The notes beneath the pieces are model-generated. The model did no database searches, was not told the origin of the DNA, and saw nothing but the letters and a program-made list of their open reading frames with translations. From Bacillales bacterium (GTDB lineage: Bacteria > Bacillota_I > Bacilli_A > RF39 > UBA660): DNA of 64,000 nucleotides. The DNA lies in contig JAEEKI010000014.1 of assembly GCA_016282375.1 (NCBI GenBank), forward strand, positions 85,791-149,790, read 5' to 3'. Made by a program: the position numbers and the translations under genes. This document shows, one piece after another, positions 1 to 64,000 of the stretch (position 1 is its first letter; every line of letters begins with the position of its first letter).

Positions 1-1
1 T

Positions 2-1042
2 AGATTTATTGACTTTTATCAAAATATTAAACCCCAAATTCAAAAAGAAATACACAAGTTTAATCAACAGTTAAAAAAAGAAAAAAAGTTGTCTATCAAA
101 GAAAGTATTGATGTTTTTTGTCAATTAAACGAAGCTGGTAAAATGATTCGTGGAACCCTAATTATATTAGGTTATAGTTTTCATAATGACGATATTAATT
201 ATGCTTTACCTCTAGCTTGTGCTTATGAAGTATTTGAAACCTCTATATTAGTTCATGATGATATTATCGATAATGATGATTTAAGACGTGGTATTAAAAC
301 TATAAATGCCTTTAATAAGGAGAAATATCATCAATTTAAAGATGAGCATCTTGCAAATTCGATTGCTATTTGTCTTGGAGATTTGGGTTTATATAAGGCT
401 AATGATATAATCATAAATAATTATGGTGATGATAAAGTATTTGCTAAACTATTTAAACAATATAATGATATTGTTATTAATACTATTCGGGGAGAAACAC
501 TAGATGTTATTATGCCTTTCGAAGAAAAACATCATTTGTTCAAAGATGATATTGAAAAAAGTGTTATGGATATTTATACCCTTAAAACAGCTTGGTACTC
601 CATCGTTGGTCCTCTTATCTTAGGCATGATTCTCGCTAAAATGGATGATAATAAAATTAAGGATGTAACTAATTTTGCTTTACCACTTGGCATTGCTTTT
701 CAAATTCAAGATGATTTGCTAGGAATATATGCTCAAACCGATAATATTGGTAAACAAGTTGGTAGTGATATTAAAGAGTTTAAACAAACAATTCTTTATG
801 CTTATACCAAAAAGACACCATATTATAATGATTTACTAAAAGAATATGGTAATCCTCATTATGATATTAAAAAGGTCCAAAGTATTTTCGAAGAATGTGG
901 TGCTAAAGACTATGCTCTTAAAGAAACTAATAAATTATATAATAAAAGTTTAAAAGTACTTAATAAAATTGATTGGTTACAAGAAGAACATAAATTAATA
1001 TTAATCGACTTAATTAATTATCTTAAAGAAAGAAAAAAGTAA
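2..1042 (+). CDS. trans-polyprenyl diphosphate synthase family protein; the 5' end probably lies outside the window
   Basis: The frame is open from the window edge (the ORF track gives a TTG start at 89). Both Asp-rich motifs are present: HDDIIDNDDLRRG and FQIQDDLLG. The first motif would sit too close to the N-terminus if the start were at 89. Confidence 0.85.
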   Translation, partial: RFIDFYQNIKPQIQKEIHKFNQQLKKEKKLSIKESIDVFCQLNEAGKMIRGTLIILGYSFHNDDINYALPLACAYEVFETSILVHDDIIDNDDLRRGIKTINAFNKEKYHQFKDEHLANSIAICLGDLGLYKANDIIINNYGDDKVFAKLFKQYNDIVINTIRGETLDVIMPFEEKHHLFKDDIEKSVMDIYTLKTAWYSIVGPLILGMILAKMDDNKIKDVTNFALPLGIAFQIQDDLLGIYAQTDNIGKQVGSDIKEFKQTILYAYTKKTPYYNDLLKEYGNPHYDIKKVQSIFEECGAKDYALKETNKLYNKSLKVLNKIDWLQEEHKLILIDLINYLKERKK

Positions 1043-1059
1043 CTAATAAGTTACTTTTT

Positions 1060-1455
1060 TTATTTTGTCGTTAAGAATTCTTCATGATTATGAATAATAC
1101 TTTGCATAATCTTTAATTGTTCTTCATTTAAGTCATCTGGTGTTAATGAAATACTTGTTTGATTAGTATCATTGAATAATGAAGCAATAAAATTATTAAC
1201 AGTTTTCATATTTGAGTTACTAAAGTCTATCTCATTTTTAGTGTGTATTGGTGGACATGGAGCGGTATCGCAAACAACATGATCCTCAAACTCAACATAT
1301 ACTTTGTTGTTCTTTAGTTGAGTAATATCATAAGTATTGATTTCATCAACATATGTTATATGATATTCCGTTTTTAAAGTTAAAAAAGATATAATCCCTA
1401 TGAATAACATAGCTATAGCACATACCATCAAAATCTTACTTAAACTATTTTTCAT
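1060..1455 (-). CDS. hypothetical membrane-anchored protein
   Basis: ORF with a single N-terminal hydrophobic helix (ILMVCAIAMLFIGIISFL). AGGTGA lies 5 nt upstream of the internal ATG (M4), so the start is moved from 1464 to 1455. Confidence 0.5.
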   Translation of the reverse strand: MKNSLSKILMVCAIAMLFIGIISFLTLKTEYHITYVDEINTYDITQLKNNKVYVEFEDHVVCDTAPCPPIHTKNEIDFSNSNMKTVNNFIASLFNDTNQTSISLTPDDLNEEQLKIMQSIIHNHEEFLTTK

Positions 1456-1490
1456 AATAATCACCTACTATAATGTTATCACAAATTATC

Positions 1491-2099
1491 TTAAAAATCA
1501 TCCTCATGATAATAATCTTCTTCGTCAAAATCATCAGGGTCAGTTTCAAATTGCCATGGTTCCCATTCACCTTCCCGAACAATTTCTTTTTCATCTTCAT
1601 CAAGTCCCAATATATCCATTTCTTCTTCAAGGTCTTGCTCTTTTCTTTCTTCATCAGATACTTCATGATATCCGGTAATATCTTGAATGGCCCCTAAGAA
1701 GCCTCTTACTTTATCAACTAATCTCACTTTTGGTTCATCATCTTCCTTACTTGATATATCAAAAATACTTTCCTTTTTAGGACATACCTCTTGTTCATAA
1801 TCAGATTTTTTTATTTGTCTTTCATGGCCAAATTCTTTAAAAATGACAGCGTATAAATGCTTACAGTTAATTCCTTTTTCAAAGAATGGACAACTACACT
1901 TCATTTGTGTAATATCATTATTTTCATATTTAAATGATACATTGTATATTTTACTTCCTTGTACCGTGGCATGATATGTATTGTCTTTAACTTCGATTGT
2001 TTTTACACGCCCTTCTTTAAAGTATTCATAACCACGCCATTTGGCTAATTCATCAAAATAATCATTAAATTCACATTCAGGTACTGTAATATCATCCAT
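1491..2099 (-). CDS. SWIM zinc-finger protein with a highly acidic C-terminal half
   Basis: CxC...CxH SWIM signature (KCSCPFFEKGINCKHLYAV). GAGGTG RBS precedes M4. The C-terminal ~70 aa are rich in D/E. Confidence 0.7.
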   Translation of the reverse strand: MDDITVPECEFNDYFDELAKWRGYEYFKEGRVKTIEVKDNTYHATVQGSKIYNVSFKYENNDITQMKCSCPFFEKGINCKHLYAVIFKEFGHERQIKKSDYEQEVCPKKESIFDISSKEDDEPKVRLVDKVRGFLGAIQDITGYHEVSDEERKEQDLEEEMDILGLDEDEKEIVREGEWEPWQFETDPDDFDEEDYYHEDDF

Positions 2100-2211
2100 A
2101 ATAGTCACCTCTGGTTATTAAGTAATTTTATTATAACAAATAAAAAACAAGAATTCTATGATATAATTAGGTTATGAGGATTAGATGATTTGTCTAATTC
2201 TAAGGAGGATT

Positions 2212-3441
2212 ATGATAAAGAAAGCATTAGTATTTATTATGGACGGACTTGGTGATCGTCCTATCGAGGAGTTTGATAATAAAACCCCTTTAGAATATGC
2301 AAATACACCAAATTTTAATAAACTATGTGCGGAAAGCCAATGTGGTTTAATGTACACTCTAGGTCGTGGTAAAAGACCTGGTAGTGATACTGCTCATATG
2401 TCAATCTTTGGTTATCCTATCGAAGAATATTATACAGGAAGAGGTCCTATCGAAGCTGCTGGAGTTGGTATTAAACTTGAACATGGCGATGTTGCTTTCC
2501 GTGGTAACTTTGGTACTGTTGATGAAAAGTGGAATGTTTTAGATCGTCGGGCCGGAAGAATTAAAGATGTAACTGTTTTTGCTCAAGCCCTTGATGGCCT
2601 AGAAATTGATGGCGTTAAATTTATTGTTAAACCTGGTTCTGCTTATCGAGCTGGTGTTGTAATGCGTGGTAAAGGTTTATCTAGTAATGTCAGTAGTGCT
2701 GACTCTCACAACGCTGGGGATGCTATTCATCAAGTTGAACCTTTAGATAATACTAAAGAAGCAAAATTTACTGCTGAAGTATTAAACAAATTTATGAAAA
2801 AATCTTATGAGATTCTTAATAATCTCGAAGAGAATAAAAAAAGAAAAGAACAAGGTGAATTACAAGCCAATTTCTTATTACTAAGAGGTGCGGGTGTTTA
2901 TCCTAAACTACCTAAGTTTACCGAAAAATGGGGATTTGAAAAAGCTTGTTGTATCGCAGGTGGCGGCCTATATAAAGGTGTCGGAGCATTCCTTGGTATG
3001 GATTTGATTGATGTTCCTGGTGCTAATGCTCAAGTTGATACTAATCTTGAAGGTAAATTTGATGCAGCCCTTAGGGCTCTTAAAGAATATGACTTTGTCT
3101 TTCTACATGTTAAACCAACCGACTCTCTTGCCGAAGATGGAAATTATTTAGGAAAAAAAGAGTTTATTGAAAAAATTGATAAATATGTGTCTAAATTAAA
3201 TGAAGTTGATGATGAAACACTTATCGTTATTACAGCAGATCACTCTACTGCTTGTGAACTAAAAGCTCATAGCGCTGATCCTGTACCTATTTTATTCCAT
3301 GCTAAAGGTATTCGTAATGATAACTTAACTAAATTTGGTGAAAGAGAATGCTCTAAAGGTAGTCTGGGCGTTATTGAAGGTAAAGATGTTATGCCTAATA
3401 TTTTAAATGTTATGGGTAAATTACCATTAATTGGTGCATAA
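2212..3441 (+). CDS. apgM: cofactor-independent phosphoglycerate mutase, archaeal ApgM type
   Basis: N-terminus KALVFIMDGLGDRP and C-terminus ITADHSTA...HSADPVP match the metalloenzyme (alkaline-phosphatase superfamily) ApgM pattern. AGGAGG RBS precedes the ATG at 2212. Confidence 0.8.
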   Translation: MIKKALVFIMDGLGDRPIEEFDNKTPLEYANTPNFNKLCAESQCGLMYTLGRGKRPGSDTAHMSIFGYPIEEYYTGRGPIEAAGVGIKLEHGDVAFRGNFGTVDEKWNVLDRRAGRIKDVTVFAQALDGLEIDGVKFIVKPGSAYRAGVVMRGKGLSSNVSSADSHNAGDAIHQVEPLDNTKEAKFTAEVLNKFMKKSYEILNNLEENKKRKEQGELQANFLLLRGAGVYPKLPKFTEKWGFEKACCIAGGGLYKGVGAFLGMDLIDVPGANAQVDTNLEGKFDAALRALKEYDFVFLHVKPTDSLAEDGNYLGKKEFIEKIDKYVSKLNEVDDETLIVITADHSTACELKAHSADPVPILFHAKGIRNDNLTKFGERECSKGSLGVIEGKDVMPNILNVMGKLPLIGA

Positions 3442-3468
3442 AAAAAGAAGTTATAAACTTCTTTTTTT
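3440..3468. terminator. bidirectional intrinsic terminator between convergent apgM and the EamA gene
   Basis: AAAAAAGAAGTT-ATAA-ACTTCTTTTTTT. Confidence 0.7.
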
Positions 3469-4381
3469 AATACACTAATATTATTAAACCAATAATACCA
3501 ATTATAATACATAATATTTTCTTAATAACTACCCTCTTACTTAGATTTTCTTGAATATATTTAGGGAATAACATCGTTCCAATCACACCAATTATAAAGG
3601 CAAATGTTCCTTGAAAACCACTTAGGATATTAGCTAAGGCTAAAGGTATAGTTACATTAGCAAAATTTACCATTAAACTAGCCATTAGATTAATAGCTTC
3701 ATTCGAAGCATTTAAAGCAAAATATTTTTTACCATTATCTTTGATTATTTTAATAAAGGGTTCTCTAAATGACTTAATACATAATAATATAATACCAATA
3801 AGAAGAAAACCTATTTGATGCCAAAAAGCACAGGCATAATAAGAACTATTTCTGATACCAATGTCAAACAAAATATAATATGATGCATAACATAGACATG
3901 CTAAAGTAATAAATAACAATGCTTTATATTTTTGATTATGACTCTTTTCATTAAAATCAACCGATATCATAATCGAAGATACTAAGATAATTAAAGAACC
4001 AATTATTTGCTTAATAGTTAAAGTTTCTTTAAAGAATAATAATGCTAAGAAATAACTAAATACCGGTAACATTTGAAACATGATAACGATCATCGAAGTA
4101 TCATTTTTCTCAATCGCTTTATAATAAAATATTGTAGCAATAATATATACACAGGAAGCCATTAAGACACTTATTAATGAAATAGAACTGATACCAACAT
4201 TAAACCTACTTAAGATTAACCAAATAGGACTTATGATAATACCAGCAATAAAGGTTGAAAAAATAAGTAATACTTTAATATTACTCTTACTTTCAAAACT
4301 AGTTAGTAAATATTTATCAATATGATTTGTTATAGCCCAAAATAAAGAAGCTAAGATTCCAAATATGATTGCTATTGTCAT
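3467..4381 (-). CDS. EamA/DMT-superfamily transporter
   Basis: About 10 predicted TM helices arranged as two halves. The length (304 aa) is typical of DMT permeases. Confidence 0.65.
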   Translation of the reverse strand: MTIAIIFGILASLFWAITNHIDKYLLTSFESKSNIKVLLIFSTFIAGIIISPIWLILSRFNVGISSISLISVLMASCVYIIATIFYYKAIEKNDTSMIVIMFQMLPVFSYFLALLFFKETLTIKQIIGSLIILVSSIMISVDFNEKSHNQKYKALLFITLACLCYASYYILFDIGIRNSSYYACAFWHQIGFLLIGIILLCIKSFREPFIKIIKDNGKKYFALNASNEAINLMASLMVNFANVTIPLALANILSGFQGTFAFIIGVIGTMLFPKYIQENLSKRVVIKKILCIIIGIIGLIILVY

Positions 4382-4463
4382 AATTTACTCCTAGATATAA
4401 TTATATCATATTTGCTAAATAATAACTCTTTTGTTAAAATAATAAACAATAAGGAGGATACTT

Positions 4464-5162
4464 ATGGAATTTAAAAGAATTTTAATTAAATTAAGTGGTG
4501 AAACCCTAGCAGGAAAAGATGGTAAAGGCATAGATTTTAATGCTGTCTTAGATATTTGTAACGAGATTAAGAAAGCTAAGAAAGAAGATACGGAATTTGC
4601 TATTGTCGTCGGTGGTGGTAACTTCTGGCGTGGAAGAAGTAATACCTACATGGATAAATGTACATCAGATCATATTGGCATGCTTGCCACAACGATGAAT
4701 GCCCTAGCCCTTCAAGATGGATTTCGACAAATTGGTGTCGAAGCAAGAGTTCAAACTGGTATTGAAATGCGTCAAATAGCCGAGTTTTATATCCGTAATC
4801 GGGCAACAAGACATTTAGAAAAGAATCGAATTGTAATCTTTGGATGTGGAACTGGAAGTCCCTTCTTTTCAACCGATACGGCAGCTGCTTTAAGAGCAGC
4901 TGAGATAAATGCTGATGTAATATTCAAAGCCACGAATGTCGATGGTGTCTATGATAAAGATCCTAAGAAATACCCAGATGTTAAACGTTTTAAAGAAATA
5001 TCCTATATAGATGTCTTAAATAAAAAATTACAAGTAATGGACTCAACAGCAACATCACTATGTATGGATAATAACATCCCTATTCTAGTATTTGATATCA
5101 ATAAAAAAGGTAATCTTTCTAAAGCAGTTAAAGGTATTAATATTGGAACTATTATTAGATAG
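4464..5162 (+). CDS. pyrH: UMP kinase
   Basis: [12 protein letters not shown] and [10 protein letters not shown] motifs. Length is 232 aa. AGGAGG RBS present. Confidence 0.92.
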
Positions 5163-5193
5163 AAAAGGAATAAGTTTTTGCTTATTCCTTTTT
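5163..5193 (+). terminator. pyrH terminator
   Basis: AAAAGGAATAAG-TTTTTG-CTTATTCCTTTTT. Confidence 0.7.
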
Positions 5194-5403
5194 AGTAATA
5201 TCTTATTGTCTTTAATTAACTATTCTTGTCTTGACCATTATAATTAATACACATTTGCACTCTTCAGAGGGCGATAATTTATACGACTTATCTCTTATAC
5301 AAAAGTTTAAATTTCCCATAAAATAAGGTTTTATGAGGCTCATCAATTTATCATAGTTTATCAACATTTGTATAGGCGTTAATGTAAAAGTTAATGTAAA
5401 AGT

Positions 5404-5437
5404 AAAAATCAGATATATTTTTGTCTATATCTGATTT
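5404..5437 (-). terminator. terminator of the PHP-ATPase operon
   Basis: 12-bp stem AAATCAGATATA/TATATCTGATTT with a T-run on the minus strand. Confidence 0.65.
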
Positions 5438-5444
5438 CTATCTT

Positions 5445-5747
5445 TTATTGTTCTAAATATTCGTTATTAATTGGATCACTAAAATTGTTTTTTAATGTTT
5501 CTAATTCAGTATTTAGATGGTTAATATATTTTTCAGCAATCTCTGAATATAAATCTTCTTTTTTCTTGTTGAAGTTAAAACTGATGTCCTGATTATCAAC
5601 AAATTTTTCTAAAATCTTATAAAACATCTTTTTTGTATTTCCTTGATCATCAGATGTTATTTCTATTTTTACTGGCTCATCAAAATTAAAAACCAAATAC
5701 GCTTTATCTTTATCCTCAGTAATTAACACTTCAATTTTATTATTCAT
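5445..5747 (-). CDS. small cytoplasmic protein (100 aa), third gene of the PHP-ATPase operon
   Basis: The ATG at 5747 overlaps the stop of the upstream gene by 8 nt (ATGAATAA). A GGAG lies inside the upstream gene's end. A terminator sits immediately downstream. Confidence 0.5.
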   Translation of the reverse strand: MNNKIEVLITEDKDKAYLVFNFDEPVKIEITSDDQGNTKKMFYKILEKFVDNQDISFNFNKKKEDLYSEIAEKYINHLNTELETLKNNFSDPINNEYLEQ

Positions 5748-7875
5748 ATAAATCTCCTCTTTCTTCAAATGCTTCTTTTCCACCTTCTAAGTATTTAATG
5801 CTTTCTTCTTTCCAACTTAGTTTTTCTCCAGTCGATATTTCTTTAAGCTCATCAGTAAACATATTTCCTATATATGTTTTATACTTATCATTATCAACGG
5901 TTTTAAGAATAGAGCATGATGGCCTAGTTCTAATTGCTATATTAGCATCATGTGTAGCTATAACCAATACTTTTTTTGCCGTCGCTAAATCCTTTATTAA
6001 TGGAACTATTTCTTCATTTATATATGTACTTCCAAGATTTGCTTCAGGTTCATCAATTAGGAAAATATCATAATCCTTCTTGGATAGAAGATTATGTTGA
6101 AGTGATAGTATGGCTAATTCTCCTTTTGATGGCTTATATTGAACCTCATTGATGGTAAATGATTTTGTTATTGAGATAAATTCATTTATATCAGTAAGCT
6201 TAATCTTTGCTATATTTTCTTTTATTAATTTTATATTATTTGGTATTTTGTCTGAAGCAATATCACTATTTATTTTTTCTAATTCAGAAACAATAATACT
6301 TAATTCTGTTTTATTTGTTTTTAGGGATTTTGAATCAATTGTTTTTTTATTGCTACTATTTATAAAGGAATACTTTGTTGTTAGTTTGACTTCTCCCTTT
6401 AAGCCAAGTTTTCCAATAAAGATACTGTTTGAATTTTCAGTATTATTTAGAATACTTAATATGGTACTCACATTTTCCTTTAATTCAATTCTATTTTTTA
6501 TAAACTCACATAATCCTGTTTCTGTTGGCATTGAAGGGCTTCCAATATTTTGCGATACAAAATTATTCATTTTTTCTACAAAATCATCTAACAATCTTAC
6601 TGAGTTTTCCTCTATCCATATTTCTTTATATTTTTCATATATATGTGATTTTGTATTTTGCAACTGCTTTATTAAATCTGTTATTTCTTTTTCATTAATC
6701 TTTTTATATTCAAAAGCATTTGCCTTATTTATAAAATCATCTATATTATTAATATCTTCAAATAATCCTTTGTATATTTTATCCGTATATGAATGTAATT
6801 TATTAATTTCCAAACATAACATTTTCTTTCTTTTTTTATTTGTAGAAGCGTTTTTATAATATTTATAATAATTCTTTAGTGAAATTGGGTTAGTATCAGT
6901 AAACGCCTTTATTTTTGATATTTCTGTTTTATAGTCCGATTCTAACTTTAAATTAGTATATGTATAATCTATATCATTTAATTTAATCTTTTGCTCATAC
7001 CATTCTTGTTTATCACCGCCAAAGAAAATTGTATATTTTAATCCTTTTAAATCGTAATAATTTTTTAGTGAATTTAAAATTTCTGTCTTGCCACTTCCTT
7101 TATCACCAAATATGATATTCACATCATCATAAATTGGAATATTAAATGGATATTCTTTTTTATCACTTATACCATATACCTTTACATTTTCATTAAAATT
7201 CTCATTAATCAAATCTGATATTAATAAAGTATCTTTGTCAACAAATCTTAAAAGATGTGAAAAATCTTTTACATCAAATTTTAATTCTGCAAAAAAGCAT
7301 TTTTCATATTCATTCCAATCTGTTACATCAGATCCGATCATTGCTCTATGATTATTGCTTTGTAAAACTCCTATAGAAACAATATTAGATGCCTCTTTTA
7401 GCAATCTTAAGGGATGTTCCATAATCGACGCTAAATCATTTAAATCTGCATCAGATAGTTGTTTATCTTTTAAAAAATGTGCTATATAAATTATGTCCAT
7501 ATCCTTAAAAGTACTATATAATAGATGGCTGTTAATATAAAAGTCATCTGGCTTTTTATTGCCTAACATATTATTAATTTTTTCATTAAATAAATCGATT
7601 TTTTCTGGACTAGCGACTAGTATAATATGACCTCTTGTTTTTTCGATATTTCCTTCAACATCTAGTTCAATTCCAGGCATTACATAACATATATCTTTTA
7701 CAGATTCTTTAAATGATAAATACTCCTCTTTATTAAAATAATTATGATTTGTGATTCCTAACATTTTTACTTCTGCTTCTTCAACTTTTTCTCTAAATAA
7801 GTTTATTTTTACATTCCTAGATTCACTCTCAAATGATTTTGTCTTTTTTGTATGACAATGTAAATCTATTTTCAT
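5740..7875 (-). CDS. PHP-domain / ABC-type (SMC/OLD-like) ATPase fusion protein
   Basis: N-terminus KIDLHCHTKKT...GITNHN (PHP phosphoesterase His motifs). Walker A FGDKGSGKTE, signature-like PSKGELAILSL, and Walker B/D-loop IFLIDEPEANLG...IATHD. Confidence 0.7.
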   Translation of the reverse strand: MKIDLHCHTKKTKSFESESRNVKINLFREKVEEAEVKMLGITNHNYFNKEEYLSFKESVKDICYVMPGIELDVEGNIEKTRGHIILVASPEKIDLFNEKINNMLGNKKPDDFYINSHLLYSTFKDMDIIYIAHFLKDKQLSDADLNDLASIMEHPLRLLKEASNIVSIGVLQSNNHRAMIGSDVTDWNEYEKCFFAELKFDVKDFSHLLRFVDKDTLLISDLINENFNENVKVYGISDKKEYPFNIPIYDDVNIIFGDKGSGKTEILNSLKNYYDLKGLKYTIFFGGDKQEWYEQKIKLNDIDYTYTNLKLESDYKTEISKIKAFTDTNPISLKNYYKYYKNASTNKKRKKMLCLEINKLHSYTDKIYKGLFEDINNIDDFINKANAFEYKKINEKEITDLIKQLQNTKSHIYEKYKEIWIEENSVRLLDDFVEKMNNFVSQNIGSPSMPTETGLCEFIKNRIELKENVSTILSILNNTENSNSIFIGKLGLKGEVKLTTKYSFINSSNKKTIDSKSLKTNKTELSIIVSELEKINSDIASDKIPNNIKLIKENIAKIKLTDINEFISITKSFTINEVQYKPSKGELAILSLQHNLLSKKDYDIFLIDEPEANLGSTYINEEIVPLIKDLATAKKVLVIATHDANIAIRTRPSCSILKTVDNDKYKTYIGNMFTDELKEISTGEKLSWKEESIKYLEGGKEAFEERGDLYE

Positions 7876-7890
7876 AAATTATTCCTCCTT

Positions 7891-8604
7891 TTACCACATC
7901 CATGGCTTTTTAAAACACTCTAGTGCAGTATCAGGTAAAGTATATAATCTATAATCTTTATTTGATATAGTATATGGTTCATATAAATCTTTTTGGTGGA
8001 TAAAAAATGGTTGCTCATATAAATTGCCATACGAATCTCTAAACAACAATGCTAATTCACTACTAAAAGTATTGTATATTTTGCTGCCTTCTAAATATGC
8101 TATATCAATTAGAATAATATCATTTTTTAATATTTTTCTATCATAACAATAACTATAATTAACAAATTTGCTATCAACTATATACTTTATAGATTCAATA
8201 TCACAAAGCATTGTATATTTTTGAGCTGTAGCACATATATCTAATTGATTTATATCAGCATTACCTATATTCTTGATGTAAAATCTTAAATGCTTATATT
8301 TATCCTTCTTTAGTACATCTTTACTATAATGAAACTCTACATCTTTTTTATCATTAATTGATGTTTTAAAATCAGTCATAAATAAAGAAATGTCTGGTTT
8401 TTCTTTGGAATCCCATTGTTTATCTTCAATATGTAATTCTGCTTTGTTTAAAAATTGCTGTTTTCTTTCCTTTTTATTTTCTTGTTTTTCATTATATTTC
8501 CTATCACTTTTTCTAAATATAATCTGTATGATTGTCGTAATAGCTAAAGTTATTAGTGAAGCAACAACCGCATTATTATTAATAAAATTAAATATATCTT
8601 TCAT
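7891..8604 (-). CDS. hypothetical single-pass membrane protein, first gene of the PHP-ATPase operon
   Basis: N-terminal TM helix (VVASLITLAITTIIQIIF) followed by a Lys/Glu-rich linker and a globular domain. It ends 15 nt before the PHP-ATPase start, which carries an AAGGAGG RBS. Confidence 0.55.
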   Translation of the reverse strand: MKDIFNFINNNAVVASLITLAITTIIQIIFRKSDRKYNEKQENKKERKQQFLNKAELHIEDKQWDSKEKPDISLFMTDFKTSINDKKDVEFHYSKDVLKKDKYKHLRFYIKNIGNADINQLDICATAQKYTMLCDIESIKYIVDSKFVNYSYCYDRKILKNDIILIDIAYLEGSKIYNTFSSELALLFRDSYGNLYEQPFFIHQKDLYEPYTISNKDYRLYTLPDTALECFKKPWMW

Positions 8605-8622
8605 TTAAACCCCCACTAAAGC

Positions 8623-8648
8623 AAAAAGATATCATAATAATGATATCT
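8623..8648 (-). terminator. hairpin plus T-run after the GmrSD-like gene
   Basis: AGATATCAT-TATT-ATGATATCT followed by TTTTT on the minus strand. Confidence 0.5.
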
Positions 8649-8697
8649 AGTTATGATTATTATATCACAATAATAATCTTTTTAAAATCAAATTTAA

Positions 8698-10791
8698 TTA
8701 CTCAATTTCAATTTTAAACTTATCTAATAATCCATACTCTTTTATTAATTCTAAAGCGTAATACATTGCTCTATTTGCACTTAAAGTTGATTCAACATAA
8801 CAATTAGCATTTTCTAAGTAGTATGGACTAACAAGATATTTTTCTTCATTACATATTATTGGGTCATTACCAAAATAATATGAATATTTAAATGTAGATT
8901 TATGAATTTTGTTTTGTTTTAATATTTCAGTAAATTTATCTTTATCTAAATCATAAAGTACTTTACAAGTGATAGCTACAAGCTCAAACCATCCTCTTAT
9001 AGTATAAGGTACATTTTCAAAAATAATTGACTTAATTGTTCTCCCAGTAACTTTAAAATTAATATCATTTGCTTTATAAATTCCAGAAGCAAAATCTTCA
9101 GTTACTTCCATAGATTCAAAATCTCTATCTCGTTGTAATGGCCCTACTATATGTCTTAAAGCAAGTCTTGTAATAGTTTCACATCTATTTGTAATTGCAT
9201 TATCATCCCATTTGCAATTCTTATCAATTGAATTGGTTAAAACAAATTGGGCATCCTGTATGTTTTTCTTTTTGTTGTCCCAAATATCATTAGAATTTTC
9301 TGAATTAAGCGGTCTTGATAACAATGCTAAATTACCAATATTATTAATATAAGTATTATAAATTAATGATGCCTTAGCTTCTCCACCTAAATATTCTTTC
9401 CATTCATCGGACAATGTTTGTGGCATTAGATGTTCAACTGTTACTTTTCTTATATCAACCTCGATATTTCTTACTTCTTTGTATTCAAGTTTGTATAATA
9501 ATGCTTTGGCATATGCGGTATTAACATATTTACTTAATGAATTCCTAAATTCTTCATCATCTGGAAATCTTCCACCAGGTGATGGACTATTAGATAACTC
9601 ATATAGTATTGAATCATAATCTAAAGTTATATCATTTTTTGTTATTTTTGACAATAAAGTAAATAAAGTTTTTCTGATATCGCCACTACCATTCGTAGGT
9701 GACACAATACGATATCTAATCATAAAATCAGATAATAAATCTAGTATTTTTCTCAATGTTTCTTTATTGTTCTCATACAGAGTATCGAATAGAATTAATA
9801 GTAAACTATACATATCATCAGACTTTAAAACATTTAATTCTTTCATGATTATATTAATCTTATCATCTGGACAATTTTCGTCTATAAACCAGTTATAATA
9901 TTGTGAATACTTTAGAATCTCACTTAAAATATCTTCTTTTGAAATATTTGTATTATCAAAATATAGTTTAAATGTATTGTACATTTTCTTTTCTTCAGCC
10001 CAAATACCTCTTTTTGTTATTAAGTAGTGTTTTGCAAATTCGGATATCTTTTCTTTATCCTGGTAAAGATTTTCAATTTTAACCCAATAATTATCATATA
10101 ATCTTTTTTGTTCATCTGAATTATTTGATATAAGTAAATAATTTCTTATTAAATCAGCTACACTTAATTCCTTTCCGGTAGAATTAATCTTCTCGAATAT
10201 TTTTTGAACTGCTTCAAGATCTTTTTCAATTTTTAAATTTAAATCAACTATATCAAGATTTGCTGTTGCATTATAAAACTTTACTGCCGTTTCTTCATCA
10301 AAATCAGCAAGCCTATCAATGAAATAGTTATAGTTTTTGAAAAGTTTATTTTCTCTTTCTTCGCTAGAAAGAACACTATTGGTAATAATTTTTTCAAACA
10401 CTCTTAAATCATTGTCAGTTTGTTTTAATTTAACTCTATATTTTTCGTCAGTTTCATCTTCATTTATCAAAAACTTTTTTTCTAATCTTTTAGCTTCTTC
10501 GGCGGAAAGCTTACTTCTTATAGCACATAGCAACAGTAAAATAGTTGTTATCCTTTGCTGACCGTCAACTAAGATGTATTCATTAAATCCAGCACGATCA
10601 TTTTCACCGACATAATATACAATATTTCCAATATAATGACTTTTGTCCTTTTTTATAGAATCTAATATATCATCAAATAATTCACAACATTGTTCTTCAT
10701 CCCATGAGTAATTTCTTTGAAATGGTGGGATAATAAAAACAGTATCACTATTTCCTATAAATCTTCCAACTTTTTCATCTACTGCTTTCAT
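8698..10791 (-). CDS. DUF262/DUF1524 (GmrSD-like) putative modification-dependent (type IV) restriction enzyme
   Basis: N-terminal PPFQRNYSW and DGQQRITT (DUF262/ParB-like NTPase). C-terminal VEHLMPQ ... NIGNLALLSRPLNSENSN (His-Me finger, DUF1524). It starts 10 nt after the dpnB stop with a GGAGG RBS. Confidence 0.8.
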   Translation of the reverse strand: MKAVDEKVGRFIGNSDTVFIIPPFQRNYSWDEEQCCELFDDILDSIKKDKSHYIGNIVYYVGENDRAGFNEYILVDGQQRITTILLLLCAIRSKLSAEEAKRLEKKFLINEDETDEKYRVKLKQTDNDLRVFEKIITNSVLSSEERENKLFKNYNYFIDRLADFDEETAVKFYNATANLDIVDLNLKIEKDLEAVQKIFEKINSTGKELSVADLIRNYLLISNNSDEQKRLYDNYWVKIENLYQDKEKISEFAKHYLITKRGIWAEEKKMYNTFKLYFDNTNISKEDILSEILKYSQYYNWFIDENCPDDKINIIMKELNVLKSDDMYSLLLILFDTLYENNKETLRKILDLLSDFMIRYRIVSPTNGSGDIRKTLFTLLSKITKNDITLDYDSILYELSNSPSPGGRFPDDEEFRNSLSKYVNTAYAKALLYKLEYKEVRNIEVDIRKVTVEHLMPQTLSDEWKEYLGGEAKASLIYNTYINNIGNLALLSRPLNSENSNDIWDNKKKNIQDAQFVLTNSIDKNCKWDDNAITNRCETITRLALRHIVGPLQRDRDFESMEVTEDFASGIYKANDINFKVTGRTIKSIIFENVPYTIRGWFELVAITCKVLYDLDKDKFTEILKQNKIHKSTFKYSYYFGNDPIICNEEKYLVSPYYLENANCYVESTLSANRAMYYALELIKEYGLLDKFKIEIE

Positions 10792-10801
10792 TTGTACCTC
10801 C

Positions 10802-11659
10802 TTATTTTAAGTGCTCCAACACACCATTATCCAAATCTTCTATATTATATAATGTTTCAAGCTCATTAAATGTTTCTTCTAAATTCTTTTTTGCACCTTT
10901 CCATCCTAAACCGTCAGTAAACCAAATAAATGTTACGCCATTTACTTTTTTTGATTCTTCAGCTAACATTTTATAACTTCTTGCTGTCTCATTTAATTTA
11001 GAACCTCCAGATGAGTAAAAATTAGTTTCAATAACATATACATTTTTATCAGTCTTTATTACAAAATCAAATCTTTTGGTTGAAACATTATTTCCAGACA
11101 TAGCTGATAAATCCATATTCCATTTCTTTTCAATTTCTGATAAATACATTTCCTTGAAATATGTTTCATTCTTTTTATAACCTGCTTTAATAATATATTC
11201 TTCAACCAAATTCTCCATCAGATGTCCACCACGATTTTTTCTACCATTTGAATCAAGTCCTACTTCAACCCCAAGTAGATAGTCATATAGATTGTTTATA
11301 ATATGATTTTGTAACAATTCAAATAGCCCAGTCTCTCTCATAAATTTAATATAATCTCCAACAGAATATATCATTTTATTAAATTTAAATAAATATTCAT
11401 TTGTACTGTCTTTAACGAATATTTCATTTGACCTTACAGCTAATAAAAGAGGTATAACTTCTAATGTTTCTGGATACTTTAAAATAATATTTTCAAAATC
11501 CTTTTCAATAGTTTTACTTCCAATTAATGAGTTTAAAATATTAAGCTCTACTTTGTATTTTTCAGCAGATTTATATATTTTTTCAAAATCTACATAATAC
11601 CCATAATTTGAAATACTTGTTTTTAAATTGTTAAACCATATATTAAAATCTCTATTCAT
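10802..11659 (-). CDS. dpnB: type II restriction endonuclease, DpnII/MboI family (GATC)
   Basis: Long colinear similarity to my recollection of S. pneumoniae DpnII (LNSLIGSK, LLQNH, GVEVG-D-NGRKNR, KRFDFVIK, GSKLNETARSYKM). 8-nt overlap with dpnA. Confidence 0.85.
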   Translation of the reverse strand: MNRDFNIWFNNLKTSISNYGYYVDFEKIYKSAEKYKVELNILNSLIGSKTIEKDFENIILKYPETLEVIPLLLAVRSNEIFVKDSTNEYLFKFNKMIYSVGDYIKFMRETGLFELLQNHIINNLYDYLLGVEVGLDSNGRKNRGGHLMENLVEEYIIKAGYKKNETYFKEMYLSEIEKKWNMDLSAMSGNNVSTKRFDFVIKTDKNVYVIETNFYSSGGSKLNETARSYKMLAEESKKVNGVTFIWFTDGLGWKGAKKNLEETFNELETLYNIEDLDNGVLEHLK

Positions 11660-12419
11660 TTTTCTCTTCCTTTCTTTTAATAGTTAAGTCCAGATATTCT
11701 TTTTCTAAATCTATACCTATATATTTTCTTTTAAGTTTATTTGCAACAATTCCAGTTGTTCCACTTCCATTAAAAGGATCTAATATCAAATCGCCCTCAT
11801 CGGTTGATGCTAAAATTAATTTTTCTAATATTACCATTGGTTTTTGGGTAGGATGTTTACCGCATTTCTTTTCACTAGGCTTTGTTAATGATGATTCCCA
11901 AACATCTTTTGCTTGCTTTCCACCATTCAATTCTTTCATCAATTGATAATTAAATTTATGTTTTGCTTTTTTTATATCTTTTTTTGCCCACAATATTGTT
12001 TCTGTTGAATGAACAAAATACCTACAACTAATATTTGGTGGTGGATTCAGTTTTTTCCATGTTATATTATTTATAATTTTAAAACCTTCTTGTTCTAAAG
12101 CCATACCAATTGAATAAATATTATGAAGTGTTCCACTTATCCATATAGTTCCTTCATCTTTTAAGATGTTATAACATAACCTTATCCATTCTCTATTAAA
12201 CTTATGTTTTTCTTCAATTCCTATTTTCTTATCCCATTTTCCTTTATTAACAGAAACCATCTTTCCACCACTGCAAGAAATACCATTACCAGATAAAAAG
12301 TAAGGTGGATCAGCAAATATCATATCTACACTTTGTGGCTTAAATTTTTTCAATAATAAAAGTGCATCTCCATGTAGTAATTTAAAATCATCATCTTCGT
12401 AGTAATAATTATTACTCAT
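11652..12419 (-). CDS. dpnA: N6-adenine DNA methyltransferase, DpnA-like (beta class)
   Basis: FADPPYF near the N-terminus and DPFNGSGTTG near the C-terminus. GGAGGTG RBS precedes the ATG at 12419. Confidence 0.85.
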   Translation of the reverse strand: MSNNYYYEDDDFKLLHGDALLLLKKFKPQSVDMIFADPPYFLSGNGISCSGGKMVSVNKGKWDKKIGIEEKHKFNREWIRLCYNILKDEGTIWISGTLHNIYSIGMALEQEGFKIINNITWKKLNPPPNISCRYFVHSTETILWAKKDIKKAKHKFNYQLMKELNGGKQAKDVWESSLTKPSEKKCGKHPTQKPMVILEKLILASTDEGDLILDPFNGSGTTGIVANKLKRKYIGIDLEKEYLDLTIKRKEEKNE

Positions 12420-12442
12420 GTAATGCACCTCCATTATTGATA

Positions 12443-14188
12443 TTAACTTTTAAATATATCTAAATAATCACGAAGTTGTTTGCCAACTGTAGTTGAATTA
12501 TATACGTTTTTTAATCTCTCTTTAATATAAGTAGTGTAATTTGTATTATTCTTTAAAAAGTACGATGAATAATTAGTTTGAACATTACCATCTTCCTTTG
12601 CGTCTTTAAATGTTTGATTTATTGTTTCAGCAATATACTTAAATAATTCATCAATTTTAGGACTAATCTCATTAATACTATTTACAGAAAAAATTCTATT
12701 TTTAAATCTGCATTCTCCAACTTTATCCTCTTTAGGATTAGTTGCTAATCCTTTAATTTTGAGTAACAAGCATACACTAGCTAAAATACTCCACATTCCT
12801 TCTTGTATAATTGAATATAATTCGCCATTTATATCTATCCCACCATTTTCAATGCTATTGTAGTTCTTTTTAAAATCATTTCTAAAATTTAAATATTTGT
12901 TATACAGCATTACTAAGTCATAATAAAGATTATAATTGTGTTCTGTATTATAAACTTTATCATAATATGTATCCATTAAACTATTTTTTGAGGCTTTGGC
13001 AGAACCAGGATTTTGAAAAATACAGGATAATATGATTTGTCCCAAAGTTAAGTTATCAATATGCTGCCATTTGCTTAAAGAATCAGGACGAATTTCTGTA
13101 CTTCTTTTTATTTTAATATCCAGTTTTAAATCGTTTGCTAAAGCACCGTTCCGTAATTTTTGTTGTTCCTCTGAATTTGCACGTGTATCTCGTAAATTTA
13201 TAGATTTCTGATAATTTGTTGCAATTGAAATATCTTGTAAATATTTCTTAGCTAACTCCATTTTTTTATACGGGGCAACTACTACCTTACAAAGAACATA
13301 AAAATCGTAGCCATCAACAATTTTTTTTGACATTCCAATGTTTGTTGTTGTTTGAGCTCCATTGATAATAGAAAAATTTTTTAAATGAATAGTATTATTT
13401 TTTATCTCACATTTTTCGCATCCAATTGTCAACCCGTTGTTTTTATACCAAAAGTTTTTAGAATCGTTATCTATTGTTTCATTTATCGATTTATCAACTT
13501 TGATACCATTTATCTTTTCACGTAGGTTATAACTAAATAAACCTTTAAACTTCTTTTGATTATATAGCTTTTTTATTGAATTAGCAGAAACATTCACAAT
13601 AAAACCGTTTTTACTGTATCTTAAGACATTATTATGTGAGTCTATATCAAGTGTATAATCATCAACTTTCTTATTTGGATCATTCATAAAAACTTGATTT
13701 TCAATGTCTTCTTTATCATAGATTACTATTTCATATCCTTTTCTTTGATATTCATTAGTATCTTTTAATTCAGGTTTTAATTTATTCTTATAAAAAAGAA
13801 CCAAGTATATCTTTGAAACATCATCCATGACATCTAACATCTTCTCTGCCAAAGAAGGCTTTATATTTGAAAAATCATTTTTCTTTATTTCCTCAATGGT
13901 TCTAATTATATTATCAAACACGTTATGAATACCATTTCTTAAAATAGAATTTTGGGTTTTGCCCTGTATTAAAAAAAGTTCACCATCATCATTTTTATAA
14001 ATATAATCTATTCCACCATCCCCACAACCATCAACAAACCCTTCTGAAATATCGTTAACTCCAATATTGTCAGAAAAATAAAAGCTACTTACCTGTTGAA
14101 TAGTAAATAAAAACCTAGGATTTTCATATATTCCTTTTTTTACTCCCGCATCATTACACATTGATTTTAACGATTTTTCTGAAATCAC
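12443..14188 (-). CDS. AIPR-family (abortive-infection phage resistance) protein
   Basis: N-terminal GCGDGGIDYIY...FLIQGKT nuclease-like motif and central NGLTI / INGAQTT motifs, as I recall for AIPR proteins. GTG start with GGAGG RBS. Located between dpnM and dpnA. Confidence 0.6.
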   Translation of the reverse strand: MISEKSLKSMCNDAGVKKGIYENPRFLFTIQQVSSFYFSDNIGVNDISEGFVDGCGDGGIDYIYKNDDGELFLIQGKTQNSILRNGIHNVFDNIIRTIEEIKKNDFSNIKPSLAEKMLDVMDDVSKIYLVLFYKNKLKPELKDTNEYQRKGYEIVIYDKEDIENQVFMNDPNKKVDDYTLDIDSHNNVLRYSKNGFIVNVSANSIKKLYNQKKFKGLFSYNLREKINGIKVDKSINETIDNDSKNFWYKNNGLTIGCEKCEIKNNTIHLKNFSIINGAQTTTNIGMSKKIVDGYDFYVLCKVVVAPYKKMELAKKYLQDISIATNYQKSINLRDTRANSEEQQKLRNGALANDLKLDIKIKRSTEIRPDSLSKWQHIDNLTLGQIILSCIFQNPGSAKASKNSLMDTYYDKVYNTEHNYNLYYDLVMLYNKYLNFRNDFKKNYNSIENGGIDINGELYSIIQEGMWSILASVCLLLKIKGLATNPKEDKVGECRFKNRIFSVNSINEISPKIDELFKYIAETINQTFKDAKEDGNVQTNYSSYFLKNNTNYTTYIKERLKNVYNSTTVGKQLRDYLDIFKS

Positions 14189-14201
14189 ACTAAATACCTC
14201 C

Positions 14202-15032
14202 TTAGTAATTTGTTATAATTACTTCTTCTACTTTTCCTCTCTTTTTGCCATTTGCATTTATATTTCTTTTAGCTTCAATAACATGAATATTAAAATCTTT
14301 ATATAATTCATTGATTAATGAAGTATTGTGATTTGAAAGCATTACATAGCATCCTTTATCAGCAAGTTTTTTATATACTTTTGCAAGTTTTTTTTGTTCC
14401 TCTTTTCCAAATCCGTATTCTGTATAACTATTAAATGTTGTTGTATCCGAATCATAAGGTGGATCGAAGTAGATAAAGTCCTCTTTTTTAGCATCCTTCA
14501 CAGCTTCTTCAAAATCTACGCTCAATATTTTTACATCGTTCATTGTTAAATAATTGCTTACTGTTATCAAATTTTCACCATCATAGGTATTAACTTTTGC
14601 TTTCTTACCAAATGGAACATTAAACTCATTCTTACTATTTACTCTGTACAATCCATTGAAACACGATTTATTTAAATAAATAGTTCTTCCTGCCCTTGTA
14701 TAATCTGATAGTCTATTAAATGATGCTTTATTTCTATCTTTATTTCTTATTTCATAATAGAATTCTTCACTATGATTTGCTTCATAACCATTTAAAACAT
14801 TGCACATCTTTTTAAATTTATTTTCATTACATAAAACATTATAAACATTTATTAACTCTTTATTGTAATCGTTTATTACGGCTTTCTTTGGTGATAATTC
14901 AAACAATAAAGCTCCACCACCTACAAATGGCTCATAGTATGTGTCAAAATCAGCAGGGACGTATTCTAATAATTTTTCAATTATTTGCCTTTTACCGCCC
15001 GCCCATTTGACAAATGGTTTTCCTTTTATCAT
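14202..15032 (-). CDS. dpnM: Dam-type N6-adenine DNA methyltransferase (GATC), DpnM-like
   Basis: FVKWAGGKRQ, EPFVGGGA and FIYFDPPY motifs (alpha class). GGAGGT RBS precedes the internal ATG at 15032. Confidence 0.85.
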   Translation of the reverse strand: MIKGKPFVKWAGGKRQIIEKLLEYVPADFDTYYEPFVGGGALLFELSPKKAVINDYNKELINVYNVLCNENKFKKMCNVLNGYEANHSEEFYYEIRNKDRNKASFNRLSDYTRAGRTIYLNKSCFNGLYRVNSKNEFNVPFGKKAKVNTYDGENLITVSNYLTMNDVKILSVDFEEAVKDAKKEDFIYFDPPYDSDTTTFNSYTEYGFGKEEQKKLAKVYKKLADKGCYVMLSNHNTSLINELYKDFNIHVIEAKRNINANGKKRGKVEEVIITNY

Positions 15033-15282
15033 CGTTATCAACCTCCAAGGTGTACTCATGTTAATTATATCATTAATTCTTCACTTTTCATATATTATTA
15101 AAAATAATCGGATTATCTTTATAATATCTTTTTTTATGAAAATAATTATCAAACATATATGTATCGATATCATCATAATCAACGTTATCAATTACATAAC
15201 TAACTATCGTTTTGGTCTCAAATATATCGTTGTTTTTTAGATATTTTAATTAGATAATGCATGTAAAATTTTATGTAGAGGC

Positions 15283-16908
15283 TTAACTTTTTTCTTTTTC
15301 CTTTATTTTCTTATAAAAATTAGCAACTACATTATCAGTAATTATAGAACCAGCATTGATTTTTTCAGTTAAATATAATTTGTCATAATTTGCACAACGT
15401 GATAAAGCAACATATGCTTGGCCAGGTGCAAAACAACTATCCAAATTGCAAGCAATTTGTTGATAAGTCATTCCTTGAGATTTATGGATTGTAATTGCAT
15501 AAGCAAGAATTAAGGGAAATTGACTTACACTTGATTCAACTATATATTCTAATTTTCCTTCATCCCTATCATATTCACATTTATATTTATTAAATGTTAC
15601 TGGAGAAATCTCGTAATCTGTTCCATTAATAGTAACCTTTATAAGTGTTGGCGATAATGAAGATATAATTCCTAACGTTCCATTAACCCACCTCTTATTC
15701 TCTTGATCATTTGTAATCATCATGACTAACGCACCAACTTTTAATTTCAAATCAAAATCACAAGGAAAATCGGTTTCTTTTAAGTTATTATCTCCTACTA
15801 GTATATTAGCTTGATACTCAAATAGTTGACTTCCAAGTTTATCAAGATTTTCCATATTAATACTATTAGCTTCATTTTTCTTAGGCACAACCTGAACTAC
15901 TCTTCTGGGTACATCTTTTACATAATGCCTATTTAATGATTTTATTTGCTGCTCATTGATATTTCCTATTCTTATGTCATTTAAAATTTCAATAAACTCT
16001 TGATCTTTTTGCCTAAATATTTCTTCAATTTCCCTAAACTTAAAATTGCCATTTTTATATGCGGGAGAATTAAAGAAAAATACTCCACCATATTTATCTG
16101 TAAAGAATTCAACCTCTTCTTTTTTTGCAACTGGAGGTAATTGAAATAAATCTCCAAACAGTATTATTTGTTTCCCACCAAATGGTCGCTCATTTCTATT
16201 CGCTACTTTTAAAATCTTATCGACCTGATTAAAAACATCCACCCTAACCATTGAAATTTCATCAATAACTAATGTATCAATGCTTTTAAATAATGATAGG
16301 TTATTAGAAGATAACTTTATTTCACTTTCATCAATTAAATTATTCCATCCGAATGCTGAATGTAATGTAACGCCATTTATATTTAAAGCTGCTATTCCAG
16401 TTGGCGCACAATACAATACTTTTTTCTTTGTCTTTGCACGAAAGTATTTCAATAAGTAGCTTTTACCAGTACCAGCCTTTCCTGTTATAAATATGTTTGT
16501 GTTAGTATTTTCCATTATTTTGAATATTTCACTTTTTTCTTTGTTTAAATCTTCTAAATCATGAACTTCTTTTGGTTGCGCTTTTATCTCATCAGTTGGC
16601 TTATCTTCTGTCTTAGTTTTTTCTATTAATTCAAGCGCTTCATCCAATACATTTAGAGTTAAAGAGTCATTCTTAATTTCTGTATAATTACTTAATTCTT
16701 CTAGCAATTTATCATTTTGTCGCTTTAATTCTTCTATCTTAGCATTATTTGATTCAATTATTTTATTTTTATTATTTAAATCAGATTTAATATTTTTTAT
16801 TAAATCATTCATTGATTTGATATCATTTTGCAAATTTCCTATATCTTGATTTTTTTGATAAATTATTATTGTTAAAATTATTATTACTATTATTAATACA
16901 TAAATCAT
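15283..16908 (-). CDS. Pif1/RecD-like SF1 helicase with N-terminal TM helix and coiled coil
   Basis: MIYVLIIVIIILTIIIY TM helix, then a ~60-aa heptad-like region. Helicase motifs ITGKAGTGKSYLL, VIDEISMV, FGDLFQLPPV, TIHKSQGMTY and YVALSRC. Confidence 0.75.
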   Translation of the reverse strand: MIYVLIIVIIILTIIIYQKNQDIGNLQNDIKSMNDLIKNIKSDLNNKNKIIESNNAKIEELKRQNDKLLEELSNYTEIKNDSLTLNVLDEALELIEKTKTEDKPTDEIKAQPKEVHDLEDLNKEKSEIFKIMENTNTNIFITGKAGTGKSYLLKYFRAKTKKKVLYCAPTGIAALNINGVTLHSAFGWNNLIDESEIKLSSNNLSLFKSIDTLVIDEISMVRVDVFNQVDKILKVANRNERPFGGKQIILFGDLFQLPPVAKKEEVEFFTDKYGGVFFFNSPAYKNGNFKFREIEEIFRQKDQEFIEILNDIRIGNINEQQIKSLNRHYVKDVPRRVVQVVPKKNEANSINMENLDKLGSQLFEYQANILVGDNNLKETDFPCDFDLKLKVGALVMMITNDQENKRWVNGTLGIISSLSPTLIKVTINGTDYEISPVTFNKYKCEYDRDEGKLEYIVESSVSQFPLILAYAITIHKSQGMTYQQIACNLDSCFAPGQAYVALSRCANYDKLYLTEKINAGSIITDNVVANFYKKIKEKEKS

Positions 16909-17352
16909 AAATACCTCTATTTAAAATCTAATAATGGTAGTGTCATTTATCTGAACCGAAACATTGATAACTCTTAGGAAATATATATCTTTAATCATTG
17001 ACCTCTTTACACCAACCATTTAACTTATTTAAAAATCCACTTTTTGAATCCGTGATAATTGCTTATTTTTCCATGATCCATCCAAATACTGACTTATCTT
17101 TGCTTTTAACAAATTTCGTTTTTGTCACCTTATAATTAGCGTTAGAATATACCAAATTATTACATCTATCATACATCTTGATTATTTCATAATTAATTTG
17201 GATGTCAGCTAGTTTTATTCTTACACACATTTACTACTTATTTCCCTTACTATAATAAGTATAACATATCTATTATATAAATAATAGTTCAATAAAAAGC
17301 CTTGTTTTATAAGGATTTTTATTACTTAAATTAACATATATACATTTTATAA

Positions 17353-18363
17353 TTATTTAACATTTATCTCTTTTATAATACTCTCTCCATGAGTTTTAAT
17401 CTTAACTGGAGTTAAGATATTAGCAATCTTAAGTTCTTCAATGGTTTTAGGTCTTAGTTCTACTAACTTATCTAGTTCATCATTAGTAAATACATAATAA
17501 GCTGGTATTCCCATTTCAGTTGACCTATTTTTACGTAGTTCAATTAATCGTTCTTTTAAATTATCATTAACAGGTACACTATTTTGACAATATTTATTCT
17601 TATAATAGTCATAATAATTAATATCTTCTTTAATAGATAATTCTAAATATGATTTTGCTAGTTCTTCCATGGATTTTCTTGAATCAAATGATTCATCATT
17701 ACCTCGATGGTTTATGTCGTATTCCATTTGTCTTACTAAAGCATCAGCTCTTAAAACTTTATATTTAATATCTTTTGGAGCACGATTAGTATTTAAAATC
17801 GTATCTTGATTAGCGGCTACTACTAAAACTCTTCGATAGTAATCAAAATTCTTGGAAGCAAAAAACTTTCTTATTCTGGAAGTATTACTTTCCCATATTT
17901 TTCTTACTACTTCTCTTTGTGCTTCAACTTGTCTTAAAGGAGAATACATTCCCTTTTTTATTTTCTTACCATTAATAACATATTCTCTTATAAAATCGCC
18001 TTTATCAGTAACTGTAATATTACCTACTAGATTTTTACATTCAATATAATAAATATAAACAGGCGTAATTATTACATAGTCTATTTGGGCAGTTAAATCC
18101 TCATATTTTAATTTAATATCTCTTAAAACATACATGCCTATATGAGCTTTCTTTAGTTGATAAGCTATCTCATTTTCTCCATCTAAGCCTTTTTTAACAA
18201 TATAAAGTTCACTCATTAAGTCTTCGTTATTAGGATATTCTTCATTTAATTTTTTTAATGCATCATACTTACTTTGTAAATCACTATCTTCTTTATAAAA
18301 AACAGTATCTTTAAATCTAAAGGCATCAAATGCTGAATCTATTACACTATCTATTAGTCCCAT
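17353..18363 (-). CDS. NERD-domain protein with C-terminal HRDC/HhH-like tail
   Basis: GLDGENEIAYQL...QIDYVIITPVYIYYIECKN matches the NERD pattern. The C-terminus IPAYYVFTNDELDKLVELRPKTIEEL resembles an HRDC-like helix bundle. Confidence 0.65.
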   Translation of the reverse strand: MGLIDSVIDSAFDAFRFKDTVFYKEDSDLQSKYDALKKLNEEYPNNEDLMSELYIVKKGLDGENEIAYQLKKAHIGMYVLRDIKLKYEDLTAQIDYVIITPVYIYYIECKNLVGNITVTDKGDFIREYVINGKKIKKGMYSPLRQVEAQREVVRKIWESNTSRIRKFFASKNFDYYRRVLVVAANQDTILNTNRAPKDIKYKVLRADALVRQMEYDINHRGNDESFDSRKSMEELAKSYLELSIKEDINYYDYYKNKYCQNSVPVNDNLKERLIELRKNRSTEMGIPAYYVFTNDELDKLVELRPKTIEELKIANILTPVKIKTHGESIIKEINVK

Positions 18364-18398
18364 TTATATCACCAATTTCATTATATCACACAAAAGAT

Positions 18399-18421
18399 TA
18401 CTTCAAGTAAAAAAGACTACT
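18399..18421 (-). terminator. terminator overlapping the UvrD-like stop codon
   Basis: AAGACTAC-TGA-GTAGTCTT followed by TTTTTT (minus strand). Confidence 0.65.
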
Positions 18422-20682
18422 CAGTAGTCTTCTTTTGCTTCATTAATAATATCATCAATCTCGCGTATAAATTCACTTCTGTTTTTTGCATTTTCATCAA
18501 TTAATAAGTATACCCTATTCTTAGTTCTTGTAAGAGCTACATAAAATAATCTTCTTTCTTCGGCAAAAGGAATATGCTCTTCAATAGGTTTATTTTTATA
18601 TAACTCTTCATACCAATAAATATTTGTATGAACTGATGGAAATGTTTTATTTAAACCAATAATAATTACTTCATCATAAGTTAAACCTTTTGATTTATGC
18701 ATAGTCATACTATCAATTTGAATATCTTCATTACCTTTGAATGTAATTTTTGAACCTATATCATCAAGTAATTCTTCATCTTCGAGGATACGATTAATCA
18801 TTCTATTAGTTCTGCCTAAAACTAGGATATTATGATCTGGATAATTATCATGTATTTCTAGTATTGTTTTCTTTAAACAATCTATTTCCGCTAGATTATT
18901 TGATGAACTATCAAACTTTTTATAAATAATTGGATTATCAAGATGTTTACTAGATATTAATTTTTTTCTTAATTGATCTGGGTTACGCATAATAAAAGTA
19001 CCTGAATAATCTATTAATTCTTGACTATTACGATATGTCCTAGAAATATTAAAACTTTTAGAACCTTGAAAGAATTTCTCAAAATTATATATATACTCGA
19101 TTCTTGAACCACTGAAAGCATAGATACTTTGCCAATCATCTCCGACTGCATATACTTTAGCATCGTTCTTTTTTGCCGTTTTATATGTTAATTCATATTT
19201 AATTTGAGATATATCTTGATATTCATCAATAATAATATAATCAAAACGTAATTTTGTATCAATAGTTAGTTTTTCCAAATACTTTACTGAGAAATATAAT
19301 AAATCCGCAAAATCAAAATAGTAATAATCTCCCCCAAAAGCGGCTTCGGAATAAAAGTTAGTAAAATTAATTAAATACTTATACTGAATAGCTATCTTTT
19401 CATCATCACAATTATCGACATATTCTTTTGCTCGATCATAATCACTGCGATAAAAAGACTCTTTACGAGTAATTAAACAATCATATAAAAAATATAAGAA
19501 TGGATATACTTGGGATGTTGGATTAAGTCTCAAAAGATGTTCATAAACTTCTTCATCTGATAATTCATGATATACAATACCTAAATCTTTTAATTTTTTA
19601 TCTAGTACATCCACTATGTTTTCTAAAGGTAAACGGTCTATCTCAATAAACTTATTACCTCTTTTTTTATGAAAATCTCTTTTATACTTTCTTATTTTAT
19701 TATACTCTTGATCATCTAAACCGAAATACTCAATATATATTTTTTCACCAGCATAATCAATTGTAAAATCCGGTTTATAAATAGCTCTATTTTCTAATAA
19801 TTCTTCATATACTTCTTCATAATAATAATCAAGTCCATGAGTATATAGGAAATTAGCTATAACCATCTCACCTGCTGATTTAACATATTCTCCTTTTAAA
19901 GAACGAATATCAGTATCTTTTAATAATTGTTTATTAACCTTTTCTTCGATTAAAGTCTTTATATCTTTATTCTTAGCTTCCTCAAGTTTATATTTAACAT
20001 ATCCATCCACTAAATCATCATATGAATCAAATCTTTTATAATTATTTAAAAAGAAATTGCCAAAAATAAACCCTGATTTTTCTTTAACAATATCAAAATT
20101 ATTAATTATTTCTTCAATATGTCTTTTATCTTTAAATATATTTCTAAAGTAATCTAAGAATATTTCATTTTTCTTATTGCGATCCATAATGACACATTTA
20201 CAATCATTAAAAATTTCTTTAATATATTCATAACCTAAAGAATGAAAGGTTGTAATATGAACAGGTAGTTCAAAACTCTCTTCGATTTTACGAGCAATCT
20301 CTTCAGTTGCTTTTCTAGTATAACTCATAACTAAAATACGTTCAGGATCAGCATGTTTTTTATCGACTAAGTATTTAACCTTAGATACCATGGTTGTTGT
20401 TTTACCAGTACCTGCTCCGGCGATTATTAAAGAGTATTTTTCATCAGCTAAAATAGCCTTACATTGTTCTTCATCTAAATGAATATTATCATCAATACCT
20501 TTGTACATGTTAGCAAAGTAGTCTTTATTCTCTAAATATAGTCTATCTAGTATCTTGGTATTATATGCATCTAAATCAAATCCTGAAGGTATTAAACTAC
20601 TTTCATTTTCTTTGATATAATCATATAAATACTTTGAGATATACTCATTATTCTTATATTTACTAACAAACTGACTATCCAT
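18421..20682 (-). CDS. UvrD/Rep-family helicase, helicase IV-like with inserted nuclease-like module
   Basis: AGAGTGKTTT, IIIDEYQD, RTYRN, MTMHKSKGLTYDEV and VALTRTKNRVYL. Insert GEMVIANFLYTHGLDYYYE...YKPDFTI...YIEYFG resembles the HelD/PD-(D/E)xK-like segment. Confidence 0.8.
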   Translation of the reverse strand: MDSQFVSKYKNNEYISKYLYDYIKENESSLIPSGFDLDAYNTKILDRLYLENKDYFANMYKGIDDNIHLDEEQCKAILADEKYSLIIAGAGTGKTTTMVSKVKYLVDKKHADPERILVMSYTRKATEEIARKIEESFELPVHITTFHSLGYEYIKEIFNDCKCVIMDRNKKNEIFLDYFRNIFKDKRHIEEIINNFDIVKEKSGFIFGNFFLNNYKRFDSYDDLVDGYVKYKLEEAKNKDIKTLIEEKVNKQLLKDTDIRSLKGEYVKSAGEMVIANFLYTHGLDYYYEEVYEELLENRAIYKPDFTIDYAGEKIYIEYFGLDDQEYNKIRKYKRDFHKKRGNKFIEIDRLPLENIVDVLDKKLKDLGIVYHELSDEEVYEHLLRLNPTSQVYPFLYFLYDCLITRKESFYRSDYDRAKEYVDNCDDEKIAIQYKYLINFTNFYSEAAFGGDYYYFDFADLLYFSVKYLEKLTIDTKLRFDYIIIDEYQDISQIKYELTYKTAKKNDAKVYAVGDDWQSIYAFSGSRIEYIYNFEKFFQGSKSFNISRTYRNSQELIDYSGTFIMRNPDQLRKKLISSKHLDNPIIYKKFDSSSNNLAEIDCLKKTILEIHDNYPDHNILVLGRTNRMINRILEDEELLDDIGSKITFKGNEDIQIDSMTMHKSKGLTYDEVIIIGLNKTFPSVHTNIYWYEELYKNKPIEEHIPFAEERRLFYVALTRTKNRVYLLIDENAKNRSEFIREIDDIINEAKEDY

Positions 20683-20723
20683 ACTTCCTACCTATAATAA
20701 CATTATACCATATTACTCCAATT

Positions 20724-20746
20724 AAAAAAGACTACATAGTAGTCTT
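20724..20746 (-). terminator. terminator of the AAA/VWA operon; same hairpin sequence as at 18399-18421
   Basis: AAGACTAC-TAT-GTAGTCTT followed by TTTTTT (minus strand). Confidence 0.65.
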
Positions 20747-21143
20747 AAATATATTTATCGTAGATACCATCTTCAAATTCAGCTCGATCAAGAATAGTAA
20801 TATTATGTTCTAAAGCTAAATCTTTCATTTCCATATCAGTATAAAAATTAGTTATGATTAAGCCATGGTTAACATTTTCTTTTTCCATATCTTTAAGAGT
20901 TTCTTTAATATGCTTTTCTTTAATCTTGGTATTTAAAAATGACTGAGCTGTATATCTAACTCCATCTTTAGTAACTATTTGGTCATTATCATTAATTTTA
21001 TCACCATCACATACTCTTACATCATCAATCTTAAGATAATCATAATGTTTTTTATAAAACATGGTATTAACATAATTTCTAAACTCTCTTGGTTCCATAT
21101 AGTTATCAACTATATCTATTTCTTTTATCTTTTTTTCTTCCAT
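20745..21143 (-). CDS. small cytoplasmic protein, possibly with a degenerate Mrr/restriction-endonuclease-like fold
   Basis: Last gene of the AAA/VWA operon, with a strong terminator at its stop. The layout FRNYV...CDGDKI...RYTAQSF...GLIITN loosely follows Mrr_cat, but the catalytic Lys is not evident. Confidence 0.3.
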   Translation of the reverse strand: MEEKKIKEIDIVDNYMEPREFRNYVNTMFYKKHYDYLKIDDVRVCDGDKINDNDQIVTKDGVRYTAQSFLNTKIKEKHIKETLKDMEKENVNHGLIITNFYTDMEMKDLALEHNITILDRAEFEDGIYDKYI

Positions 21144-21160
21144 TTTATTGTCTCCTTTTA

Positions 21161-22792
21161 CTATCTACGGCCTCGACCATAATTGTCTTCTTCGGTATAA
21201 GTTAATTCTGTTGATAACATATCTTTATAGTCTTTTTCACTGACATGAATAATTCTTCCTCCAACTGGAGTAAAGTCCATTTTATCGCCAAAAACAATCC
21301 ATATAATATCTGGTACTCTTGTTACTTGAGGTCTTCCTAAACATCCATCAGTAAAGACAATTTTGACCATTTCCTTTCCAGGATCGGGTGAAAATGATGT
21401 CGCTGCTAATTCAAAATTAGTACCACCACCTATTACTGGTCGATATTCAGCTATTTCTTTTTTACTTCTTATAACTTGAAAATCAGTAACAGTATCAGAA
21501 AAAGTGCCTACTTTCATAGTTAAATCTTCTTCATCATATATTTCTTCAAAGATTTCATATAATTGTAATAAAAATCCTCTTAATAAACTCATTGATATAG
21601 AGCTTGAAACATCTAGTCGTACTTCAATAGAACATAATCCTTCGATAATTCTTTCTTCCACCCGTGGATTAGGATAACTTCTAGAAGATCTTCTTGTACT
21701 CCAAACTTCTTCCGTTTTTTCTAAGATACCTGTTAATAACATTTTCCAAGATAGAATTGGCTTTGTTGGTTCAGCTTTACCGATTCCATTTTGAGCTCTA
21801 ATTTTTGATAATGAACTTTGGGCATCTTTTTGACTTTGTTTTTCACGATTTTCTAATTCTTTATTAAAGATGTCTTCATCATCAATATGTTCTTCTTGAC
21901 TCTCAGTTGTTGACTGTCTTTGTGAATCCTTTTTGTCTTCTTCTTTACTATTATCTTTTGATTTACCTGTCCATTGTTCATGGGAATCAAATCCATCATA
22001 CTCATCAGGGTTTATGTTATCAATCGATGATGAATTATTATTTCCTTGTTCTTGCTTATTATCATTTTCATTATCTTGACTATTTTGATCACTACTTTGT
22101 TTTTGACCATCACTTTGTTCTTGTGAATTATTTTGATTTTGGGAATTTTGATTGTTACCTGAAGATTGTTGATTACCTTGATTATTATGCTCTTGATTTT
22201 TTTGTTCTTCTTGTTTTTTCTTTGCTTCTTCCTCTTCTTTTTGAACTAATTGATCATATATTTTTTCGGCACTTTTAACTAAACCATCTGCTAATTCCAC
22301 AAACTGCATTTTTTGACCAGTCTTTGGATTTGTAACATTTGTTGGGAAAGAAAATCCATCTTTTTTTAAGAAAGCATTAATACAAGCATCTGTAGCTATA
22401 TTCCAAACTCTTTGATAATGCATATGTAACTGTGCTCTTTTAGCTTGTCTTTTTGCCTCATCCGTTTCTATTTGACAATACTCATCATATTTTCTTTGTT
22501 CATCTTTTTCTGGTTTGTCTAAAGACCTAGCAAAGTGTTTTAAAGCAATGTGCATTGCTTCATGAGCCAAAACAAAAACTCGCTCACTAAAAGATAAGCG
22601 ATCAAAAAAATCAGGATTAACAACGATTTTTTTTATTTCAATAATGCCTTTATCATTTTTTTCACCGACCACAGCCGCCGTATCGATACTTTTATCAAGT
22701 TCTATATCTACGCCATGTAAAGCAAGACCAGCCGTAAGTTGATATCTTCTGACAACGGATTTTTTAACTTTTTCTAATTCTTCGACAGTCAT
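21161..22792 (-). CDS. VWA-domain / putative metallopeptidase protein (DUF2201-like) with Q/N/S-rich linker
   Basis: VLAHEAMHIALKH and NIATDACINAFL (DUF2201_N-type HExxH). C-terminal VWA-like VRLDVSSSIS...GGGTNF...VFTDG. About 145 aa of low complexity lie between them. Confidence 0.7.
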   Translation of the reverse strand: MTVEELEKVKKSVVRRYQLTAGLALHGVDIELDKSIDTAAVVGEKNDKGIIEIKKIVVNPDFFDRLSFSERVFVLAHEAMHIALKHFARSLDKPEKDEQRKYDEYCQIETDEAKRQAKRAQLHMHYQRVWNIATDACINAFLKKDGFSFPTNVTNPKTGQKMQFVELADGLVKSAEKIYDQLVQKEEEEAKKKQEEQKNQEHNNQGNQQSSGNNQNSQNQNNSQEQSDGQKQSSDQNSQDNENDNKQEQGNNNSSSIDNINPDEYDGFDSHEQWTGKSKDNSKEEDKKDSQRQSTTESQEEHIDDEDIFNKELENREKQSQKDAQSSLSKIRAQNGIGKAEPTKPILSWKMLLTGILEKTEEVWSTRRSSRSYPNPRVEERIIEGLCSIEVRLDVSSSISMSLLRGFLLQLYEIFEEIYDEEDLTMKVGTFSDTVTDFQVIRSKKEIAEYRPVIGGGTNFELAATSFSPDPGKEMVKIVFTDGCLGRPQVTRVPDIIWIVFGDKMDFTPVGGRIIHVSEKDYKDMLSTELTYTEEDNYGRGRR

Positions 22793-22794
22793 AA

Positions 22795-23196
22795 TTATTC
22801 CTGAATTTCTATGTATTGTACTGCTTCCATTATTTCAGGAAGAATTGGACATTTAGTATTGGCATTGATGATAATCCTTAGATTACTTGGTAGTTTTTCA
22901 CTAGAAATACAATTACGACAAATAATATCCATAAACAATTTTTGTTCTTCAAGAGATATTTTATCAAAATCAGTTATACATAAAATATTAGTAGTTTCAT
23001 ACCCATTTTTTAATACTCTTAAATACCATAATGGATAATTATTACCATTAATAATTAAATCTTTCTTAGGAATAGTCGCAGATATCTTCGTAATATAATC
23101 ATTATCTTTAATATCCATTGTCCCTGAAACATAAATGGGAATAACATAATCAAGTAAACTTTCTTTAATAATAGCTAAAACTTCATCACTTTTCAT
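22795..23196 (-). CDS. hypothetical 133-aa protein resembling an AAA+ core that lacks Walker A
   Basis: ILCITDFDKISLEEQKLFMDII...LPSNLRIIINAN resembles the MoxR Walker-B/sensor-1 region. No P-loop is present. Gaps of 11 nt and 2 nt to the neighbouring genes. Confidence 0.45.
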   Translation of the reverse strand: MKSDEVLAIIKESLLDYVIPIYVSGTMDIKDNDYITKISATIPKKDLIINGNNYPLWYLRVLKNGYETTNILCITDFDKISLEEQKLFMDIICRNCISSEKLPSNLRIIINANTKCPILPEIMEAVQYIEIQE

Positions 23197-23207
23197 TTAA
23201 TTCCTCC

Positions 23208-25838
23208 TTATCTTACTGGGGCACTTACTGTAACCGTTTCTGAAGCTGCCTTTAAGACATTATTTCGATGTTTTTTCATAGATTGATAAACGGATAAGAA
23301 TTCATCGCCTAAACACTCACAAATAAAGCTCTCGATTGTTATTTCATCACCATCATATTCGGAAATAATAATACCTAAAGCATAATATTTATCTTCAATG
23401 CTTGGAAAATCATAAGCAGTATACTCGCCATTTTTTATTTTATCCATCTCCACAATAAAAGGTTTTGTGTAATGTTCATAAAAAATCTCGGCGATAGTTT
23501 GTTCATCTACGGCTTTAATTTTTTGGCCTCCCAAAACGGATTGAATTCTTCCAAAACTTGCCTTATTTCTAACTCCACCTCTTGCTTCGGCTGCATATAT
23601 CACTTTGGATACTTGTTCCCAAGTTCGAGGTGTTAAAAATTTACTTGTAACGTTTTCAGGATCATATTGACTAAACATTACTTTATCGGGATGAGCATAG
23701 CAAAAAGAAAAAACAGTTGGATGGATACGTAATTTTCCTGTCAAAGGATTAGTCTCTAATGCCCAAGTGGCCCATTCATCAATATCAAATTCTATCTCTA
23801 ACATGGAATCAACCCGGTTATGAAGAGGTTTAGGCATAATACCACCACTTCGATCAACTCTAACTGCTGAAGATTCTTCTGGTCTATTACCAGCAACTAC
23901 GATAGAACAGTTATCTGGTAATGGCCACTCTTCATGACCGCTTACTAATCGAGCTCCAATTACCTCCCAAACAAGATTTTTAATAGTATCATTTACATTT
24001 GTAAATTCATCTATAAACAAAACATGCTTACGATTAGGTTCAGCCTGACACTTTTGACATAAAACAACATACCAATGTGGTGGATATATTTCTCCTGGAT
24101 TACCATTAGGTTCTTTACCACCAATTACTTCTTCTGATAACATACCATTTTTTAAGATTAATAATGTTGCTGTTGGGTCTATTTCAAAAACCCGACTACT
24201 TTTTCCTACTCCAGATGGTCCCCATAACATGGTTGATAAACCATCTTCAATGTTAAGACGTAACTTCTCTGTAACATTTTCTTCATGCTCAATTGTATAC
24301 ACTTGAGAAATAATTTTATCTTTTAACTTTTTAGCATTAGCTAACAAAGTCTTCTTTTGCTTGTCTTGAAATCTATCCGCCGCTGTTACAACCGCTGAGG
24401 CTACTTTATAACCAGCATTTGGATGTTTCATAACATTATCTAATACATTAAAATCGAAAGATTTATTAACGATACTTATTAAAACTGCTTCATGTAAATC
24501 ATTCTCTAATAATTTATTAATAAGTTTTTCATAATTATTAGATTTATATATTGCTTCGACTAATGCTAAAGCTAATTTGGTATCTAAATTAGGATATTCA
24601 ATTGCTCTAGACAATACTTCATCAGAAAAATTTTCGCTAATCAATAGACAGATATCATCTGTATTTAGTCCATCAATGGCAAAAAAGGCATCGATATCTT
24701 CACTACTAAACCTACCTTTATTAATCATCAAGTTAATTCTAACCTTTTTATCTGATAAAGGATTGGCAATTATTTTGCTAACAACTTCATCAGAAATTTT
24801 ATTCTTAGCCATTTGCGCTAATATTGCTCCTGTACAACATGGATGATTAATGATAGCAAAATAGACATCAGACATACTATATTCAAAGGCAGATAATAAT
24901 TTAACAAGTTCAGTTGCTACCGCTTCATTAAAAGCAGGACTATTAATAATATTAAGGAATCTTGTTGTTGTACTAGATACTGGATATCCAACAATACTAA
25001 GACTCATATTCCTTATAATACTTAATAATACATTCGGAGTAACGTTCGGAGCACTACATATATTTAGACAATATTTATAAGCATCCATTTTTAATAAAGT
25101 ATCTTCCGTACAATATGGCGAACTAATTATCTCAGCACCAAAACTATTTTTTAATCTTTCAAGGTTTGCTATGACAGAACTTTCAAATACCTCTTTAGTC
25201 ATTTTAGGGTGACTTAAAGCTTTACCGACAAAATCATAAGCCAAACTAGAAGTACTAAGACAGGCTTCTAATGCGCTTTTTAAATTATCGGATGTAAAGG
25301 CTGGATTATTCATACAAGCTGTTAGAACATCAACACTTGACCTAGCTTTAATAATAGCATCAATAACGACTGATGTACACTTACTATTCTGAAGGATTAA
25401 TAAACAAACATTTCGAAGGAACTCAAGTGTACGATTTGCCTTCACAGAAGAAATTATTAACAATAAATGTTCTTCGGTTAAATATGGACATTCAAGAATA
25501 GCTTTAATAATTGATATATCATTAAGGAAACCATATTGAATTAATTTAGTCAATAATTGAGAATTAAAATGTGTATTGCTAATAATTGATGGATATAAAT
25601 ATATAGAATTTAAATTAGTAACCTTATCCAAGACTACGCTTAAAACATTCTCATCACAAACAGGGCTTTTTAAAACAGCATTATATACATCCTCATTATT
25701 ACACTTTTTAACAGCGGTAATAAGTACTAGGGGTGTTACACCAGGATCTTCTTTAATAATATTTTTAACTATAGTATAACTATAAGAATAATCATTTATC
25801 TTTTTTATTAACTCTTCTTCTGTACTACCATTAATCAT
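23208..25838 (-). CDS. MoxR/AAA_5-like ATPase with ~500-aa N-terminal LRV/HEAT-like repeat array
   Basis: C-terminal half has LWGPSGVGKSS and VLFIDEFTNV...VVAGNRPEES...LHNRV. The N-terminal half has about 12 repeats of the type (I/L)xxxPxx(T/S)xxxLxxx. AGGTGGTG RBS precedes the ATG at 25838. Confidence 0.72.
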   Translation of the reverse strand: MINGSTEEELIKKINDYSYSYTIVKNIIKEDPGVTPLVLITAVKKCNNEDVYNAVLKSPVCDENVLSVVLDKVTNLNSIYLYPSIISNTHFNSQLLTKLIQYGFLNDISIIKAILECPYLTEEHLLLIISSVKANRTLEFLRNVCLLILQNSKCTSVVIDAIIKARSSVDVLTACMNNPAFTSDNLKSALEACLSTSSLAYDFVGKALSHPKMTKEVFESSVIANLERLKNSFGAEIISSPYCTEDTLLKMDAYKYCLNICSAPNVTPNVLLSIIRNMSLSIVGYPVSSTTTRFLNIINSPAFNEAVATELVKLLSAFEYSMSDVYFAIINHPCCTGAILAQMAKNKISDEVVSKIIANPLSDKKVRINLMINKGRFSSEDIDAFFAIDGLNTDDICLLISENFSDEVLSRAIEYPNLDTKLALALVEAIYKSNNYEKLINKLLENDLHEAVLISIVNKSFDFNVLDNVMKHPNAGYKVASAVVTAADRFQDKQKKTLLANAKKLKDKIISQVYTIEHEENVTEKLRLNIEDGLSTMLWGPSGVGKSSRVFEIDPTATLLILKNGMLSEEVIGGKEPNGNPGEIYPPHWYVVLCQKCQAEPNRKHVLFIDEFTNVNDTIKNLVWEVIGARLVSGHEEWPLPDNCSIVVAGNRPEESSAVRVDRSGGIMPKPLHNRVDSMLEIEFDIDEWATWALETNPLTGKLRIHPTVFSFCYAHPDKVMFSQYDPENVTSKFLTPRTWEQVSKVIYAAEARGGVRNKASFGRIQSVLGGQKIKAVDEQTIAEIFYEHYTKPFIVEMDKIKNGEYTAYDFPSIEDKYYALGIIISEYDGDEITIESFICECLGDEFLSVYQSMKKHRNNVLKAASETVTVSAPVR

Positions 25839-25910
25839 AATATACACCACCTATTATAAATATCATAACATATAATTAAATACATATAAATAAAAAAGTA
25901 TATTTCAAGG

Positions 25911-26045
25911 CATAAAAAAATATGCAGTATGTCGGACATGCATATTTTTCTGCGGAGTTTTTCAACTATGAGTATATCGACATTTAACTCATAGCCCTTA
26001 TCAAGATTCCGCGAGTGACACCCAGTTAATAGCCTTGATAAAATT
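25911..26045 (-). promoter_or_regulatory. structured leader or small RNA with intrinsic terminator upstream of the LRV-AAA operon
   Basis: Minus-strand stems UUAUCAAG/CUUGAUAA, GCGGA/UCCGC and CUAUGAG/CUCAUAG. Then AAAAAUAUGCA-loop-UGCAUAUUUUUUU, about 70 nt before the start codon at 25838. Confidence 0.35.
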
Positions 26046-26380
26046 TTTCAACCATTAATTTATTTTTTTATCACATTCATCTAATTAATACAGTTAAGTA
26101 AATAATTCTATAAATATGACTTTATAAATTAATATTGTAGCTTTTCTTATAAATACTTATTTTATTAAATATTTATAATTTTTCAATTATTTATTTATAC
26201 TGTTACATATATTTAAATAATTTACTCTTTTAATTAAATTTAAATTTCTTTAAACTTAATTTTAACTATTTGTTAATAGCTATTGCTACTACTCTATTAA
26301 CTGTTTATACTATACCATATTCATAACTAAGATGTCAATCACTTTTTGAAAAATTATTTTATTTTTTTGTAAAGTAACAA

Positions 26381-26412
26381 AAAAACAAGTTACTTCCTAA
26401 TAACTTGTTTTT
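26381..26412 (-). terminator. terminator after the 26425-27525 gene
   Basis: 12-bp stem AAAAACAAGTTA/TAACTTGTTTTT, with the T-run extended on the minus strand. Confidence 0.7.
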
Positions 26413-26424
26413 AATTTCTTATTA

Positions 26425-27525
26425 CTATGGAGTTGATGGACCATCTAATGTGAAGCCAATGTTGAATGTTAAGAATGCACCAGATGCAGAAGTATCACAG
26501 TCGATATCTTGTCCTTCTATCCAGATATAAACCCGAATTTTTGTTACACCAGCACTTAATGATAAACCAATATCCATTGGATCACCTGTTCCTGATGAGA
26601 ATGCTGTATTAGTTCTCTTAATATTGCTACCTGTCATAGCAGTAAATACTGAACTGTTATCAGTAGCATTTGTATTAGGCCATGCTATTTCATTAGCATC
26701 TGAGATAGTTGTCTTAACTCCATCCCATGAAACCCAATCGTTACCACTACTATTAGCAGTTAATGATGCATATGTTGCATTAGCTACGGTACCATAAGTA
26801 TAATCTTGATAATACAAACGAGCTTGTTCAATACCGTATGCATTGTGTCCATCATAATTTGGTTCAACAATAATTGCACTACTTCCACCAGTATAACCTG
26901 CTAATGTTTTTGGATCAGTTGTTGCAGTATTATTACCTTCTACGATAAACGCATACCTAGCAGCATATTGAGCACCTTTATCAGCTTTCGTAGCTGTAAC
27001 AGTAGCACCAGAACCTGCATCTAAGTATACGGTTCCTGCTTCATCTAGTTTTAAGAAAATATCGAAGGCGATAAAATCACCAATTGTTGTTGATTTTGCT
27101 TCAGGTGATGCAACTGCTGTTAAGCCTAAAACGCCATCATTATTTTTATCTTCAATAGTTCCTTTAAACATTGCCATCTTTCCACTTGATATGGCACCTA
27201 CAGTAGATACTGGTACAAGATTAGTTAAACTGAACATATTTTCATCAACTAAGTCATTTGTATCATCGTTATCAGTTGTATCAAATGAATATCCTGTAGT
27301 TATATCACCATTAGAAATTAATGTCTTCCATGTATTTGCATCCGTCGAAATTTGGATACCACTACTCGTAGCAACGGTTACATTAATGGCATCAATAGTA
27401 ACATTTCTATTTGCCGTAAACCATGCATACGTTGATGTTGCTAACAAAATTATTGTCAGGAATAGCAGTAGCAGTAAAGAACCTAATTTTCTTTTCTTCT
27501 TTCCATTTTTCTTTTTAGAACTCAT
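26425..27525 (-). CDS. exported protein with SipW-cognate (TasA-like) N-terminus
   Basis: KKKRK-LLLLLFLTIILLATSTYAWFTAN. C-terminal motif IRVYIWIEGQDIDCD is shared with the upstream gene. Confidence 0.65.
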   Translation of the reverse strand: MSSKKKNGKKKRKLGSLLLLLFLTIILLATSTYAWFTANRNVTIDAINVTVATSSGIQISTDANTWKTLISNGDITTGYSFDTTDNDDTNDLVDENMFSLTNLVPVSTVGAISSGKMAMFKGTIEDKNNDGVLGLTAVASPEAKSTTIGDFIAFDIFLKLDEAGTVYLDAGSGATVTATKADKGAQYAARYAFIVEGNNTATTDPKTLAGYTGGSSAIIVEPNYDGHNAYGIEQARLYYQDYTYGTVANATYASLTANSSGNDWVSWDGVKTTISDANEIAWPNTNATDNSSVFTAMTGSNIKRTNTAFSSGTGDPMDIGLSLSAGVTKIRVYIWIEGQDIDCDTSASGAFLTFNIGFTLDGPSTP

Positions 27526-27545
27526 TTAATTCACTCCATTTCATT

Positions 27546-28253
27546 CTATTTCGTATTTATATGTTCTTCAGTGACTTTCATGTGCATCTTTAATTGACCA
27601 CCAACTAAAGCATCAACACAATCCGGGTCATCACCCTCAATCCATATAACTACAGTAATTTTATCAAATTCACCCGGAGCCAAATTCTTACGCACTTCGC
27701 TAATTATGGTTCCGTCCTCTTTAGGTTTAAAACCGATAGTATCTTTTTCTGGCTGTCCATCCATGTGGTTTACTTTGGCATAAATCTTTTTATCATCGTT
27801 AACAAAAATCATTACTCTTATTGCTTCATCAACATCTTTAACGACATCATCTTCAATCATTTCATACCAGTAATTAAAGACTGTATCGCTTTGATTCTCA
27901 ACATAGAATGTGTAAGCTATGTAATTATCACCATTATGGGAACCTTCTGCTTCATCATTGATATTATCAGGAATCCAACGAATAGATATGTTATCCATAA
28001 ATTGGAGATTTTCCGCTGATAATCTTCTTTTAGGCGTTGGATCTTTTTGGGATTCATAAATAGCCATACCACTTTCTAATTGTTTGTTGTCTTTGATACT
28101 AACATAAAAACTACCATTGTTCATTTTAAATCCTAGTACGATATAAACACCAAACATCAGAATTAATAAAAGTAAAATTGCTAGTTTAAGTTTTCTACCA
28201 AAACTCTGCCACCATTTGACTTTCGAGGCAGTTACAATGACATCTTTAGCCAC
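27546..28253 (-). CDS. membrane-anchored paralogue of the 26425-27525 product
   Basis: One TM helix (LAILLLLILMFGVYIVLGF). C-terminus ITVVIWIEGDDPDCVD parallels IWIEGQDIDCD. GTG start with GGGAG RBS. Confidence 0.55.
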   Translation of the reverse strand: MAKDVIVTASKVKWWQSFGRKLKLAILLLLILMFGVYIVLGFKMNNGSFYVSIKDNKQLESGMAIYESQKDPTPKRRLSAENLQFMDNISIRWIPDNINDEAEGSHNGDNYIAYTFYVENQSDTVFNYWYEMIEDDVVKDVDEAIRVMIFVNDDKKIYAKVNHMDGQPEKDTIGFKPKEDGTIISEVRKNLAPGEFDKITVVIWIEGDDPDCVDALVGGQLKMHMKVTEEHINTK

Positions 28254-28470
28254 ATAACCACTCCCTTCAGAAAACGTGGTTTTAAACTACAGTATATGAC
28301 TCACCTATCATATACATTACCATTATAATATATTGCTTTTTAGATTGCAACAATTTTTTTCCTTTTTTGATGTGTATTTACCACTGTAAATATCAAATGT
28401 CAATTTGACAAAGAAATTACATTTTAAGTGTATATTATTATATAATATATATGAATAAGGAGGAGTATCT

Positions 28471-29049
28471 ATGAGATATGGTAGAAAAATTGCTATATTC
28501 GCTGCTTTGATAGCCATGTTTTATTGTGTCTCATTGATTCAATCCACCTATGCTAAATACGTAACAAGCGCTGTTGGAACAGCAAATATGACCTTTGCAA
28601 GATGGAATATTCTAGTTAACGATCAAGATGTTGTTAATAATTCTAATTTTAGTACTACTATTCTTCCAGACTTTACAGGAACTACTAATATTCGCAGTGG
28701 TGTCATTGCACCTACTTCTCAAGGCTCATTTGATATTGAATTGGATATGACTGATGTTGACGTTAGTTTAGATTATACCATCTCTGCTGCTGTATCATCC
28801 AGTAATACAGTTACCGATTTAAAAATTATAAGTTACACCATTGATAATGTTACTACTCAATATACCAATAGTATTACTAATCGTGTATTACTAAGTAGTA
28901 CTGATCGTGTTGTAACAGTAACCTTTAATGTTGAATGGGTTGAAGATGCTCAAGATGGTGCTGTCATGAACAATGCTGCTGATACCGCTGCTGCTACAAG
29001 TGGTGTAGCTGCTATTGATGTAAGTGTTAACTTTGTTCAAGTTAGATAA
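28471..29049 (+). CDS. small TasA/camelysin-like exported protein (SipW-type signal)
   Basis: FYCVSLIQSTYAKYVTS and GVIAPTSQGSFDIELD. Clear paralogue of 36900-37511. AAGGAGGAG RBS. Confidence 0.65.
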   Translation: MRYGRKIAIFAALIAMFYCVSLIQSTYAKYVTSAVGTANMTFARWNILVNDQDVVNNSNFSTTILPDFTGTTNIRSGVIAPTSQGSFDIELDMTDVDVSLDYTISAAVSSSNTVTDLKIISYTIDNVTTQYTNSITNRVLLSSTDRVVTVTFNVEWVEDAQDGAVMNNAADTAAATSGVAAIDVSVNFVQVR

Positions 29050-29066
29050 TAAATACGGAGACTATT

Positions 29067-29654
29067 ATGATTACTTTTACCAAAGGTTATGAATTAACCA
29101 CCTCTTTAACTAATATAGTCATTTTTATAGTTAGTTTATATTCAGTACTAATGATTAAAAACAAAAAATGGAAACTGTTCTTTATTCTGATGTCAATTAA
29201 TTCCCTACTAGGAACCATTGTCCATGGTATTGAATTAAATAGTGTTTTAAAGGATGCTATATGGAATATACTCTCAATCCTCTTTGTCTTTACTATTAAT
29301 CTGTTCTTAAGCATTTTTATGAATATTAAAATGAAACACTTTATGTATTTATCTGTCATAACTAGCATCATTTTAATTGTTCTTTACTATTTGGATATGA
29401 ATTTCTTACTTGTTTATACTTTTTATGTATTATTAATCATTATCCTAAGTTTTTATAAAATTCTTAAAAGCAAATTAAATAATAAAAAATATTTTATTAT
29501 TGGTTACATAGTTCAAATTATTGGTGGTGTTTTGTTACTAATGAGAGTTCATCTAAACTATTTAAACTATAATGGTATCTATCATTTATTTATGGCTTTA
29601 ACCTTAGTATTCTTTTATCTAGGAGTTCAAGTGGATAAAGAAAAGAAAGAATAA
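29067..29654 (+). CDS. polytopic membrane protein (6-7 TM), unknown function
   Basis: Hydrophobic throughout. 17 nt downstream of the preceding gene. Confidence 0.55.
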   Translation: MITFTKGYELTTSLTNIVIFIVSLYSVLMIKNKKWKLFFILMSINSLLGTIVHGIELNSVLKDAIWNILSILFVFTINLFLSIFMNIKMKHFMYLSVITSIILIVLYYLDMNFLLVYTFYVLLIIILSFYKILKSKLNNKKYFIIGYIVQIIGGVLLLMRVHLNYLNYNGIYHLFMALTLVFFYLGVQVDKEKKE

Positions 29655-29689
29655 AAAAATATGTTAAGTTTTATTTAACATATTTTTTT
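29653..29689. terminator. bidirectional terminator between convergent genes
   Basis: AAAAAAATATGTTAA-loop-TTAACATATTTTTTT. Confidence 0.7.
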
Positions 29690-30434
29690 ATGGTTCCTCA
29701 GGTTCTTCAGGCTCATTAGGTTCAGGAGGATTATTTTGATTATTCTGGTTATTATTACTTTGACTAACATATATTTTTACTCTTAAAGTAATACTCGGCT
29801 CTAAAGGATAATCGGTGGCATATTCATAGGCTTTATTGCCCCAGTAGGTATCTTCTTCATCATCACCAGATTCAAAAGGCCATTGAACATTTACCGTAAA
29901 AATCGAAGAACTAGTTACATCATTAATGATCTCCGAAAGATTAGCTTGAGAAAGACTAAAAGTAATCGTAAAGGGATAATCTGTGGCCAACATCGTTTCT
30001 AATTCTGCGGATGTCATGTCATCTTGTTGCACTTGCTCATGATTATCAATTCTACCCTCTTCAGTAACATATTCTTCATCAAAGATACGCGCTTCCAAAA
30101 TATTATATGTAATACTGGCCGCTATTTCACTTTCATTAGCAATGGTTAAATTATCAACATAATTGCCCATACCAGGATATACTTCCGAAATGTTTACATT
30201 ATAGTAATCCGATAAAACTGTTTCACCAGATTGGAACAATACATTCCAAGCTCGAACGTGAGCATCAATACTACTTGATACTTTGTTTGAATAAACAAAC
30301 CAAGCATAAGTATTTCCTACCAATAATATTATTAAAAATACTATTTGATGAGGTTTAAGTACTTTCTTAAGGTTTTTAAGAATTATCTTTAGTTTCTTCT
30401 TGTTCTTGTTCATCTTCATCTTCCTCATCTTCAA
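29688..30434 (-). CDS. exported protein with SipW-cognate N-terminus and N/Q/P/E-rich tail
   Basis: IVFLIILLVGNTYAWFVYSN. The start is uncertain (TTG at 30434; ATGs at 30428, 30419 and 30413) and overlaps the end of the upstream peptidase-like gene. Confidence 0.6.
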   Translation of the reverse strand: MKMRKMKMNKNKKKLKIILKNLKKVLKPHQIVFLIILLVGNTYAWFVYSNKVSSSIDAHVRAWNVLFQSGETVLSDYYNVNISEVYPGMGNYVDNLTIANESEIAASITYNILEARIFDEEYVTEEGRIDNHEQVQQDDMTSAELETMLATDYPFTITFSLSQANLSEIINDVTSSSIFTVNVQWPFESGDDEEDTYWGNKAYEYATDYPLEPSITLRVKIYVSQSNNNQNNQNNPPEPNEPEEPEEP

Positions 30435-30978
30435 ATTTAATTTTTACGATTTGATAAGATGCATATAACCCTACGATTGTAAATAATGTATAGTATGAAT
30501 AGTTATTACTCATTAAACGACCAAAGTAACTAAAGACAACTGTTTTATAAAAAACTTTTCCATATATTTGGGAATAAGATATTTCAGGATCTTCGTATTC
30601 ATTCGAAGTACCTTTGGTAATGTAATAATAATCATCATTATCTTTTCTAATGGATAATATTTTGTGAGTTATTATTAAATCATTTAGATTACCCTTTTTA
30701 CCTAGATATGTTACATTATCTCCGACTTTTAATTCGGAAGCAGGAACTTCTTTAATAACAATAATATCTCCGATAGAATATTCCTCTTTCATTGATTCTG
30801 ATGCAACGCTAAAGACACGATATCCCATAATAGCTTTATTGTTGAAAAATTTTTGAATTAAGACAACACATAAAGCAATGAATAAAAAGATAGAAAAGAT
30901 AATCTTTACTACCTTCCATGATATATATAATGCTTTATTATTATCTAGTTTATCTTTTATTTCTTTTAATTTTCTCAT
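30376..30978 (-). CDS. SipW-like (S26B) signal peptidase paralogue, partly divergent
   Basis: VFSVASESMKEEYSIGDIIVIKE, ITHKI and ITKGTSNEYEDP align with the SipW motifs SGSMEP / HR / GDAN..D. N- and C-terminal TM helices, acidic tail. AGGAG RBS precedes the ATG at 30978, 1 nt after the upstream stop. Confidence 0.6.
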   Translation of the reverse strand: MRKLKEIKDKLDNNKALYISWKVVKIIFSIFLFIALCVVLIQKFFNNKAIMGYRVFSVASESMKEEYSIGDIIVIKEVPASELKVGDNVTYLGKKGNLNDLIITHKILSIRKDNDDYYYITKGTSNEYEDPEISYSQIYGKVFYKTVVFSYFGRLMSNNYSYYTLFTIVGLYASYQIVKIKFEDEEDEDEQEQEETKDNS

Positions 30979-30979
30979 T

Positions 30980-32110
30980 TTAACTCCTAAACTCGAAACT
31001 AACAATTTTACTAATGGTACTTTGAATTTTAACATTAAGTTTTTGTTGAATTTCTTCGATTGTGGCTTCCTTCTTATTACGAATAACCGCAATTTTATCG
31101 CCAATAACCTTTTGTAACTCTTCAAGTGGTAAGTCAGAATTGATTTCTACGATTTTCGTAATCATATTATTAGTAAGTGTTTCAACTAATTCTTTATTAT
31201 TATCTTGTTTAGCCGCTTTAGCATTATCTCCTAAACTATTAACAATTAAATAGTTTAATAAGAATACATCATCAAACATATTTTTAACAGTAACATTTTC
31301 TTTGATAGTGTTACTTGTTTTTGTTGTCTTATTACCATTATCAATATATGCTTGTAAATAATTCCATAATTTCATGGCATATTGAAAGTTGGTATTTTTT
31401 AAAATAAGATTTGTTTTCTTAATTGGCGGTGTTACTCTTGCTACGTTAGCTTTGTCTAGTAATTTAAAAACATCAGTTCTAGTTAAGTCTGAAACTTGCA
31501 ATTCAAGTTTATCAATTCTTTCTTCGACAGTTAAATCATTATTACGTCCATATTCAGATGATGTATTAGATTTCGAAGCCATCGAAACATTAATATCGAC
31601 TAATTCCGAACCCACTCTTGATGTGCCATGATATTCACTTTTCTTACTATCTTTAACAAAGGATTTAGTGATTAAATCCCTTTTCTTCATAGAAATAAAC
31701 ATTTGCATGTTTTTAATCAATGTATAAATTACTCTGTTTTCGTATGTATTATAGTTTTCATCTTTATTAATGTTTAAAATCTTCGAAGGTTTAACATCAC
31801 CGTTTTTCTCGATTTTTTGAATCATACTTGTATTACGAGCTAAATGTTTAATACTTTCAACGGTTACTCTTCGAGCTTTTTCAACATTAACAACTTCTTC
31901 TTCATTAATAATGAAACGGTTGGGGTTTCTTAAGATGTTATCAATATACATTACGGTACCTTCCATTAATTCCAACCATTCAAAATCAGCCTCAAAGGAT
32001 TCAACATTAGTACTTACAGTATATTCTGATTTAACACTATTGTTGAAAGAAGCAATTTTTCTAGCATCGGTTTTTGTATATAAGTCTAATACCTTTAATT
32101 CTTGATCCAT
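30980..32110 (-). CDS. McrC-N-terminal-like (DUF2357-like) partner protein with no recognisable nuclease
   Basis: NYNTYENRVIYTLIKNM resembles E. coli McrC NEDTLANRIIKSTLAIL. No PD-(D/E)xK motif found by eye. Helical/coiled C-terminus. Starts 10 nt after the McrB-like gene. Confidence 0.5.
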   Translation of the reverse strand: MDQELKVLDLYTKTDARKIASFNNSVKSEYTVSTNVESFEADFEWLELMEGTVMYIDNILRNPNRFIINEEEVVNVEKARRVTVESIKHLARNTSMIQKIEKNGDVKPSKILNINKDENYNTYENRVIYTLIKNMQMFISMKKRDLITKSFVKDSKKSEYHGTSRVGSELVDINVSMASKSNTSSEYGRNNDLTVEERIDKLELQVSDLTRTDVFKLLDKANVARVTPPIKKTNLILKNTNFQYAMKLWNYLQAYIDNGNKTTKTSNTIKENVTVKNMFDDVFLLNYLIVNSLGDNAKAAKQDNNKELVETLTNNMITKIVEINSDLPLEELQKVIGDKIAVIRNKKEATIEEIQQKLNVKIQSTISKIVSFEFRS

Positions 32111-32120
32111 AGTCTACTCC

Positions 32121-33653
32121 CTAAGACATCTTCTTAAGTCTTAAAAGAGTTTCGATACATTCATGCATCGTATCTTTTCCAAACGTTTTATCCAAAAATT
32201 CAATAAAGCCATCAATTTCATCTCTAATGTAAGAAATGTTTAATTGTTCAAATTTTCTTAAAATCTTTTTAGCAATAAAGTAATCGACACCATCTAATTC
32301 ACTACCACCGCAAGCAACAAAGACAGGAACAAACTTTCTCATATGAGCAACAATACGGTTACCAAAAGCGATACGGAAATGAGATATTACATAATCATCC
32401 ATTTCATTAATTTTATTCAAAGTTTCTTCTTTGATTGGATTGGCTTCCATTGCTTCTTTAAATTTCTTATTTAAATATGTGAAATTAACATCTTGAGCAT
32501 CAACTTCTTGAGGTGTGAAAACTTTACCTTTATCGTTGATATCGATAGGCATAGCACGGTCATAAACTTTATCAGTTACCATGAATGTTGAGTCATCGTT
32601 ATTGATTGTACCAATGTACCATACATTTTCAGGAATTTTAATTTTACCATTTTTAAGTCTCTTAGGGTCACTCTTCCATGAAGAAGCAACAACTTCGATA
32701 ATCCATTCATCTTTGTTAGGCATTTCTAGAATGGATAGCATTTCGGCAAAATAATACTCAACTCTGGAGATGTTCATTTCATCTAGGATAATGGTATAAA
32801 TATCATCTGTATAACCTGCTTCATATAATACTTTTAAGATATCTGTTTCATTGAACTTCTTAGTAAATTCGTTAAAGTAACCAAATAGTTCAGAACGATC
32901 ACGCCATGATGGTTGAACGGAAGCAACACAAGAGTCATGCTTCAAAAATTTTCCCCATGCATAAGCAAGTGATGTTTTACCTGTACCAGAGATACCTTGT
33001 AGAATAACAAGTTTTGTACTGGCTAATGCTGCCACATATAATCTAATCATTTCTGTTGTATAATACAAACCTAATTTACTAGCAGCAAAATTTCTAAATA
33101 ATTCTACAAACTCTGGTAATTCAAAATTATTACCATATTCTTGAATTTTATAATTAGCATATGCTATATCAACATCATTAAGTTTTGAGAAACGAATATC
33201 TGTATTTTGATCAACAGAGTCTCCTTCTTGTGGTTCTCCACTTACTTCTTCTTGGTCTGTTTCATTAGGTTTTAATCCTAAATGTGATACTTTCATAGCT
33301 AAGATTTCTTCTTTTTCTTGAACTAAAGTAGCTACTTTATTATTTAAAGTAGATATTTCTTCTAACATAGATTCTTGTTCAACAAGCGTTTTTCTAAAAC
33401 GAACATATTTTCTTAATAAGAAAACAATAAATAAAATAACAGCACCAATAAGGACAACAAGAATAATCGCCGCAATGCCAAAAAGAACCCACTCCCCAAT
33501 TCCGAAGTCAGATTTATATTGCCCTACAATTTTTAAATAGTCCTTAAAGCCAAACATTTTCGCAAAACCATTAATAATTCCTAATAGAATAGCTTTAATT
33601 CCTGAAAAAAATTGGGCTAAAAAATCGTATAAGAATGTAAAAAATGTGCTCAT
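32121..33653 (-). CDS. membrane-anchored McrB-like AAA+ GTPase
   Basis: Two N-terminal hydrophobic segments and a coiled coil. Motifs LQGISGTGKTS, VQPSWRDRSELFGYF, IILDEMNISRVEYYFAEMLSILE and IGTINNDDSTFMVTDKVYDRA follow the McrB motif order. Confidence 0.7.
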   Translation of the reverse strand: MSTFFTFLYDFLAQFFSGIKAILLGIINGFAKMFGFKDYLKIVGQYKSDFGIGEWVLFGIAAIILVVLIGAVILFIVFLLRKYVRFRKTLVEQESMLEEISTLNNKVATLVQEKEEILAMKVSHLGLKPNETDQEEVSGEPQEGDSVDQNTDIRFSKLNDVDIAYANYKIQEYGNNFELPEFVELFRNFAASKLGLYYTTEMIRLYVAALASTKLVILQGISGTGKTSLAYAWGKFLKHDSCVASVQPSWRDRSELFGYFNEFTKKFNETDILKVLYEAGYTDDIYTIILDEMNISRVEYYFAEMLSILEMPNKDEWIIEVVASSWKSDPKRLKNGKIKIPENVWYIGTINNDDSTFMVTDKVYDRAMPIDINDKGKVFTPQEVDAQDVNFTYLNKKFKEAMEANPIKEETLNKINEMDDYVISHFRIAFGNRIVAHMRKFVPVFVACGGSELDGVDYFIAKKILRKFEQLNISYIRDEIDGFIEFLDKTFGKDTMHECIETLLRLKKMS

Positions 33654-33660
33654 AAACACC

Positions 33661-34620
33661 TCATTGACTAACTATTTTTGCTTTTATCCTATCACTATTC
33701 TCTATAACTATATCATAATATTCATATTTTTCATATACAAAAACATATGAAAAGATATCAAGTATAGGAATATTATTATCAAAACTCTCATCTAAGATAA
33801 GAGCAACATTAAAACCGTTTTTAATAAAATTAGTAATTTTTTCTTGATATTTCAAGTAAGTTTCATAATTAATCCGAAAATGAACTCGAGATTTAACTAC
33901 CCTATTATCGAGTACTAAAATATACTTGTTAATCTTCTTCTCTTTAGCAAATAAAGATTCAGGGAAATCAACAATATAGTTTTCATTGAAATTAAGTTCA
34001 ATAGTATTTTTTAAAATATAACCTGATAGCATTAAAAATAATAAGTACTGTTTATTTTCTAATACGGTACCGGTATTATAGGCTTTATCAATAGCCCAAT
34101 CACTAAAGATTGGTGATAATTTACAATTTTGATTAATATCTACTTTCTTAAGATTTCTAGCAACTCGTTTAAAACTTATATTGAAATTTTTATCTTCGAA
34201 AACTGCTAAAAAATCCTTCCTTACTTTAATGAAATTGCTAACTAAATCTTTTAATTCTTCTTTTTTATCTTCTCTTAGTGATATATCCTCTGCAATTGTA
34301 TTTATCAAAGATGTTAAGCTTACATATTCACAGCAATCATCAATATATAAAATATAACCAAATAAGGTAAATATTTCTTTAACTTCTTCTTCAACACGCA
34401 TATCTTGCTTAATAATTTCTTTTGCAAGATTTTTTAATTCAGTGTTTAATTTATTAATAAAACTATATCCCCGACTATATACACTATTATTATAGTATCT
34501 TACGTCAATATACTTTTCAATAAAGGGCATTAGTAATTTCTTATCATAATTATTACCTAAAATGATTCGATAATAATTCATAAGAAAATTTTCAAAATAT
34601 TTAATATAATTATCTATCAT
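33661..34620 (-). CDS. hypothetical cytoplasmic protein (319 aa)
   Basis: No TM helix or signal. Tightly coupled to both neighbours. The C-terminal ~90 aa (FRINYETY...GFNVALILDESFDNN...YVFV) faintly resemble a degenerate EAL domain, by eye only. Confidence 0.45.
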   Translation of the reverse strand: MIDNYIKYFENFLMNYYRIILGNNYDKKLLMPFIEKYIDVRYYNNSVYSRGYSFINKLNTELKNLAKEIIKQDMRVEEEVKEIFTLFGYILYIDDCCEYVSLTSLINTIAEDISLREDKKEELKDLVSNFIKVRKDFLAVFEDKNFNISFKRVARNLKKVDINQNCKLSPIFSDWAIDKAYNTGTVLENKQYLLFLMLSGYILKNTIELNFNENYIVDFPESLFAKEKKINKYILVLDNRVVKSRVHFRINYETYLKYQEKITNFIKNGFNVALILDESFDNNIPILDIFSYVFVYEKYEYYDIVIENSDRIKAKIVSQ

Positions 34621-34628
34621 TTTTCCTC

Positions 34629-35561
34629 CTATATAGCACTAAAAGTAATGATCGACGGATCATTGTCATGTGGATATGTATAGTCTTCCGAGACATCTAT
34701 TTTATAAAAACGCACGACATTACTACTCATTGGTTCAACATCAAAAGTAATCGACGAAACATAAGCTACACCATTAACTGTCGTGGTTGTATATGTTGCA
34801 CTATTTAATAAATTACTAGTGGAATCTATAACCACATCGTTAGGATCAAAAGTTAGTGTTACTCTTGCTGAAAAACACTTTGCTTGATCAGCTGCACTTA
34901 ACGCCATATATTCTGCAAGAGTAAAATCATGATATATTTCATAATCACCAAAGGCTTCACCTGCTATATATTGGTCACGAGCATTAGTAATAGTAAGATC
35001 TAAGTATGGACGATTGACTTCATCGCTAATTTCATATCCGATACCTTGACGACCTACCGTAATAACAAATACTGCACTTAAAACTTTAACATATGGTGTT
35101 GATGAAGTAGCAGTAATGGTTACAGTTACAGAGTCACCCGTATTAAAGATTCTTTGGGGAGTAATGATTATTTCATAATCATCTGTCATTTCTGAACCAT
35201 AGATGACACCAGATACATTATCAATGGAGCTAGTTACTCCCGAAGAATGAGTAACATTAACTGTATACTCAATATCGCTATCACTAACTAACAAGTTATT
35301 TTTATGGTTATTCAAAGAAAATTGAATTTTAAAATTACTAACTCCACTCCAGTTATTAACATTGTATGTAATCGCAGGATTACCAAGTTTGTCACTGTTA
35401 AAATAGAAATTACTGGTTTTAATTAAATAATCACCAATAAAGTCATGGACATATTTAGAAAAAGTTATTCCCACAGGAACAAGTATTAATAATAACAACA
35501 TTATTAATAAGATTCTTACTTTTTTTCGCATCTTTATTTTATATGTTTTCTTATTACCCAT
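34629..35561 (-). CDS. exported protein with SipW-type N-terminus
   Basis: LLLLILVPVGITFSKYVHDF after a basic N-terminus. Ser/Thr-rich, beta-type composition. Confidence 0.55.
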   Translation of the reverse strand: MGNKKTYKIKMRKKVRILLIMLLLLILVPVGITFSKYVHDFIGDYLIKTSNFYFNSDKLGNPAITYNVNNWSGVSNFKIQFSLNNHKNNLLVSDSDIEYTVNVTHSSGVTSSIDNVSGVIYGSEMTDDYEIIITPQRIFNTGDSVTVTITATSSTPYVKVLSAVFVITVGRQGIGYEISDEVNRPYLDLTITNARDQYIAGEAFGDYEIYHDFTLAEYMALSAADQAKCFSARVTLTFDPNDVVIDSTSNLLNSATYTTTTVNGVAYVSSITFDVEPMSSNVVRFYKIDVSEDYTYPHDNDPSIITFSAI

Positions 35562-35597
35562 ACTGCACCTATTGTAATTGTATCAAAATTACAAAAA

Positions 35598-36191
35598 TTA
35601 AACAACTTGTTCTGCAGTAATAATAACACTTAGTAATTCAATTTTGCCTTGGTACTCTGGATGATTTTGATTAGATAATGGGTAATAAACCGCTATTGTA
35701 TAATAATCTTGTTCATTGGTTGTGTAATGAAAACGATAGTCTTGAGATGTATCATATATTTTGTAATATACATCATCATCCATCCGAGAACTTGTTGAAG
35801 TAATAATATTGGTAGCATTGGCACTATAATCTTCGTTTCGATAAACACTAATTGTAATTGGCAAATTAGTTGTTGTCTCAAATTTAATATGATAATCTAA
35901 ATCAACATTAGTCCTGATAGAATCTTTATAATTGCGAACATTTATAACATATGTATATACTTGATTTGATGGTTCTAATCCCTCTAGTGCGATAGAGGCT
36001 GTTGATGTTCCTTGATCAACTAAAAAAACGGCTATACTAGCTTGAACATTCATATTAGCGGTTGACTCATAGCGTGAATATGTTACATCAATAAGATTGA
36101 TAATAAAGACCACAACTAAAACAAGTATTGTAATATGAATTGCAATACTTAGTCTCTTCTTATCAAATTTTGATGCAAAAGTGTCTGTCAT
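35598..36191 (-). CDS. small exported TasA-like protein
   Basis: LVVVFIINLIDVTYSRYESTANM. The start overlaps the sipW stop by 1 nt (TAATG). Confidence 0.55.
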   Translation of the reverse strand: MTDTFASKFDKKRLSIAIHITILVLVVVFIINLIDVTYSRYESTANMNVQASIAVFLVDQGTSTASIALEGLEPSNQVYTYVINVRNYKDSIRTNVDLDYHIKFETTTNLPITISVYRNEDYSANATNIITSTSSRMDDDVYYKIYDTSQDYRFHYTTNEQDYYTIAVYYPLSNQNHPEYQGKIELLSVIITAEQVV

Positions 36192-36886
36192 TATTCACCT
36201 TTATCTAATTTGGATTCTATTTCTTTTTGAATACTAGATAAATCTAAACCGATGGTATATTCTAAGTTTTTCTTATCTTCTTCACTTTCGGCAGACATAA
36301 CTTTTTTATAGATAGCCTCAAGTTCTTCTTTACTTATATTATTAATATCAATTTTATTACTGTCATTTTCGATTTTTTCTGATTTAACAGTTGCTTTATC
36401 ACTTTTAAAGCCTTTATATGAAAAAGCAAAATCAAACAATATTAAAGTGACAAAAATCATGATAATTACTTTCGGAGATGTTAAGATTTTTTGCCATATT
36501 CCCGCACTAGGAAAAATATGGATTACTTTACCTATTACTATTTCTTTTGGAATAGCAGGATCATCAGTGTTATTAGCGTCTCCCCTAGTAATATAGTTAT
36601 TATCACTTATTTGCATAATACGATGCGTAATATAAGAACCCTCTTTAACAAAAGTTATAATATCATCTTCTTTATAGTCATCCATTTTCTTAACAAGAAT
36701 AATATCTTCCTTTTTTATGGTAGGTTCCATACTTCCGGTAGCCACATTAAATACTGAGTATCCAAATACTTCAAAATAATCTTTTTGACTAATCATCATT
36801 TTGACTTTAGCAAAGATCATAATTGCTAAAACCACAAAAACAATAATAGTTAAAATGTTTATAATGATTTCTGCTACCTTTCTCAT
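36191..36886 (-). CDS. sipW: signal peptidase I, SipW (archaeal/ER, S26B) type
   Basis: FNVATGSMEPTIKKEDIILVKK, ITHRI and TRGDANNTDD. N- and C-terminal TM helices. Confidence 0.75.
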   Translation of the reverse strand: MRKVAEIIINILTIIVFVVLAIMIFAKVKMMISQKDYFEVFGYSVFNVATGSMEPTIKKEDIILVKKMDDYKEDDIITFVKEGSYITHRIMQISDNNYITRGDANNTDDPAIPKEIVIGKVIHIFPSAGIWQKILTSPKVIIMIFVTLILFDFAFSYKGFKSDKATVKSEKIENDSNKIDINNISKEELEAIYKKVMSAESEEDKKNLEYTIGLDLSSIQKEIESKLDKGE

Positions 36887-36899
36887 ATTTTACCTCTTT

Positions 36900-37511
36900 T
36901 TACTCATCAATATATTCCACTAGCGTTTCTCCTAAATACTGTATAACAGTAATCTGAGCTGGAATACTTATGCTCGCATTCGATGTTAAACCTAAATTTG
37001 TATCGCTTTGATCATACGTTGAATTATTGGTCCACTCTACGACAATTCTTAATCTTGCCGTATCACCATTAGCAATTTGGGCTAAAGTAATAATGCCTGA
37101 ATATGTACTTTCACCAGTTCTAACCATGGTACCATTTAAATCAGTAACATAGTATGTAATATTTTCGCCATAATTTTGTTCCATATCCAAAGTTATGTCA
37201 TATCTGATTGCTACATCTGTATCTTCTGGATCAATGATTACATCAAAATACCCACTTCTACCAGGTGCAATTACACCATTTTCAATATGTGAACTAACAC
37301 TATAATTAAAATTACTGGCTACAAACGATATAGTCTGTCCAGAAGAAATATCCATATCATTAAGCCTAATGGTCCAATTACCAATATTAAAATTTCCTGT
37401 TCCATTAGCTAATGTCTCATAGACTGCAAAGGAATCAGAAATTAAACTTAACAAGAAGACCATGGAAATAAATACGCCTATATATAGTATTGTCTTTACC
37501 TTTGTTTTCAT
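36900..37511 (-). CDS. small TasA/camelysin-like exported protein
   Basis: LLSLISDSFAVYETLANG and NGVIAPGRSGYFDVIIDPEDTD. Paralogue of 28471-29049. Confidence 0.65.
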   Translation of the reverse strand: MKTKVKTILYIGVFISMVFLLSLISDSFAVYETLANGTGNFNIGNWTIRLNDMDISSGQTISFVASNFNYSVSSHIENGVIAPGRSGYFDVIIDPEDTDVAIRYDITLDMEQNYGENITYYVTDLNGTMVRTGESTYSGIITLAQIANGDTARLRIVVEWTNNSTYDQSDTNLGLTSNASISIPAQITVIQYLGETLVEYIDE

Positions 37512-38081
37512 CTATTCATTTTCGTCTTCATCTTTATCTACTTCAGATAATTCTTTCGCAGATTTTTTCTTTACTTCAAGAGCAATTGTATATATTTCAT
37601 AAACAAATGCATACAATGTTGGTAATATTATTAAGAACATGAAACCCCATTTAGATTCTAATAAGCCTAAAATTAAACCTAGTTTTTCAATTTTTAAAGC
37701 ACCATTAGCTACACCAAGAATATCATTATATGATACTTGAGCATCATTAAAGTAGAAAGAATCTTCAGCTCCATCTACTCTTTCAGCACTTTCAATAACA
37801 CCAAAATTGATATAGCTTCTAGTCTCTCTGTTACCATAACGGAAGAAAGCACCACTACCTTCGGTGTATTCTGATTCAAGGCCTTTGGTTACAACAATAA
37901 TATCATATTTATTAAAGCCATATTGTTCAAGTGAACGATTATCAATTACAAATAAAGATGTATCACCGAATTCACTGTATCCATATTCATTCAAAGATAA
38001 TAAACATATAGTTGTAAAAATAGCTATTATCACCCATGCTCCAATAAGTATTTCTTTAATAAAATTTAATATTGCCTTCAT
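37512..38081 (-). CDS. SipW-like protein with apparently lost catalytic residues (pseudo-peptidase)
   Basis: Same topology as SipW (N-TM, beta core, C-TM, acidic tail). The SGSMEP position reads NRSLEQ and the THR position reads FFRY. Confidence 0.45.
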   Translation of the reverse strand: MKAILNFIKEILIGAWVIIAIFTTICLLSLNEYGYSEFGDTSLFVIDNRSLEQYGFNKYDIIVVTKGLESEYTEGSGAFFRYGNRETRSYINFGVIESAERVDGAEDSFYFNDAQVSYNDILGVANGALKIEKLGLILGLLESKWGFMFLIILPTLYAFVYEIYTIALEVKKKSAKELSEVDKDEDENE

Positions 38082-38192
38082 ATTCTCACCAATATTATGA
38101 TAGCATAAAAAAAATCAATTGTAAAACAAAAGCCAATGTAAAAAGCATCTACAAATAATTTTAAAGATCAATCTACATAAACCAAACTAAGA

Positions 38193-39371
38193 CTAACAAT
38201 AAGCTTCTCTAGATGTATTGAGATAGCATTCAATGTCACCATCTTCATTTTCATCCCAATCTACAATATTTAAAAGTCCACTATAATGGATATAATATTC
38301 AAGCCCAGCAATTGTGCATTCACAACTAATCCTATTCCTATTACAATGACATCTTTGGATTGGGCTTATCAATATACCAGAATCAATAAACACCTGACCT
38401 AATGATAATATAATCCTTTTTTGTTCTTCTTCTGTAAATAAATTACTACCATGCCCTGTCAATCCATATTGCGTATATGGTTGGCTTAAACATATTTCTA
38501 TCGAATTTCCCTCAAAAGCATATGAAACACCCCAATCATCTAGCCTTTCGGTTGTATATGTCCCACATACAAAATATTGAGTACTATTTTGACCTATATA
38601 CACAAAATACCCTGTGTCAGGTCCGCTATCTTCTACTGATCCTGGATGGTTTGGAAAGTAATATGAGCTGGTAGAATACCAATAATCTACTGGTGTATCA
38701 GGAAGCAAATGAGCAATAATAATTGCTGTACCCGCACTACATGATACATTTGCTACTTTAAATTTTCCTGAATACGTCTTTCCAGATAAAGCACTTTGAT
38801 CTTGATTCACATTATAGAACTTACTTGTTAATGTCCATACAGCTGTCGTGGTCGTACTACTAGTTCCATCTATCGTTGCTCCACTTACGACTGTTGTACT
38901 ATTATTAGTATATGAAAAAACTGATAAGTCTCTTTCTATATAAATATAATTGGTGCCATCACCTGCATGGGCATTACTTGCCAATATTCCTTGAATAGTA
39001 TATTCATTTGCTGTTACTCCACTTGTATGGGCTGTATATTTATCACTTGAGGTCCATTCATAAACAATGTCATAGGTACATACCATGTTGTAGTCTGTAT
39101 TAGGTGTGAAATTAACTGTAAGTGTTGTACTGTTTTCAGCGGCTACATTATTACTGTTGGCTTTTTGCATGCTGGCTACAGTTATATCTAATGACATGTT
39201 TCCACCTAGGGTAACAAAGACCATATTATTTCTTTCTGTTACGGTATTGGCATTAGCTACATTAGTTATATTCATATTACCTGTTGAAAAAAAGGCATAT
39301 GTTGCTCCTATAATTAAGACTAAAAAAGTCAGTATAGTAACAATCATTAAAACGATGTTATTCTTTTTCAT
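38193..39371 (-). CDS. exported protein with SipW-cognate N-terminus and Cys-rich C-terminal domain
   Basis: MKKNNIVLMIVTILTFLVLIIGATYAFFSTGN. Nine Cys in the last ~150 aa (six within ~50 aa near the C-terminus). The start is moved to the ATG at 39371. Confidence 0.6.
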   Translation of the reverse strand: MKKNNIVLMIVTILTFLVLIIGATYAFFSTGNMNITNVANANTVTERNNMVFVTLGGNMSLDITVASMQKANSNNVAAENSTTLTVNFTPNTDYNMVCTYDIVYEWTSSDKYTAHTSGVTANEYTIQGILASNAHAGDGTNYIYIERDLSVFSYTNNSTTVVSGATIDGTSSTTTTAVWTLTSKFYNVNQDQSALSGKTYSGKFKVANVSCSAGTAIIIAHLLPDTPVDYWYSTSSYYFPNHPGSVEDSGPDTGYFVYIGQNSTQYFVCGTYTTERLDDWGVSYAFEGNSIEICLSQPYTQYGLTGHGSNLFTEEEQKRIILSLGQVFIDSGILISPIQRCHCNRNRISCECTIAGLEYYIHYSGLLNIVDWDENEDGDIECYLNTSREAYC

Positions 39372-39454
39372 ATGAACTCCTACTGTAATAAGTATATAAT
39401 TAATATAATTTTTAGACAAGTCGTTTTTCAACAAAAAAAGAATTAACATTATCG

Positions 39455-40237
39455 TTAATTCTTTTTCGTTAATTTTCCATCTGTCTCATTAAGTTTTTTA
39501 ATGTTAATATCACCCAAGCTGACACTAATTTCAGAGTCTCTTTCAATATCAGCTGTTTTAATATTAATATCTCCAATATCATTTTTAACACTAATAAACT
39601 GATTTAATTTATTAATATCAATATTTAATAAAGTACTCTTAGAAAAGAAATTATCTACTTCATCAACCTTTAGTGTTCCCCATAGACTATAAATGGAGGC
39701 ATTGGCCGTTTTGCCAATCTCAATACCACTTCTTCTGGAAACTACTTTAACAACTTTGGCTTGATCAACTTTGACATTACCAAAACGATTCGTAATAGCC
39801 ATCGTGGCATTTTCGAAACTTTCAATATTTACAGGGCCATATTTATTAACAACAGTTATATATTCTTTAAAGGACTCGGGAGCTGTGATATTAATAACAT
39901 TCATTTTACAAAATAAACATCCATCATAATACTTAACTTTAATGGTTATTTTTTTGTTATAATCTTTTATTTCAATATTTTTACGCTCTGATAAAACTTC
40001 AACTTTAATTTTTTCATCATCGGGTTCACTATTTTTTATATTAATAATAGCTTGATCAACATCTATATATATTGTATCTATATCTTCATACTCTTCATCA
40101 TGAATAGTATTACTACTTTGACGACCAAAAAATATTTTCTTGGTAAAATGAAAAGGTTCATAACTACTTACGACACCAAGAATGGTTAAAATGATGAGAA
40201 GCATAATACATATGACAATAGTCAACTTCTTTTTCAT
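39455..40237 (-). CDS. membrane-anchored DUF4097-like (putative adhesin beta-helix) protein
   Basis: N-terminal TM helix. Repeated GxVKVD / GDINIK-type strands, as in DUF4097 proteins. Confidence 0.45.
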   Translation of the reverse strand: MKKKLTIVICIMLLIILTILGVVSSYEPFHFTKKIFFGRQSSNTIHDEEYEDIDTIYIDVDQAIINIKNSEPDDEKIKVEVLSERKNIEIKDYNKKITIKVKYYDGCLFCKMNVINITAPESFKEYITVVNKYGPVNIESFENATMAITNRFGNVKVDQAKVVKVVSRRSGIEIGKTANASIYSLWGTLKVDEVDNFFSKSTLLNIDINKLNQFISVKNDIGDINIKTADIERDSEISVSLGDINIKKLNETDGKLTKKN

Positions 40238-40239
40238 TA

Positions 40240-41724
40240 TTACTTCCTTAAGATATTTTCAACATAAATAATAAATTCTAATTCATCTAAACTTATCCGA
40301 TTACGAACAAAATCATAATGCATAACTAGATTATTAATGTTTTTTAGATAAGAATCGATAGATTCTAAAGTTATTTTATCCTCTTTTAGATTAATGTTAA
40401 TTAAACGATATCTATCACTTATAATCTGAGGAATATTCTTATCTTCAGAAATACTAATATTATTGATAATATTTAACTCACCACAATAAACAAATCTAAA
40501 TAGTCTAATAATATTTTCATCAATGTCTTTCATAGTTAAATTATCATTTTCCGCTTTAAGAAGTTTAACAAAGTAATTAAAATCAGCCGTAACTATCAAT
40601 AATAATTCATGATAAGTAGTATCATTGTTTACATCTTTAAAGATTGTATTTTGAATCTTTAAATCATCTAATTCATGATACAACTTATATAATTCAATAA
40701 GACAATTATTACGATTTAACTTTGTTTCACCATTAGCAAAACGACTGTTAAGTTTTTTATTTAATTTAAATAATTCTTTCTCTTTCTTAACTATTTCTTT
40801 ATATTTATTATTGTAAACATCTTTATACTCTTGCTTATGCTCAAATAATTTTTTAAAATCATCAATAACAAACATAAAATGTAATAGTTCTTTATATTCT
40901 AGTAAAGTATCATTAAGTTTTAATAAATTATTGTAGTTAGCTTCCCTATCATCTGTTAGTAATAATTCGGTAGCTATTGATTCAATACTCTTTCTCGAAA
41001 TTTCTGTTACAGAAACATTTTTTCCAAGCACTTGGGAAGATAGATACTTAATATTGTTATGTTTACAATAATCAATATATTCATTATCTTGTTTATACTT
41101 CTCTAGTAATTCTTTAGATGACGCAACATTATTCTTAAAAAATGCATCAATTTTTTTCTTATATTTAAAATATAAATAACGAAAATTTAGTTCGATTTGA
41201 TTCATTAAATTAGAGTTTTCCCAATATAATGACTCAAATACGGTATGCATATCATCATCTTTATTTAATAAAGCTGCCATATATTTATTTACAACTTCGG
41301 TGTAATTAAAATCTTGAATAGTTAATTTAATACTTACTTTTTCAAAAGCAGCAATAATATAAAGAATAATCTTATTTATCTTATTAAGATCCTCTTTATA
41401 ATAATGCCCTATTTCATAAATATAATAAGGCAAATTCATTCTTTCGTAACTTTCTAAATAGTCACTGGTAAATTTAACTGAAGATACATCTATTTTACTA
41501 GATGTTTTAGGATTTGAATCATTGGAGTATTTTTTACGATATGTATGATATCTATCTTCAATTTCATCGGCTATTTCTTTTAATTTAGCATTATATACTT
41601 TTAATTGACTGTCAATATACGCAACATATTCTTCCTTTTTCTTGTTTGTATCAGTAGGAAGAATTGAAAGGTTATTGTTAATAGCATCAATTTCTTCTTG
41701 AATCTTATTTATCATTATTAACAC
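40240..41724 (-). CDS. hypothetical cytoplasmic alpha-helical protein (494 aa)
   Basis: Long ORF with no TM helix and K/E/N-rich helical composition. GTG at 41724 or ATG at 41715. Confidence 0.5.
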   Translation of the reverse strand: MLIMINKIQEEIDAINNNLSILPTDTNKKKEEYVAYIDSQLKVYNAKLKEIADEIEDRYHTYRKKYSNDSNPKTSSKIDVSSVKFTSDYLESYERMNLPYYIYEIGHYYKEDLNKINKIILYIIAAFEKVSIKLTIQDFNYTEVVNKYMAALLNKDDDMHTVFESLYWENSNLMNQIELNFRYLYFKYKKKIDAFFKNNVASSKELLEKYKQDNEYIDYCKHNNIKYLSSQVLGKNVSVTEISRKSIESIATELLLTDDREANYNNLLKLNDTLLEYKELLHFMFVIDDFKKLFEHKQEYKDVYNNKYKEIVKKEKELFKLNKKLNSRFANGETKLNRNNCLIELYKLYHELDDLKIQNTIFKDVNNDTTYHELLLIVTADFNYFVKLLKAENDNLTMKDIDENIIRLFRFVYCGELNIINNISISEDKNIPQIISDRYRLININLKEDKITLESIDSYLKNINNLVMHYDFVRNRISLDELEFIIYVENILRK

Positions 41725-41821
41725 CAGCTTTCAAATCTTCCAATGATTTTACAAACTGTAAGATAGTTTCATATAAATCAATTAGTTCTTTATCTGTTAG
41801 TTCTTTCATATTATGTACTCC

Positions 41822-44800
41822 CTACTTAATTATTATATATTTTTCTACGGTTCCAATCAATGAGGAATTATCATATAGCATGAAATCTAAACGATATGTA
41901 CCTGGTGTTAAATCATCTTTCATCGTTAGATTTAATGTAGTTGTAGCCGTAGGATTATTTAAAATCAAATATTCATTGGCATTAGCCGTTGCAAGGAAAG
42001 TATTGCTTACATAATCTGTAATATCAACTGCTTCATACTCTGTAGTGGTTTCCATATCATATTTTCGACGTAACATTTTAATCCTTATAGATGGATTAGT
42101 TAATCCAGAGTTATAACTAATTGTACATGTTACATTATTACTATTATTTAAGGTATAACCTGTGTCTTTATAAACAATCATATCTTTGTTGGCAATTTCA
42201 ACATCTAAACCATAGATTTCATTAACAATGTAAATTGGGAAATCAATATAATCAGATGTTTCAACACCATAATAGATACCATCTGGTGAACCAAAGGACT
42301 CTACTCTTAAAACATAATTACCAGTTGTAAAGCTTGATGTTCCCGTTTTTACTTTAATCCAAGTTTGAATATTACCTACGTGATCAGCAATTTTAATTCT
42401 CGTTGTACCATCAATACTTGGTGAATAATTAACTTCATTTATTTCGTAAGTTAACCCTAACATAGAAACCCCAGATACAACATTGCCTTGAGAATTGAAT
42501 AAAGTAAGTTTTAATCCTACTTTAGAATCAAACATATGTGTATCATAAATAACATTAGTACCAACAGATGATTGAGTATAATTAGTTTGTAAATTTAATG
42601 TTACAGTTTCACCACTATATATAGTATTACTACTGATAGTTCCATTAATATCAATGACGGCATCTAATCCATCATAGACATCATAGTACATATTAGCTTC
42701 TTGAATACCTAAAACACTGACAATAGTTTGATTATTACCATCTTGTAGTTCGAACAAAAGATAATTATCTAAAGAATCATCTTCGAATTCCGTGTCATCA
42801 AAATCAATAATAAAAATAAACTCTTCCTGGCAATAGTCACCAATTTGTCGGTAATACTCAGCATTTTTCAGGGCGTCATTATAGAGGACTCCACTGTTGA
42901 AAGCACCCATGACTTCAAACATTGACAAGTTATAAGATGCTTCACCATGGAATGATATTTGATTTTCAGCATTAGCTACTTCAGCAGCAGTTATAACATG
43001 ATAATAATACTTAGCATCATCCATACTTAAATCAATCATTGTAATTTTTGTATTTTCTGGCAAAGCAATATTTGATACTAAAGCTCGATGATATCCATTA
43101 CCATAAACATTTTGATCTTGAGCATATAGTGAGAAATATGCACTGATTGATGATTTTGAAGATATTTTTGTTGGTGAAGAAATAAATAAATCATATTTTC
43201 TACCCGCTGTTAAAGATGCTTCATAGTCGTTTGTGGTAAATAAGATACGCGAAATATTTACGTTAATGATTAATGTTTCAGGATCCGTCGTTAAATCATC
43301 AATTCGGCTAGTAACCCGTAACATTATTTGAATTGTTCCAATTGACCCCGCCGTTTGAATGTTTTTAGAGTGATATAAATAAAATTGTAACGATGGTACA
43401 TTGGTACTGTTTTCACCAACATAACTATGTAAACCTTGAATTTGTGGAGTGGTATTACTATAGAATGAGGTTGATCCAACTGTTAACCAACCTGAGTTAC
43501 TTGTTTCCATAGAAAGTCCAATTGTTTTATCTACAGTTGCTAGATTTGATGAAACTTTAGGAATAGAATTCTTACTAATTACTTGGACACCACTTTCCAA
43601 ACCTGTAAAGTCTACTCTCATGATTTCAAAAGTAGTATTTGGTACTGTATAATCGATTAATGGTAATTCCACAGCACCTAAAGTAGAATACTTAGATGCC
43701 ACTAAGTTTACTTCATATGTTTGAACATATTCACCAACAATCCACATGTACATTGGAGCATCTGCTGGTGTTGGTTCAATATACTTAACTGTGTTTACAC
43801 CTTCAGCATCGACAAAGTTACTATAGAATCCGTCAGCCGTAATATCATGATCCGTTTTATGTGCACCTAGAACATAAGAACCAGTTGTAAACATACCACT
43901 GTTTAGGTCAACATGATCACCATAGTCATAATCATCATAAATACCTACAACAACCGAGTTATTAGCACCATATTTAAATAGTCCAAAGAAAGTCATTCCA
44001 TAAACATTACCATATGATGATAATGTTTCATTAGCAATGTTTAAGACTTTGTTGTTGGCACCATACATATAAATACGATTATCAACATTCTTTTGAACAG
44101 TATGATTAGTATCATCAATTTCAACAGTTGCTAAAGCACCTGTTGAGGTTAAACTCTTATAGCTTTGAAGGGCATTAGCACCAGTTTCTAAGAATAATGT
44201 TGAATTATTTTTTAAATCTAATTCTTCGATAATAGATAATGTAAATAATACATCACTATATTCGTTTGTTCTATCGGTTGCTCCACTTAATGTTAAAGCA
44301 GAGTTATCAATAACTAAAAGGTCAGTTCTTTGAATGGAAACATTATGTTTTGGATTACTAAATGTTCCATAGTTTTTAATATTAATAGTACTTGTACCAG
44401 TTGTTGTTGAAGCATTACCACTTCCAAAAATAGAACCTAAAATATCAAAATTATTATAATTTAAGGCGTTAATGTTAACAGCAATTGAGGATGTTACACC
44501 GACGAAGTGCCAGTCGTAGTTTTCTGAACCGGAAGCGTTTGCTTCACCACCACCGAAGACTGTACCACGAATATCAACAGTCCCTCTTGTAGATTCAGCA
44601 GTCGTAGCAACATCAGCACCAATATCAACGGTAGTTCCGCCGTACACAACTGATGTATTAGCTCCACCATAAACATTACCATAGATTGTTGCACCAAGTA
44701 CTTTAACATTTGAATATGAATTATTAGTAACAGAATCACCTGTAAAGGCTGCATTTCCGCCACCAAATAATGAACATTGTGATTTAACTACGCAGCTAGC

Positions 44801-47800
44801 AGTTCCAATCGTTGTTGTACCACCAACAGTGATGTTGGTATTTCCTAAAACGGTCGCGTTAGATCCATTTCCACCACCATAGGCACTACCGTGAATAGTA
44901 CCATTATTTATTACAACATTGGTATTACCTGAAGTGGCACCATCATTTCCACCACCATAGGCATTAACATTAATTGTACCACCAAAGATTTTTAATGAAG
45001 TATTGTTGTTAACGGCCGCTAAATTACCGCCACCGTAAACACTATTAGAAATAGTTCCTGAATTAATAGTGACATTAGTACTACCAACCGCTGCTAAGTT
45101 ACCTCCACCATAAACGTTAGAAACTGTACTACCGCCAACTGTAACATTGGTTGTGGATGATACTCCACCAGCATTATTGCCACCATAAATATCCGTAATG
45201 GTTCCACCGTTAGTAGTGATATTTGTTGTAGTTACATTACCACTTTGATTTGAACCACCATAAATATTTGTAACAGTTCCAGTTGAAGAAGAAGGAAGTG
45301 TGACGTTTGTTGTTGTAGCTCCAGCACGATTACCACCACCATAAATATTGCTAGCAGTGCCGGCATTAACAGTTATGTTAGTCGCACCAACAGATGCTAA
45401 ATTACCACCACCGAAGATATTGGTTAAAGAACCACCATCAATTGTAACGTTGGTTGTGGATGATACCCCACCTTGATTATTACCACCATAAACGTTTGTA
45501 ACAGTTCCACCAGCGACATTTGTGTTAGTTGTCGTTACATTACCACTTTGGTTAGATCCACCATAGATATTTGTTATAACAACATTGGCTGTTGATGGAA
45601 CGGTAATATGTGTCGTTGTAGCTCCGGCTTGATTTCCACCACCATAGACTGCTGATAAAGTATTAGAGACATTATTAATAGTTACATATGTATCACCATT
45701 AACGTTACCAGCGTTTCCACCACCAAAGACAGAACCGTTTATTGTACCGTTATTTATTTCAACAGTTGTATCATTGGCAATCGCGGCTTGGTTACCTCCA
45801 CCGTAAATTGTGTTAAATGTACCACCGTTAATTGTTACATCAGCATCGCCACCAACATTACCGGCATTTCCACCGCCAAAAACCGTATTAGTTACTGTTC
45901 CATTATTAATTTCAACATTTGTATCATTGGTAATCGCAGCTTGGTTACCTCCACCATAGATTGTATTAAATGTTCCACCATTAACTGTAATATTTGTATC
46001 GTCACTGACAGCTACATTACCTCCACCATAAGCGGTTGTAATTGTTCCGCCATTGACAATAATATTTGTTTCAACCGTTTTACCACCAGCATTATTACCA
46101 CCGTATAATGTCGTAATAGTACCTTTATCAACGGTGACATTAGAGGTACTAACATTACCACTTTGATTTGAACCACCGTAAAGATTTGTAACAACGATAT
46201 TGTTGCTTCCACTTCTTGTATGTAAATCGACATTAGTTGTCGTAGCACCGGCATTATTACCTCCACCATAAATGGCTGTAATGGTGCCAGTATGATTATA
46301 TACATCAATATTAGTCGTTGTTGTACTAACTAAGTTACCTCCGCCATAGATAGTTCCGATTGAACCACCCGTAACTTCAACATTAGTTGTACCGCAAGTA
46401 CCACCTTCGTTATTACCACCATAAACGGTCGTGGCACTACCCGAAGATATATTAACATTAGCCGTTGTTACACTACCCGATGTATTTGAACCACCATAAA
46501 CATTGGTTGTCGTAGCACCAGATAAATAAACATGTGTCGTTGTAACAGAAGATTTATTTCCACCACCAAAGACATCAGTTATAGTTCCACCATTTAGATG
46601 AACTTCGTTTTGCTTAGTATGACTACCAGCTTGGTCATGACCACCAAAGACTTTACCTACGGTTCCACCATTAACGGTTACATTAATATTTCCATTAACG
46701 ATAGGTGTATGGGTACTTTCTCCTTGACCACCACCAAAGACACTATTGGTTATGGTTCCTTTATTAACCGTAACACTTACATTGCCACGATTGGTAGCAT
46801 TAACACTACCAAAAGCACTACCACCATAAACACTACCATTGATTGTCGGTCCCGTACTGGCATCACCAATTGTGACAGTAACACCATTAGTGGTAAATGT
46901 ACCATCTGTCGCTGGGTCATCAGGTGTAGCCGGTTCAGCTCCACCTTTACCGCCACCATAGACATTACCGGTTATGGTTCCACCAGTTACAGCAACATCA
47001 ATATTGCCATAAATCGTACCATGCCGATTAGAACCGCCATAGATATTACCAATAGTTCCACCGCTTACATCTATATCAATTAAACTTGAAGTTTGATAGT
47101 TAGATACGCCAAAATCAGCAGAGCGGCTTCCACCATAGATACTACCAACATTTCCTGAGAAAACTTCAATTTTAGCAGTTGAGGTATTGTTATAAACTGT
47201 TCCGGTTGAACCATAGTTACCACCACCATAAACAGCAGTATTAATAGTTCCACCATTGATAATAACATGAGAATTATAAACGGTTCCTTTTTCAGTTGAC
47301 GATGTATCACCACCACCAGCACCAAAGACCGTTCCAGATTCAACGCCATATAATTTACCAGTTCCGCCACCAACAGTGACATTTCCACCAACATATACTA
47401 GAGTTGATCCTTGAAGGACACCGTCGTCAGTATATCCAGATTCAAAACTATTTGAACCGCCAAGAACACTATAAGTTACTGTTCCGCCAGTTACACATAT
47501 TATACGATTACCTTTTGTTGTCGAGTGACCAGCACCACCATAAATTGATCTTACCGTTCCACCACTCATCCCTATAAAGGTTGAGTTTGTCGTTGCCGAA
47601 CCATTATATCCATAACCACCAACAATCGTGTTGATATTTCCGCCTTCGATTTTCGCACCGGTAATTGAGTTGGCATATGTTGATGCTCTAGCCCCAATAT
47701 ATAGGCCGGCTGTATCATCCGTATTTGGTGTATCATCATAGTTATAACCAAAAGTTCCACTCTTTACGATGTTATATGACATGAATATTGATGCACTACC

Positions 47801-50719
47801 AGCCGTATTATTACCACCTGCATAACCATCAAGACCTATTCCAAAAAATAGTTTCTTATTGCTATTGGCTACCCGGTCATAATCACTACCGAAAATAGTT
47901 GTTTCATTAAAAGTATAACTAGTCGTAGAACTACTCATCCTACCACTATGGTAGGCAAAATAGTTTCCGCTTTCAATAATTACTCTAAATAATCCCGATG
48001 GACTTGAGCCATAAGCACCACCATAGATACCACCAACCGAAAGATAAGATGCCCCATCGTAAGGAGTAACATTTCGACCTATCTTAAAGTTATGGGAACT
48101 TACAAATATGCCACCATAACTAGTGTAGTTAGTTGAATCATAACCTAACGCATAATTCTTATTGCCATCATTATTTAAATTAGTATTTGGTCCATCAATT
48201 CGAATGTTTTCAATTCTAATATCACCCGGTATTGTCCATCTTGAAGTATTAATCGTTATCGTTCCACTAGCTGTTGTACCATTAATAGATGTTCCTGTGA
48301 GAGTATATGGTCTATTCGTATTTAAATTTGAATAACTTACAGTACCAGTTATCCGCACGATATTCATGTCTCTCGTAACTAAGTAGTAATAGTTTTCTCC
48401 ACCTATTACTTCATTATTAGCATCTTCCTCGATAATAGATATACTATTACCATTGCTTTTAAGCATTTCATCATTGTAATGAATTAATTTATAAGCTGTT
48501 GTACAACCACTTGTACTCGTACATAATGTTCCAGATGCATTATAATACATTCCCGTTTGAATCATTGCGGAAGTTGGATTACTTACTTTATAAAAATAGC
48601 CTTGGGTATCATTACCAGTTGGTATATATGATTTTTGTCTTTGAACAGTTTCATTATATGTATATTGACCATCTGGATCATCTAAAAGTTCCATGTAAGT
48701 CGTATTATAAGTATTAATCGTTGTTTCAGTATTACTGTTAGTAGGTCGAAAATTAGCAATAAAGGTTACTGACCCACCGTTATATTTTGTTCCGGCAACA
48801 ATAGCCGTAGTATTAGGCGAAAAAACATAACAGGTTGTATTCCGCCTACATCTTGTTCGGCTAGAATTGTAGTAATATGTTCCACTGTTTCGATTCGTAC
48901 GATAAAAACTACCAGCAGGCATGTAACCATCTTGGTCATCACCTCTAACATATTGACGGACAAATTCCATTTGCGTATAGTTTTGTCGCCAAAAATAACT
49001 CGCATGATGAACTATTATTTCTGGTACTGTATATCCTGTTGATACCATCGTCATCGAATTTAAATCCGTAATGTCATAATAAGAAGTTACAACATTCGCT
49101 TCATACCAAGTAGCATTTAAATGAATTACGACTTCACTACCACCATCAATTGGTACTTGCATGTATCTTGTATAATCATCGGTATTAAGACTAAACTTAG
49201 CTGCATCACATACACCAGTAGTCGTATCCTCTTCTTGATTACATACCCAGCCATTAAAACCATATTCTACAGGATTTACATAAGGTCTTTTGCTAAATGG
49301 ATTATCAATAAGTTCAATATTGATATAATTATTACCATCACTATCTGTGGCAAGGGTTCCATTACTGTTTCTTTCTAATGGATAATATTTAAAATAAACA
49401 TATTTATAAGAGTTTTCACTATTGATTGGTGATACTCTTCCTACCAAGGATGAATTATTAATATCCGTTCCATCAAATATTAGTTCAACTTTAACTAAAT
49501 ACTCTGGATCATAATAATGTGTGCTATTACCACTAGGAAGACTAGTATTTCTAACTTCTGTATAATTAAGACCCGTTAAATAATTTAAATCACTTGTTAA
49601 ATCATTAACATAGACAATATTATTTGCTATACCACTAGCGTGTTCATTAATTGTACTTCGTTTAGTACCACCCTTCGGAGCATTAACTTTTTTTTGAGCA
49701 TCAACACCATTATTAATAATTCTAAATTCTCCGTTGTCATATTTCCAAACTAAATCACTGTTATCATTAAAGGATTTAACAACATATTCTAAATCTCTTT
49801 GATTATTAAAAATAATATCATCTTTTTCAATACTATATTCGTAAATATCATACTTTTGTGTATAATCAAATTCATCGACTAAAGAAAGATTACTTGATTC
49901 AAACATAATATTTTTAAGACTACTACCATTAAATTTATCTAATAAAATATTGGTGCTTTCAATATTACTATTACCTGAAATATTAATATTTTCAATGTTA
50001 TTTGCACCATTATCATTAAGAATAAACAAAGATGATTTTAATAAATCTTTATCACCATTATATGCTATTTCAACATTGCTAAGATTAATATTTGTAAGAT
50101 TACTTTCTTCAACCTCTCTAAATAAACTGGCATCAATATTAACAAGAGCATTTTCTATTTCAGATGGTTCTTCATTTTCGTCTTCTTTTTTGACTTCTTC
50201 ATTACTTGGAGTAAGCATTTTATCATTAACATCTAAAGTAATATCTTTAAAATTAATGTTTTTAATTTCAGCATTATATAACGAAGATAGTAAACTAAAA
50301 CTAGCTGATTTATCTTCTAAATCAGTGTAATAACTACTAATCTTAAAATTAGATATGGTATATCCTCCACCATTTAGTGTCCCACTGAATTGTTTATTAT
50401 CACTCGCAAAGAAAAATTCTTGGCCATTAAGATCAATATTATTATCTATTTCATAATACTTATTAAAGTAATCAGATGAATTATCACCATTTATAAGTTG
50501 AAAGAAATATGCTAGTTCACTACCATCTTTAATGATATAGGGATTATCACTGGTTCCATTACCACTAGCAAAAGATTTAGCAATTGTTCCATCCCATATA
50601 GATGAAGTTCTTTTTTCTGAATAAGTAATTTTAGATGCAAACCAAAACGAAAGAAGAATGACTAGCACTCCCGTTAATAGTATTATCTTTTTATAATGCT
50701 TTTTTACTACTTTCTTCAT
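41822..50719 (-). CDS. giant (2965 aa) N-terminally anchored surface protein with ~1000-aa YGG(G/S)N beta-helix repeat core
   Basis: Single 8.9-kb ORF. N-terminal TM helix. GNGTSDNPYIIKDG...FSGTLNGGGYTISNF head module. Tens of ~20-aa repeats (TNIYGGSNQSGNV...). Ig-like C-terminal third. No LPXTG motif. Confidence 0.85.
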   Translation of the reverse strand: MKKVVKKHYKKIILLTGVLVILLSFWFASKITYSEKRTSSIWDGTIAKSFASGNGTSDNPYIIKDGSELAYFFQLINGDNSSDYFNKYYEIDNNIDLNGQEFFFASDNKQFSGTLNGGGYTISNFKISSYYTDLEDKSASFSLLSSLYNAEIKNINFKDITLDVNDKMLTPSNEEVKKEDENEEPSEIENALVNIDASLFREVEESNLTNINLSNVEIAYNGDKDLLKSSLFILNDNGANNIENINISGNSNIESTNILLDKFNGSSLKNIMFESSNLSLVDEFDYTQKYDIYEYSIEKDDIIFNNQRDLEYVVKSFNDNSDLVWKYDNGEFRIINNGVDAQKKVNAPKGGTKRSTINEHASGIANNIVYVNDLTSDLNYLTGLNYTEVRNTSLPSGNSTHYYDPEYLVKVELIFDGTDINNSSLVGRVSPINSENSYKYVYFKYYPLERNSNGTLATDSDGNNYINIELIDNPFSKRPYVNPVEYGFNGWVCNQEEDTTTGVCDAAKFSLNTDDYTRYMQVPIDGGSEVVIHLNATWYEANVVTSYYDITDLNSMTMVSTGYTVPEIIVHHASYFWRQNYTQMEFVRQYVRGDDQDGYMPAGSFYRTNRNSGTYYYNSSRTRCRRNTTCYVFSPNTTAIVAGTKYNGGSVTFIANFRPTNSNTETTINTYNTTYMELLDDPDGQYTYNETVQRQKSYIPTGNDTQGYFYKVSNPTSAMIQTGMYYNASGTLCTSTSGCTTAYKLIHYNDEMLKSNGNSISIIEEDANNEVIGGENYYYLVTRDMNIVRITGTVSYSNLNTNRPYTLTGTSINGTTASGTITINTSRWTIPGDIRIENIRIDGPNTNLNNDGNKNYALGYDSTNYTSYGGIFVSSHNFKIGRNVTPYDGASYLSVGGIYGGAYGSSPSGLFRVIIESGNYFAYHSGRMSSSTTSYTFNETTIFGSDYDRVANSNKKLFFGIGLDGYAGGNNTAGSASIFMSYNIVKSGTFGYNYDDTPNTDDTAGLYIGARASTYANSITGAKIEGGNINTIVGGYGYNGSATTNSTFIGMSGGTVRSIYGGAGHSTTKGNRIICVTGGTVTYSVLGGSNSFESGYTDDGVLQGSTLVYVGGNVTVGGGTGKLYGVESGTVFGAGGGDTSSTEKGTVYNSHVIINGGTINTAVYGGGNYGSTGTVYNNTSTAKIEVFSGNVGSIYGGSRSADFGVSNYQTSSLIDIDVSGGTIGNIYGGSNRHGTIYGNIDVAVTGGTITGNVYGGGKGGAEPATPDDPATDGTFTTNGVTVTIGDASTGPTINGSVYGGSAFGSVNATNRGNVSVTVNKGTITNSVFGGGQGESTHTPIVNGNINVTVNGGTVGKVFGGHDQAGSHTKQNEVHLNGGTITDVFGGGNKSSVTTTHVYLSGATTTNVYGGSNTSGSVTTANVNISSGSATTVYGGNNEGGTCGTTNVEVTGGSIGTIYGGGNLVSTTTTNIDVYNHTGTITAIYGGGNNAGATTTNVDLHTRSGSNNIVVTNLYGGSNQSGNVSTSNVTVDKGTITTLYGGNNAGGKTVETNIIVNGGTITTAYGGGNVAVSDDTNITVNGGTFNTIYGGGNQAAITNDTNVEINNGTVTNTVFGGGNAGNVGGDADVTINGGTFNTIYGGGNQAAIANDTTVEINNGTINGSVFGGGNAGNVNGDTYVTINNVSNTLSAVYGGGNQAGATTTHITVPSTANVVITNIYGGSNQSGNVTTTNTNVAGGTVTNVYGGNNQGGVSSTTNVTIDGGSLTNIFGGGNLASVGATNITVNAGTASNIYGGGNRAGATTTNVTLPSSSTGTVTNIYGGSNQSGNVTTTNITTNGGTITDIYGGNNAGGVSSTTNVTVGGSTVSNVYGGGNLAAVGSTNVTINSGTISNSVYGGGNLAAVNNNTSLKIFGGTINVNAYGGGNDGATSGNTNVVINNGTIHGSAYGGGNGSNATVLGNTNITVGGTTTIGTASCVVKSQCSLFGGGNAAFTGDSVTNNSYSNVKVLGATIYGNVYGGANTSVVYGGTTVDIGADVATTAESTRGTVDIRGTVFGGGEANASGSENYDWHFVGVTSSIAVNINALNYNNFDILGSIFGSGNASTTTGTSTINIKNYGTFSNPKHNVSIQRTDLLVIDNSALTLSGATDRTNEYSDVLFTLSIIEELDLKNNSTLFLETGANALQSYKSLTSTGALATVEIDDTNHTVQKNVDNRIYMYGANNKVLNIANETLSSYGNVYGMTFFGLFKYGANNSVVVGIYDDYDYGDHVDLNSGMFTTGSYVLGAHKTDHDITADGFYSNFVDAEGVNTVKYIEPTPADAPMYMWIVGEYVQTYEVNLVASKYSTLGAVELPLIDYTVPNTTFEIMRVDFTGLESGVQVISKNSIPKVSSNLATVDKTIGLSMETSNSGWLTVGSTSFYSNTTPQIQGLHSYVGENSTNVPSLQFYLYHSKNIQTAGSIGTIQIMLRVTSRIDDLTTDPETLIINVNISRILFTTNDYEASLTAGRKYDLFISSPTKISSKSSISAYFSLYAQDQNVYGNGYHRALVSNIALPENTKITMIDLSMDDAKYYYHVITAAEVANAENQISFHGEASYNLSMFEVMGAFNSGVLYNDALKNAEYYRQIGDYCQEEFIFIIDFDDTEFEDDSLDNYLLFELQDGNNQTIVSVLGIQEANMYYDVYDGLDAVIDINGTISSNTIYSGETVTLNLQTNYTQSSVGTNVIYDTHMFDSKVGLKLTLFNSQGNVVSGVSMLGLTYEINEVNYSPSIDGTTRIKIADHVGNIQTWIKVKTGTSSFTTGNYVLRVESFGSPDGIYYGVETSDYIDFPIYIVNEIYGLDVEIANKDMIVYKDTGYTLNNSNNVTCTISYNSGLTNPSIRIKMLRRKYDMETTTEYEAVDITDYVSNTFLATANANEYLILNNPTATTTLNLTMKDDLTPGTYRLDFMLYDNSSLIGTVEKYIIIK
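44400..47600 (-). repeat. coding tandem repeats (~60-66 nt period, YGG(G/S)N units) inside the giant gene
   Basis: Visible periodicity of ccaccaccata/ccaccgccaaa motifs. Many alternative-frame ORFs in the track arise here. Confidence 0.8.
45677..45982 (-). repeat. recent 2 x 153-nt tandem duplication within the repeat core
   Basis: The protein reads NGGTFNTIYGGGNQAAITNDTNVEINNGT... and then NGGTFNTIYGGGNQAAIANDTTVEINNGT... exactly 51 aa later. Confidence 0.8.
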
Positions 50720-50785
50720 CTATACTATCCTACGTATATCATTATAACATAAGACAGTCAATTGATAAAGAAGATGATGATGAAT

Positions 50786-51478
50786 TTATTTTCTTAAATC
50801 AATAGGTCTTCTTACTCTTTTAAGTTCTTGTTCCATAGCATTTATTTTTTCTAAGGCATTATCCCCACGTAAATGCATAAAATATTGTAAGTCTTCGCCA
50901 TAATCTTCAAAAATATTTCGTAAAAGGCAAAATAATTCTCTATAATTTTTATTACGAATCTCTTCGATACTTTTGGTAGAAAGATGATAAAAATCCGGAT
51001 CAATTAAAACAATTCCTTGTCTTTGAATAATTGCATTTTCTATTTTCGTATCTTCCATAATAATATGCTTATGGGATATTATTTCTACAAGTTCTTTCAA
51101 TTCTTCAATATTTGTAAGTAAATAACTAGAGTTTTCTAAAAGTGGATTTATATCATCCGTTTGATAGAACTTAGCTGTATATCCATCCATAACAAAAGAA
51201 TTCTTGCCTCTTAAATAATCATTATGTTTTTGTTCATAATCAGTATCCGATAAAAGAGTAAATATTTCATATAATTCCATAAGATGTTTATTTTTTATGG
51301 CGCTTAATAATTCAAATACTTCATCGGTAATAGCATATTGGGTACCAACCCAGTACTTTTTTATAATGAGATCTAAATAACGATAAATATATGCATTAGT
51401 TATAACTAGTCGATTAATTCTTTCAACTTTTCGTAAATCAATATCTAATCTATTTAAAGACTTACTATATAAATTCAT
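50786..51478 (-). CDS. hypothetical cytoplasmic protein
   Basis: ORF with a GGGGG RBS before the ATG at 51478. No recognisable motifs. Confidence 0.45.
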   Translation of the reverse strand: MNLYSKSLNRLDIDLRKVERINRLVITNAYIYRYLDLIIKKYWVGTQYAITDEVFELLSAIKNKHLMELYEIFTLLSDTDYEQKHNDYLRGKNSFVMDGYTAKFYQTDDINPLLENSSYLLTNIEELKELVEIISHKHIIMEDTKIENAIIQRQGIVLIDPDFYHLSTKSIEEIRNKNYRELFCLLRNIFEDYGEDLQYFMHLRGDNALEKINAMEQELKRVRRPIDLRK

Positions 51479-51534
51479 TTCAACCCCCAAAATTACTGGA
51501 TATTATAACCGAAAAAGCCTCAAAATGCAAATTA

Positions 51535-52317
51535 TTATATTAATCCCCATTCTGCTAATTTTTCAAAACCGCCTATTTTTTCAATATATTCTTTAGCTTC
51601 AGCAACTATTTCACTATATGCTTTACCATCGATTACTTCATCACCTATAGCGCAGCTTAGTTCAATTATTTTATTTTCTTCTTGGGCTTTTTTAAATGCA
51701 TAAATATTAATTGCTACATCTGCCTTGGATAAGTCTTTGCCATGTAACCCGCCACCTGTAATGCTTTGTCCCATATCAGAACCTAGTTTACGATTTGTAG
51801 CTCCTGAATCAACGTTTGTTCCGCCCGTCCAATATCCTAAGGGATTAATATATGCATCGGGATATAAAGTTAATAAATCTTCTTTTTGGACATTACTTTG
51901 GCAAATAATAAATCTTTTACCATCTAAAATATATTTACCATCATATGGATATTTATCATAAATATCTCGTGCATATTTGGATAGTAGTTTTTCTTCTTTA
52001 CGAAGAGGTACACCTTTAAAAATACCATTATCCCCACATCTTAGTTTATCATTTTGATTATTTGCTAAATGAATATCTTGTTTAACAACCCTTAAATCCA
52101 CAGATACATCGCCGGCAATTCGATGGACAATTTTTTCAATTTCCTTTTTCGTATAATTTTCCGATGTTTCAATAATAATATGACATACACCATGACCTAT
52201 TAAAACCTCCACAGCTATTTTTGGATTATCATTTTTTTCATAACCAAGATCCACAATAGCGCCCGCGATACGATCAGCTATTTTGTCTGGATGACTTGGA
52301 TTTACTTTTTCAAACAT
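51535..52317 (-). CDS. metK: compact S-adenosylmethionine synthetase homologue (260 aa)
   Basis: NPSHPDKIADRIAGAIVD, CGDNG, INPLGYWTGG..D.G.TNRKL and GGGLHGKDLSKAD are colinear with the MetK motifs (GHPDKIAD, GAGDQG, INPTGRF..GGP.GD.GLTGRK, GGGAFSGKD.SKVD). Preceded by a SAM-I riboswitch. Confidence 0.65.
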   Translation of the reverse strand: MFEKVNPSHPDKIADRIAGAIVDLGYEKNDNPKIAVEVLIGHGVCHIIIETSENYTKKEIEKIVHRIAGDVSVDLRVVKQDIHLANNQNDKLRCGDNGIFKGVPLRKEEKLLSKYARDIYDKYPYDGKYILDGKRFIICQSNVQKEDLLTLYPDAYINPLGYWTGGTNVDSGATNRKLGSDMGQSITGGGLHGKDLSKADVAINIYAFKKAQEENKIIELSCAIGDEVIDGKAYSEIVAEAKEYIEKIGGFEKLAEWGLI

Positions 52318-52398
52318 TTTATTACTTCCTTTCTTATTGATGTTTTAAAGTATAATAGTTATATTATTAAGTCATAAACTATCCTTTCTAACATCTCA

Positions 52399-52526
52399 TA
52401 AAAAAAAATACTCAAGATAACTCTTGAGTATTAAAAAGTTATCTTATAGATCTAGCATTACCACCTAATCCAATAGGTTGGTGTGACTTCATCGGGCTAG
52501 TCCCTCCATCACTCTTTATAAGATGT
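52399..52526 (-). promoter_or_regulatory. SAM-I (S-box) riboswitch with intrinsic terminator
   Basis: The minus strand reads UCUUAUAAAGAGUGAUGGAGGGACUAGCCCGAUGAAGUC...CCAACC...GGUGGUAAUGCUAGAUCUAUAAGA. It is followed by the hairpin AUACUCAAGA/UCUUGAGUAU plus a U9 run, about 80 nt upstream of the metK-like start. Confidence 0.8.
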
Positions 52527-52598
52527 TATCTTAATTTTAATATATTTATTAAATGATAGCAATAGTTTTAATTTAGTATTTTATTAAAGTATTTATCT

Positions 52599-53171
52599 CT
52601 ATTGAATGTCTGACATAAAATAATACGATATACTTTTACCTTCATATGTAGCATTTATTTTAAATATATATAATCCCTTAATATTAGGAATAATAATATA
52701 TTCATTAGTATATTCAATATCTATGTCAACATCTTCTTTTAAATTATAATCAAATAGTTCAATTGTTTTAATAATACCATCTAAATTATCTATATATAGT
52801 TTATCATTGTGATGTGATGATATTACATCATAATTAAAATCTTCAAAAGCAATTTTATCGATACAAGAACCTTGTTCATAGCAAAAAGATCCGGTAATAG
52901 CCTTTATGGTTTGACTATTAGATTTAATATCAATTACATGTTCGTAAATAATGTCTAAATTATGACTTGCAATATCTATTCCTAAAATCTTGAGTCCCCA
53001 GCCATCCTCATATCCTGTTGGGGAATTGTTATTTAATCGATGAATTTTCGTATATGTATATAAGATAGCTTTATATTCAATTGAACCGCCATCTTTTAAG
53101 TGCATAGGTATTGGTATTAACATTAGAATAAAAATGAAAATTATAATAAGTATTATTGTTTTCTTTTTCAT
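52599..53171 (-). CDS. hypothetical secreted or membrane-anchored protein
   Basis: N-terminus MKKKTIILIIIFIFILMLIPIP. Confidence 0.5.
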   Translation of the reverse strand: MKKKTIILIIIFIFILMLIPIPMHLKDGGSIEYKAILYTYTKIHRLNNNSPTGYEDGWGLKILGIDIASHNLDIIYEHVIDIKSNSQTIKAITGSFCYEQGSCIDKIAFEDFNYDVISSHHNDKLYIDNLDGIIKTIELFDYNLKEDVDIDIEYTNEYIIIPNIKGLYIFKINATYEGKSISYYFMSDIQ

Positions 53172-53353
53172 ACGGACCTCTAGGATAAGTATAGCATAAA
53201 TAAAGAAAGTTTGAATATTTATTACTGTTTGCTCTCTTCAGGGTGTTCGTAATTTTGGCTATTTGAAGGTTTTGTGATGCATTAAAGCCCTTTAAAATCC
53301 TATAATTTTCCTTTTGGCACCACCAGAAATACATTTGAAACAATGGCTAAAGT

Positions 53354-53375
53354 GTATCTAAAAACGTATCTAAAT
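53354..53375. repeat. direct repeat copy 1 (GTATCTAAAAACGTATCTAAAT)
   Basis: Matches 54907-54927 except for one A in the spacer. Confidence 0.7.
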
Positions 53376-53490
53376 GTAATTTGTTTTGTACTTTGATTTT
53401 TCAAATATTAGTTCATTGTCATTATTCATATCTATCATAAATGTTAATATTCTATTACCTTATTTTGATTTTTCTTACTTAAGATTAATG

Positions 53491-54045
53491 TTACTTGTCG
53501 ATAAATCCATCTATAATCATTTTAAATTCATCAAAACTATTTGCAACTTTAAAATAATTATAGATTGTATCTCGGTTAAAACTCCGTTTAATTAAATCAT
53601 CTATCAATGTTAAAGTTGAATCAAAATGATGATTTTCATTATACACCACTAAAGTTTTGTTAATATCGTTGCTTCTTACCTCTTCTAAATAAGCAAAAAA
53701 TTCAGATATAGTACCTGTACCCCCAGGTAATAATAATACTAAATCAGCATCATTAAAAATATTTTTCTTTAAATCAAAAGTTGTATCAAATATTTTATGA
53801 CTAGCTCTTGGTAAATTATCTATATCATCTGCATATTTTGAAGAGGTATATCCGTATATATGTCTATTATATTTTACAAATTCATTATAACAAATTCCCA
53901 TTATAGAAATAGATCCTGATCCCCAATTTAGATCCCATCCATTTTCAGCTAAATAATCACAAATTTTAATTGCACTTTCTTTATAAACATCATTAATTGA
54001 TTCACTAGATGATGAACTTATTGTTACTCTCATTCTACGTTTCAC
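53491..54045 (-). CDS. LOG/TIGR00730-family Rossmann-fold nucleotide-binding protein
   Basis: WGSGSISIMG and LLLPGGTGTISEF (PGGxGTxxE). Confidence 0.7.
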   Translation of the reverse strand: MKRRMRVTISSSSSESINDVYKESAIKICDYLAENGWDLNWGSGSISIMGICYNEFVKYNRHIYGYTSSKYADDIDNLPRASHKIFDTTFDLKKNIFNDADLVLLLPGGTGTISEFFAYLEEVRSNDINKTLVVYNENHHFDSTLTLIDDLIKRSFNRDTIYNYFKVANSFDEFKMIIDGFIDK

Positions 54046-54091
54046 CTCTATAATTATTTTAACAAAAAAAGTGTGTTATTCACACACCTAA

Positions 54092-54718
54092 TTATAAACT
54101 CTTTAATTGTTGAATACTTTCTGATAGTTCTTTAAAAGAATCATCTGTATAATACCTTCTGTCATATAAAATCCAACCATCACTCGCATTATGTATTCGT
54201 GGAATTATTTCACTTGATAAAGGTTCGCCATAATGTTTAGCATCTTCTAACGCTTTATTTAAATCGAAATTTCCTTCTAAATCATAAATTTTAGCTTGAA
54301 TATCAGATTCTATTTTACCTAATTGATGAACAAAATTAGATTCATTTGAATTTTTTAAATTGTATTCACTTAGCAATGATAATAGTTCACTTTGTTTTAC
54401 TAATCCATCAGTTAATCTAGTTAATGTTTCAACTGCTTGCTTTTCTCTTTCATCAGTAGTAGGACAATCTCTAGTAGTTAATTCTTTTAAAGTTACTTTT
54501 TCTAATTCCTTAACAATTATCATTTTAAAAACTTTTAACAAATCTAAATCTAAATTAGTTTCGCTATCTAATCCTATTGCTAAAATCATACATCCATAAA
54601 TATGTTCAGCTACAGATTCAATCCTATCACTCGATATGTCTACCTCAGACCAGCCATTACGAATTACATTTTTAAGTTTATTAGCAACTAAATAAAATCT
54701 TAAAACTTTTTCAGTCAT
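54092..54718 (-). CDS. HD-domain phosphohydrolase, YfbR-like 5'-nucleotidase family
   Basis: RNGWSEV...ESVAEHIYGCMILA pattern of the HD_3/YfbR family. Confidence 0.65.
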   Translation of the reverse strand: MTEKVLRFYLVANKLKNVIRNGWSEVDISSDRIESVAEHIYGCMILAIGLDSETNLDLDLLKVFKMIIVKELEKVTLKELTTRDCPTTDEREKQAVETLTRLTDGLVKQSELLSLLSEYNLKNSNESNFVHQLGKIESDIQAKIYDLEGNFDLNKALEDAKHYGEPLSSEIIPRIHNASDGWILYDRRYYTDDSFKELSESIQQLKSL

Positions 54719-54876
54719 TGTAAAACTCCCTTTCTTAAAGTATATTCTAGCATAAAATAATGATTATCTCAACCAAAACTCCTAGAAGTAAGCGTAACAT
54801 TCTAAAAATATTAGAACATTATTATTTTATTGTAATTTTTTACAATTTCTTTAAAATTTTATCTTGTAAAACTAAA

Positions 54877-54914
54877 ATTAGATACATTTTAGATAAACAT
54901 CAAAATGTATCTAA
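54877..54914. promoter_or_regulatory. perfect 13-bp inverted repeat (TTAGATACATTTT-N12-AAAATGTATCTAA), operator-like
   Basis: Read directly from the sequence. Lies about 160-195 nt upstream of the HD-domain gene start. Confidence 0.4.
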
Positions 54915-54927
54915 AACGTATCTAAAT
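54907..54927. repeat. direct repeat copy 2 (GTATCTAAAACGTATCTAAAT)
   Basis: Matches 53354-53375. Overlaps the right arm of a 13-bp inverted repeat. Confidence 0.7.
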
Positions 54928-54983
54928 TATATTTTAGTTGTAAAAAAATACAATTTTCTTTGAATTTATTGCAACTTTTAAAC

Positions 54984-55005
54984 AAAAATGAGGCCTTTCG
55001 GCCTC
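54984..55005 (-). terminator. second of two tandem recG-distal terminators (GAAA loop)
   Basis: The minus strand reads CCCCCUGAAG-GAGGCC-GAAA-GGCCUC-AUUUUU. Confidence 0.6.
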
Positions 55006-55034
55006 TTCAGGGGGAAGAGAACATTTTACAACAC

Positions 55035-55061
55035 AAAAAATGCTAAGGCTTTCGCCTTAGC
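55035..55061 (-). terminator. first tandem terminator after recG (GAAA loop)
   Basis: The minus strand reads CCCCCUGAAG-GCUAAGGC-GAAA-GCCUUAGC-AUUUUUU. Confidence 0.6.
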
Positions 55062-55199
55062 TTCAGGGGGTTTTGGTACACACTCTTCACATTATTATGC
55101 GTAAAGAGGTGTATTGATTAGTATAGCATCTCTACTATACTAATCTAATGATATTATAATTTTTTTTAAAAATCAATAATATCAAATACACTTTACACT

Positions 55200-57164
55200 C
55201 TAGTCTACAATATCTAGATTATTAGCAATTGTTTTGTAATAATCATTTTCTAGATATTTACTTGTTTTAATATATTCTTCGACATCATTTTTGGCTTGGA
55301 CAAGTATTTGATAATCATTTTTTAAATTAGCTATTTTAAATGTCATATCTCCATGTTGTTTAGTTCCAAACAAATCACCATGGCCTCTTAATTCAAAATC
55401 TCTTTCCGAAATATAAAAACCATCATTACTCTCTTCCATTACTTTTAATCTTTCATTATCTTGATTACTAATTAAATAACAATAACTTTGTAAATCATTA
55501 CGACCTACCCGACCTCTTAATTGATGAAGTGATGCAAGTCCAAATCTTTCAGCATTATAAATAACAATCATCGTAGCATTAGGAACATCAATACCAACTT
55601 CGATAACAGTCGTCGATATTAATATTTTAATAACATTATTCTTAAAATCATTCATAATAGCATCTTTTTCATTTTGTTTCATTTTACCATGAATAATTTC
55701 CGTTCTAATCTTATTTTTAAAAGCCATATCATATTTTTCTTTTAAAAGTTTAACACTTGATAAATCTAGTTCATCATTTTGATCTACCAAGGGAGATACA
55801 ATATAAATTTGATGACCTTTTTTTATTTCTTCAAGGATGGCTATTAAAACGTCTTTTATTTCATTTTCCTTTTTTACTTTCGTTATTATTTCCTTGCGTC
55901 CATGGGGTTTTGATTTAATCATGGAGATATCCAAATCGCCATAGATAGTCATCGCATATGTTCTGGGAATTGGGGTTGCAGATAAATATAGAATATCCGG
56001 ATTCATTGACTTTTTTTGTAAACAACTACGTTGATTAACACCAAAGCGATGTTGTTCATCCGTAATAACTAAACCTAGTTTATTAAATGTTAATTTATCA
56101 TTTAATATAGAATGCGTTCCAATTAATAGATCTATCTCACCATTTTCTACTCTCTCATAAATAGCAGTTTTTTCTTTAGCCGTAAGTGAGCCAGTAATAA
56201 CATCAACAGTCATTTTATAACGGCTTAATGTCTTTTTTATTGAAAAATAATGTTGTAAAGCTAATATCTCGGTCGGAGCCATTAAGGCTGATTGAAAGCC
56301 GGCGAGATGATTAGCATAAATAGCAACTGTTGAAACAATCGTTTTACCACTTCCAACATCCCCTAGTAATAAACGATTCATTTTTTTGTCAGAGGCTAAG
56401 TCTTCGGTTATCTCTTTCACAACTTTTTGTTGATCTTTTGTTAATTCAAATGGTAGATTATCAATAAACTTTGTTACTTTATTGTTATCAAATTTTTTTA
56501 AAACACCATTTTCTTGTTTATTCTTTTTATTTAAATAATTCATTTTAAAAGAAAACTCAAATAGTTCTTCGTATTTTAATCTTTGCTTAGCTAAATTAAT
56601 ATCTTCCATATTCTTAGGAAAATGAATCTTTTTAATTGCTTCCTTCAAAGATATAAAATTATTATCCTTGACAATTTGCTCAGGTATTTTATCAACATAA
56701 TTACCATATTCTAATGCATTAATAATAAGTTTAGAAATAGCATTATTAGTAATACCACTTGTCAAATGGTAGACAGGCTCAATATCCCCAGCTTTAATAC
56801 TAGTTTTGATATCACTTGCTGTAAAGGTATTACCTTTATACTTACCAATTAAGACAACACTTTTACCAATCTGTAAACTATTTTTTAGAAAGGCTCTTCC
56901 AAAGATAGCCACATTGACAATTCGGTTATTAATATTAAATTTAAAAGATAAACGATTCTTATGATTAAAATAAGAGGCTACGGGATTAGATTCAATAATA
57001 CCACTGACAATAATTGTCTCATCTGTTTGCGTTAATTCATTTAAGGCATAAATATTATAACGATATGGATAATATGTTAATAAATCATCAATACTATTAA
57101 TGTTTAGCTTTTTTAAATACTTTAATGTTTTAGGACCTATGCCTTTAATTTGATCTAATTCCAT
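55200..57164 (-). CDS. recG: ATP-dependent DNA helicase RecG
   Basis: Wedge/OB N-terminus. LLGDVGSGKT, TDEQHRFG and QLRGRVGR motifs. 654 aa. Confidence 0.9.
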   Translation of the reverse strand: MELDQIKGIGPKTLKYLKKLNINSIDDLLTYYPYRYNIYALNELTQTDETIIVSGIIESNPVASYFNHKNRLSFKFNINNRIVNVAIFGRAFLKNSLQIGKSVVLIGKYKGNTFTASDIKTSIKAGDIEPVYHLTSGITNNAISKLIINALEYGNYVDKIPEQIVKDNNFISLKEAIKKIHFPKNMEDINLAKQRLKYEELFEFSFKMNYLNKKNKQENGVLKKFDNNKVTKFIDNLPFELTKDQQKVVKEITEDLASDKKMNRLLLGDVGSGKTIVSTVAIYANHLAGFQSALMAPTEILALQHYFSIKKTLSRYKMTVDVITGSLTAKEKTAIYERVENGEIDLLIGTHSILNDKLTFNKLGLVITDEQHRFGVNQRSCLQKKSMNPDILYLSATPIPRTYAMTIYGDLDISMIKSKPHGRKEIITKVKKENEIKDVLIAILEEIKKGHQIYIVSPLVDQNDELDLSSVKLLKEKYDMAFKNKIRTEIIHGKMKQNEKDAIMNDFKNNVIKILISTTVIEVGIDVPNATMIVIYNAERFGLASLHQLRGRVGRNDLQSYCYLISNQDNERLKVMEESNDGFYISERDFELRGHGDLFGTKQHGDMTFKIANLKNDYQILVQAKNDVEEYIKTSKYLENDYYKTIANNLDIVD

Positions 57165-57289
57165 ATTACCTCCATAGTAATACTATATACTTTTTTACGA
57201 TGATTGACAATGAAAAAATATGGTTCAAAATTAGATGTAAATTTTATGTAAATATAATTGACTTTTAGGGTACTTTGAATTAGTATAGT

Positions 57290-57393
57290 AAATACCAAAT
57301 CACTTGAGAAGGCGATTTGGTGCTAGTATCACACTAGTCAACCCCTTTTTATTCTTTGAAGCCATCATTAACGTGATGGCTTCGTATTTTTTT
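57290..57393 (+). ncRNA. candidate small RNA, orientation opposite to both flanking genes
   Basis: TTGACT-17 nt-TAGTAT at 57258-57286. Stems ACCAAAUC/GAUUUGGU and CUAGU/ACUAG. Terminator GAAGCCAUCA/UGAUGGCUUC followed by a U7 run on the plus strand only. Confidence 0.3.
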
Positions 57394-57395
57394 AC

Positions 57396-57423
57396 AAAAA
57401 AACTGATCAAAAGATCAGTTTTT
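57396..57423 (-). terminator. nifJ terminator overlapping its stop codon
   Basis: AAAAACTGATC-TTTT-GATCAGTTTTT followed by a T-run (minus strand). Confidence 0.65.
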
Positions 57424-60400
57424 ATTTGTTAGATTTTTGTAATAATTATACCTTTTAATGGCATTTTGTTTTTGTTCTTCCAAAATCGTATTAGCAAGTT
57501 CACTATCTTTAATCTTTAAGGCTTTAAATCTTACTTCATTATCTAAGAAAGATTGATATTTATCAAAATCTGGTTCGGGCGAATCTAAATATATTTTTTC
57601 ATCAACAGAGCGCATCAATAATGTATAACCGCACTCAACAGCTAGTTTTTCCTCATTAATTGAACATGCTAAGCCATTTTTAATACCGTGTTCATTACAT
57701 GGACAATAAGCAATAATAATAGCAGGTCCTTGATGTTCTTCGGCCTCTTTAAAGGCTTTAATGGTATGCATCATATTAGCACCTAGACAAACGCTTGCTA
57801 CATAGCAATTTTCAATTGAACTAGCTATTCTAAATAAATCTTTTTTATTAGTCTTTTTACCAAAATCAGCAAATTCCGCAACAGCACCTTTATTCGTTGC
57901 TTTACTAGCTTGACCACCAGTATTAGAATAAACTTCCGTATCTAAAACTAATATCTTAATATTTTCATTAGAGTGTAAAATATGATCTAAACCATTATAA
58001 CCAATATCATATGCCCAACCATCGCCACCAATAGCCCAAACGGTACGAGCCGGAAGATATTCTTTTAAATCTTTTAGTTCATTAGGAATATTTTCATCTT
58101 TTAAATTATTAGCTACCTTGGTTGTAATATCAACATCGTTTTCATTATCCAAATATTCTTTAAATAAAGATTGAGTATCCTTATCAACAACATCAATAGC
58201 GTGCTCCATAACACTACGAATTTGTTTTCTTTTTTGTTTATATGATAAATGAATACCATAAGCAAATTCAGCATTATCTTCGAATAATGAATTAGCCCAT
58301 GGAATTAAATATGGTGTACTAGGACTACTTGCTCCATAGATACTTGAACATCCAGTAGCATTGGCAATAACTAGTTTATTACCATATAACTGTGTTAATA
58401 ATCTTATATAAGGAGTTTCACCACAGCCGGCACATGCACCAGAAAATTCAAATTTTGGTTGTTCTAAACTAGCACCTTTAATTGTAAACTTATTAAAGAC
58501 ATTTTCACTTGGTTTGTCAAACAGTTCCGTTGTAGGTTGAACATTTTCTTCCATCTTAAGGGATTTTGTTGGACATACAGTTGCGCATAAACCGCAGCCC
58601 GTACAATCTAAGTTAGATATACCAACATAGAAATTATAATCTTCTTTACCTGTTAATGGTTTACCAAAGTTTTTATCTTTCGTTACAAAGTTACGAACAA
58701 CAGCATGAGGACATACCATAGCGCACATCCCACATTCAATACAAGTCTTACTATCCCATCTTGGTGTAAGTGAAGAAATATTTCGTTTTTCTTTCTTTGT
58801 TAAACCACAAGGGATGGAACCATCCGCAATTGGCAAGACATCCTTAACTGATAATAAATCGCCTTTACGATTTTCCATAACAGCAAAAATATCTTCTTCT
58901 TTAGTTTGATGTTTATTACCAGCTTGATCAATTTGAACTGGCACGATGCTATCTAATGATTCATTAACAGCATTTGTATTATTATCGATAATATCTTGTC
59001 CTTTAGTAGCAAAAACTTTTTTGATAGAATCAAGAACTAATTCTTTAGCATTTTCAATACCTAAAAGTTTTAGAATATTAACTTCCATTATTTTATTAAT
59101 TTTACCTTTAATATTATTTTTAAAAGCAATTTTTTCGGCATTAATAATATTGATTTTCAAATTCTTTTTGTGAATAATATCTTTCACTTCACTAGTTAAA
59201 AAACTATTTAATTCCTCAGGATTCTTAATTGTATTAATTAAGACATAAGCACCCTCTTTGGCATCACTAAGCATATCATAGTGATTAAAGTACTCATCTT
59301 TGGTAATAACAATTATTTCTGGTCTTTCAACATAATATGGAGCATTAATTGGCTTATCCCCAATTCTTAGATGAGAAATAGTTACGCCACCACTCTTTTT
59401 AGAATCATATTCAAAATAGCCTTGAACGAATTTACCATGAGCGCTATTAACAAGCGTTAAAATATCTTTCGAAGCACTTACCATACCATCGGAACCAAAA
59501 CCATAGATTTTAAATTCACTAACTCCTAAGTCAATATTATAATCAGAAGTTGGCAAGCTTAAATAAGTTATGTCATCATTAATACCAATCGTAAAATTAT
59601 GAATTGGTTTACTACTTAACATATTATAAACAGCCATGATTTGATCTGGCGTCGTATTCTTCGAAGATAATCCATATCTTCCGCCGACAATTTCTAAATT
59701 CATGTCTTTAAGAGCACCAAGGACATCTAAATAAAGCGGTTCGCCAATTGAACCAGCTTCTTTAGTGCGATCTAAAACAGCAATTTTTTGGGCTGATTTA
59801 GGTAAAACATCTTTTAAATATTTGACACTAAATGGACGATATAAATGAACTTCAATTAAACCTAGTTTACTACCTTTGGCATTTTCCTTATCAATGACTA
59901 ATTTAGTCGTATCACAAACACTACCCATAGCCACAATAATATCGGTTGCATCGACAGCACCATAATAATTAAAAGGTTTATAATCTTTACCAGTTAACTT
60001 ATTTATTTCTTGCATGTATTCATTAACAATATCAGGCATTTCAATATACTTAGGATTTCTTGCTTCCATACATTGAAAATAAACATCTTCTGTTTGACTT
60101 GTACCAAATTGCTTATTACTATTAACATTTAAGGCTCTACTTTTAAATTCTTTCAAAGCATCTTTATCCACTAGTTTTAATAAATCAGTATCATTAAGTT
60201 CTTTAATGGTATTAAGTTCATGACTTGTACGAAATCCATCAAAGAAATGAACAAAAGGAAGCGAACCTTTAATAGCCGATAAATGAGCAACGGCAGCTAA
60301 ATTACCTGCATCCTCAACATTCGTCGAAGCAAGCATACACCATCCTGTTTGTCTCACCGCATAGATATCTTGATGATCTCCAAAAATGGAAAGTGCATGA

Positions 60401-60741
60401 GTTGCCAAACTTCTAGAAGCTGTATGAATAACACCTGGCCACATTTCTCCAGCTATTTTATACATATTAGGAATCATTAATAATAATCCTTGACTAGCTG
60501 TAAACGTAGTAGCTAACGAACCACTTATCAAAGCACCATGTACAGCACCCGCTGCCCCCATTTCTGATTCCATTTCCACTATTTCTGGTTTAAAATTAAA
60601 TAAATTATTTAAGTCTGTATGGGATAAAGCATCGATATTTTCCGCCATTGGTGAAGATGGTGTAATCGGATAAATTGCACATACTTCACTAAAAAGATAA
60701 GCTATTCTACTACAAGCTTTATTTCCATCAACGATTTTCAT
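57415..60741 (-). CDS. nifJ: pyruvate:ferredoxin (flavodoxin) oxidoreductase
   Basis: 1108 aa. Two 4Fe-4S motifs, CIECGMCAMVCPH and CTGCGLCATVCP. TPP-binding GGDGW. Confidence 0.9.
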   Translation of the reverse strand: MKIVDGNKACSRIAYLFSEVCAIYPITPSSPMAENIDALSHTDLNNLFNFKPEIVEMESEMGAAGAVHGALISGSLATTFTASQGLLLMIPNMYKIAGEMWPGVIHTASRSLATHALSIFGDHQDIYAVRQTGWCMLASTNVEDAGNLAAVAHLSAIKGSLPFVHFFDGFRTSHELNTIKELNDTDLLKLVDKDALKEFKSRALNVNSNKQFGTSQTEDVYFQCMEARNPKYIEMPDIVNEYMQEINKLTGKDYKPFNYYGAVDATDIIVAMGSVCDTTKLVIDKENAKGSKLGLIEVHLYRPFSVKYLKDVLPKSAQKIAVLDRTKEAGSIGEPLYLDVLGALKDMNLEIVGGRYGLSSKNTTPDQIMAVYNMLSSKPIHNFTIGINDDITYLSLPTSDYNIDLGVSEFKIYGFGSDGMVSASKDILTLVNSAHGKFVQGYFEYDSKKSGGVTISHLRIGDKPINAPYYVERPEIIVITKDEYFNHYDMLSDAKEGAYVLINTIKNPEELNSFLTSEVKDIIHKKNLKINIINAEKIAFKNNIKGKINKIMEVNILKLLGIENAKELVLDSIKKVFATKGQDIIDNNTNAVNESLDSIVPVQIDQAGNKHQTKEEDIFAVMENRKGDLLSVKDVLPIADGSIPCGLTKKEKRNISSLTPRWDSKTCIECGMCAMVCPHAVVRNFVTKDKNFGKPLTGKEDYNFYVGISNLDCTGCGLCATVCPTKSLKMEENVQPTTELFDKPSENVFNKFTIKGASLEQPKFEFSGACAGCGETPYIRLLTQLYGNKLVIANATGCSSIYGASSPSTPYLIPWANSLFEDNAEFAYGIHLSYKQKRKQIRSVMEHAIDVVDKDTQSLFKEYLDNENDVDITTKVANNLKDENIPNELKDLKEYLPARTVWAIGGDGWAYDIGYNGLDHILHSNENIKILVLDTEVYSNTGGQASKATNKGAVAEFADFGKKTNKKDLFRIASSIENCYVASVCLGANMMHTIKAFKEAEEHQGPAIIIAYCPCNEHGIKNGLACSINEEKLAVECGYTLLMRSVDEKIYLDSPEPDFDKYQSFLDNEVRFKALKIKDSELANTILEEQKQNAIKRYNYYKNLTNKN

Positions 60742-60783
60742 TTACATCACCATACTCATTATAAAATAAAAACTAGCAAAATG

Positions 60784-62016
60784 CTAGTTTTCATTAATTT
60801 CTAATTCAATACCAGTAAGTCTATTATATTTAGCGATTCTCTCTCCTCTGGATACAGAACCCGTTTTAATATAAGGAATTTTTAAACCAACAGCCAAATC
60901 CGCAATAAAGGTATCTTCAGTTTCACCACTACGATGAGAAATAATCATTTTATAATCATTATCTCGAGCAAGTTTTATTGTTTCTAAGAACTCAGTTACA
61001 GAACCAACTTGATTTGCTTTAAGTAAGATAGCATTGGCAGCATGATTCTCAATACCTTTTTGTAAGTATCTAGCTTGAGAAACAAAGAAATCATCACCAA
61101 CAATCATGATTTTGTCACCGGCTTTTTCTGTCAAAATAGCAAAATATTCAGTATCATCTTCATTAAATGGATCTTCAATACTGATAATTGGATATTTTTC
61201 AATAATATCTAAATAATAATTGCAAAGTTCTTCCGCCGTTAATTCTTTGCCATCTAAAGAATACTTTTGCGTATCTTCATTATAGAATTCTGAGGCTGCT
61301 GCATCAATAGCTAAAGCTATATCTTTACCTGGAACATAACCAGAAGTTTCAATCGCTTTTACTAAATATTTGAAACATTCTTCATTATTTGGAAGATTTG
61401 GAGCAAAACCACCTTCATCTCCAACGCCTGTAGAAAGTCCATCCTTCTTTAGCATTCCTTTTAAAGTAATAAACACTTCGGAAGCAGCACGTACTCTTTT
61501 TTCTTCGGTATCTAATAAAGGTACAATCATAAATTCTTGAATATCAAGATTATTATCGGCATGAGCACCACCATTAATGACATTAATCATTGGAATTGGT
61601 AAAGTATATTCTCCATCGCTAACATATTCGTATAATTCTTTTCCTTCTAGTTTAGCTAGACATTTTAAACTAGCAAGTGAAACACCTAGGATAGCATTAG
61701 CTCCTAAAGATGATTTATTGCTTGTTCCATCTAAATCAAGTAACAATTGATCTATTTTTTCTTGATCTAAATCCATGCCAACTATTTTAGGGGCAATCAC
61801 CTCATTAACATTATTTACGGCTTTTAAAACGCCTTTACCATGATAACGTTTTTCATCTTTATCACGTAACTCAATAGCCTCTCTTGAACCAGTAGATGCA
61901 CCAGAAGGAACTGATGCAATCGCACTAATACCGTTTTCCAAAACCATTTTAACCTCAACAGTTGGATTACTACGACTATCTAAGATTTCTCTTGCTTTAA
62001 CTTCTTTTATTTTCAT
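60784..62016 (-). CDS. eno: enolase
   Basis: EILDSRSNPTVEV, SHRSGETEDTFIADLAV. Confidence 0.93.
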   Translation of the reverse strand: MKIKEVKAREILDSRSNPTVEVKMVLENGISAIASVPSGASTGSREAIELRDKDEKRYHGKGVLKAVNNVNEVIAPKIVGMDLDQEKIDQLLLDLDGTSNKSSLGANAILGVSLASLKCLAKLEGKELYEYVSDGEYTLPIPMINVINGGAHADNNLDIQEFMIVPLLDTEEKRVRAASEVFITLKGMLKKDGLSTGVGDEGGFAPNLPNNEECFKYLVKAIETSGYVPGKDIALAIDAAASEFYNEDTQKYSLDGKELTAEELCNYYLDIIEKYPIISIEDPFNEDDTEYFAILTEKAGDKIMIVGDDFFVSQARYLQKGIENHAANAILLKANQVGSVTEFLETIKLARDNDYKMIISHRSGETEDTFIADLAVGLKIPYIKTGSVSRGERIAKYNRLTGIELEINEN

Positions 62017-62089
62017 ATTTCCTCCTAATACTATTATAATTCTTTTTGATAGGTGATTGCAAATAAAAAGAGATATATCTATCTCTTAT

Positions 62090-62668
62090 TTACCAAAATA
62101 TTTTTACAACCTTTTCGGCTCTTCTTTTTAACATAATAGTATCTGTTAAATCAAGAATACTAGAAAAAATAATAAAGGTTCCTATTAATCGAGTAAGAGT
62201 TAATTTAGCAAAGGGATTAAACATTACCATAAAACCAAAAATAACCAACATTAGACCAATAACAAAAGTTAGAAACCAAGAAGAATCATCAGCAAATTTA
62301 AACCAAATACTATAATTTATTTTATTACAACCAATCGTGATTAAATAAATACCAAATAGAACTGTTACAAATGAAGCTACCGAATATGGAACTAAAATAA
62401 TAAGTAAACCTAGAATCATTAAAATTAGGCCAAAAACGAGATTAAAACGATATAATTTAGCTCCTTGTCTTTTAAAGAACTTAGATGCACTATTAATACC
62501 ACTGATAAAGAAAACAATTCCGCAGACATATCCAAGAACTTTTAAACTTATATCGGGTAAAAAGAATAAAGAGCATCCTACCATTAATTGTATTAAACAC
62601 GCCGCAACAGAAAAATTTAACATCTTGTTAAAATCATCAGCTGATTTATGTATAACATATCTTCCCAT
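62090..62668 (-). CDS. DUF308/HdeD-like multi-pass membrane protein
   Basis: Six hydrophobic helices with repeated G-rich spacing. Weak family assignment. Confidence 0.45.
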   Translation of the reverse strand: MGRYVIHKSADDFNKMLNFSVAACLIQLMVGCSLFFLPDISLKVLGYVCGIVFFISGINSASKFFKRQGAKLYRFNLVFGLILMILGLLIILVPYSVASFVTVLFGIYLITIGCNKINYSIWFKFADDSSWFLTFVIGLMLVIFGFMVMFNPFAKLTLTRLIGTFIIFSSILDLTDTIMLKRRAEKVVKIFW

Positions 62669-62790
62669 ATTAAAACCTCATTATAATTATAATTCTTTTT
62701 TAATATTTATGCAAATAATTAGTGACATTTAATTATACATTGTGGTATAATAATAACCTTTTTGATAAAAGGAGATATGGAGTAAAAATT

Positions 62791-64000
62791 ATGTTCATAA
62801 GAGAACTAACTATTTCTGAGTTTACCAATTATGCAAAAGAAAACCAATATAGTAATTTTCGTCAAACACTTGAATATGCATTACTAAAATCAGAAAACGG
62901 ATATGAATATGAGATAATTGGCTATTGCGATAAAAGTAATAATATATATGCTGCGGCATTAGTATTAGTCAAAATAATTGATGGATATCTTTATGCCTAT
63001 ATTCCTGCTGGATTTTTAACCGATTTTGATAATCCTGGTATAGTTCATGAGTTCACTGATGCTTTATATAATTATTATAAAAAAGAAGACATAGTCTTTA
63101 TTAAGATAAATCCTCTTATCCCTATTGCAGAAATTAATCCTAAAACGCATGCTAAAAAATATAATGAAAATTACAAAGTAATTGGCTTATTGGAAAATTG
63201 TGGATTTACGAAACTAGATGATTCCCTTAATCTTGAATCTATGCTACCGCAAACTAATGCTATCGTGGATTTAGATGAATTTGATATTGAAAAACTCAGT
63301 AAAAATACTAAAAACAAAATTCGCAAAGCTATACGTAAAGGTTTAACTCTTGAATTGGGTAATACCAATAACATTCACCTTTTAAACGAATTTGTTCAAA
63401 AAAAGACTAATAAATCAGACTTTTATTATAATGATTATTATAATATTTTTAAGAAAAGCAGTTATATTGATTATTTTCTAATTAGCGTCGATTATGATAA
63501 ATACATTATTAATTCTCGAGATGCTTATGAGCATGAAATTCTTAATAATAATAAACTAAATGATAAACTTCAAAAAAAACCAGGTCTAAAAAATGTCAAT
63601 ACCAAAATGAATTCTGATAAAGCTTTAATATCATATAAAAATGATATTGCTATAGCTACTCACCGAATGAATGCTAATCAAAAAGAATATATTGCTGGAG
63701 CGCTTGTAGTAAGATATGGGAATATGGCAACAGTAGTCATCAGTGGTTACAACAAAAAATATGGTACTTTTTCACCAAATTATTTCTTATATTATGCAAT
63801 ATGTAACTATTATAAAAACGAAGTTAAGTATTTAGACCTTAATGGTATATCAGCAGACTTTTCGAAAGATAATAAATACCATGGATTAAATGATTTCAAG
63901 TTAGGATTTAAGCCTTCAGTATATGAATATGTTGGAGAATTTGATTTAATTATTAATAAAAGAGTTTATAATCGTTTATTAAATAAAGGAAGTCTAGAAA
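62791..64000 (+). CDS. FemAB-family peptidoglycan interpeptide-bridge aminoacyltransferase, 3' end outside the window
   Basis: Not in the ORF track because it has no stop. I translated 403 codons from the ATG at 62791 without meeting a stop. GGAG RBS. C-terminal GLNDFKLGFKPSVYEYVGEFD resembles the FemAB GlyrFKkgF motif. Confidence 0.7.
   Translation, partial: MFIRELTISEFTNYAKENQYSNFRQTLEYALLKSENGYEYEIIGYCDKSNNIYAAALVLVKIIDGYLYAYIPAGFLTDFDNPGIVHEFTDALYNYYKKEDIVFIKINPLIPIAEINPKTHAKKYNENYKVIGLLENCGFTKLDDSLNLESMLPQTNAIVDLDEFDIEKLSKNTKNKIRKAIRKGLTLELGNTNNIHLLNEFVQKKTNKSDFYYNDYYNIFKKSSYIDYFLISVDYDKYIINSRDAYEHEILNNNKLNDKLQKKPGLKNVNTKMNSDKALISYKNDIAIATHRMNANQKEYIAGALVVRYGNMATVVISGYNKKYGTFSPNYFLYYAICNYYKNEVKYLDLNGISADFSKDNKYHGLNDFKLGFKPSVYEYVGEFDLIINKRVYNRLLNKGSLE

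What the first reader, a model, noticed from the sequence alone, without database searches (positions are those of the whole stretch)
30980..34620. Membrane-anchored McrB-like GTPase and nuclease-less McrC-like partner, translationally coupled inside a SipW/TasA-type export operon
The ORF at 32121-33653 carries the McrB motif series in the correct order: LQGISGTGKTS; VQPSWRDRSELFGYF; IILDEMNISRVEYYFAEMLSILE; IGTINNDDSTFMVTDKVYDRA. Where McrB has a DNA-reading N-domain, this protein has two hydrophobic segments, a ~40-aa coiled coil and an acidic linker.
Ten nt downstream, the ORF at 30980-32110 has the McrC N-terminal-type segment NYNTYENRVIYTLIKNM (compare E. coli McrC NEDTLANRIIKSTLAIL). I can find no PD-(D/E)xK nuclease motif in it, and its C-terminal half looks helical.
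The upstream ORF at 33661-34620 has no recognisable family; its tail faintly resembles a degenerate EAL domain, by eye only. Its stop is 7 nt from the McrB-like start.
All three genes are wedged by gaps of 1-10 nt between exported TasA-like proteins and SipW-like peptidases, so they are operon members rather than an independent insertion.
Canonical McrBC is a cytoplasmic DNA-restriction motor. A membrane-tethered, apparently nuclease-free version inside a fibre/export operon suggests one of two things. It could be a co-opted AAA+ assembly or extraction motor for the fibre subunits, or an envelope-located sensing/defence module. I am not aware that either has been described.
Basis: partly seen in the sequence, partly recalled or inferred. 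Interest (0 to 1): 0.88.

Follow-up and report, generated by a model that had tools for sequence, protein, structure and literature searches.

The report
McrBC-like GTPase inside fibre-export operon
A membrane-anchored relative of the McrB restriction GTPase and a nuclease-free McrC-like partner sit inside a conserved surface-fibre gene cluster of uncultured gut Bacilli (RF39); this arrangement was named "CoCoPALM" in one paragraph of a 2024 paper but has never been studied.

Summary
On the minus strand, 33661-34620 (319 aa), 32121-33653 (510 aa) and 30980-32110 (376 aa) are separated by 7 and 10 nt. They lie 8 nt after an exported protein and 1 nt before a SipW-type peptidase.

- **The 510-aa protein** has two hydrophobic N-terminal segments, a short coiled coil and a McrB-type AAA+ domain with the NxD(D/E) signature.
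- **The 376-aa protein** has the McrC N-terminal domain (DUF2357) and no detectable or conserved nuclease site.
- **The 319-aa protein** models confidently as an EAL-like fold with no EAL sequence signature.

The gene order is kept in all but a few of 84 related loci, from RF39-type MAGs, and in part in a 44% GC lineage. The GTPase is by far the slowest-evolving gene.

This is not a new class. Bell et al. (eLife 2024) named NxD McrB GTPases with a transmembrane and coiled-coil anchor linked to signal peptidases "CoCoPALM" and deferred their analysis.

"TasA-like" is not supported by sequence for the exported proteins.

Most likely the pair is a cytoplasmic GTPase engine or switch for assembling SipW-processed surface fibres, not a restriction enzyme. 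That function is inferred.

The parts
32121..33653 (-). Membrane-anchored McrB-like AAA+ GTPase of the NxD branch, 510 aa. It has an N-terminal amphipathic/hydrophobic segment, a transmembrane helix at about 57-82 followed by RKYVRFRK, a coiled coil at about 87-123, an acidic linker at 126-160, and the NTPase domain at about 195-512.
   Evidence: - PDB and NCBIfam best hits are McrB.
- PADLOC PDC-M26A gives E=1.2e-36.
- The signature GT[AI]NxD[DE]STF is family-wide.
- Transmembrane segments and heptad signal.
- Identity is 67-91% across 84 loci.
30980..32110 (-). McrC-like partner, 376 aa. The DUF2357 core is about residues 40-276, with conserved blocks TYENR and PIKKTNxILKNxNFQYAxxLW. The helical tail at 277-376 is poorly conserved. 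No nuclease.
   Evidence: - Pfam DUF2357 above the gathering score.
- hhalign probability 99.6% to residues 49-286 of an 861-aa McrC-like protein in locus L152.
- No nuclease signal.
33661..34620 (-). 319-aa cytoplasmic protein with a degenerate EAL-like fold. It is the fastest-evolving gene of the trio and was found only in the RF39-type loci.
   Evidence: - AlphaFold2 pLDDT 92.
- The first 42 Foldseek hits are EAL domains, TM 0.35-0.55.
- No Pfam or PDB sequence match.
- Present in 83 of 84 loci at a median 31% identity.
30376..30978 (-). SipW-type (archaeal-type) signal peptidase I. The SM and TH catalytic motifs are kept.
   Evidence: TIGR02228 E=2.6e-20, above its cut-off. Motif conservation. 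Present in 82 of 84 loci.
36191..36886 (-). Second SipW-type signal peptidase I, with GSMEPT, ITHR and KGDxNN motifs.
   Evidence: TIGR02228 E=8.1e-24. Pfam Peptidase_S24. Motifs.
37512..38081 (-). S26-like paralogue that lacks the catalytic Ser-Met and His motifs; probably a pseudo-peptidase.
   Evidence: Profile cross-hits to both SipW paralogues at about 1e-9. Motifs absent.
34629..35561 (-). Signal-anchored exported protein, 310 aa, directly upstream of the trio.
   Evidence: Present in 80 of 84 loci. Transmembrane helix followed by a T.GRY motif. No family hit.
36900..37511 (-). Exported pilin-like protein, group A (motif FAVYE after the anchor).
   Evidence: Paralogue of 28471-29049. Motif.
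35598..36191 (-). Exported pilin-like protein, group A-like (motif YSRYES).
29688..30434 (-). Exported pilin-like protein, group B (motif TYAWF).
   Evidence: Present in 80 of 84 loci. Motif.
28471..29049 (+). Exported pilin-like protein, group A (motif TYAKY). It lies on the opposite strand to the rest of the cluster; in 71 of the 72 related loci that carry a copy it is also on the strand opposite the cluster.
27546..28253 (-). Conserved signal-anchored protein, 235 aa, with motifs GSHNGDNY and WIEGDDPDC. It is the second most conserved member of the cluster and is also present in the 44% GC relatives.
   Evidence: Median identity 50%. E=2e-61 in L152. Shares a C-terminal motif with 26425-27525.
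26425..27525 (-). Exported pilin-like protein, group B (motif TYAWFT; C-terminal WIEGQDIDC).
41822..50719 (-). Giant 2965-aa surface protein with glycine-rich repeats; a likely adhesin of the cluster. It lies upstream here but downstream of the cluster in most related loci.
   Evidence: Homologues in 38 loci. No Pfam hit.

Best explanation
This is a CoCoPALM-type locus. It is a vertically inherited surface-fibre (pilus-like) gene cluster of RF39-type gut Bacilli in which a McrBC module has lost its restriction role.

**Shown:**
- The GTPase keeps the McrB NTPase machinery in its NxD(D/E) form.
- It is tethered to the membrane by hydrophobic segments and a short coiled coil. The basic stretch after the transmembrane helix points to a cytoplasmic NTPase domain.
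- The partner keeps only the McrC N-terminal domain. In McrBC this domain inserts into the McrB hexamer and stimulates GTP hydrolysis.
- The neighbours are two intact SipW-type peptidases and one degenerate copy. There are also seven to eight signal-anchored proteins with conserved aromatic motifs just after the anchor.

**Inferred:**
- A membrane-tethered McrB-like hexamer, plugged and activated by the McrC-like subunit, uses GTP hydrolysis to drive or gate a step at the cytoplasmic face.
- That step could be releasing the membrane-anchored subunits for SipW cleavage and polymerisation, or organising the assembly site. This would be analogous in logic to the ATPase, platform and prepilin peptidase of type IV pili.
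- The EAL-fold protein is a lineage-specific regulator, possibly a nucleotide receptor like the degenerate EAL domain of FimX.
For: **Family placement**
- McrB placement.
- The NxD(D/E) signature is found across the nearest 150 family representatives. This matches the published definition.
- DUF2357 in the partner.

**Conserved context**
- The core order is 310-aa protein, EAL-like, McrB-like, McrC-like, SipW, then pilin-like genes. It is kept in all but a few of 84 loci from distinct species-level genomes; 149 genomes matched in all.
- One of these genomes, CAG-914, is classified GTDB RF39/UBA660.
- A 44% GC lineage carries pilin, SipW, a McrB-like gene 51% identical over the aligned region (residues 21-509 of 510), and a McrC-like gene.
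- The anchor-plus-[YFW][AS]WF signal occurs in 24 ORFs of the metagenome set. These fall in exactly the 9 metagenome loci that have SipW.

**Evolutionary rate**
- The GTPase shows 70-74% median identity, against 27-56% for every other gene of the cluster. A conserved engine with variable fibre subunits would give this pattern.

**No defence hallmarks**
- No nuclease or other effector was found in the cluster.
- There is no close copy on 72,556 plasmids or 50,697 phages; the best is 38.5% identity over the NTPase domain only.
- SipW-less relatives still sit next to surface proteins with transglutaminase, AgI/II and MBG domains.

**Precedents**
- PcdA is a McrB-family protein co-opted for cell division.
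- In C. perfringens, efficient secretion of SipW-dependent BsaA oligomers depends on some type IV pilus-associated genes (pilA1, pilB1, pilN, pilO); the authors call that result not definitive.
Against: - No experiment exists for any CoCoPALM.
- The exported proteins have no detectable homology to TasA or to any known pilin. That they form a fibre is therefore inferred from context.
- The known SipW/TasA-type fibres (TasA; BsaA) have no dedicated NTPase of their own, although BsaA secretion is helped by type IV pilus genes, so an engine is not obviously required.
- The McrC-like structure prediction failed (pLDDT 47). The absence of a nuclease therefore rests on sequence and conservation only.
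- The GTPase core is related to a PADLOC defence-candidate family, PDC-M26A.
- In this genome the cluster abuts a defence island.
- Homology of the anchor to FtsB, part of the published definition, was not detected by Pfam.
Confidence: 0.55

Rival explanations
1. The pair is a regulatory switch or scaffold rather than a motor. The membrane-tethered GTPase ring, with its McrC-like activator as a timer, marks where or when the fibre is assembled, for example at the pole or division site. Alternatively it gates SipW activity. The EAL-like protein would supply the input signal.
For: - The anchor is a transmembrane helix plus a short coiled coil of the FtsB type, according to the published description.
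- PcdA shows that a McrB-family protein can act as a positional factor.
- An EAL-fold partner whose structural matches include the c-di-GMP-binding EAL domains of FimX and LapD suggests signal input.
- TasA-type fibres can polymerise without energy input (for BsaA).
Against: - The extreme conservation of the whole NTPase domain and of the DUF2357 activator block fits sustained catalytic cycling at least as well as a switch.
- The EAL-like gene is missing from the 44% GC relatives, so signal input is not a core part of the system.
Confidence: 0.25
2. The pair is an envelope-located anti-phage module. It would be a CoCoNuT-like McrBC derivative that senses phage attack at the fibre or membrane and triggers an abortive response through an unidentified effector.
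For: - The NTPase core hits the PADLOC candidate PDC-M26A at E=1.2e-36.
- Its nearest annotated relatives are long anchor-less AAA proteins on plasmids, of the CoCoNuT type.
- The family descends from restriction systems.
- A defence island lies next to the cluster in this genome.
Against: - No nuclease, HEPN or other effector lies in or beside the pair. The published CoCoNuT rule is that a nuclease-less McrC is always accompanied by another nuclease.
- The position inside a conserved operon is fixed in 84 loci.
- The GTPase is 70-74% identical across species and is the slowest-evolving gene.
- The three island genes tested (23208-25850, 22795-23196, 21161-22792) are absent from all related loci.
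- There is no close copy on plasmids or phages.
Confidence: 0.12
3. The pair is a decaying restriction remnant that hitch-hiked into the operon and has no function.
For: The nuclease domain and the DNA-binding domain have been lost.
Against: - The reading frames are intact and tightly coupled.
- The NTPase motifs are invariant.
- Identity of 67-91% across 84 loci and 51% identity to a 44% GC lineage indicate strong purifying selection.
Confidence: 0.03

Closest known systems
[quoted passage not shown]
   Same: - A McrB-like GTPase of the NxD branch.
- A transmembrane helix plus coiled coil fused at the N-terminus.
- Association with signal peptidase family proteins.
- A McrC homologue that is adjacent and DUF2357-based.
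   Different: - The published description is one paragraph with no data shown in the text held here.
- The RF39 form has only a short coiled coil in the GTPase.
- No heptad signal is detectable in the McrC-like protein. A 44% GC relative has a coiled-coil region spanning about residues 315-600 of its 861-aa McrC-like protein.
- The RF39 form has an extra EAL-fold gene that the paper does not mention.
CoCoNuT systems (same paper); probably the PADLOC candidate PDC-M26
   Same: - The same NxD(D/E) GTPase branch.
- The N-terminal DNA-binding domain is replaced by a coiled coil.
- The McrC homologue often lacks an active nuclease.
   Different: - CoCoNuTs are soluble and have long coiled coils.
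- When the McrC nuclease is missing they are always accompanied by HEPN or another nuclease.
- They are predicted defence systems.
- Here there is a membrane anchor, no nuclease anywhere in the cluster, and a fibre-export context.
Canonical McrBC type IV restriction enzyme (E. coli; PDB 6HZ4, 6UT6)
   Same: - The AAA+ core with Walker A, Walker B (DExN), an Asn-Asp signature motif and an arginine finger, all alignable.
- A partner with the ring-inserting N-terminal domain.
   Different: - No DNA-reading N-domain.
- NxD rather than NxxD.
- No PD-(D/E)xK nuclease.
- Membrane-tethered.
- The score is far below the McrB equivalog cut-off (24.8 against 637 bits).
PcdA of Staphylococcus aureus (PMC10602043)
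   Same: A McrB-family NTPase that has been co-opted from restriction to a cell-envelope process.
   Different: PcdA has EVE domains, no membrane anchor and no McrC-like partner. It acts on FtsZ and DivIVA.
TapA-SipW-TasA of Bacillus subtilis and SipW-BsaA of Clostridium perfringens (PMC11580942)
   Same: A dedicated archaeal-type signal peptidase is encoded with its signal-anchored substrates. These carry an aromatic motif at the cleavage region: TasA has GGGTWAAFN and this cluster has TSTYAWFT.
   Different: - The substrates here show no detectable TasA or camelysin homology.
- Neither known system encodes an NTPase.
- This cluster has three peptidase paralogues and seven to eight substrates.
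FimX-PilZ-PilB control of type IV pilus assembly (PDB 4FOU, 4AG0)
   Same: A degenerate EAL-fold protein is encoded or acts next to the NTPase of a pilus system. FimX EAL domains are among the best structural matches.
   Different: - No sequence similarity.
- c-di-GMP binding is untested.
- The NTPase belongs to a different family.

Membership tests
McrB-family AAA+ GTPase | Walker A GxxGxGK[ST] and Walker B hhhDE in an AAA+ core that aligns to McrB | tested here: met
   GISGTGKT and ILDEMN align to E. coli McrB. McrB chains are the only three PDB sequence matches at E up to 1 (best E=1.1e-4). NCBIfam McrB gives E=8e-6.
McrB-family AAA+ GTPase | Asn-Asp signature motif (NxxD, or NxD in the variant branch) after sensor 1 | tested here: met
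   NNDD lies opposite NTAD. GT[AI]NxD[DE]STF is seen across the nearest 150 family representatives. This matches 'NxD usually followed by E or D'.
McrB-family AAA+ GTPase | Scores as a McrB equivalog or as Pfam AAA_5 | tested here: not met
   24.8 bits against a cut-off of 637. No AAA_5 hit at E<=0.1. It is a divergent branch, not an orthologue of E. coli McrB.
McrB-family AAA+ GTPase | N-terminal DNA-binding specificity domain | tested here: not met
   Residues 1-160 are hydrophobic segments, a coiled coil and an acidic linker.
McrB-family AAA+ GTPase | GTP-specific hydrolysis stimulated by the McrC partner; hexamer formation | not testable with these tools
   This needs biochemistry or multimer modelling.
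McrC / DUF2357 | McrC N-terminal domain (DUF2357) encoded next to the GTPase | tested here: met
   PF09823 E=9.2e-8, 32 bits above the cut-off of 23.3. The gene starts 10 nt downstream. 119 of the 120 listed homologues carry PF09823.
McrC / DUF2357 | C-terminal PD-(D/E)xK nuclease | tested here: not met
   - No Pfam hit on residues 185-376.
- No PDB hit by sequence or profile.
- After about residue 250 the 84 orthologues share no D or E conserved above 90%; K276 is the only such charged column.
- The tail is replaced by a long coiled coil in a relative.
- The structure model is too poor to add anything.
CoCoPALM (Bell et al. 2024) | NxD-branch McrB-like GTPase | tested here: met
CoCoPALM (Bell et al. 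2024) | GTPase fused to an FtsB-like transmembrane helix plus coiled coil | tested here: inconclusive
   A transmembrane helix and a heptad segment at 87-123 are present. Homology to FtsB/DivIC was not detected by Pfam at E<=5. No HHpred-type test was possible.
CoCoPALM (Bell et al. 2024) | Association with signal peptidase family proteins | tested here: met
   Two TIGR02228 peptidases score above the cut-off in the operon. One follows the McrC-like gene after 1 nt. A peptidase is present in 82 of 84 loci.
CoCoPALM (Bell et al. 2024) | Coiled coil also in the McrC homologue (stated as 'usually') | tested here: not met
   A crude heptad scan finds no signal above the shuffled control in the 376-aa protein. 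The feature is present in the 861-aa homologue of L152.
CoCoNuT | An accompanying nuclease (active McrC nuclease, HEPN or other) in the operon | tested here: not met
   No nuclease family was hit in any gene from 26425 to 41724.
SipW/TasA fibre system | Archaeal-type (SipW-type) signal peptidase I | tested here: met
   TIGR02228 gives 72.9 and 84.3 bits against a cut-off of 51.85. The SipW Bacillus equivalog model scores below its cut-off.
SipW/TasA fibre system | Substrates of the TasA/camelysin (Peptidase_M73) family | tested here: not met
   No Pfam or NCBIfam hit for any exported protein. No PDB profile hit.
EAL domain | EAL-type fold | tested here: met
   The model has pLDDT 92. The first 42 Foldseek PDB hits are EAL domains, with E down to 3.4e-4, probability about 1.0 and TM 0.35-0.55. 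This is a moderate match, not a tight one.
EAL domain | EAL sequence signature and catalytic residues | tested here: not met
   PF00563 is not among the families reported for the 45 family members scanned (only the 25 commonest of 36 matched families are listed). There is no PDB sequence hit. Only a GxxxALxLDxxF remnant is visible by eye in the tail.
EAL domain | Cyclic-di-GMP binding or hydrolysis | not testable with these tools
   This needs a binding assay.

The most novel reading that the evidence does not exclude
The McrBC-derived ring is the dedicated motor of a previously uncharacterised kind of Gram-positive surface-fibre machine. Its parts would be:
- SipW-type peptidases in the role of the prepilin peptidase;
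- YAWF-type signal-anchored proteins of unknown fold as subunits;
- a conserved 235-aa membrane protein as the platform;
- in RF39, a degenerate EAL-fold nucleotide receptor as the regulator.

It would be a core, order-wide organelle of the uncultured, genome-reduced RF39 gut bacteria, possibly their means of attaching to host or partner cells.
Probability: 0.35. Interest if true: 0.8.

Novelty: new member of a known kind. Interest (0 to 1): 0.55.

Why it matters
If the inference holds, a restriction-enzyme motor has been turned into part of a cell-surface assembly machine. PcdA is the one prokaryotic precedent for such a shift found here.

The fibres of this machine are made of proteins that match no known pilin family.

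The cluster is present in at least 149 species-level genomes of RF39-type gut and rumen bacteria. These are abundant, uncultured organisms with genomes of about 1.3 Mb. Its GTPase is one of the most constrained proteins in the region.

That makes the cluster a candidate for how these organisms attach to hosts or partners. It also gives the untested CoCoPALM class a concrete example.

Tried and rejected
**Structure and profile searches that gave nothing**
- Structure prediction of the McrC-like protein from 35 close homologues gave pLDDT 47. It was not used for fold search.
- Sequence and profile searches of the McrC-like, EAL-like and pilin-like families against PDB sequences found nothing real. 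The one hit, to a designed repeat protein, is a transmembrane-helix artefact.
- Pfam scans of the GTPase N-terminus did not recover FtsB/DivIC.
- hhalign of the 319-aa family against the 861-aa McrC-like protein of L152, to test for a fusion, was negative.
- The giant protein has no Pfam hit.

**Literature**
- A search for "PDC-M26" found nothing.
- No paper on CoCoPALM later than the original was found.
- The supplements held for the eLife paper do not mention CoCoPALM.
- The TANB77 "conserved pilin" cluster (PMC11680825) was checked and rejected. It is a Tad pilus with a TadA/CpaF ATPase.

**Other**
- The promoter scan gave no more sites than chance in this AT-rich DNA, and the terminator scan found two against about four expected.
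- The GTPase's conservation could not be compared with housekeeping genes, because the flanks of the cluster are not shared between loci.

Full report
**1. What is there**

The window is about 28% GC. From 38081 down to 29688 it carries ten minus-strand genes with gaps of 0-36 nt or overlaps.

The three genes of the finding are real. Their junctions, read directly, are these:
- The 310-aa exported protein stops 8 nt before the ATG of the 319-aa gene.
- That gene's TGA lies 7 nt before the ATG at 33653.
- The TAG of the GTPase gene lies 10 nt before the ATG at 32110.
- The TAA of the McrC-like gene lies 1 nt before the ATG at 30978 of a signal peptidase.

Each start has a GGAG-type ribosome-binding site. 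The mechanical ORF begins at a GTG (33659).

**2. The 510-aa protein**

- **Family searches.** Pfam finds no AAA_5. The three PDB sequence matches (E up to 1) are all E. coli McrB (best E=1.1e-4). NCBIfam's McrB model gives E=8e-6, far below its equivalog cut-off.
- **Motifs.** In the HMMER alignment, Walker A (GISGTGKT), Walker B (LDEMN against DEIN), the signature (NNDD against NTAD) and the arginine of YDRA (against LRRRF) all line up.
- **Size of the family.** A search of 1.84 billion cluster representatives finds 8451 relatives at E up to 0.001 and 759 at E up to 1e-30.
- **Shared signature.** The nearest 150 representatives share GT[AI]NxD[DE]STF.
- **N-terminal region.** Residues 1-35 are amphipathic and hydrophobic. 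Residues about 57-82 form a strong transmembrane helix followed by RKYVRFRK, so the remainder is cytoplasmic by the positive-inside rule (inference). Residues 87-123 give the best heptad signal in the protein, marginally above shuffled controls (0.60 against 0.58). Residues 126-160 are acidic.
- **Architectures among relatives**. One group is 450-520 aa with one or two transmembrane helices, like this protein. A second is 550-700 aa with four to six transmembrane helices. A third is 700-870 aa without any; PADLOC's candidate PDC-M26A (E=1.2e-36) probably belongs to this third kind.

**3. The 376-aa protein**

It matches DUF2357 above Pfam's threshold. The CoCoNuT paper equates DUF2357 with the McrC N-terminal domain.

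hhalign shows that residues 40-276 are homologous (probability 99.6%) to residues 49-286 of an 861-aa protein that follows a McrB-like gene in locus L152. The tails differ: about 100 helical residues here, and about 575 residues there, of which roughly 315-600 match coiled-coil families.

No nuclease is detectable:
- The tail has no Pfam hit.
- There is no PDB hit by sequence or profile.
- 119 of the 120 listed homologues carry only PF09823; one truncated sequence carries none.
- After about residue 250, the 84 orthologues share no D or E conserved above 90%; K276 is the only such charged column.

The AlphaFold model was too poor to use (pLDDT 47). This conclusion therefore rests on sequence alone.

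**4. The 319-aa protein**

It has no sequence family. It models at pLDDT 92, and its first 42 Foldseek PDB matches are all EAL domains. They include Bd1971, FimX, MorA, RocR and LapD, with E down to 3.4e-4 and TM 0.35-0.55.

The tail GFNVALILDESFDNN resembles, by eye, the EAL GxxxALDDFGTG strand. The canonical catalytic signature is not conserved.

This gene evolves fastest, with a median 31% identity. It is absent from the more distant relatives.

**5. The neighbours**

- **Peptidases.** 36191-36886 and 30376-30978 are archaeal-type signal peptidases (TIGR02228 above its cut-off) with the catalytic motifs conserved. 37512-38081 is a paralogue that lacks those motifs.
- **Exported proteins.** Seven or eight genes encode proteins with a signal anchor followed at once by a conserved aromatic motif. 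Group A has YAKY, FAVYE or YSRYE. Group B has TYAWF(T/V).
- **No TasA link.** None of these proteins matches TasA, camelysin or any other model. "TasA-like" is therefore an analogy, not a family assignment.
- **Shared motif.** The 235-aa and 366-aa families share a C-terminal WIEG(Q/D)DxDC motif.

**6. Conservation**

A scan of one genome per GTDB species found 149 genomes with a relative. The 80 loci kept are 67-91% identical and come from MAGs labelled Bacilli, Mollicutes or Tenericutes. They also include Clostridium sp. CAG:914, CAG:628, CAG:567 and CAG:609.

CAG-914 is classified in GTDB as Bacilli_A, RF39, UBA660 (PMC13508870). Two of the contigs are about 1.26 Mb, and one of them is a circular chromosome.

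The order is 310-aa protein, EAL-like, McrB-like, McrC-like, SipW, pilin B, pilin A on the opposite strand, 235-aa protein, pilin B. It is kept in all but a few of the 84 loci. The flanks are not shared between loci.

The GTPase has a median identity of 70-74%. All other genes of the cluster lie at 27-56%.

**7. Beyond RF39**

A metagenome scan with distant anchored relatives gave two contexts.
- **Nine loci, of which L152 is 42-47% GC.** L152 carries pilin B, the 235-aa protein, pilin B, SipW, a McrB-like gene 51% identical to ours over residues 21-509 (anchor and coiled coil included), the long McrC-like gene, more pilins and a repeat adhesin; the other eight share most of this order.
- **Twenty-eight longer loci without SipW.** Most carry one McrC-like gene, usually flanked by two anchored McrB-like paralogues. 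In the two loci inspected (L111, L128) single-pass surface proteins follow, with transglutaminase, AgI/II and MBG domains.

In the metagenome set the anchor-plus-[YFW][AS]WF signal occurs in 24 ORFs. These fall in exactly the nine SipW loci.

The module is therefore linked to surface proteins in the loci inspected, and to SipW and YAWF-type substrates in one large branch. No restriction or modification genes turned up beside it in the two SipW-less loci whose neighbours were scanned against Pfam.

**8. What is already known**

Bell, Makarova, Wolf and Koonin (eLife 2024, PMC11090510) describe a McrB branch defined by NxD, usually followed by D or E. Within it they describe "another large clade":
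- The GTPase is fused to an FtsB-like transmembrane and coiled-coil domain.
- Coiled coils are usually present in both the McrB and the McrC homologues.

They name these systems CoCoPALM and defer them to a forthcoming paper. No later paper was found.

The locus meets the NxD and signal-peptidase criteria. It has the anchor architecture, though FtsB homology was not recovered here. It lacks the McrC coiled coil, which the paper describes only as usual. I file it as a member of that class, in a reduced form with an added EAL-fold gene.

**9. Mechanism**

Shown:
- The NTPase machinery is intact and under strong constraint.
- The activator domain is kept and the nuclease is gone.
- The protein is membrane-tethered.
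- The genes are embedded in, and co-inherited with, peptidase and substrate genes.

Inferred from McrBC structures (PMC6624300 and PMC7680126, abstracts seen):
- A hexameric ring is asymmetrically engaged and activated by the McrC-type subunit.
- Here its output would go to the membrane through the stalks.
- It would drive or gate the hand-over of signal-anchored subunits to SipW and the growing fibre.

The "conserved engine, variable subunits" rate pattern and the surface-protein context support this reading. A pure switch or scaffold role is the main rival. Defence is less likely, for four reasons:
- There is no effector.
- The operon position is fixed.
- The conservation is high.
- There is no close copy on plasmids or phages.

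**10. Context in this genome**

At 8.7-25.9 kb, just downstream, lies a defence island. It holds GmrSD, a DpnII restriction-modification system with two methylases, AIPR, PIF1-like, NERD-HRDC and UvrD-like proteins, Mrr, and a DUF2201 protein with an 880-aa P-loop protein.

Its last three genes are absent from all 84 related loci. Its proximity is therefore not evidence that the McrBC-like pair is a defence gene.

The other flank holds RecG, pyruvate:ferredoxin oxidoreductase and enolase.

**11. Verdict**

The thing itself is a member of a named but unexplored class. Interest is moderate to high, because the function is untested and the lineage-wide conservation is striking.

Noticed in passing
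window 8698-25850, minus strand: A defence island lies next to the fibre cluster. Its genes:
- GmrSD (8698-10791)
- DpnII endonuclease (10802-11659)
- N6/N4 methylase (11652-12434)
- AIPR (12443-14188)
- D12 methylase (14202-15059)
- PIF1-like helicase (15283-16908)
- NERD+HRDC protein (17353-18363)
- UvrD-like helicase (18421-20682)
- Mrr_cat protein (20745-21143)
- DUF2201 VWA/metallopeptidase (21161-22792)
- a 133-aa ORF
- an 880-aa P-loop protein (23208-25850)

The last three are absent from all 84 related loci.
   Followed up: partly
window 37512-38081, minus strand: A third S26/SipW-like paralogue lacks the catalytic Ser-Met and His motifs but is conserved in about 62 related loci. It is a probable pseudo-peptidase of unknown role.
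   Followed up: partly
window 27546-28253 and 26425-27525; L152 5767-8375: The 235-aa and 366-aa exported families share a C-terminal motif WIEG(Q/D)DxDC (hhalign probability 90.7%). The 235-aa protein is the second most conserved gene of the cluster and recurs at E=2e-61 in a 44% GC lineage. It matches no known family.
   Followed up: partly
L111 7188-15142; L128 10004-20990: Among the SipW-less metagenome relatives, the two loci inspected show two membrane-anchored McrB-like paralogues flanking one McrC-like gene, followed by single-pass surface proteins with transglutaminase, AgI/II-C2 and MBG domains. This may be a second, undescribed context for the anchored McrBC-like module.
   Followed up: partly
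window 41822-50719, minus strand: A 2965-aa protein with glycine-rich repeats has no Pfam hit. Homologues follow the cluster in most related loci, but here the gene lies upstream of it. This implies a local rearrangement, perhaps tied to insertion of the defence island.
   Followed up: partly
window 29067-29654, plus strand: A DUF6962 multi-pass membrane protein (E=2.5e-20) is inserted between cluster genes on the opposite strand. It has no counterpart in the 84 related loci.
   Followed up: no
window 51535-52317, minus strand: A 260-aa ORF matches only the N-terminal domain of S-adenosylmethionine synthetase (residues 3-73). It is possibly a truncated or divergent MetK.
   Followed up: no
window 38193-39449 and 39455-41724, minus strand: - The 418-aa protein has an ATYAFFS signal and a Cys-rich tail.
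- The 260-aa protein is a DUF4097 'toastrack' protein.
- The 494-aa protein has no family hit.

The 418-aa gene was found in none of the related loci, the DUF4097 gene in one, and the 494-aa gene in 18. They appear to be variable additions between the giant protein gene and the core operon.
   Followed up: no
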